A stretch of DNA of 61,567 nucleotides, filler included, from Collodictyon triciliatum (taxonomy: Eukaryota): NCBI GenBank assembly GCA_043381765.1. It is 4 parts of 4 records of this genome, joined end to end, with 100 filler letters (N's around TTAATTAATTAA, not from the genome) between each part and the next. Parts side by side here need not be neighbours in the genome. Positions count along the whole stretch, not along the records: positions 15,430 to 30,755 come from JBHJMP010001687.1; 3 more parts are not named here. One strand, given 5' to 3'. Numbering within the stretch: position 1 is the stretch's first letter; every line of letters starts with the position of its first letter. Below are positions 1 to 61,567 of the stretch, one piece after another. The notes under the pieces were generated by a model, which had not been told where the DNA came from, did not search any database, and saw only the letters and a list, made by a program, of their open reading frames with translations. A program made the position numbers and the translations under genes.

Positions 1-424
1 GTTTACTTGTTTACTTGTTTACTTGTTTACTTGTTTACTTGTTTACTTGTTTACTTGTTTACTTGTTTACTTGTTTACTTGTTTACTTGTTTACTTGTTA
101 CTTGTTACTTGTTAATTGTTACTTGTTAATTGTTTTGATTTTTTCCTTTCTTTTTTTCTTTTTCTTTCTCTTTTTCTTTTTCTTTTTCTTTTTCTTTTTT
201 TCCTTTTTTTCCTTTTTTTTCCTTTTTTTTCCTTTTTTTTCTTTTTTCCTTTTTTTTCTTTTTTCCTTTTTCTTTTTTTTTCCTTTTTCTTTTTTTTTAC
301 TTTTTTTCTTTCTTTCTTTCTTTTTTTCTTTCTTTCTTTTTTTCTTTCTTTTTTTCCATTTTTTTTCCTTTTTTTTCTTTTTTCTTTTTTCTTTTTTCTT
401 TTTTCTTTTTTCTTTTTTCTTTTT
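1..424. repeat. (GTTTACTT)n tandem array followed by a T/C-rich low-complexity tract
   Basis: The 8-bp unit repeats from 1 to about 128, followed by (TTTTTC)-like runs to about 424. This explains the F/L- and K/E/R-rich ORFs in the track. Confidence 0.95.
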
Positions 425-591
425 TGGAATGACAATGTAGATATCGATGGCAGAATGGAAGTCTCGGGTGGAGATTTAATCGCGCAGCTTGTCTCCTTGG
501 TTCGCTTTGATTGGGCTTTTGCGAGAGGACGCACAAAAGGTCTCCTGATGCCTGAAGCGTGGAATGGCAAACCCATCCGAAAGACAAAGTC

Positions 592-3317
592 CTAGAGCTT
601 CGGCTTTGGTTCCACGGGTGACGGAGCTTTCCTGCCATCATCTTTGTTCTTTGGACTGTTCGCTGGATCCAGTTGTTGTGGTGGTGTATTTGGGTGGAAC
701 ATCTCGTAATTGAATCCGCCCGATTGGCGAGGGCTCATGTAAATCCGATGCTTGCCTCGCGACCCAGCAGAATCTTGTTATGTGTGTGAATTTATTCGGT
801 GGTTTTTTGTTTTGTTTTGTTTTGTTCTTTTTTGTGTAATATATCCTGTCGTGTTTAAAGACATGAAAGGATTTGGGGATGCTGTCTGGACTCCTTTACT
901 ATGTGTGGATTGTGTGTGTTGCTTACCAGGATGAAACTCGTCTCCCGGCATCGAAATCATGAACTTGCCTTCATCTTTTGTGTTTTGTTTGGCGTTAGTA
1001 AAATAATAATAATAATAATAATTCATAGAGCATCGAAGATTATCTATGAAAAGATGCAAAGAGTGCACAAATCATTCGTTTTAAGACTAGATTTGTTTAT
1101 CATTTGGCACAGTTTAAGGCAGTTTTCAAAAGAAGAGGGGGGAAAGTAAAATTCTATTTATCGTTGAGTCGTTTATCATTATGTACTCACTGTCATTTGT
1201 GAACAAAGGGAGAATGGGTTGCATGTCACGATGGACGGATTCACGTGTCAAATCGACTATGCTCTGAGACTTGTTCAATTCATTCATTGTATACCTATTC
1301 ATATTCGTTTATGCACATCAACTCACGTCACAACTAGCTACTAATAAAAGAAGGAATTCCACGAGAGATTTTCATTTGCTTGCATAGAGCTGCAACTTTA
1401 GCAAAATTGCGTTTTTTTTTTTCCCTTGTTTGTTTTGCTGTTTCTATATATTTCATATGGCTATTTGGTTATTACCATGTGGGAGGCATGAGCATAATTT
1501 CTTCTGTATCGTGGGCTGAAACGGCAGCAGACGGGCTCAGCCACCTTTTTTATGCAACAAAGTTGGGATTTTTAGTGCATTTTTTTTCAACTGCGGATCG
1601 AAAACTATGAATAAATGTGCATTTGTTAAAAAAAAAATGCATCATAACATTCTGCAAATATCTATTTCAAATTATTTCTAGTAATTATTTATTTATAAAA
1701 TATGTAGGCAATCGAGGTATATATTCTACTTGCTGTTAGTTGCTTCCACATTATCGTGGGATGCTTTTGAGAGCGATTGAGAATCCAAGACTGCCAGGAA
1801 AAAGAACGTATCAAATCTAGCATTATTCCATAAGTTGATGCTTTCATGTTTCTATCCTCGGATATGAGCATTTTGCAATTGAAGCAGGTAGGATGTAATC
1901 AATATAATTAGGCATCTATTTAGTTAAATGAAAAAGAAAATGAAATATAAGTAGCAAACCTTTTCTTTTCAGCCAAGGGTGTAATCCAATTGGACCAGAA
2001 CATCAGCCGTGCAATATCAGGGATTACATTAAAAGACTAAACCGCATAAAAGAGAAAAGAACGAAGAGAAAAACAAGAAGTGAAACGAAATTTCTATTAT
2101 ACCAGACTTTTCCAACGTTTGATGTAAATATTTCTATTCACCCTGTACAGTTACTGTGTTTATAGAAAAGATCGAGAGAAAAGTCATATGTATAAATATA
2201 AACTGTGGTGTATGTACTTAAAATATTATCTTAATATATACATGTATACATTGCAAAAGTTTAGGAAAGTTGAGCTATTATCATGGATTTGTTTTTGCCA
2301 GTGACGTAACGTATCTTCTTCGATGCGAGGGATTTGCCCATTCTCTAATTGAGTTTGATAACAAAAATTAATATCCTTTTCAATGAAAATAAAAAAATAA
2401 TAAAAGGGAAAAAAGTCACCCGTGTTTTTTTTTACTTGGGATTGCATGAGAAATACTGTTTCCAAATATCCACAAATCAAAATACTGACCTTTTTGTTTT
2501 GCAATCAGTACCCCTGTTTCTTCGAATACCTCACGAATCGCTGCGATGCGCAAGGAAAGGCTTTGCGATAACTTTCCTTCAACATGTGCAATCTGGGATG
2601 ACCTTATTTGTTTCATCGAACCCAGCCTTTTTTTTTTTTTTTGAAATATTACAATATATATATATATATGTGTGTAAAAAAAAAAAATCATTTTGGTGAG
2701 CTATTTTCATAGAAGTCATTGTGGAAAAGTGATGACACGTAATTGACGAGGAGAGAAAAGGGCAGTCTGTTCAGAAACTCCAATTACTTCGACTCATTTC
2801 TCAGTAGAGACAACCATTCAGGCGCTTCGTCAGACTCGTCAAGCGCACCACCAGGGAAAACATAGGCATTTGGCATGAAACTCATCGTCCCTGCCCTGAC
2901 ACCGCAGAAGAAGAATCTCGTGTGCGTGATAGAAGTCGCAAAGTGGGCCGGGTTTTGGGAGAAGAGCGGGGAAGAGAAGGACTAAAGAAGGGAATAGAAA
3001 AAGGAGCAAGGAGGAAATGATTGTCGGAAAGAACGTACCTTTTCACCAAGAAGGCCTCATAGTTAGCAGAAGTGGCCGCAGCGATCGGTTTGTTCTGTCT
3101 CAGAAGCACCACCTGCATCAAACAGAACACCCAGCTGAACACAGAGTCTGGCGGGCCCTTCTATTCGGCGCGTATCTTTGCCATCGCTTTTGCTTGTGCA
3201 AAATGAGACGGAATAACAACGAAGCACTCACGCATATATATACGCAGGGACTATAATTTGAAAACTGCTTCACTCTCATCGACTCACGGTGGAGGCCAAA
3301 CGAAGAGGCCGGCTCAT
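592..3317 (-). CDS. NUDT19: Nudix hydrolase, NUDT19-like (acyl-CoA diphosphatase), about 11 exons
   Basis: Spliced exons read MSRPLRLAST / VVLLRQ..FLVKR / RTMSFMPNAYVFPGG / Nudix box RIAAIREVFEETGV / WSNWITP / RFDTFFFLA / WLSPSAAV..LMPPTW / SMPGDEFHP / HRIYM..EPKPKL-TAG (592-594). The motif order matches the NUDT19 family, and GT-AG junctions were seen. Confidence 0.88.
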
Positions 3318-4022
3318 CTCTCTGCTGCCTTTCTTGTCCGAAGGGTATATCCTTCTTCTGTATTTCTTCTGGTGGAAACGGACACATGAACCCGTATACA
3401 TAACGCGCTTGTGTGTGTTGCGAGCCTCGTTCCTTAGCGAACTCGTATGACTCTCCGTACGGTGTTCTCGTATGCCTTTTTGTATAAACCCACGCTGAAG
3501 GCCGGAATAAAAAGAAAAGAAAAGAATGGGAAAGAAAGAAAGAAAAGTCTCCTGCACTCTTCGTCATAATCCAACCGCGTCGTTTCGGTGCGTCACACAG
3601 CAGCGCAACCCGGCCGATAGCCAAAGGGTCGACCGAAATGACGCAATGGACATACCAAACGACACGAACCCACCGCCCACCTCACAAGCACACAAGTGAG
3701 CGATAAAGCTAGCGCCTTTTCTTCATGGGCAGCCCTTACAAAGGCACGTTATGGTTGCAATACTTTATTATGACCAGACTGATTTAGTGGAGAGAGCAAG
3801 GGTGCAGGAAGACTACAGGTAGGTAGATGGAGAGAGAGAAAGAGAAAGAGAGTACCTTTAGACATAAGCTAGAAAGCCATGCGGGGTGAGTGCGGAGGCG
3901 TTGTCTAACAGAGTGGGAGGAAGCAGCAGCCCGAGAGCAGCAGATATGATACAGTGATTGGAACGGCACATCCGAGCCACGGCTGCGGACAGGCATGTGC
4001 GTCTGCTTCAGGAGGCAACGTC

Positions 4023-4649
4023 TCATATGTTGAGGTAATGCTGGGGCTCCTGGGCGACTGGCGCTGCCTGGGCCGGATGGGGAGCACATGCCGGGCTGGG
4101 AAAGGACACGCGCCTGGCCCATTCCTCGTAGGCTGCAGAGACGGCCCGGCCCATGGCGTCGCACTGGGCGGCCGAGACGTGGGCGGAGAAGCGCAGGTGG
4201 CGAAGGAGATGGGCCTCGATGGCGTTGACCTCGGCGACGGGTCTGTTGAGCAGCTGTGCGAAGGATCCGTTGTTGTAGGGCTGGTCCTGGTGCATCTTGC
4301 AGGCCAGCATGACGAGGCCCATGAAGGCGGTTGGTGCGCAGCGGGGCGAAAGCTTGGAGCCCCACGGCAGGCGCGTCATCAGCACGCAGGCCTGTAGAAG
4401 CTCCTCCTCATCTCCCACGTTGTATTGCTGATACTGCTGCACGAAGGTGCTCACAGAGTGTTGGTCCGGTGCCGGGAGCAGTGCGTAGTTTGCCTTCAGG
4501 GCGGCTGCAGAGTCCAGCTGGAAGGCTCCCTGGTGGTCGGTCGTGGCCTCAGACTCGGCTGCGTGCTCCTCCTCTGCGGAGCTGTTCTTTGTGATGACCA
4601 GGCGCTTGAGAAGCTCGGGCATGAAGTAGGCAAAGTTGGTGTCGCTCAT
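4023..4649 (-). CDS. Cyclin of the Pho80/P-type (cyclin Y-related) group, intronless, 208 aa
   Basis: LACKMHQDQPYNNGSFAQLL..EVNAIEAHLLRHLRF matches the Pho80-like cyclin-box pattern (LAxK..DD..YxN..FA....E+N.LE..FL..L.F). The ORF has strong GC3 bias. Confidence 0.85.
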   Translation of the reverse strand: MSDTNFAYFMPELLKRLVITKNSSAEEEHAAESEATTDHQGAFQLDSAAALKANYALLPAPDQHSVSTFVQQYQQYNVGDEEELLQACVLMTRLPWGSKLSPRCAPTAFMGLVMLACKMHQDQPYNNGSFAQLLNRPVAEVNAIEAHLLRHLRFSAHVSAAQCDAMGRAVSAAYEEWARRVSFPSPACAPHPAQAAPVAQEPQHYLNI

Positions 4650-4823
4650 TCGGTCGGCTTCTGTTGTTCTTTGGTCGGTCGGTTTGTTTCCTTGGTCGGT
4701 TGGTTTGTTTCCTTGGTCGGTTCTTCAGCGGGTATTGTTTTCTGATGCACGATAACTGGAGACGAGAGCAAACGCGGGCTAATGCAAATCCAATGGGGCT
4801 ATGCGGCGATTGAGGCCTGGCCC

Positions 4824-4832
4824 CTTTTTATA
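4824..4832 (-). promoter_or_regulatory. Candidate TATA box (TATAAAAAG) of the cyclin gene
   Basis: A consensus TATA box on the minus strand within GC-rich sequence, about 175 bp upstream of the ATG. The transcription start is unknown. Confidence 0.3.
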
Positions 4833-5349
4833 CCCCCATGCGTTCTTTCTCGTGGGAATGCGTGCGGGAAAAGGAAGCTTCGTTTGCAAGTTTGCCACGC
4901 GAACTTTTCCACGAACCAATGCGTCAGAGAATTTTCCGCGTGACGCGTGGATGATTCTCGATGTGTCGGATATTCCGAAAAAAGAAATGGTCGGCTAATT
5001 ATGTGTCATATCCGTCGTCACTCGCTGATAGTTGGTTTGCTCTTTGGTTGCATAGGCCGTGGCGTCACGAAGCTGCGAGAGAGTTCCACAGAGTTCGAGG
5101 GGGTTATCTCTATGCTAGCTGAATCAATAGAAATACCATATATGTTGATATTTGTAAAGTATCTGTATTTTAAATCCCAAAAGGTTGTGCATATGATAAT
5201 ATTTAGTATTGTCTCCATTTTTGTATAATTTTTATGGTATGAATGAACTATCCTTTCTTTGGAAAAAGAGAAGAAGAGGGACGACAATCCACCCAAAAAC
5301 TGCTAAGGCGAGAGGGTGTCGAAGAGATGCGAGGCTAAAATATTTGCGT

Positions 5350-5678
5350 TTATGTCGCTTCATCATGGTCACTTTCAACATCTTCAAAATAAGATGGATA
5401 ACCCTCACATTGTTGGTATTCGGATATGAGGTCGCTTATATTGGATTCGGACCATAAAAGGTCGGTCTCGTGCATGCCCTCTTGAGTATAATAATCCATA
5501 TATGCCTTTTTTGAATGAATCCTATGATATTGTGTCATATTTTCTTGAAAAAAATCACAAATACTCGAGCTATTTGCCAAAAGGGTGGATGAAACTTTGT
5601 AATAAAGTAGAGGATTATCGGATGAATAGACACTTATATTATTTGGAATCCAGTATCCATATAAGTTCGATTCGTAGG
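5350..5678 (-). CDS. Divergent beta-tubulin-like C-terminal fragment (short gene or pseudogene)
   Basis: After a ttttag acceptor the exon reads YGYWIPNNISVYSSDNPLLYYKVSSTLLANSSSICDFFQENMTQYHRIHSKKAYMDYYTQEGMHETDLLWSESNISDLISEYQQC. This is colinear with beta-tubulin FVEWIPNNVK..FIGNSTAI..RRKAFLHWYTGEGMDE..AESNMNDLVSEYQQY. No GTPase-domain exons were found upstream. Confidence 0.75.
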
Positions 5679-5952
5679 CTAAAATAGTGGTTATTTATAT
5701 TTTCGATGTTTTCTTTCTCATATTTTCATTCAAATCTCCTAAGTATTCAGGCATCTAGGGGTAGGTGAGCGCTAGTTCTTTGCAAGGGCGTCGTGGTTTC
5801 TTCACGGGGTTCAATTAAATAAGCTGCAAATATCAAATCTGGATATTAAAGTTAAAATTATAATATATGGTCAATAATTCTGAGAAACTTTATATAATAT
5901 TATTAAATAAAATATCAATATATTATATAATAAATATACTAAATTGAAACAG

Positions 5953-10934
<4,982 letters not shown>

Positions 10935-11141
10935 AAAAGTAAATGAAAAAAACCTCTTTCATATTCAAAGAATCTCGTTTCTTCCTATGATTCAGGTGTT
11001 TCCCCCTTTTTTTTCAAGTTACATCGCTGCCTTTTTTTAAAAAAATATATGTATCAAAAAGCACAACTGATTCTTTGAGGAATCTGATGCTGTCAAAAAG
11101 ATGCCTTGAGGCGCTCAGCAGCTCTGATCCAGGTGCTTCCC

Positions 11142-12023
11142 TTAATCACGATTCCTGGTGTCATCGCCTATCCCAACCTCTCTCACCATCTCAGGCTCAA
11201 TCATTTGTATCAATGCAGACCCGCCATTCGCAGACCCCGAGGTAAACTCCATCGGACAAGAAGAGAGGCACCTAACCCTGTTTGAAGCATCCATCACACT
11301 ACAGTTCAACCTGGTTCTAACCTATGTAAGCACAAACCATCCCTACTCATCGAACGCCCATAGAAAACAAACACGAAAAGAAACCGATGATGGCAACCCC
11401 AGCAACTCCTGACCCAGTCCATGAAAAGCATTATTCCAGAGACCAGTCAAGCCACACCCGCCTAGCCGAAAGTGCCTATCGCGTATTGGTATGTGCGTCC
11501 AGCCTTGCGCGCAACCTTGTCCTGTCCATTCGCTTTCTTCACGGCTGCCATTTTTTGACCATAGACATTGACGAACAACCAAGAGAGAATAACAAAGAAT
11601 GAAAAGAAAAGATAAGAGAGAAATGTTTGTGTGACTAACTGCAGAGTCAGACGTTTACTTATTGAATCGCGTAACCCACAGCGAGAAGAGACGGAGAGGG
11701 TGGCGAGGCAAACCCCGTACCTGGAGACGCTCACACAGCAGATAGACGCGCTCGGCCTGTTGGTCAAGGTATGCCTTATCACATGCGCAGAGCAGAGATT
11801 GCAACAGGATACTCCAGTGAGCATGATGGAAGTTGGAGATGAAAGAAGAGAAGAAAGGAGAGAAGAAAAGATGCCCCCGGGAGGACTCCACAGCCACTAA
11901 CATAACAAACGCCCCCAACCGCGCCAAAGCAGGCGGCGGTGCAGGACGAGGAAGAGAGCCCGGTGGATGCCGACGACGCGACAAGCACGGCAGAGACAGA
12001 GAACGCCCCGCCGCACAGACCAT
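11142..12023 (-). CDS. Possible 3-exon hypothetical ORF downstream of the Rh gene
   Basis: Donors gtaaac and gtttct and acceptors ggcag and catag join three open segments in phase. The product resembles no family I recognise. Confidence 0.2.
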
Positions 12024-12221
12024 AAAACAGCGGCATCCTAGTTGAGCGCACGGCAGGCAAATAGGGCGGGGCGTTTAGAATGGACGTGTGTGTTGGTTTA
12101 TTGGGTGTGCCGTGATAGATATTCATAGTGCAGGAACCATGGGTCCGCTCGGTATTGGCAGGGAGAAGAGAGGGAAATGTGACAGTGAGGCACACACGCC
12201 GCAAAGGGCCGGAGGAGAGAC

Positions 12222-13625
12222 TTAGTAGTCAGCGCCGCCCGAGATCTGGGCAAAGAACTTGTTGCCAAAGAGGCCGCCGACAAAGATGCCCTGGAAGAGG
12301 CCCATGCCGACAGTGACGAAGTAGGCGGCAACGAGGTTTCCGGCGGCATTCTCGCCCGAGGGGTAGAAGGCGGTGGTGCGGTCGCCGTAGAAGGTGGCCT
12401 GGGAGTAGGCGTCGGCGATGGCGATCATGGATCCGACGGCGGCAACGAGGCCGGCAATGGCGTGGGTGGCGTGTGTGTAGTGGGCATCCTTGAGGGACGA
12501 GAAGACCTTGGGGTGGATGAACTTGATGAAGACCTGCACGGCAATGGCAGCAACGAGGCCGGTTCCGGCAGCCGCAGCAGGGCCGCACAGCACCGAGATG
12601 GACGAGGCCATGGCCACACCGCCGGCAATCGTGGCGTTGCGGATCTCGCTCATGCGCCACTTGCCGCCGTTGGTCAAGGCGGAGAAGGCAAAGGTCACCA
12701 GCGCAGACGAGGTCGTGGCCAGGAACGTGTTGACAATCACGCGCGAGCGGTGGCCCGCAGCAGCCACAAAGGCGTTGTACGAGGGGAAGAACACAAACAG
12801 GATCAGGGTGCCCAGCACAGAGACGATGTTCGAGTCCTGGGTGGAGCCATCATGTCCGGCAGCAGTCGCGGAGACAGTCTCGGGGCCCGACGAGGTGAAC
12901 AGCGACACGCCCAGTCCGAAGAAGGCGCCGAAGACGTGCACGAAGATGGCCAGTTCAATCTCGTTGGTGTTGAGCTGGTACTGGATGATGTAGCGGTTGA
13001 GCGCATAGGCAAGGGCCTCGAAGCCGGCAATGAAGACCAGCTGGACTATGTTGGCGCGGCCGTAGATGGTTCCAAAGGTGATCAGGACAGCGGTGGTGGT
13101 GTAGCAGGCCTTGATGAGGCTGGGGATGGTGATGAAGAACTCAGTCGACCACTCGCCCGAGTTGACGCGCTCCCAGAACTCGTTCATCAGCAGTGCCCAT
13201 TGGAAGGTCACGCCAGAGATCAGAAGGGTGTACAGGAAGGCAACAAAGCCGTGGGCGCGCTAGAAGTGGCAAGAGGGAACACGTGAGTGCAGAGTCCGTG
13301 GTTTGTGGTTCTGACGAATTCGACGGTGAAGGGGGTTTGGTTGGGCAAGGAAGCTGGGTGGTGGGCTTACGTTGTAAGAGTAGAGGAGACCGTAGCCGAT
13401 GAGGGTCATGGTGATGATGTTGACAAAGAAGATGTACTCGAGGCGGTCAGTCGGGTAGACGGTGCTGCCGGGGGTGTTGAAGTTCATGTTGTTGGGTGTG
13501 TCCGCGGTGTACTCGGCATAGTTGGAGACAGTGCGGAACAGGATGATGAAGGCGATCTCGAAGAGAACGAAGAGGAAGAAAAAGACCTTGCGGGTCTTGA
13601 CTTCGGCGTCGGTGGGCTTGGCCAT
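12222..13625 (-). CDS. Rhesus (Rh)-type ammonium transporter family protein, 2 exons (13625-13371, 13259-12222), about 430 aa
   Basis: Contains MTLIGYGLL, FQWALL, VHVFGAFFGLGVS, LGTLILFVFFPSYNA, IRNATIAGGVAM and THAIAGLV, plus about 12 hydrophobic segments. The intron is gtaagc..ctag, phase 0. Confidence 0.93.
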
Positions 13626-13783
13626 TGTGCTACAATGATCGGTATTGAATGTTGGTTTATGTTGTTTTGAACAGGGGGCATTTGTCACTGTGCGGGTGAT
13701 GTAGAATAGTATCGTCCTCTGCGGGTCTCTACATAGCACGACTTTCTACGGCATGGCGAGTGAAAATTGAGTGGACTACCTCA

Positions 13784-13792
13784 CTATTTATA
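13784..13792 (-). promoter_or_regulatory. Candidate TATA box (TATAAATAG) of the Rh gene
   Basis: A consensus TATA box about 160 bp upstream of the ATG on the coding strand. Confidence 0.35.
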
Positions 13793-14259
13793 AACTCACT
13801 GTGTGGTCTGGCCACACCAACAACAACCAAGGTGTTTGTTATATCCGTTGTTCTGTATCTGGACGATTTTTCCACCAATGCGGCGATTTTGCGTCACACC
13901 TTGCAGACATTTTCTGTATTTGGTGTTTTTCTTTGACGCGTTGGTGGGCAGGAGCTGGTACCGAAATTGAATTTTTCAAAATATTGAACATTTGAAATTG
14001 TGTATAATTATTACGTCCTGCACAAATACTATATTATACAAATTAGATATATTAATATATTATAATTTAAGAATGATATCAATTAATATAATATATATGA
14101 TACAATATCATAACTCCCACAAATAGTTAAAACTTACTGTCCTTGTTGAGGCGCCTTGAGCGGCCTTTTCATTTCCCAAGACGCAACCAACGAAAGGGTG
14201 TCTGCAATAAATACAGACAGCATAGTAATAGATAGTTACCATCTGATTCTGCGGTAACT

Positions 14260-15122
14260 TTATTGAGGAGGTTCAAACTCCCATATTATGAGTCGGTCGT
14301 CATTAGCGGATGATACAATTACGTTTCCAGATAATGATAAAGCAGTCACCGGGAATTGATGCTCTTCAATCTTGCGTATGCATTGCCCGGACAAGATGTC
14401 CCATATTCGAATAACCCTGGGTGAAATAAGTGGGTGAGTAAGAGCCTTGGTACGATGCAGGCAATCAAACAAGTAGCGCTGATTAAAATAAGAATAGAAT
14501 AAAGATTAGGATGTAATGAAGGCAGTCGCCAACTTATCATATCCACCCGACACAAGCGTAGGCCCGGATACCCTGAGGGAAACAACAGGGCCTTCATGAC
14601 CTTGAAGGGTCCGAACTAGTTCACCACTTGATGTATCCCATATCTTGAGCAGCCCATCATCACCTCCACTTACCACAGATGGGCCCTAATGCACCATGAT
14701 TGTTGATAAGCCACGATGATGACTTGGGGCGAGATTCTGCAGTATCGAGTAACCTGAAACTGAAGGCTTCGGACAGCACCCTCGTGTCCGATGAGAGTTT
14801 TCTGTTGATGAGGAGTCGAGGATTTGATGTTCCATAAATAAATCATCCCATTTTCTAATCCAGTGGCGCAGTATTCACCCTATGTGAGATTTTATCTGTC
14901 ATGAATTATGTTCCTCACATCTAGACGCTGTTTTTTTTTAAATGAAGAATAAAGGAGGTCTAAAAAATAAATATAATTTTTTAAACAAGTGGATACCTGG
15001 GAGTCAAGAGATAGTATTCTTGAATTGCAGGGGTCGGTTGTCTTAACAACTTTCCATCCATGGGTTGGCTCATACTTCCATACTTTAGTAGTTTGGTCCC
15101 ACGAACTTGATATTAAAATATC
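14260..15122 (-). CDS. WD40-repeat protein, 3' exons (FBXW7/beta-TrCP-like repeat style)
   Basis: Exons read ILISSSWDQTTKVWK / CATGLENGMIYLWN..LIGHEGAVRSLQF / VVSGGDDGLLKIWD..LQGHEGPVVSL..LVSGGYDK / IRIWD..IVSSANDDRLIIWEF, ending in TAA at 14260. Confidence 0.9.
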
Positions 15123-15218
15123 TGAAGTCTTATTTGTTTAAATTATTAAATTACAGACTTTTCACACAATCATAAAAATACAAAATGTCCACGTTCAAAT
15201 GTACTATAACATCCTGGA

Positions 15219-15329
15219 GACAGAAAGACAGAAAGACAGAAAGACAGAAAGACAGAAAGACAGAAAGACAGAAAGACAGAAAGACAGAAAGACAGAAAGA
15301 CAGAAAGACAGAAAGACAGAAAGACAGAA
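15219..15329. repeat. (GACAGAAA)n array abutting an assembly gap
   Basis: Perfect 8-bp unit. Confidence 0.96.
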
Positions 15330-15429
15330 NNNNNNNNNNNNNNNNNNNNNNNNNNNNNNNNNNNNNNNNNNNNTTAATTAATTAANNNNNNNNNNNNNNN
15401 NNNNNNNNNNNNNNNNNNNNNNNNNNNNN
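15330..15429. other. Artificial gap spacer N44-TTAATTAATTAA-N44
   Basis: The identical 100-bp spacer, with stops in all six frames, occurs three times in the window. Confidence 0.95.
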
Positions 15430-15599
15430 TTGTTTGTTTTTTTGTTTGTTTTTTTTTTTTTTTTTTTGTTTTTAAAATAAGGAAATGAAAGAAATTTGTA
15501 AATTAAACTTAGAGTTTTTGCTATAAAATCAAATGGCTAGATTAAATATTCATGGGCCAAGAAAGTCATTTTTTCTAGTTTTTTAGAACATCAAAATTT

Positions 15600-18175
15600 T
15601 AAAACACAAAATTGCTGTAATTTTCGCGATAGACAAACCTGTTGTTCATTCTGTGACAAGAGAGGACTTGGGCTTCTATTTCTCGATTGACCCAGACTAG
15701 AGTTCGAATGTGGCGTAGAGAGATGATTATGAGTATTTGGGATATTTCCTGTCGTTTGTGCGACGCGCTCATGCGAGCCTTCACTCGGAGAGCTCTTTTG
15801 CTCAGGCTTATCCTGAATGTGTTTGTGAATTAATCCCCCATTCGTATCGTTTGTGCAAGAAAGGAAGCATTTATGCAAATCTTGGCCTTTCATGTGAGGA
15901 AAAGAGCCTTGGCAGAGGATTAAAATACTATTGTGAAAACGGCAAAATGCATATTCCGATGGACATCCATCGATATCAATATCAAACAAAGAACATACTT
16001 CCGGTGTTGGTGTTTGTTTCTTTGATATGGGCACGGGCTTGGCAGTGTACTCGGGAGTGGGCGTTTGCTTTTTTGATATAGGGACAGGCTTTGCTGTCGA
16101 CTCCTGAGAGAACGATGCTATCTCTAATTGGTTTTGCTTATGGCTTGATGGTACTAAATTCCAGTATAAATTTTAATGATGGAATTAACATTCAAACTCA
16201 TCGACAACTAAGGTATACGAAAGGGGGATGGTCAAGTCAAACAAAAGGGGACAGGAAAATTCAAGCGATAAAATGAATAAACATCTTGGTCTTTTTTTTT
16301 CCTTTCTTTTTTTTACAAAGGATTCGGCAAATAGAAATTGAAATCGCGGTTTCATTCGAACAACTAGAAATGCAGCTACCTTCAGCCGAAGGCTCCTGCT
16401 CTGCCTTTTGATGAGAATGCGTGAGTCCTTTGAATGGCATTGACTTGAAAACACTTCCTCTTCGTCTTTGCGGCGCCTCCTCTTGGTTTCCAGTGCCACT
16501 TAGGCTTTTTAAATAATGAAAACGGAAAAACGTCGATGATAAGAACTTTGAACTTTAATCAGAGTAGAAATTATAAGAAGCTAACATTAAATAAGAGTGC
16601 CGGAAAAAAATATAGTGTTGATATTAAAGTTTTAAAAAATGACAGATAGTATATGCTTTATATTTGTATGCAGTATCAAAGAGCTTTCAAAAGGGATGGA
16701 TATAGGTGATTTCTCATATTAAACACGCCTCTTACGATTTATCTTTGTCTGATGTGCTGCGAACAGATGAGTACGCTGAATCCTGGCCTTGTTTTTCTGT
16801 TTTTGATGTTTCTGGTCTCGGAATTTCATATTGTGCTGTCACATCTTCCACGGCATTGGACTCGGCCTCTGCTTACAATATAAAAGACAGCTTTATGTAC
16901 AATAACAACGAAACCAAGATATGTGAACAAAAATACGTGATGGAAAATAAGAATGTAAGAATCTTTTCTATAAATGTTCAATATGGTCAAAAAAATCGAT
17001 TTATAGAATCAATTCATGTGTAACGAATTACCTCCCGATTCTTTTTTTGTCCACAGAAATCCATATTTTTTCTTTGCTTTGACTAGTATATGACCTCTCT
17101 TAATGTCGGTATAAAATAACATCCACACATATAGACTCTACCAACCCATAACATCGAATCTTCACTGTACTATCAAATGTCATACAGCTGAACGATTGAA
17201 TTAATGAGGACAGTATTCCGATTTTTTATATATAATACCTTTTGCCCAGTGAGACGTTTGCTTTGTATCCGACGCTGTTGTTTGTAAGTTTGCAGATTTG
17301 TTAGGAGATTCAACTATTTGAGCGTTTTGTATGGTTCCATCAACGGAGTGGCGATTGAAATCCCCGTGTTTATATTCTTCCTGTGCCTGTGTGATTACAT
17401 CGAAATTATGACAAACGTCAGTTCAAAAAAGTTTTTAAAAAAGAGAATAAATATGGACGCGATTTTAAAGTGAATATTTATTAAAAAATTTAAAAAAAAA
17501 AGGATATTGGTGATATAAAGTATTCATCAAAACCCACATACATGCACAATAAGTGTGGGACTGTTCACATTGCGCATGAGATTACGAGGGCCCGGAAGCT
17601 GTGCCTCAGGTAGCCTGCCAGAATAAATGGGCATTTGCAGCTGTTATTGGTTTTGCATTATAAAGAAATGTTCTGATTTGTTTTTGCTGGGACACACGAG
17701 TGTCTTTGGTCTCAGCATGTGAAGAGACCCAGCAGATCGTGGGGTGAAAGCAACAAACGTATCATCGTTGAAAGCTGCAAAAAGAAAAGGAAAGAAGAGA
17801 GATGGATATACATGGTTTAAAAGGTAGAGAGAAAAAGAAAACAAAAACATAAACAAAAACAAATACAAATACAAATACAAATACAAAAACAAAAACAAAA
17901 CAAAAACAAAAACAAAAACAAAAACAAAAACAAAAACAAAAACAAAAACAAAAACAAAAACAAAAGGCTGAGGTTGAGCAAAAGGGTGCTTTATAGAAGA
18001 AGAAAACGTTTAAACGGGTGAGGGGCGACTGAAAGGCAAACCTGGCGGCGTGCTGATCGATCGACTGCGTATTATGGCTCATTTCTTGAACTTCTTGCTC
18101 TTGGAACTCGTGTGTTCTTTGCTCAGAGGCAACCTTTCTGCGCTGCGCTGGGCTCAGATTGCTGTTCCTGTTCAA
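15600..18175 (-). CDS. Low-complexity S/T/P/Q-rich exons, probably the N-terminal part of the WD40 gene
   Basis: Open minus-strand segments bounded by splice sites (MSHNTQSIDQ.., HTQAQEEYKH..SHWAK, SLYVWMLFYTDIKRG, QDKPEQKSSPSEG..). They lie on the same strand as the WD40 exons across the gap; the linkage is unproven. Confidence 0.4.
17840..17965. repeat. (CAAAAA)/(ACAAAT)n hexamer microsatellite
   Basis: Hexamer runs within an intron. Confidence 0.9.
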
Positions 18176-18724
18176 AAACTGCTGCGTTACTATTTCTGAT
18201 TCACTTGAAAGCCAATATTTTTTCCTCTAACTGCCTCCAACATCAATTGATGTAACTGATGGTACAAAAATCAATTAATGTCACACAAAAGCATTTATGA
18301 GTCTCAAAAATCACACACCAAAGGAAAAAATGATCATATATTATAGATTCCACAAACAAAAACCTAATGAAGGCACTTTCATTGAAAATAATGTAGTATT
18401 CGGTATGCAAGGTTGGAAACTGGTGATTTCTTTCCTTTCAATGGTGCAAGATTTAGGCGGTTGTAACCCGATCAGCCGAGAGCTTCTTCCTTTCCTTCGA
18501 TCGCTCCTTCTTGGCTCGAGCACAAGAAAGAGAGTACAGAGCCTCAGCCTGCCACACTCACTTGTTGCTGCCTTAACACTTTTCTCAGCCTCTTTGGTAA
18601 CATACTGATTTCTGCCAAGCAGGTGCAAATGCTGAGAACTCGGGCTTTGGTCTCATCCCTTCTTTTGGTTTGTGGCTCATAGCAGATTTGTTCCGCATCC
18701 ACATATCTTTCGCCTTCGTTTTTA

Positions 18725-20561
18725 TGGGCTGTGCCTCCATATTTTTGCACTCAAGTTGTCGAATTGACTCACAGAGATCTACCAAAGCATACACAACCTC
18801 GTCACTAGCTGATGATGTGATTCCAAGGCTGTACTACCTTCATTCCGGCCCAGGTGAGACGCCAACCAAGCGCAATATCCCAAGCTCACCTTATTTCACT
18901 TCGTTCAGACTCTAAATGAAAAATCGACTTGCCACGGGAACATCATTATGAATTTACTTCTCAAAGTAAGGATTTTCATTAACTTGACGATGTTTTTTTT
19001 TTCTGCCAAAGGCTCGGTGCTGTCTGCTGGTATTCCAAAAGGTGCCCTATTCATTGTTTCCAACAGCGTCTGCAATGTGCTCGGAACGTCCCCAAATATT
19101 TCTAAGAGATGGACCTATTTTTCAAACACCCGCGAAGCATTCTTTAGGAGAACATCTGGGGCCCCGTTCTTCTTTGACCAGGTAGTTTAACCCAAGGAGA
19201 TTATCCATCTCTCTGTGGTTATTTCTATCCGAACATCAACCTGGACAAGGGTGTAAATGTGCTCGTTATTTTCAACAAATATACGCTGCCTTTTTTTTTT
19301 TGAGGAGCGGATTATGCTCAATCCTTCTTATGACCTATGCTTCTCATATTTATACAGTTCCTCTAATCGAGAGTTTTTTTAGTACTCCACCAGTGGCTCA
19401 GTCGGCGATTTGATTCTCTCTTCAAAAGAGTCAGATGATGTGGCAATCACCGAAATAGACTATGGGATTGATCTTTTTTTGTCGAGTGGGTCGTCGCTTC
19501 TCTGTGCAGGCGGCGATATCGGCCTAACGACATACTGGAAAACACCGACAATGAAACCCTCTCTTCGTGTCTCTGGGCGTGGGTCTGTCGCTTTTCGGTC
19601 TCCAGGTCGAATTGTGAAAATGTTTCTTGAGCCTGGAGAATCCTACTACATCAATCTAAAGTACTCTCATACATCCATATCTAGTTCACAGTATATGATG
19701 TATTTGTCCTTTTTTTTTTTTTTAATGAAGAAATTAAAGTGGACCTATGATAAAGTTGCATGAAAAGGTCGCTATTTTACATAGAAAATATATTTCATTG
19801 CCAGCATCCTTTTGAATCCATGAGTTTTTTTACCGATCTTTTTCTGATAATATTTGCAGATATTTGCTCGCTTACGAATCTACCATAACGTTCCAAGGAA
19901 AGAATGAAGATCTAAATTTTTCAAAATACAGTCCAAAAACAGATATGAAAATAAAGGTACGCTCCACTTTCACAAGTACGGATTTCTCTGTAACCTATTT
20001 TTTTCTTTTCTTCATTTACCTTTTTTTCTTTCTTTCTTCTGATTGCTATTACACCCCTCCTTCTCTCTATCCAAGCGATTCATCCATTATATATACACTT
20101 CAGACACAAGAAGACCAAACAGAAATCACAATTAAGCAGGAGAATGCTGAAGTTAGTACTTTGGAGGAGTATGTAACAAAATTCTTGATTTCCCCTTTGA
20201 ATATAATACAATACTAGTATATTTGCCATCATCGAGAGAAAAGAATGAAACCATTATAATGCTTCACTTTTTTTCTAAATTTGTAATGTATTTTTTTTTT
20301 TAGTAATGTCCAGATGTCTTTGAAGGAACGTTTCCAATCTTACTTCAACATTTACACAAAGGTATAATTCATAACTCGTTGTTTTCTATTGTTTCGCCCT
20401 ATTCAAAGGATTCCAAAGGGGTAGATAGCGAAATAACTGCTTTATTTTATCAGGTTACCGTCCAACGCAGCAACCCGACTGGTGCCACTATCTATCTGCA
20501 TGGAGCAACATCCAGCAACATTTTGAAAACTCTACTCCCTTCGTATGGAAATATACTTTGA
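18725..20561 (+). CDS. AIM24 (DUF124/TRAP-like) family protein, multi-exon; start uncertain
   Basis: LFLSSGSSLLCAGGDI..LRVSGRGSVAFRSPGRIVKMFLEPGESYYIN/ YLLAYESTI and the final PTGATIYLH match the AIM24 pattern (L++SG.G.+.+.S.G.+....L.PGE.Y++D..HL+AW..; GPG.+Y+Q). Confidence 0.7.
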
Positions 20562-21841
20562 CTTCCAAACATTTTTTTTGTTTCAACTTGTAAAGTATCA
20601 TGATTATGCTTCGTAATTACATATCCACCCATGTGAACAAAAATACTAAAAACGACAACCATGCGAACTGCCTTCGGCAAACACCAGATCGGTGGTAATA
20701 AGAATATATACATGCATGTGTGTATCGAAAAACGAATGTATGCCACATCTGCTGGATTGCAGCAGATTGAAGAGCGAGTGCTCATGGAAACTCACCATCG
20801 ACCCATTTGACAGGACCCGAAAATACCCGAGTACATCCCACCGCGTCTTGAAATATTGGAGAACCAAAATCGCACCAACCCAAATCCGCGGCCACAAACT
20901 GAAGCGACGCAACTCAAGCAATCATAACGACGTGGTTGATTTTTCTCCCGCGGTTGGCATAGCAAGCCAAAGAGTATAGGAGCGCATTTATTATGGATGT
21001 GACTACCATCACGAGATTTCAATAAATGGCTCGTATTATTCGTGTGGTGGAATTTTCAATTCCTAATCGTGTTGATTGGGTATTCGTTTATTCTTTGTTT
21101 GTCGGAACTGATCGGTAGTATCGGTGTGAAAGTTTGATGGCATTGCCTATTCATCGATGCGCTTTTTTTCTTAATTCTTTTTTTTCTTCACGGCAGAAAG
21201 GGATTCTTTTCCAATCATCACATTTCTGATTGAAGGGGCCACAAGTAATCAACCAATTGGCTCATTCATTCATGGCTTATTGTTTCCTTCCATTTTGATA
21301 AATGGGCAAGGGGCTTGGATGTAAACAAGTGTGTAAAAACAACCTGCCATTAATGCACTGCCCAGAGCAAACACAGACAACATTGCATCAACGAAGCAGA
21401 AGCACCTTTCGGCCTCTGAATGAACAGTCCGAGCAACCAAAAAATATAATACATCAATCATACCATATTCAGAATCAATGAAGTCTAAATGTGGAAATTA
21501 TAACTACGCCTTTTATAAAGAACTTTTTTTTTCCGTCTTCCTGTTCTCACCGTTTCGTTTCTACACACAAAGCGTTTTCTCAAGCAGCTGTCGGACCGAA
21601 GGCGGCTGAACTCATCCGAAAAGCAGCAAGACATGCCATACCGCGCCATGAAAGTCTTGTGCCTTGATGAGAAAACTATTTCCGCCCTTTTCTTCTTCTT
21701 TTTTAATGGTTAACCGACAATATCTTTCTTTAATTCCTTGTTTTTTTTTATTTAATACTTCTTAAAAAAAAAAAAAAAAACTAGCAGTGAAGCAGAGACG
21801 AAACAAAGAAAAGAGATAAAAGAAAAGTAAGAGAGAGAGAT

Positions 21842-23397
21842 ATGGCAGTAGACGGAAAAGAGGCGAAAAGACACATGGAAGAATCACCCGACAGTGTCTC
21901 CAAGAAGGCTGAGTTTGAAGCGGGTGTGCGTCTTCCAGTGAGACTCGGCCACGCCCGGAACGGAGTCGCGGGTGATGATGCAAACACATCCGAGCCTGTT
22001 TGTTCGCCGCATGGTTGGCACGAGTTGAGCCCTGTTCTGTGGAAAGCAGTGCCGCCGGCCATGAGGCGAGGTCTTTGTGCTGCGGTTTTATGTCTTCCCT
22101 TTGTATCATGTTGCATAAAATCCTTTTAGCTAATACTTGTTTCAAATCCTCTCTTTTTTTTTTTTTTTTTTTTGTTAGTATGTGCCCCATGTATATTTTT
22201 AAGAGGCTTGTTTCATACTATAATGTTTACATTTTTGCACATTTAACCAGCCCGATGCCTTGTGAAATAATCATATTTATACATCTGTATTTATTTTATT
22301 TTATTTTATTTTATTAACGTATTAACTTACTAACTCATTAACTTATTTATTCTGTAATGGAATCTATCAATTCATTTTTCTTCCTTATTTTTCAATTTTT
22401 TTTTCACTGTTTTTTTTTTTGCAGGAATTCCAAGTGATATTTTGTCTCCTGCGTGGCAGCTACTGATCTTTGGGGACGGCTCTCCTACGCACAACTTCAA
22501 CATCATCACACGCGATCCGATATACGTAGAAGTCTTGGAAATGAGCCTGAATGATGGTCTGTATTTTTTTCCTTTTTTTCTTCTTTTTTCTTTATATTTC
22601 AAGATCGCTGTAATCAAAATATCTACTTCTAAACGACATCAAAAGGCCATATGAATCAACGCAATAAATACAATCGAAATCAATTGTCTATATGTGTGTT
22701 ATTCGCCTGACTTTGCGCTGTGCGAAACGGACTCAAGACTTTGAGGCTGGGTTGGACGATGTTTTGCGGCTCATACCCACGCCACGAACCAGACGCCAAG
22801 TAAAACATAATCACGGCGCAGCACGAATCCCGCTTTTCTTTCGTTTGGCTCATTGTCGCCACTCTTTAATCATTTACTTGCTTTTCCATATCTCAGGTGT
22901 GGCTCACAGCTTCAAAGACAAACGAGAGAGTGATGTATGCCACATCCTGGTGGTCAACGTCACTGATGAACACGATGATGCCCGACCAGTCGAAGCCCAT
23001 CTGGAGCAACCTGCAGGGACTAGACCTTTTTCGAGATATGCAGGTTGGACTGCATACAATAATATGCGATACTACAAGGAAGAAAGAAAAAGAAAGAAAG
23101 AAAAAAATCGAGTGAACAATATTTTTGTGTTCTATTATCAATTGTTTAGAAAGCTTGAGTTCGCAAATACCGTGAAACTGTTTGTAGGGAGTCTTTTGTG
23201 GACACAACAAGCATCTTGAGGAGGGATTTGGCGCACAAGGCCCGTTTTGGGGACGCTACTATTTTTTCTGGCACCGAGGAGAGCCGCTGTGCTTCATCTA
23301 CGAGGTTTTTTCCAACAGCCTCAGCAAGTATCTCGGGCCTCAGCGCCAGGGTGACGTGTCGTTGGAGTGCTTCCTTGCCACACAGAGCAAGATATAA
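21842..23397 (+). CDS. ycf21: Ycf21/DUF98 chorismate pyruvate-lyase-like protein, 5 exons (21842-22070, 22425-22556, 22738-22799, 22897-23043, 23188-23397)
   Basis: LSPAWQLLIFGDGSPT / PTPRTRRQ / VWL..VMYATSWW..KPIWSNL..LFRDMQ / GPFWGRYYFFWHRGEPLCFIYEVFS closely follows the cyanobacterial Ycf21 motifs. All exons join in phase. Confidence 0.88.
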
Positions 23398-23826
23398 ATG
23401 TAACTGAAAATACCAAACAGTTGCAGGATTGAGACATCCGGCGTATGAGAGGCACCGCATGATGGGGGTGTGTGTGCATATCTTTCGTTTTGGGGGGATT
23501 GAAAGAATGAAAGTGGCAGAATGGATAGAGATGCAACCACCAATTCAAGAGTAAGATAATAATGCAACACAAAGCTTTTAGAGTTGAGCTCTTTTGTCCC
23601 GCTTCAGGACCTTGGAAGGATTTCGATACTAACAGAGCGAAAGGAAGCAAAATAAAAAAAAATAAAGAGTACCATCTACACCCTTTATTTTATTAATTTT
23701 CTTATCGGAATATATTGGGGTCAATATTTGTTTTCTATCTCTGATTTGTATCATTTATGACGTGTTTATTAGTCAACTAGGTCCGCGGCTTAGGACAAAA
23801 CACGTGTCAAATTGTCCATGAAGGAA

Positions 23827-26800
23827 TCAAGGAGCAACTGACGTTCTTTCAGAGTCATAGGACTTTTGTTGCTTGCGCTTGACGGAGTAGAAAACTATGC
23901 CAGCAATAAACGCGGCTCCGACAATCACGGACACAACGATTCCTGCCACAGCGCCATCGCTCAACCCGTCGTCCTTATCATTTCCCCCACTTCCATGCTC
24001 CGTGGTTTCCTCCTGCAAGGGACCAAAGTTTGGCGCTTGGCCGGCACTGTTTGCGGCCTTCACTTGGTACGAGAAGGCGACATTGTTCCTGAAAAGATAA
24101 GAACAAAGTGTAGACAAGAAAGCAGGTGAAGAAAAAAACGATAAAAATGGAAAGACATGGATATATGGTGGCAAAGATATTATCATATACACTTGAATTT
24201 ATTACGTGGCAGTAGAATCGGTGTAGGATGTTGTTGCAACTATCTTGTCGCCGTCTTCGAACGGAGGTGAGCGTCTTAGAATGTAGTATACGTCTTCCCC
24301 CGCAATGCCTATTCAATTTGAAGAAACCAATCACATTCATATTCATATACTTCCTTGTTTATAACGACTATTGAAGAAGGACAGTAGAAGAGAAGGGTCA
24401 TTGATGGCGGCGTAGTTTTTAGAAATAATATTTCTCAAGCTAAATGTCTGGTTGAAGTTGCGCATATGATTTATTATTTTTGTTCTTCTTGGATTCTTAT
24501 TATCATCGAATACTATAGAACATTTCACCAGAGCTCAGTGGCTGAGTCCAAGTGACAGATACATCAGTGGTTGAAACTCTTTTCACAACTGGTGCTATAA
24601 CGATGTGCGCTGGGAGAGCTTCATTTTATGCAGTATTGAAAAAAAATTAATAGCATTAGCAGGATAGATAACCGCCCATTCTTTTAAACCAAACCAGGAA
24701 ACAGGTTCTGTTAACTAATAATTTTCTGTGTGTTCTGTTGTTATGTTTTATTTTGTTATGAATAGATGTGATTTTTACATGAGTCATCCCACCCTGAGTA
24801 GTAAAGGTCGTAGTAGCATCGAATCCTGGCAATCTGTAGAATTGCAGTTAGTTTTTACGGTTGATGTTAAAATGGCATTGTGGAGAAAACATACTAGTGT
24901 GAAAACGGTTATATTTTCTTTATGTTAAAAAATGAAAAAATGATACTTGTTGAGGTGAGAACGTTTGGTTGTAGCAGTCTCCAACAGGGTCAGAGTATCC
25001 CATGATGTTTTCGACTGGCGTAAATTGCCACGGCTCCTCTTCACAATCAGCACATGACAAATCCCACCCCTATGAAAAAAAATTAATAATTTCCAGGATG
25101 GCATAGATTTATGTGCGCGACCGGAGACATCAAGAAGGTTAAAATTTTTGATTTTCTCTATTCCACGAGTATGTCTCTGTAAATCAGAAAAGGGATATAC
25201 AGTGGTATCATCACACTGTGGAGGGTCTGCACAAGTAAAAGTCAACGAAGTCGGGCGCGTATCTGCACAAAGGTCGCCTTTCAGCAACGTACCAGGTTTA
25301 CCGACAGGATATTGTGCCTCGTAGCATGGGTCATTGCAGCCTTATGGTGAATAATAATAATAAAAAAAAAACATTTAATCACACAATCACTGCCATACAA
25401 AGGAATGAATCAGCAAAGGGCACTTCTATGGTGATGAAAGAAAGTAGAAACCCTTTCTCAAGTTCACTGACACCGTGGAATGTATGCCATAACCCGAATG
25501 AATGACCAGCCTATCAGATTTTTAAAAGGTTTCGTTTTATTGCATGTTCAAAGGTATTGCGAATTTCAAATAAGGTTACCACACGGATTAAGATGATTTT
25601 TTTTTTAAAAAAAATGCATCGGAAAGGGGGCATTGTTGTGTAAATATGGTATATTGTAATTTTTTTCTTTACTTCGTGTGGAGTTACTGTGCCCCTGTAA
25701 TAAGATAGTGAATCATCACCCCAGTAATCATCGCCAAGTAAAAAACCTCCATAAAGAGAGCTACCAAAATCAATAGTCCACGGGAAAACCGATATGCCCA
25801 AAAGATTTTCACCTTTTTGTTATGATAATTTTTACATTGATTCAACCCCGCCTAATTGACGATTTACAAATAAGTTACTTTCCACTGAACCAACGTAAAC
25901 ATAGAAGCTTTCGGAGAAGTTCGATTTTGCCAAAAGGCGTATTTCGGTGATGTCAGCAAAACCTACGGCAGAAGCGATTAATCAAACAAACTGCGCGCAA
26001 CAGGCTTAATAATTGTTGTGTGTCACACATTTCTAACAATAAACAATTGATGAAGGGAAATATGGAAGACATTGCACTGATTTAACCCAGAGATAGGATG
26101 GAGTGGATAATAAAAATAAAAGATGAACTTCGCTGAAGAAGTGGGCGACGATGGTCAAAACAGGTTCCTTGCGTCGGGTCAATGCAGCAATCCCCTCCAT
26201 CATAATTTTTCTGAGATATATTGCATATTTCTTGACAAACGCCGTCCCCAATCATATCCTATGAAATGTTAGTGTATGATCTATAATATTTCAATGCGTT
26301 TCAATTCATGGAATGATGTCGAGCATAAATGAAATATTCAGTCTAGAAAAAGGTAGATTTTTTAGAATCATATTTACCTCTGTGCATTCCTCATAGTTTA
26401 AGCAAATACACTCACAATATTCTGCCTCTGACCTCCCACTTAAAATATTTTCTCTAGAGCAATCTGGGTTGCAATTCAAAGGGTCGGGACAGAACCAATC
26501 TCCTCCATCGTAGCCATTGAAGGCGTGAAGGCATTCGTATTCAGGAATTCCTTGGTGGAGTTGAAATCATTTAGGAGGAAAGAAAATTGTTGCGGTAGAT
26601 AGTAAACTGTAACATTGTCGAAGTCCTTTTTCGTGCATTATTTTTTTTCATTACCGTTTCCAACGTTTTCTATTAGGCAGTCATAAGGTGTGATTTCACC
26701 ATACCACAGATAGGTGGAATTTATAAGTGTTTCTTCATACACAAAACTGATTCCACTGTTTTTGAAGTATGTTTCCATGACGTCTTTCTGGAACGCCGTC

Positions 26801-27538
26801 TTTTCTGGTGTGACGAGTGGATCGGAAAAGTCATCCTTGGCGACGGAAAACACCTTGACACCTGCAAATACGATAAGTCTCACACATGAATTCTGTTTTA
26901 TGCTCATTATCATTATAGATTAAATAGTTATGTATGTGTTTTGTTTGACACTAGCCATACTATATCAAGATACAAAATTCGTAATGAACAGCAAACGTGC
27001 AGTGACCGGCTCTATAAGACGATTTCTTAAAGCACTGTCGTAGCCGAGGGTATAGTTTGGGTCATCGCAAATTGTTGTCAGACACACATTAGACTCATCA
27101 AATCGACTTTGACCAACGCGCTGGCCAGAGCGAACGGTACCTTTTGGTTTAAATTAACTTAAAATAATGGTTATAGTTATATATAGTGAGAGGAATAGCA
27201 CAATATTTTTTAGCTGATTTTGCGTTAGGGTTAGGACACTCCCGCGACCATGGAAACTTTCTTGATATTTCGACTCTGAATAGCTGATTACCCTTCGAGG
27301 TGGCTGTGCCACACACCGCTCGTGAATTCCTTGCAGAAGCGCGTTCGATGCCGTTTGGTCCCAGTGGGGCGTGGAGATGTTCAGCACGAGGCCAACCATG
27401 GTCGAAGTTGGCTTTTCTCCCAGGTCGTTCGCGCAGTGCCTGTGAGAGAGTTCGCGGTTTGCCTGCTGTGATCGATCCAACCAGCAAAAGCCCCGCCAGG
27501 AGGAGAATAAATGCTGGGCGAATACCGGGTCTTGTCAT
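23827..27538 (-). CDS. Pappalysin-like M43 metzincin metalloprotease: signal peptide, LNR-like modules, FN3-like domain, C-terminal TM helix
   Basis: Signal peptide MTRPGIRPAFILLLAGLLLVGSITA. The spliced zinc motif HE/AGHSFGLWHTFHGVSE fits HExxHxxGxxH. Also GDLCADTRPT, the Met-turn NIMGYS, LNR-like GDGVCQEICN..YDGGDCC, FN3-like VSVTWTQP..YQVKAANSAG, and TM AVAGIVVSVIVGAAFIAGIVFY followed by KRK. Confidence 0.88.
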
Positions 27539-28389
27539 CCTGCAAGCTCGATCTTGAAGGATTCGTTCAAGTGAGCTGAAGCTACAACGAAATGCTATTT
27601 TATTTTGTCTGATGTATTTATTTGTAAATAATCTTTCCTTTAATTGGTTTGCGTTATGACGATCCCTGCAAAGCTCATTTTTTTTCCCTTTGATTTTCCT
27701 TCTTTTTTTTTCTGTGAATGAACTCGTTTATCCCGAATGTCTACTAGTCTATTACGCTTTGTTTTGCGCTGCCTGCACTTTTGTTAGATCCAGACACAAC
27801 ATTGACGCCCCGTCTTTTCCAGTTTTCCGATGTCGCGCGCAATGGCACTTGGGTTATCAATCGGCTGCTTGCCTACTACTCATGGCTGGAGCTCTCTACT
27901 GGATAACTGAGCGCCTTGCTTATCTTTCTTGTGGTGTTGTGTATTTTGCTACGACAGAATATCGCATGCCAAGGATTTGACAGGTGTTTTCTTCACAACA
28001 AAGTTTTCTTGTGGCGCGTGCGCAACTATACACAAATGGAAATATTCATACCTGGAAAATAATTATTATAATATAAATTTTATTTATTCATCCTCTTTTT
28101 ATTCCTTACTAGTATACAATTCAATATTATGATTGAATATAACTCAATAACATGCACGTTGTTGCGTAGATGTAATTCTACCGTGCGTCCGAGCATTCCT
28201 GCTGTCACAACGCGTATGCTGTCCAACGTCCCAATCTCCCACCCAAGTCTTGTCCATTGTTTTCTTATTTTTTTCCTTTTGTCCTTGACTTTTTTCGTCT
28301 CAAGAGTCTTGAAAAACAACCTGCAGGTGCTGCTGCGCTGCGTGAATAGAGGCCAAGACACAAGAAGAAAGAGACAAAAGACACAAGCG

Positions 28390-28691
28390 ATGCCCAAGGA
28401 GAGACAGAGCGTCACAGTTCGCGTCCCCGCCACCACTGCAAACATGGGCCCGGGTTTCGACTCGATCGGTGAGCTTTCTTGACCTTTCACCAAGTATATC
28501 GCCCATAAAACCCTTCTCTCATTTTCCTTCGTCCTGGTCTCTTGCACTGCGCCTCATCCCCTACATTTTCTTATTCGTGGCGCTTTCATATGACAAATTG
28601 CGCGCTCTAGGGATGGCTCTGGACATCTGGAATGAACTTACTCTGAGCCGCGCAGAGTCGTTTTCCATCACCATCCAAGGAGAAGGGGCAG
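28390..28691 (+). CDS. thrB: Homoserine kinase (GHMP family), first two exons only (28390-28468, 28611-28691)
   Basis: SVTVRVPATTANMGPGFDSIG/MALDIWNEL is the diagnostic homoserine kinase N-terminus. The remaining exons are not in the visible sequence. Confidence 0.9.
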
Positions 28692-28866
28692 GTTGGTTCT
28701 GTGTTGCCAACGCATATACGATATAAGGAAGAATGTTCTTTCAAATAGATGATTAGAGGCGATTTATATCTCTTCATCACTTTCAATTTTTTTTTTTTGT
28801 TAATAATAATTTTCTGGGATTCTCACATATTTCACGCATGCCTTATCTATAATATTATAAAGTGCG

Positions 28867-28993
28867 AAGAAAAAAGAAAAAAGAAAAAAGAAAAAAGAAA
28901 AAAGAAAAAAGAAAAAAGAAAAAAGAAAAAAGAAAAAAGAAAAAAGAAAAAAGAAAAAAGAAAAATAAAAGAAAAAAGAAAAATAAAAGAAAA
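28867..28993. repeat. (GAAAAA)n-type purine tract
   Basis: Intronic G/A run immediately before the integrase island. Confidence 0.93.
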
Positions 28994-29053
28994 TGATAAA
29001 ACTATCATATTTGCGAAATTGTTGTAAACACCGTGTCGAGAGTGAAACACCAG

Positions 29054-29095
29054 TGATATTTATTTATTCTATATATCTAGAATAAATAAATATCA
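29054..29095. repeat. Inverted repeat with perfect 18-bp arms and a 6-nt spacer
   Basis: TGATATTTATTTATTCTA (29054-29071), tatatc, TAGAATAAATAAATATCA (29078-29095). Confidence 0.95.
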
Positions 29096-29157
29096 GTTTA
29101 TTTCGTGCTTTATTGTTTTATGCGTTTTTTTACCTATTATTATATCTAATTCAATAT

Positions 29158-30348
29158 ATGGATGACGAAATGAAAATATTGGACAAGTATTACAATGCAC
29201 CCAAGCATACCAATTCAGTTGCCGGACTCTGGGCGCTCGTAAAAGAATTTGGAATTAAAAAAAAGACTGTCGAGGAATTTCTCAAACAACAACCCGACTA
29301 CCAAACTCTGCAAGCAAGAAAGTCAGAACGCAAACAAGCAACCATGATGCGATTCAAACCAGGGTACATCCAGATAGACACGATTGATGTCGACGGCCTG
29401 GAATCAGAAGACGCAAAATATATTCTGACTTGTGTCGATGTATTCACGCGAAAGCTGTGGGCCTATCCACTGCTGGCAAATTCCAGCAAAGAAGTTTCAA
29501 AGCAATTAGAAAAGTTTATCAAGGAATATAAACTAATCACAACCATCCAATCAGACAATGGTAAAGAGTTTCAGGGTGAGGTCCCCAAACTTTTAGAAAC
29601 TAATAATATCAAGAGTGTGAAAAGTTCTCCAGGCAATCCAACAACCAACGCCTTTGTCGAAAGAGCCAATGGCACAATCAAGCGCGCACTCTACGGCTAT
29701 CTGCAAAAGACTGGCAACGACCCAATCCCCCATCTCAGAGAATTCACAGACTCTATTAATCTTGTCAAGAATGCAACAACAAATGTTGTGCCTGATGTTG
29801 CGGTTCTGCCAAAGTACCAGGAGCAAATTATCGAGAACCAAAAAAAATATGCAGGCAAAAAAAATCAGAATGCCCGCCAGGACAAACCATTCCAACCTGG
29901 AGACAAAGTCAGAATACTTCTCGAGAAGACTGACCTGCCTGTGAATGTAAAACAAAAACTGAAAACTTCAAAGGGGTACTTGCCCCGTTGGAGTAATGAA
30001 ATATATACAGTCATCAAAGAAAGCAAACCAACCAGCGAGTGGGTTGTGCCCTATGTCAAAGTTGAATCAACCAATGCCAAGATCGCCAAAACTAATTTCA
30101 AGCGCTCTGACTTGCTTCTGATTGACGACACAACCACCAAAGGCAAAACACACAAACCCAAAAAACAACTCATCAAAGAATTTGCAGAGGAAGACGACTT
30201 GAATGAATTTTTAGAAACAGCGGAACCTCGTAAAATGAAAGGGGCCTCTGGTTTAGAGGAGAAAGATTTATTCAGGTTCAATGAGACAACGAAAGCAGCT
30301 CAAGCTGCGTCTCGCGCAGAACGTGCGGCCAGAAGAAATAAATCTTAG
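29158..30348 (+). CDS. Retroviral-type (rve) DDE integrase of the Polinton/virophage style, intronless, 396 aa
   Basis: Catalytic QIDTID, IQSDNGKEF and FVERANGTIK (D-x34-E), plus YILTCVDVFTRKLWAYPL. The N-terminus LDKYY..P..V.EFL.QQ..YQ lacks an HHCC finger. The C-terminus has FQPGDKVRI..KGYLPRWSNEIYTV. Confidence 0.93.
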   Translation: MDDEMKILDKYYNAPKHTNSVAGLWALVKEFGIKKKTVEEFLKQQPDYQTLQARKSERKQATMMRFKPGYIQIDTIDVDGLESEDAKYILTCVDVFTRKLWAYPLLANSSKEVSKQLEKFIKEYKLITTIQSDNGKEFQGEVPKLLETNNIKSVKSSPGNPTTNAFVERANGTIKRALYGYLQKTGNDPIPHLREFTDSINLVKNATTNVVPDVAVLPKYQEQIIENQKKYAGKKNQNARQDKPFQPGDKVRILLEKTDLPVNVKQKLKTSKGYLPRWSNEIYTVIKESKPTSEWVVPYVKVESTNAKIAKTNFKRSDLLLIDDTTTKGKTHKPKKQLIKEFAEEDDLNEFLETAEPRKMKGASGLEEKDLFRFNETTKAAQAASRAERAARRNKS

Positions 30349-30755
30349 GCCGTCTTCTTTGGTCTGCCTCTTTTTTTTTTGGCCGGAGCCTCATCCTCGG
30401 GTTCACTTGGGTACTCAGCTTCCGCCACGGCCGCCTTGACGGCATCTTTGTTGACGCTTATCTTCTCAGCCTCCTTGATTTCGTCCTTGAGTATATTGGC
30501 CTTGCGCTTGCGTACCTCGGTCTTTGTCTCATTGGCTTTCTCGATTCCTTTTTTCAAAATCTCTTTCGAGTCTTTCTTCGACTTGCAAAAGAAATAAACA
30601 TCTGATTCACTGACAGACCACTTGGATTTAAAACTGCGCAGCCCAATTACATTTTCCTTTGTGCCGCGAATTTCTTTTTTCTCTTCGTCTGGGGTAAATG
30701 TAACATATCCCCCTTTCACCAGCTGCGCCTTTGTTTCAGAGTCACGCGATTGATA
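30345..30755 (-). CDS. Lys/Glu-rich intronless ORF with a C-terminal AT-hook; 5' end lost in gap
   Basis: Open from near the gap edge to TAA at 30345-30347 and ends PAKKKRGRPKKTA. Its stop overlaps the integrase stop. Confidence 0.7.
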   Translation of the reverse strand, partial: YQSRDSETKAQLVKGGYVTFTPDEEKKEIRGTKENVIGLRSFKSKWSVSESDVYFFCKSKKDSKEILKKGIEKANETKTEVRKRKANILKDEIKEAEKISVNKDAVKAAVAEAEYPSEPEDEAPAKKKRGRPKKTA

Positions 30756-30855
30756 NNNNNNNNNNNNNNNNNNNNNNNNNNNNNNNNNNNNNNNNNNNNT
30801 TAATTAATTAANNNNNNNNNNNNNNNNNNNNNNNNNNNNNNNNNNNNNNNNNNNN
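30756..30855. other. Artificial gap spacer N44-TTAATTAATTAA-N44
   Basis: Same spacer as at 15330. It presumably hides the rest of the element and the 3' ends of two convergent genes. Confidence 0.95.
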
Positions 30856-30955
30856 AGAAAAGAAAAGAAAAGAAAAGAAAAGAAAAGAAAAGAAAAGAAA
30901 AGAAAAGAAAAGAAAAGAAAAGAAAAGAAAAGAAAAGAAAAGAAAAGAAAAGAAA
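30856..30955. repeat. (AGAAA)n microsatellite abutting a gap
   Basis: Perfect pentamer run. Confidence 0.96.
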
Positions 30956-30986
30956 TAGATTGAGTACCACATGGAGAGAAGATTAC

Positions 30987-45614
<14,628 letters not shown>

Positions 45615-45625
45615 TGTATCCTTGC

Positions 45626-46173
45626 TATTCTTTCTATTCTATTTCTATTATATTTCTATTTCTATTCTATTTCTATTCTATTTCTATTCTTTCTATTCCT
45701 CCTACTCTATTTCATTCTATTCTTTCTATTCCTTCTATTCCTTCTATTCCTTCTATTCTTTCTACTCTTTCTATTCTTTCTATTCTTTCTATTCTTTCTA
45801 TTCTTTCTACTCTTTCTACTCTTTCTATTCTTTCTATTCTTTCTACTCTTTCTATTCTTTCTATTCTTTCTATTCTTTCTACTCTTTCTACTCTTTCTAC
45901 TCTTTCTACTCTTTCTACTCTTTCTACTCTTTCTACTCTTTCTACTCTTTCTACTCTTTCTATTCTTTCTATTCTTTCTATTCTTTCTATTCTTTCTATT
46001 CTTTCTATTCTTTCTATTCTTTCTATTCTTTCTATTCTTTCTATTCTTTCTATTCTTTCTATTCTTTCTATTCTTTCTATTCTTTCTACTCTTTCTATTC
46101 TTTCTATTCTTTCTATTCTTTCTATTCTTTCTACTCTTTCTACTCTTTCTATTCTTTCTATTCTTTCTACTCT
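45626..46173. repeat. (TTCTATTCT/TTCTACTCT)n 9-bp tandem array abutting a gap
   Basis: More than 500 bp of 9-mer variants; source of the FYS and SIL repeat ORFs. Confidence 0.96.
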
Positions 46174-46273
46174 NNNNNNNNNNNNNNNNNNNNNNNNNNN
46201 NNNNNNNNNNNNNNNNNTTAATTAATTAANNNNNNNNNNNNNNNNNNNNNNNNNNNNNNNNNNNNNNNNNNNN
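46174..46273. other. Artificial gap spacer N44-TTAATTAATTAA-N44
   Basis: Third copy of the spacer. The missing CLPTM1 3' half implies the real gap is far larger than 100 bp. Confidence 0.95.
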
Positions 46274-46508
46274 TGTGAAATGTGAAATGTGAAATGTGAA
46301 ATGTGAAATGTGAAATGTGAAATGTGAAATGTGAAATGTGAAATGTGAAATGTGAAATGTGAAATGTGAAATGTGAAATATGAAATATGAAATGTGAAAT
46401 GTGAAATGTGAGATGTGAAACGTGAAACGTGAAACGTGAAACGTGAAACGTGAAACGTGAAACGTGAAACGTGAAACGTGAAACGTGAAACGTGAAACGT
46501 GAAACGTG
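46274..46508. repeat. (TGTGAAA)n / (CGTGAAA)n 7-bp array
   Basis: Two homogenised blocks of a 7-mer in a CLPTM1 intron. Confidence 0.96.
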
Positions 46509-46533
46509 ATATGTGGAAGTAATTAGTCAATAC

Positions 46534-48380
46534 CTTCATGAATGAGAGAGGACTGTAGGTCATGTGTAGTTGGAGCTTTGGTGTAGTGTCGTTGATCGGC
46601 TTTAGATACTCTTTCAGAATCCAAAAATCATTGAAAAATACGGTTGGGTAATAGTTCCCGTTCTTATCAAACTCCATCACTATGAAAGGACAGATTTTGA
46701 TGAGTACCTCCCTGCTGTTGGAATCATGATAGTATTCTTAAAGAGTCGATATTTGTGCTGTATTTAGAGCTTTTTCCTCTTATTTTCCTACTTTTCCTTT
46801 ATTTTAATACTCTTTTTTCAAGAGAAAATTATGAGCAGGATTGAATTATTGTTACTTTCAGTTATTTGAGGTGGGAGACTTCCTCGTTTGTGAGTCGAAA
46901 AATCGTCGATTATCGTGATGGTGAGATTTTCGTTCCAAAAGGAAATGTATTCGATTTTTTCCTCAAAAACAGGTAAATTCTATTGAATTACATACATTTT
47001 TACTACACTTATTAAATTAAAATACCAAGGGTCATGTGAGAGGTAATTTCAATTTTGTAATTCGTTGTCTATTTTCTATCTTGATGTATTGATTTAGGTT
47101 ATGAACATAGAGAGAACATACTTCGATTTTATTGTCAGATAAGAGATTTCGGGTCGTATCCACTTTGGGCTTTTTCATATATCGGTTTAGCTCTGATGTG
47201 ATGAAAAAATAATCATTAACAAATTCGCGATGAAAAGTGATAGTCGTTCCCTGGGTTACTGGTTTAAATGTTTAATGGGATGTATGAATGGAACCAAATC
47301 AAATATATACGTTTGCGTTTGTAGAAAGTTTGTGTTGGGTCATAGAATTCAGACAATGGATCCGGAGAATAGCCTTTTGTGGTGAAAAATACATGTGCAA
47401 ATATGCTTCCGTTGGTCATTAGTTTCTGCGCAGTTGTTTCGATCAAAGGGAGGGAAAAGGAACAGTGAAAGCATTAGATCATCATATTGCAATGACGTAA
47501 AATAGTATTTCTCATGACTTTGGAAGTATAATAAAAAAATTTTGATTTTATGGTATTAAATTCATATCGAGTTCATTATTTCGAGTTGATTTGATACGAA
47601 TAAATAAACGATTTTACTGGAGAGGCATCGAACTCAATCGACTTTGAGCGGTAGTTTGTGTCTGCAAAATTCAGAAAAATCCCTTCCTCTTCCCATACGA
47701 GCCCATCACGACTCCCAAACTCATCAAACTTGTTCTTTTCTGTAATGTATACTAGCATGTCCTATGAATTAGTAAATTTCTCTTTTAATTTTCAAACATG
47801 GTATTATGATTAGGTATCACACAGACACAAGACTTTCAAGTGATAAGAAATCCACCAAAGGTACTCAACCCCATTATGAAAATGTGTCACAGTTGCAGCG
47901 CATGTAAATGCGATACAACACAGTACTATATATTTTTATTGAATTCGGATTTAGGATTTAACCAGCTCAGTATCGCGCTTCATCAAGCACTCATGCGCGG
48001 CCAGCTTGTTCCCCTTGGAGTCGTACTGATTTCTGTGTTGCAGAAGATCCATTCAGGAAACATAATTAGAGTCAGGAATAGACTTCAGTGCCATAAAGAC
48101 GGTATGAATTACATATCGAGCTGAAAAAGTGAAAGTTTGGGGCAATAGATATATAAATGCAGATATAACTTAATAAATAAAACAAACCAAGGAAATATGG
48201 TGATAAAAAAAAAAAGCGAACTAGCAGTAGAACAAACCCGCCCGATCGGAAAAAAGTGTTGTATATGATCCAAAAGAGCATCAGTCGCTGAATAAGCCCG
48301 AAGATAGATCCCTGCTCGGGTTGTTGTTGTTGTTGTCCCTGCGGTCCGGCCGCAGCTGCGATCGGTGGCGTTCCACTCAT
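46534..48380 (-). CDS. CLPTM1: CLPTM1 family membrane protein, 5' exons (3' half lost in gap)
   Basis: IQRLMLFWIIYNTF / LVYITE..LVWEEEGI / NGSIFAHVFFTTKGYSPDP / LNRYMKKPK..RNLLS / ISFWNENLTI / YYPTVFFNDFWILKEYLKPINDT..YSPLSFMK, the typical CLPTM1 motif series. Confidence 0.9.
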
Positions 48381-48999
48381 TGCCTGCAAGAAAGACTTCC
48401 TTGTGACTCGCGCATTTGTGAGAATATGATCACTCTTGCCAGTTGTGCGTTGTTTGTTTGCGTGTTGCTGGATTGTTTGTTCGTTTGTTTTTGGTGACTG
48501 CGCCTAACAATCTGCTTGGCTTTGCTGGAATCTTGAGAGTCGGGATCTTTGGTACAAGGCGGATCGTGACCACACAGACGAAGATCACACAATCAAGAAT
48601 TGTGTTTATATTATGCAGATAATATATTGTCTTGAATATTTACTTTTGATAGAACTTTGTCCATAGATCACGATCGATTATGACTTATACTTTATTTTCC
48701 ATAATTGTTGATATCCGCTGCATTAGGGCAAAGCAGCGAGTGGCGCGCCATGTTCTGTACCGCGCAGCTTTGTATTCGCTGGGGGTGCTTCCGAAGAATT
48801 TTTATTCTCGCTTTTGCATTTCATGGCAATTTCGATTTTTTTTGTATTTATTTGATTTATAAGAAAAGAGCGATAAGGAGAGAAAGAGGGTGGTATGAGG
48901 CGAGTAGAGAGATGTGACTGAAAGAGCTTATTTGTATCCGATATAAAATGGCCTTGGATGTCATGAAACAAGACGCCCACATGGCATCGATGCGAGGGC

Positions 49000-50240
49000 C
49001 TGTGAATGCACACTCTGTTTATGCAGGAATACGAAAGATTGCCAGAGTCACTTTTTCGTTTCGTTTCACGAGGATGTTCCTACATAAATGATGTAAAGTT
49101 CCAAAGTGCGATATTGCGGTACTCTTGTGGCCATCCAGACACACCCTTTCATTTTCATTCCATCACGTATGTTTGTAGATAACATATGTATTGTTATGTA
49201 ATTCATCTGAAATGGAGGGTGGGTGTTGTGGGTTTTGTGTTTGTATTATGAGGTCTCCATACTTATTCTCCTATTAATTGATTTTTCTTACATGTTATCT
49301 GACTCTACCATGATGGATGCAGGACTGTTTGGGTTGAGATCAAACGCTCTTTTGGCGAGGCTTGACACATACGCTGGGGCGTTCGGTGGAGATGAGCCGC
49401 GCTCTTCATTTGAATAGAAAGTAAGCTTTAGACATCAGAGAATGAAAAAGTATAAATAATTTTCTCTTGCTCTTTCACCGTTAGTAGCTCTATCTTTTCT
49501 TTCTTTATTTTTTTTTTGGCTCCTTTCTTTTTCTGAAGACTTTGGGTGAAAGAGTACCAAGGGAGGAAACGGCGCTGCTTTTAGCGGTTGCACTTACTTA
49601 TCAAACAAAGGCCATACGAGTCGCAGCAAATGACGCCAACGACGCTAGGTTGCGACATTCTGTGTAATGTAATATATATATATATTCATTTTCAAACGCT
49701 CGGGGAGAATATTTATAGAATTCAGAAAAGAGAGAAAAAGAGAAAAACAGGCCGATCGCACAGAAAGAATGGAACGTGTGTGGAAGACGATCTTTGCAAA
49801 ACTTTGTTCCTTCGTGTTCAGAACGCCACCCCAATTCGTCCTTGGTCGCCAAAGAGCACCAAAGAGATCTTATCACGAAAGGCTCTGCCTCAAGGCAAGA
49901 GGTATGGAAAGGGAAACAAGAAGGATGATGAAAAGGCTAGGATCACAGGGCGAGCGGTGCCAAAGAAGCGTGCACTTACATGTCGTCGACAACAGCCTCC
50001 AGATTCTTTTCCATCCCAACCTATGGTAAAGGCAAGAGAGACTATTAGTTGATGCATAGGGAAGTGGCCACGGCGGGTAGCCCTCTGATCCAGCCGCGTT
50101 TCGGATCAAGCCTTTGGCATGTAAGCAGATGGGCAGTTTTTGATCCTCAGTTGCGCTTATTGCATAATACCCCACCAGATCAACATCCTCTGGGACAGTT
50201 CTGGATATATGTGATAACATTATATAAATTTAACTAGAAA
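49000..50240 (+). CDS. Possible small multi-exon hypothetical gene
   Basis: Several plus-strand donors (gtatgt, gtaagc, gtaaag) and acceptors flank GC-richer open segments (TLGERVPREETALL.., KEACTYMSSTTASRFFSIPTY). The overall frame was not resolved. Confidence 0.25.
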
Positions 50241-50720
50241 GTAGATAAATATGATAGATAAGTAGGAATATAATGATGTTAAACGATAAATTCCAGAATT
50301 ATATATTAGATGACGCAACGCGATGACCACTTTGTTCATCATCATGACGTCACCACACCGAGCTTTTGGGAAACCATTCAAACCCACCATATCTAATAAA
50401 AAAAAAAACCGTTTCGCAAACAAACCTAATCACAGACACACATGTATAATGATGAACCTTTTGAGCAAGTGCGTCGTTTCGTGCGTCACACAAGTGCGAA
50501 TGGACAGACACAAACACCTATTTGACGGCAAAGGCGATGAGAGAGAGAGAGAGAGAAAGAGAAACAGAGTGGCAGATAGAGCAATAGAGAAACAGAGCAG
50601 TAGAGCCGCACACGAAGCAGTATACATCCCTGCCAATCAGAGCAAGCCCAGCCGCTAGCAAACACGCAGCCCTCTCAAACTCCAGAGCACAGACCGCATC
50701 ACAGGCAACAAAGCAGCAGC

Positions 50721-53031
50721 ATGGAGGGCGACGCGTTCAAACACCCGGCCAAGTACGACACAAACCTTGTGACTCTGACTCGCCACACGATCGCCAATCA
50801 GCGCCAACACGGCCACGCCCAGGGCCACCTGACTCTGCTGCTTGCGTCCATCCAGCTCGGCTGCAAGTTTGTCTGCAGCTCCGTCATGAAGGCCGGAATC
50901 GCCCGCCTGTAAGTCGCCCTGTGCTCTCTCTCGACTCAATGCCCCAAGACCCCATTATCCCATTGCCTCATACATGCCTCCTTTTCCAGTCCTCCTCTCC
51001 TGTTGCAGGGGCTGGGCTTTGCTTCACTGCCGCTGTGTTGAGGATGCTGTTTGGCGTTGCTCATTTCTTTTGTGTTTTGTAGGACTGGGCTGGACGGTTC
51101 CGTCAATGTCCAAGTGAGTCTCTGTTTGCAGCGGCGTTTATTCTCTTTCAAGCATATGAACGAATGAAAATTGTAATGGACCAGAAAACAGGTCTGAGGA
51201 GACATAATTCAAGGTACTGACACAAACGATCCTAGGGCGAGGATGTCAAGAAGCTGGATGTTCTGGCCAACGAAGTGTTCATCAACTCTCTCCGTTCGTC
51301 GGGACAAGTGAGGCTTCTTACTTGCTTTGGTCCACTTTTTCATTTCTTAGTCCCTTTCGAATTCTTTTGATCTTATTCGACATTTTCTCAGGCAGATAGA
51401 TTTTTTTTTAAAAGATAATGAGAAATATAATACTTCATCTGGTGCTCACAACGAAGTCCTTATACGAAAAAACCAATATTACTCTAGGTATCCGTCCTTG
51501 TCTCTGAGGAGAACGAAAAATTCATACTCGTGGATGAACATCAACGTGGACCGTATGCTGTTGTCTTTGACCCTCTGGACGGCTCTTCTAATATTGATGC
51601 TGGCGTCAGTATAGGAACAATATTTGGGATTTATCGTGTGGTACGCTTACCACTTTTCTGAATATATACTCTGTACATCACATATAATTTGCGATATATA
51701 GCTTGAGGTATGAGTCTCTTTATTTTTTTCCGAACGAAAGAGGTGAATTGGATTACTATTTTTTTTTTTTACGCAAATTATATCGAAATTGGTCTGATAA
51801 TATGACTCACAACCTGTTTAGCCTGAAGGAGCTACAATCGACCACAATATTGTCCTCCGCCCAGGCGCAGAGATGGTTGCTGCTGGGTATGCGATGTACG
51901 GAAGCTCGTGCGTTCTTGTTCTTTCTACCGGGAGCGGAGTCAACGGATTCACTTTGGACCCGGTTTGTTGGCTATACATGTACTTGATACATTATCCATC
52001 TTCTTGACTGCGTTAGTTTGGTTTCCTGAAATATTATATAGTGAACACGTTTCTCTACAAAAAAAAAAAATACCTACACAAACTGATTTATTCACATGTA
52101 CTTACATACTTTATTCTACAATCTATTGTGACACTCAGTCCATTGGAGAGTTTATTTTGACCCACAGCGACGTAAGAGCCTACTATGATTATTTTATTCG
52201 AACACCTTTTTATTCCCGATTTCGTCACTAATACTGGAATAGTCCTAAATATGTGGTCTTTTAGTAACCAGATATCCTTCTCCTTTAATTAGATTCGAAT
52301 CCCTCACAAAAGCTCCATCTACTCTGTCAACGAGGGAAATTCGATCTACTGGGACGAGCCAACTCGCAAATATGTGGAGTCAGTCAAAAACGTAATAGAT
52401 GCATAAATTGATATATGAAACAATATATTTATTAATTCAAATTGAAGGGAATATCACTATCAAACATCACACCTTTCACGCTCTAGCCAAAGACTGGGAA
52501 GCCATATTCTGCTCGCTATATTGGAAGCATGGTTGCAGACGTCCATCGCACTCTCCTATACGGTGGAGTGTTTATGTATCCTGGTGATTCAAAGAGCCCA
52601 AGTGGAAAGCTTCGTATTTTATATGAATGCTTCCCGATGGCATATCTCATTGAGCAGGTATGTCGAGACAACAATACGGAAATTCTGCATTCCTTTTCTT
52701 TACATAGCCAAAAAAGCGTTCCTACTCCCAACCACCAACCACGAGCTGTTTAATATGTACTATCGTCATAACCAATACACTAATGAATGGCATGATTTGC
52801 ATCTGTGCGCATTATTAATGTTTTAACGCTGTTTGCTCTCCTTATTTACATCTTACCTATAAATAGGCTGGAGGGAAAGCAACAAACGGGCGTCAGCGTA
52901 TCTTGGATATCGTACCAAAGAAGTTACACGAAAGATGTCCAATATTCTTGGGCAGCAAAGATGACATAGAAATCATCGAGAACCTCTACAAAGAGTTTGA
53001 TGCCTCAGAGAAAGCGTCGGCATCCTCTTAA
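50721..53031 (+). CDS. FBP1: Fructose-1,6-bisphosphatase class I, multi-exon
   Basis: [99 protein letters not shown]; ends TAA at 53029-53031. Confidence 0.97.
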
Positions 53032-53766
53032 ATCCCGTAACAGCCGACTACCACAGCACATGTTTTCATACCGTCTCTCCGTTATTCAGTAACAAACAAG
53101 ACTGCTACGCCACCCTGTGTAATTGCACTTGGCCAATGCTTCCGACCATTCCCCATCTATCCCCATACATTCGTCGTCGATCTGAAGAAAAACAGAACAA
53201 AATAAAATAAAATCAATCTTGGAACCACCCATTGCATCCCAAATACAAAGTGTTCCACTGAATTCACTGAGCCGCTCGCTTAGAGTGTTTGTCCTTCTGT
53301 GGCGACAAAAGAGAGAGAAAAAACGGAGGGATGAGACGGACTTTCCTGCATTCCGTGAATGCGAGCAAAGGTCGTGATGCGATATGGCTATTTGGTCGGT
53401 CAAAGAAATGTGCATCGTTCGGCGAACGACGAAGAAAAGTCTTCACCCAACAAATAAGACTTATCCTACATTGTTGCTCTTATTATACGCAAGTAGAAAA
53501 ATCTTCCTATACTAGAAGCATTTAATGGCGACATAATAAGATGCAGAATCAGGGCAATGTTATTATATTCTCCAGTATCTTACTGACCGCAATTTGCCAA
53601 TCAGACACATTACTTGTGCCCATATGCAATCTGTAACGTGCTGCATCAGTGAAGTAAACTTGCTTACTTGACTTATAGGGCCATAGAGAATACCTCATAA
53701 CAAGACGAAAAAAAAAAAGGAGAAAAAGAGAAGGAATAAAAAAGAGGAGGAAAAACTGCAGCCAGG

Positions 53767-61567: not shown

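What the first reader, a model, noticed from the sequence alone, without database searches (positions are those of the whole stretch)
28994..30755. Intact virus-like integrase island (Polinton/PLV/endogenous virophage candidate) apparently inside a housekeeping-gene intron
Seen: a stop-free 396-aa rve integrase with all three catalytic residues, no HHCC finger, no recognisable chromodomain and no adjacent RT or gag. It is intronless in a genome where most genes are heavily spliced, and it follows the homoserine kinase exon-2 donor. Established: this integrase style (YY..P N-terminus, F..GD.VRI..KGY.P.WS.EI C-terminus) is typical of Polintons/Mavericks and related integrating dsDNA viruses such as mavirus-type virophages. 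Inference: this is one end of a recent, probably multicopy endogenous virus whose repetitiveness broke the assembly. It may be a new lineage and, if virophage-like, an anti-giant-virus defence element.
Basis: partly seen in the sequence, partly recalled or inferred. Interest (0 to 1): 0.82.

Follow-up and report, generated by a model that had tools for sequence, protein, structure and literature searches.

The report
End of an integrated virus-like element
This is one end of a small virus-like mobile DNA element with an intact integrase gene, sitting in a microbial eukaryote's genome assembly; near-identical copies circulate in fresh waters, but such elements are already known to be common in protists.

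Summary
Window 29158-30348 (+) encodes an intact 396-aa rve integrase with a D74/D133/E168 triad, no zinc finger, no chromodomain and no RT or gag. It lies downstream of homoserine kinase exons 1-2.

The "gap" is not a gap. It is a 100-nt synthetic spacer, one of three that join unrelated, size-sorted ~15.3-kb contigs. The island therefore sits at a contig end, and only its left junction is seen.

A 91%-identical metagenome contig continues into a conserved 173-178-aa AT-hook protein and a 779-aa D5-like primase-helicase.

Contigs from four freshwater or aquaculture metagenomes (four studies) match 29054-30755 at 99-100%. At 29054 they continue as a mirror image rather than into this host's flank. 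This points to an extrachromosomal form with a palindromic end.

Both genes are under purifying selection. The integrase's more distant relatives sit in Maverick/Polinton-type and virophage/PLV-like elements, not in Pol polyproteins.

Most likely this is the integrase-replicase end module of a recently active polinton-like or virophage-like element. No capsid gene could be reached, so "virus" remains inferred. The anti-giant-virus defence idea is untested. It is a new member of a known kind, of moderate interest.

The parts
28390..28691 (+). Host homoserine kinase exon 1 (about 28390-28468), intron 1 and exon 2 (about 28611-28691). This is host context, not part of the element.
   Evidence: PDB homoserine kinases, residues 2-22 and then 31-60. 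GT and AG splice sites were read.
28868..28993 (.). (GAAAAA)n microsatellite in the host intron, 60 nt left of the element end. Similar arrays lie in two other contigs of the window (about 130-425 and 58745-59400).
28994..29053 (.). 60-nt unique spacer between the microsatellite and the element end. It is probably host DNA. The last bases before 29054 would be one copy of any target-site duplication.
   Evidence: At 29054 the contigs of runs X2 and X3 continue with letters unlike this spacer (table 7).
29054..29095 (.). 42-nt terminal palindrome (arms of 21 nt, one mismatched pair, outer bases TG...CA). This is the inferred left terminus of the integrated copy.
   Evidence: (I3, 95% complementary), (contig breaks at 29054 and 29078, mirrored loose ends; k=31 simulation).
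29121..29131 (+). Upstream motif TGCGTTTKTTT, ending 27 nt before the integrase ATG. It is a candidate promoter element shared with the p173 genes of relatives.
29158..30348 (+). Integrase gene, 396 aa. It has an N-terminal helical (HTH-like) domain, an rve core with D74/D133/E168, a small C-terminal beta-barrel and a basic helical tail.
   Evidence: Purifying selection.
30345..30755 (-). 3' 136 codons plus stop of a conserved 173-178-aa gene ('p173'), convergent with the integrase gene and overlapping it by 4 nt. It is cut by the contig end, so about 42 N-terminal codons are missing. The C-terminus carries an AT-hook-like GRPKK.
   Evidence: 79% identical to L002 p173; 134 of 136 residues identical to P0063, 178 aa.
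30756..30855 (.). Synthetic spacer (N44 + TTAATTAATTAA + N44) joining unrelated contigs. It is not a sequencing gap inside a locus.
   Evidence: three identical spacers, with block lengths of 15,326 and 15,318 nt.

Best explanation
The island is the left-terminal 1.7 kb of an integrated copy of a small double-stranded-DNA mobile element of the polinton-like virus / virophage kind.

Shown:
- The element begins at a 42-nt palindrome (29054-29095).
- It carries an intact Maverick/Polinton-type rve integrase, followed by a convergent small AT-hook protein.
- In a 91%-identical environmental relative, a 779-aa D5-like primase-helicase comes next.
- Both window genes are under purifying selection.
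- Essentially the same DNA is present in fresh waters, where its end is joined to a mirror image of itself and not to this host's flank.

Inferred:
- The whole element is about 13-17 kb and encodes capsid and packaging genes further on.
- It replicates with its primase-helicase as an extrachromosomal molecule with palindromic (hairpin or head-to-head) ends.
- Its integrase inserts the unfolded TG...CA end into host chromosomes, here into intron 2 of homoserine kinase.
- The host assembly broke inside it because of repetition or polymorphism.
For: The gene is an integrase with an intact catalytic triad.
- rve domain and DD35E triad.

The gene order is conserved.
- Integrase followed by convergent p173 is seen in 4 of 4 loci whose integrase is at least 43% identical (window, L002, L003, L004).
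- L002 continues into a primase-helicase (DUF5906 1.3e-14, PHROG DNA primase 1.3e-17, PDB primase 2.7e-7).
- Integrase and helicase homologues have the same longest-contig lengths (17,215, 9,411 and 4,655 nt). I infer that they share contigs.

Both genes are under purifying selection.
- Window versus L002: dN/dS is 0.11 for the integrase and 0.31 for p173.
- Of 20 variant sites in the integrase seen in metagenome contigs, 16 are synonymous.

The same DNA occurs in the environment.
- Contigs of 4 of 4 laid runs, from 4 studies, match 29054/29078-30755 with 0-9 differences.
- All four runs have records that run past 30755. One X2 contig goes on for 331 nt.

The environmental form has a mirrored end.
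- In X2 a 66-nt contig, and in X3 a 63-nt contig, carry the palindrome flanked on the left by the reverse complement of 29096-29107.
- The long contigs of X1, X2 and X3 all start at 29078.
- A k=31 graph simulation reproduces exactly a 66-nt centre unitig and a stem starting at 29078 under the mirror model. It does not do so for a plain linear end or for the window's own junction.

The integrase belongs with Maverick/Polinton and virophage/PLV-like elements.
- Distant relatives at 24-33% identity sit in Maverick/Polinton-like loci. 18 of 19 loci of 7 kb or more carry an ATPase homologous to one with weak, below-cut-off Pfam matches to IVa2/A32 packaging ATPases in L057.
- L066 carries pPolB (6.8e-50).
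- L082 (IMG/VR) has a chromodomain integrase plus Pox_A32 (4.6e-8).
- L001 (IMG/VR) has a D5-like primase-helicase (weak, below-cut-off Pfam matches), an integrase and collagen-repeat proteins.
- The best viral fold match is a 'MELD virus' integrase (1.6e-16). The mavirus integrase is rank 8.

Composition differs from two of three host ORFs.
- Integrase GC3 is 0.44, against 0.84 and 0.77 for two host ORFs.

A shared upstream motif exists.
- TGCGTTTKTTT occurs once each in L002, L003 and L004, always 27-40 nt upstream of p173. It also lies 27 nt upstream of the window integrase. It is absent from the other 96 loci.

Published context (passages read):
- Protist endogenous PLVs and virophages are 15-30 kb, combine pPolB or primase-helicase with an rve or tyrosine integrase, differ in GC from the host and break short-read assemblies (PMC10120064).
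- Integrase plus replicase next to the terminal repeat is described as an 'end module' (PMC11296320).
Against: - No capsid, penton, packaging ATPase or protease gene was seen for this family. Only about 5.2 kb of its gene order is known (window plus L002).
- The family is absent from IMG/VR at better than about 34% identity for the integrase and 28% for the helicase.
- Only one end is available, so TIRs and a target-site duplication are untested.
- The left junction lies 60 nt from a 125-nt microsatellite, so the exact host locus could be an assembly join.
- A third host ORF has GC3 of 0.51, close to the element's.
- The mirror-end inference rests on very short contigs, and on k=31 for the run contigs, which is my recollection of how they were built.
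- The upstream motif rests on four sites, and one further copy lies at window 1408.
Confidence: 0.6

Rival explanations
1. A capsid-less integrating replicon made only of integrase, primase-helicase and accessory genes. It would be a transposon, a plasmid-like element or a satellite of a virus (transpoviron- or Tlr1-like in lifestyle).
For: Only integrase, p173 and primase-helicase are documented. No member is in IMG/VR. Most contigs holding family proteins are short.
Against: The longest contigs with family proteins reach 12.9-17.2 kb, which leaves 8-12 kb unaccounted for. The more distant integrase relatives lie in elements with packaging ATPases. The same element at 99-100% identity in waters sampled by four studies fits a transmissible particle.
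Confidence: 0.2
2. The element is not integrated at this locus. It would be a contaminant or episome from the culture, or a copy from elsewhere in the genome, joined to the homoserine kinase contig through the microsatellite or the palindrome.
For: The junction lies 60 nt from a 125-nt microsatellite and at a palindrome. The contig ends 1.7 kb later. In the metagenomes the end is joined to a mirror image and not to this flank. The assembly has gaps elsewhere (N runs at 55742-56323 and 58837-58864).
Against: The 60 nt between the microsatellite and the palindrome are unique and unlike what the metagenome contigs carry there. A join inside the repeat would therefore still place the element next to a microsatellite type that recurs in this genome's other contigs. 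There are no N runs inside 15430-30755.
Confidence: 0.12
3. A solo or domesticated integrase gene of the host, or the integrase of an LTR or Ginger-type transposon.
For: The rve fold is shared with retroviral integrases. No Ginger reference could be compared.
Against: There is no RT, gag or LTR nearby. Among the query and 69 nearest representatives, the nine Pfam families reported include no RT, RNase H or integrase zinc-finger family, and listed lengths are 203-655 aa. Linkage to p173 and a primase-helicase is conserved in environmental contigs. Near-identity to environmental DNA that is joined to a mirror image rather than this host flank does not fit a fixed host gene.
Confidence: 0.04

Closest known systems
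Endogenous polinton-like viruses and virophage-like elements of protists (Bellas et al. 2023, PMC10120064; cryptophyte PLVs, PMC12220804; passages read)
   Same: Intronless genes. An rve integrase together with a primase-helicase replicase. Lower GC than two of three host ORFs tested. The assembly breaks inside the element. Close relatives occur in aquatic metagenomes.
   Different: No capsid or packaging genes are documented here. The end is a 42-nt palindrome, with the integrase ATG only 104 nt inside it, rather than a TIR of several hundred bp. No close relative is in IMG/VR.
Maverick/Polinton integrases (c-integrase type), as in loci L057, L066 and L082
   Same: 27% identity over residues 8-285 with L057 (E 8e-21). 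This covers the N-terminal helical domain, the DDE core and the GD.VR...KGYL..WS.EI barrel.
   Different: There is no chromodomain (Chromo is present in L057, L082 and 15 of 70 sequences in A4). Residues 300-396 form a different C-terminal tail. The neighbouring replicase is a primase-helicase rather than pPolB.
Mavirus / Cafeteria EMALE integrase and 'end module' (PMC11296320, passages read)
   Same: An rve integrase lies next to the replicase at the genome end. The mavirus integrase is a rank-8 fold match (1.3e-13).
   Different: The mavirus module uses pPolB and long TIRs. Sequence identity in the fold alignment is only 18%.
PLVs of Tyrannomonas regina that carry a primase-helicase plus a non-canonical rve integrase (PMC12747079, passages read)
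   Same: An rve-type integrase is combined with a primase-helicase fusion, in a freshwater protist, with GC lower than the host's.
   Different: Those elements also encode a tyrosine recombinase and have terminal direct repeats.
Hairpin or palindromic termini of parvoviruses and poxviruses (recalled; the poxvirus paper PMC8956199 was seen only in a search listing)
   Same: It works alike only. There is a terminal palindrome with an asymmetric centre, and mirror-image junctions appear in sequence data.
   Different: There is no homology. The replication proteins are different. The hairpin itself has not been shown.

Membership tests
rve (retroviral-type DDE) integrase superfamily | rve catalytic core with D, D(35)E | tested here: met
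   Pfam rve at 1.6e-12, above the cut-off. D74, D133 and E168 are invariant in 70 sequences. PDB integrase cores match at E down to 1.7e-5.
Maverick/Polinton-type stand-alone integrase | Stand-alone protein (not part of Pol) whose N-terminal domain and C-terminal barrel are homologous to integrases encoded in Maverick/Polinton loci | tested here: met
   (alignment of residues 8-285 with L057). (context of the relatives). (no RT, RNase H or zinc-finger family among the nine families reported for 70 sequences).
Maverick/Polinton-type stand-alone integrase | C-terminal chromodomain (present in many members) | tested here: not met
   No Chromo match at E up to 1. 15 of 70 sequences in A4 have one.
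Polinton/Maverick sensu stricto | [quoted passage not shown] | tested here: inconclusive
   It is not in the 1.7 kb of the window. The 91%-identical L002 carries a primase-helicase next to the integrase module. The rest of the element was not seen.
Polinton/Maverick sensu stricto | Terminal inverted repeats and a 5-6-bp target-site duplication | not testable with these tools
   Only one end lies in the window, and no genome is held.
Polinton-like viruses | Double-jelly-roll major capsid protein, minor capsid protein and packaging ATPase | not testable with these tools
   The contig ends at 30755 and L002 ends in the helicase.
Polinton-like viruses | Replicase (pPolB or primase-helicase) plus an integration enzyme in a 14-40-kb element | tested here: inconclusive
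   The integrase is in the window and the primase-helicase is in L002. Size is only hinted at by the longest contigs, 12.9-17.2 kb.
Virophages (Maveriviricetes) | Four core genes: MCP, penton, ATPase and cysteine protease; dependence on a giant virus | not testable with these tools
   None of these genes is within reach. The shared upstream motif is only a hint of virus-style promoters.
LTR retrotransposon / retrovirus | Integrase as part of Pol with RT and RNase H, plus gag, LTRs and an HHCC finger | tested here: not met
   There is no Cys in residues 1-68. No direct repeats flank the gene.
Ginger DNA transposons | Grouping with Ginger transposases in a phylogeny | not tested
   No Ginger reference sequence was obtainable from the tools.

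The most novel reading that the evidence does not exclude
This is a previously uncatalogued lineage of small freshwater eukaryotic DNA viruses or elements. Its linear genome would end in a short hairpin-forming palindrome and replicate through mirror-image (head-to-head) intermediates using a D5-like primase-helicase. It would nevertheless integrate into host chromosomes with a retroviral-type integrase acting on the unfolded TG...CA end. This combination of end structure and integration mode is not described for polinton-like viruses or virophages in the papers I could search.
Probability: 0.2. Interest if true: 0.8.

Novelty: new member of a known kind. Interest (0 to 1): 0.45.

Why it matters
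Integrated polinton-like viruses and virophages are now recognised as a large, mostly unannotated fraction of protist genomes, and as possible modulators of giant-virus infection.

This case adds a small clade that virus catalogues miss. It has nine 50%-identity representatives at E <= 1e-30 among 1.84 billion, and none in IMG/VR above about 34% identity. It also ties a sequenced host directly to DNA that is 99-100% identical in natural fresh waters, which is rare host-linkage information for such elements.

If the mirror-image end is real, it would open the question of how primase-helicase PLVs replicate their ends.

For annotators, the practical lesson is that the N44-TTAATTAATTAA-N44 blocks are contig joiners. 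Features must not be read across them.

Tried and rejected
- **Whole-genome search for other copies:** impossible, because no genome is held.
- **Self-BLAST of 28701-30755 against the window:** only microsatellite hits and the palindrome, so there is no second copy. The terminal 18-mer occurs only in the two palindrome arms and in none of the 99 loci.
- **Rfam and tRNA scans of the window:** nothing.
- **INPHARED phages:** no match.
- **IMG/VR:** the integrase gives 1 locus at 30% and then 8 loci at no more than 34%. The helicase gives none and then 8 loci at no more than 28%.
- **GTDB genomes:** 2 loci at 26%.
- **Metagenome scan:** The 17.2-kb contig carrying P0001 was not returned.
- **Cluster look-up:** no accessions or informative names. 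The window's exact integrase is not in the collection.
- **p173 function:**
  - Pfam and PHROG gave only sub-threshold hits.
  - The Atlas's best score was 0.80, a level that shuffled proteins reach a third of the time.
  - The AlphaFold model (pLDDT 69.6) shows a small beta-barrel plus a long helix.
  - The best structural Z was 6.3, below the level that means more than a common arrangement.
- **Known giant-virus promoter words upstream of the genes:** TCTA lies at -13 of the window integrase only, and AAAATTGA once in L002. This is not consistent enough to use.
- **Host flank in the laid runs:** no contig of the four runs covered 26500-29053, apart from 35-nt pieces in exon 1 with unrelated ends.
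- **Contig depths:** centre 4.9 versus stem 8.55 in X2, and 4.1 versus 5.2 in X3. These fit a mirrored stem counted twice, but the tool warns that such depths are not copy numbers, so I give them no weight.
- **L004:** it shows no palindrome in the 187 nt upstream of its integrase.
- **Literature:** searches for hairpin-ended PLVs and for a TGCG-type promoter found nothing relevant in the listings.
- **Integrase tree:** no phylogeny with LTR, Ginger, Polinton and virophage references was built, for lack of reference sequences.
- **Supplements:** supplementary tables of the cited papers, which list PLV gene contents, could not be seen.
Full report
**What is in the window**

The frame 29113..30348 (+) is open. 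From the first ATG at 29158 it encodes 396 aa. Pfam finds rve (1.6e-12, 48 bits against a cut-off of 32.6) and rve_3 (5.2e-6), and nothing else at E up to 1. PDB chains of retroviral integrase cores match at E down to 1.7e-5.

D74, D133 and E168 are invariant in an alignment with 18 relatives and in one with 69 library representatives. D133 and E168 are 35 residues apart. Residues 1-68 contain no cysteine and a single histidine, so there is no HHCC finger (translation).

An AlphaFold model built on the 19-sequence alignment (mean pLDDT 78.8) has four parts:
- four N-terminal helices;
- the RNase-H-like core;
- a small C-terminal beta-barrel around the GDKVRI...KGYLPRWSNEIY segment;
- a basic helical tail.

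A convergent minus-strand ORF starts off the contig and stops at 30345-30347, overlapping the integrase stop codon by 4 nt.

**The surroundings**

Upstream lie two short coding exons.
- The first (about 28390-28468) hits six PDB sequences. All six are homoserine kinases, matched at their N-termini, with a best E of 1.8e-5.
- The second (about 28611-28691) continues collinearly at residues 31-60 of one homoserine kinase, but weakly (E 0.96).

After the exon-2 donor come, in order:
- about 175 nt of AT-rich sequence;
- a 125-nt (GAAAAA)n array (28868-28993);
- 60 unique nt (28994-29053);
- a 42-nt palindrome (29054-29095, arms of 21 nt, 95% complementary);
- the integrase ATG, 62 nt after the palindrome.

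**The gap is not a gap**

30756-30855 is N44 + TTAATTAATTAA + N44. The identical 100-nt block occurs at 15330-15429 and 46174-46273. The blocks of sequence between them are 15,326 and 15,318 nt long.

This is what a concatenation of unplaced contigs in order of decreasing size looks like. That such all-frame-stop spacers are used for this purpose is my recollection.

Three things follow.
- The island sits at the end of a 15.3-kb contig.
- DNA to the right of 30855 is unrelated.
- "Inside an intron" is supported only by the left junction.

No whole genome is held, so the remaining homoserine kinase exons and other copies of the element could not be sought.

**What the element continues into**

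A metagenome contig, L002 (4,321 nt), is 91% identical in DNA to 29258-30755. It continues as follows.
- First comes the full convergent gene of 173 aa, called p173 here, 79% identical in protein to the window fragment.
- Then comes a gene for a 779-aa protein with DUF5906 (1.3e-14), a weak PriCT_2 match, PHROG 'DNA primase' (1.3e-17) and a PDB primase match (2.7e-7). This is a D5-like primase-helicase.

The window's p173 fragment matches P0063, a 178-aa protein from run assemblies, at 134 of 136 residues. About 42 codons are therefore cut off by the contig end.

Integrase followed by convergent p173 is seen in all four loci whose integrase is at least 43% identical: the window, L002, L003 and L004.

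In the protein collection, integrase, p173 and helicase homologues have the same longest-contig lengths (17,215; 9,411; 4,655; 6,289; 5,865; 4,356; 2,287 nt). I take this to mean they share contigs, but that is an inference.

The 4,655-nt case pairs an 87%-identical integrase and a 75%-identical p173 with a helicase that is only 40% identical. This suggests that modules are exchanged.

**Selection and composition**

Between the window and L002, dN/dS is 0.11 for the integrase (358 codons) and 0.31 for p173. Among 20 variant sites in the integrase that metagenome contigs show, 16 are synonymous. In p173, 3 of 5 are synonymous. Both genes are therefore maintained by selection.

Integrase GC3 is 0.44. 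Two host ORFs in other contigs of the window have GC3 of 0.84 and 0.77: an ammonium-transporter exon (Pfam 6.3e-21) and a cyclin-like ORF. A third host ORF has 0.51, so the contrast is clear but not uniform.

**Environmental copies and the end of the element**

The run index found 20 runs from 14 studies that hold part of 26500-30755, none with more than 0.38 of its words. I laid four runs from four studies, labelled freshwater or aquaculture metagenomes.

In all four, contigs match 29054 or 29078 through 30755.
- X1: 0 differences in its main contigs.
- X2: 8 differences.
- X3: 9 differences.
- X5: 9 differences, with a hole in coverage.

All four runs have records that run past 30755. One X2 contig goes on for 331 nt. 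The window contig therefore stops inside the element.

At the left end:
- the long contigs of X1, X2 and X3 all begin at 29078;
- X2 has a 66-nt contig and X3 a 63-nt contig that carry the palindrome exactly as in the window;
- to the left of 29054, these continue with 12 and 9 letters that are the reverse complement of 29096-29107, not the window's flank.

I simulated a k=31 de Bruijn graph for three models.
- A mirror image (reverse complement of the right flank, then the palindrome, then the right flank) gives exactly a 66-nt centre unitig with 12 mirrored letters on each side, and a stem unitig that starts at 29078.
- A plain linear end at 29054 gives one unbroken unitig.
- The window's own junction also gives one unbroken unitig.

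The match to the nucleotide argues that, in these waters, the DNA left of the palindrome is the mirror of the DNA right of it. This would be expected for a hairpin-forming terminal palindrome, a head-to-head replicative junction or an inverted dimer.

That the run contigs were built with k=31 is my recollection. The tool text speaks only of 31-letter words.

The integrated copy keeps 21 nt beyond the symmetry axis and starts with TG. Its complementary strand therefore ends in CA-3', the dinucleotide that retroviral-type integrases use (recalled).

This part is inference from very short contigs. I rate it as likely that the mirrored form exists, and as open what it is.

**Family and relatives**

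The close family is small. There are 25 clusters at E <= 1e-3 in the 90%-identity collection, 17 of them at 41% identity or more. In the library of 1.84 billion 50%-identity representatives:
- 9 proteins reach E <= 1e-30;
- 1,052 reach E <= 1e-10;
- 6,556 reach E <= 1e-3.

The helicase and p173 searches returned 10 proteins each.

IMG/VR holds nothing closer than about 34% for the integrase and 28% for the helicase. The phage collection holds nothing.

The wider superfamily is informative. The metagenome scan found 328 stretches that encode relatives, and the best 80 were kept. Among the 19 kept loci of 7 kb or more (L005-L081):
- 18 carry a homologue of an ATPase with weak, below-cut-off Pfam matches in L057 (Adeno_IVa2 2e-4, Pox_A32 3e-3);
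- all 19 share two further ORFs;
- 13 share a 1,170-aa ORF that Pfam does not name.

Single loci add to this picture.
- L066 has a clear protein-primed polymerase (DNA_pol_B_2, 6.8e-50).
- The L057 integrase has a chromodomain (1.4e-8). It aligns with the window protein over residues 8-285, including the N-terminal domain and the GD.VRI...KGYL..WS.EI barrel (27% identity, 8e-21).
- The IMG/VR contig L082 has a chromodomain integrase and Pox_A32 (4.6e-8).
- L001 has a D5-like primase-helicase (Pfam DUF5906 and D5_N, both just below their cut-offs) next to a 30%-identical integrase and two collagen-repeat proteins.

Of the query plus 69 of the nearest representatives, 68 of 70 have rve and 15 of 70 have Chromo. 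None of the nine families reported at E <= 0.001 is an RT, RNase H or integrase zinc-finger family.

The best viral fold match is an integrase of a 'MELD virus' (1.6e-16). The mavirus integrase is rank 8, and retroviral Pol proteins fill the rest of the list.

It lacks their frequent chromodomain. A tree with Ginger and LTR references could not be built.

**A shared upstream motif**

TGCGTTTKTTT occurs once each in L002, L003 and L004, always on the coding strand 27-40 nt upstream of the p173 start. It also lies at 29121-29131, 27 nt upstream of the window integrase ATG.

It is absent from the other 96 loci held. It occurs once more in the window, at 1408. About 0.34 copies are expected by chance in the window, and 2 of 100 shuffles reached two.

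This is a candidate promoter common to the element's genes, in the manner of small viruses with uniform promoters. The evidence is four sites only.

**p173**

The protein has no family match. The model (pLDDT 69.6) shows a small beta-barrel, a helix of about 40 residues and a C-terminal GRPKK AT-hook-like tail. The best structural Z is 6.3, which is not meaningful.

A DNA-binding role is my guess from the AT hook.

**Reading**

The most economical account is that 29054-30755 is the integrase-replicase end module of an integrated, recently active element of the polinton-like virus / virophage kind.

The passages I read support this picture.
- Protist endogenous elements are 15-30 kb, combine pPolB or a primase-helicase with an rve or tyrosine integrase, differ in GC from the host, break short-read assemblies and have close relatives in aquatic viromes (PMC10120064; also PMC12220804).
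- Integrase plus replicase next to the terminal repeat is described as an end module subject to turnover (PMC11296320).
- rve together with a primase-helicase occurs in PLVs of a freshwater cryptomonad (PMC12747079).

What is missing is any capsid or packaging gene for this particular family. A capsid-less integrating replicon therefore stays a live rival (about 0.2).

An assembly join or contaminant is less likely (about 0.12). The 60 unique nt separate the element end from the microsatellite, and that microsatellite type recurs in this genome's other contigs. Only the source reads can settle this.

The anti-giant-virus defence idea was not tested.

**Verdict**

This is a new member of a known kind, of moderate interest.

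The most unusual lead is the mirror-image end. It would be new for this virus group if it reflects a hairpin or rolling-hairpin-like end. Two literature searches found no such report, but I read only listings and a few passages, and supplements were closed.

Noticed in passing
window 15330-15429, 30756-30855, 46174-46273: Three identical 100-nt spacers (N44 + TTAATTAATTAA + N44) separate blocks of 15,326 and 15,318 nt. The window is a chain of unplaced contigs in order of decreasing size, so no feature should be read across these blocks.
   Followed up: yes
window 12222-13259 (-): A 345-aa open frame with an ammonium transporter domain (Pfam 6.3e-21), GC 0.62 and GC3 0.84. Host exons are far more GC-rich than the AT-rich, microsatellite-laden non-coding DNA around them.
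   Followed up: partly
window about 130-425, 45700-46173, 58745-59400; N runs 55742-56323 and 58837-58864: Very long A/G-rich and other microsatellite arrays, several of them at contig ends, and internal N gaps. The assembly breaks at simple repeats.
   Followed up: no
L002 1-136 and 4224-4321: Both ends of this metagenome contig repeat internal pieces of its own integrase and helicase genes, fused in frame. These are probably assembly artefacts at short repeated words. The true helicase is 779 aa (P0026).
   Followed up: partly
proteins P0002, P0064, P0033 (all with a longest contig of 4,655 nt): An 87%-identical integrase and a 75%-identical p173 appear to share a contig with a helicase only 40% identical to L002's. 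This suggests exchange of the replicase module between lineages. That they share one contig is inferred from the equal lengths.
   Followed up: no
L001 (IMG/VR contig, 1-14278): A D5-like primase-helicase (844 aa), a 508-aa integrase 30% identical to the window's, and two collagen-repeat proteins stand in a row. This is a virophage- or PLV-like gene set with the same integrase-replicase pairing.
   Followed up: partly
window 28994-29007: The 60-nt spacer begins with TGATA....TATCA, the same outer 5-mers as the 42-nt terminal palindrome. It could be chance or a relic of an earlier end.
   Followed up: no
L004 40-249: In this 43%-identical relative, a 69-aa lysine-rich ORF lies upstream of the integrase start and overlaps it. 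The integrase is therefore not the terminal gene in every member.
   Followed up: no
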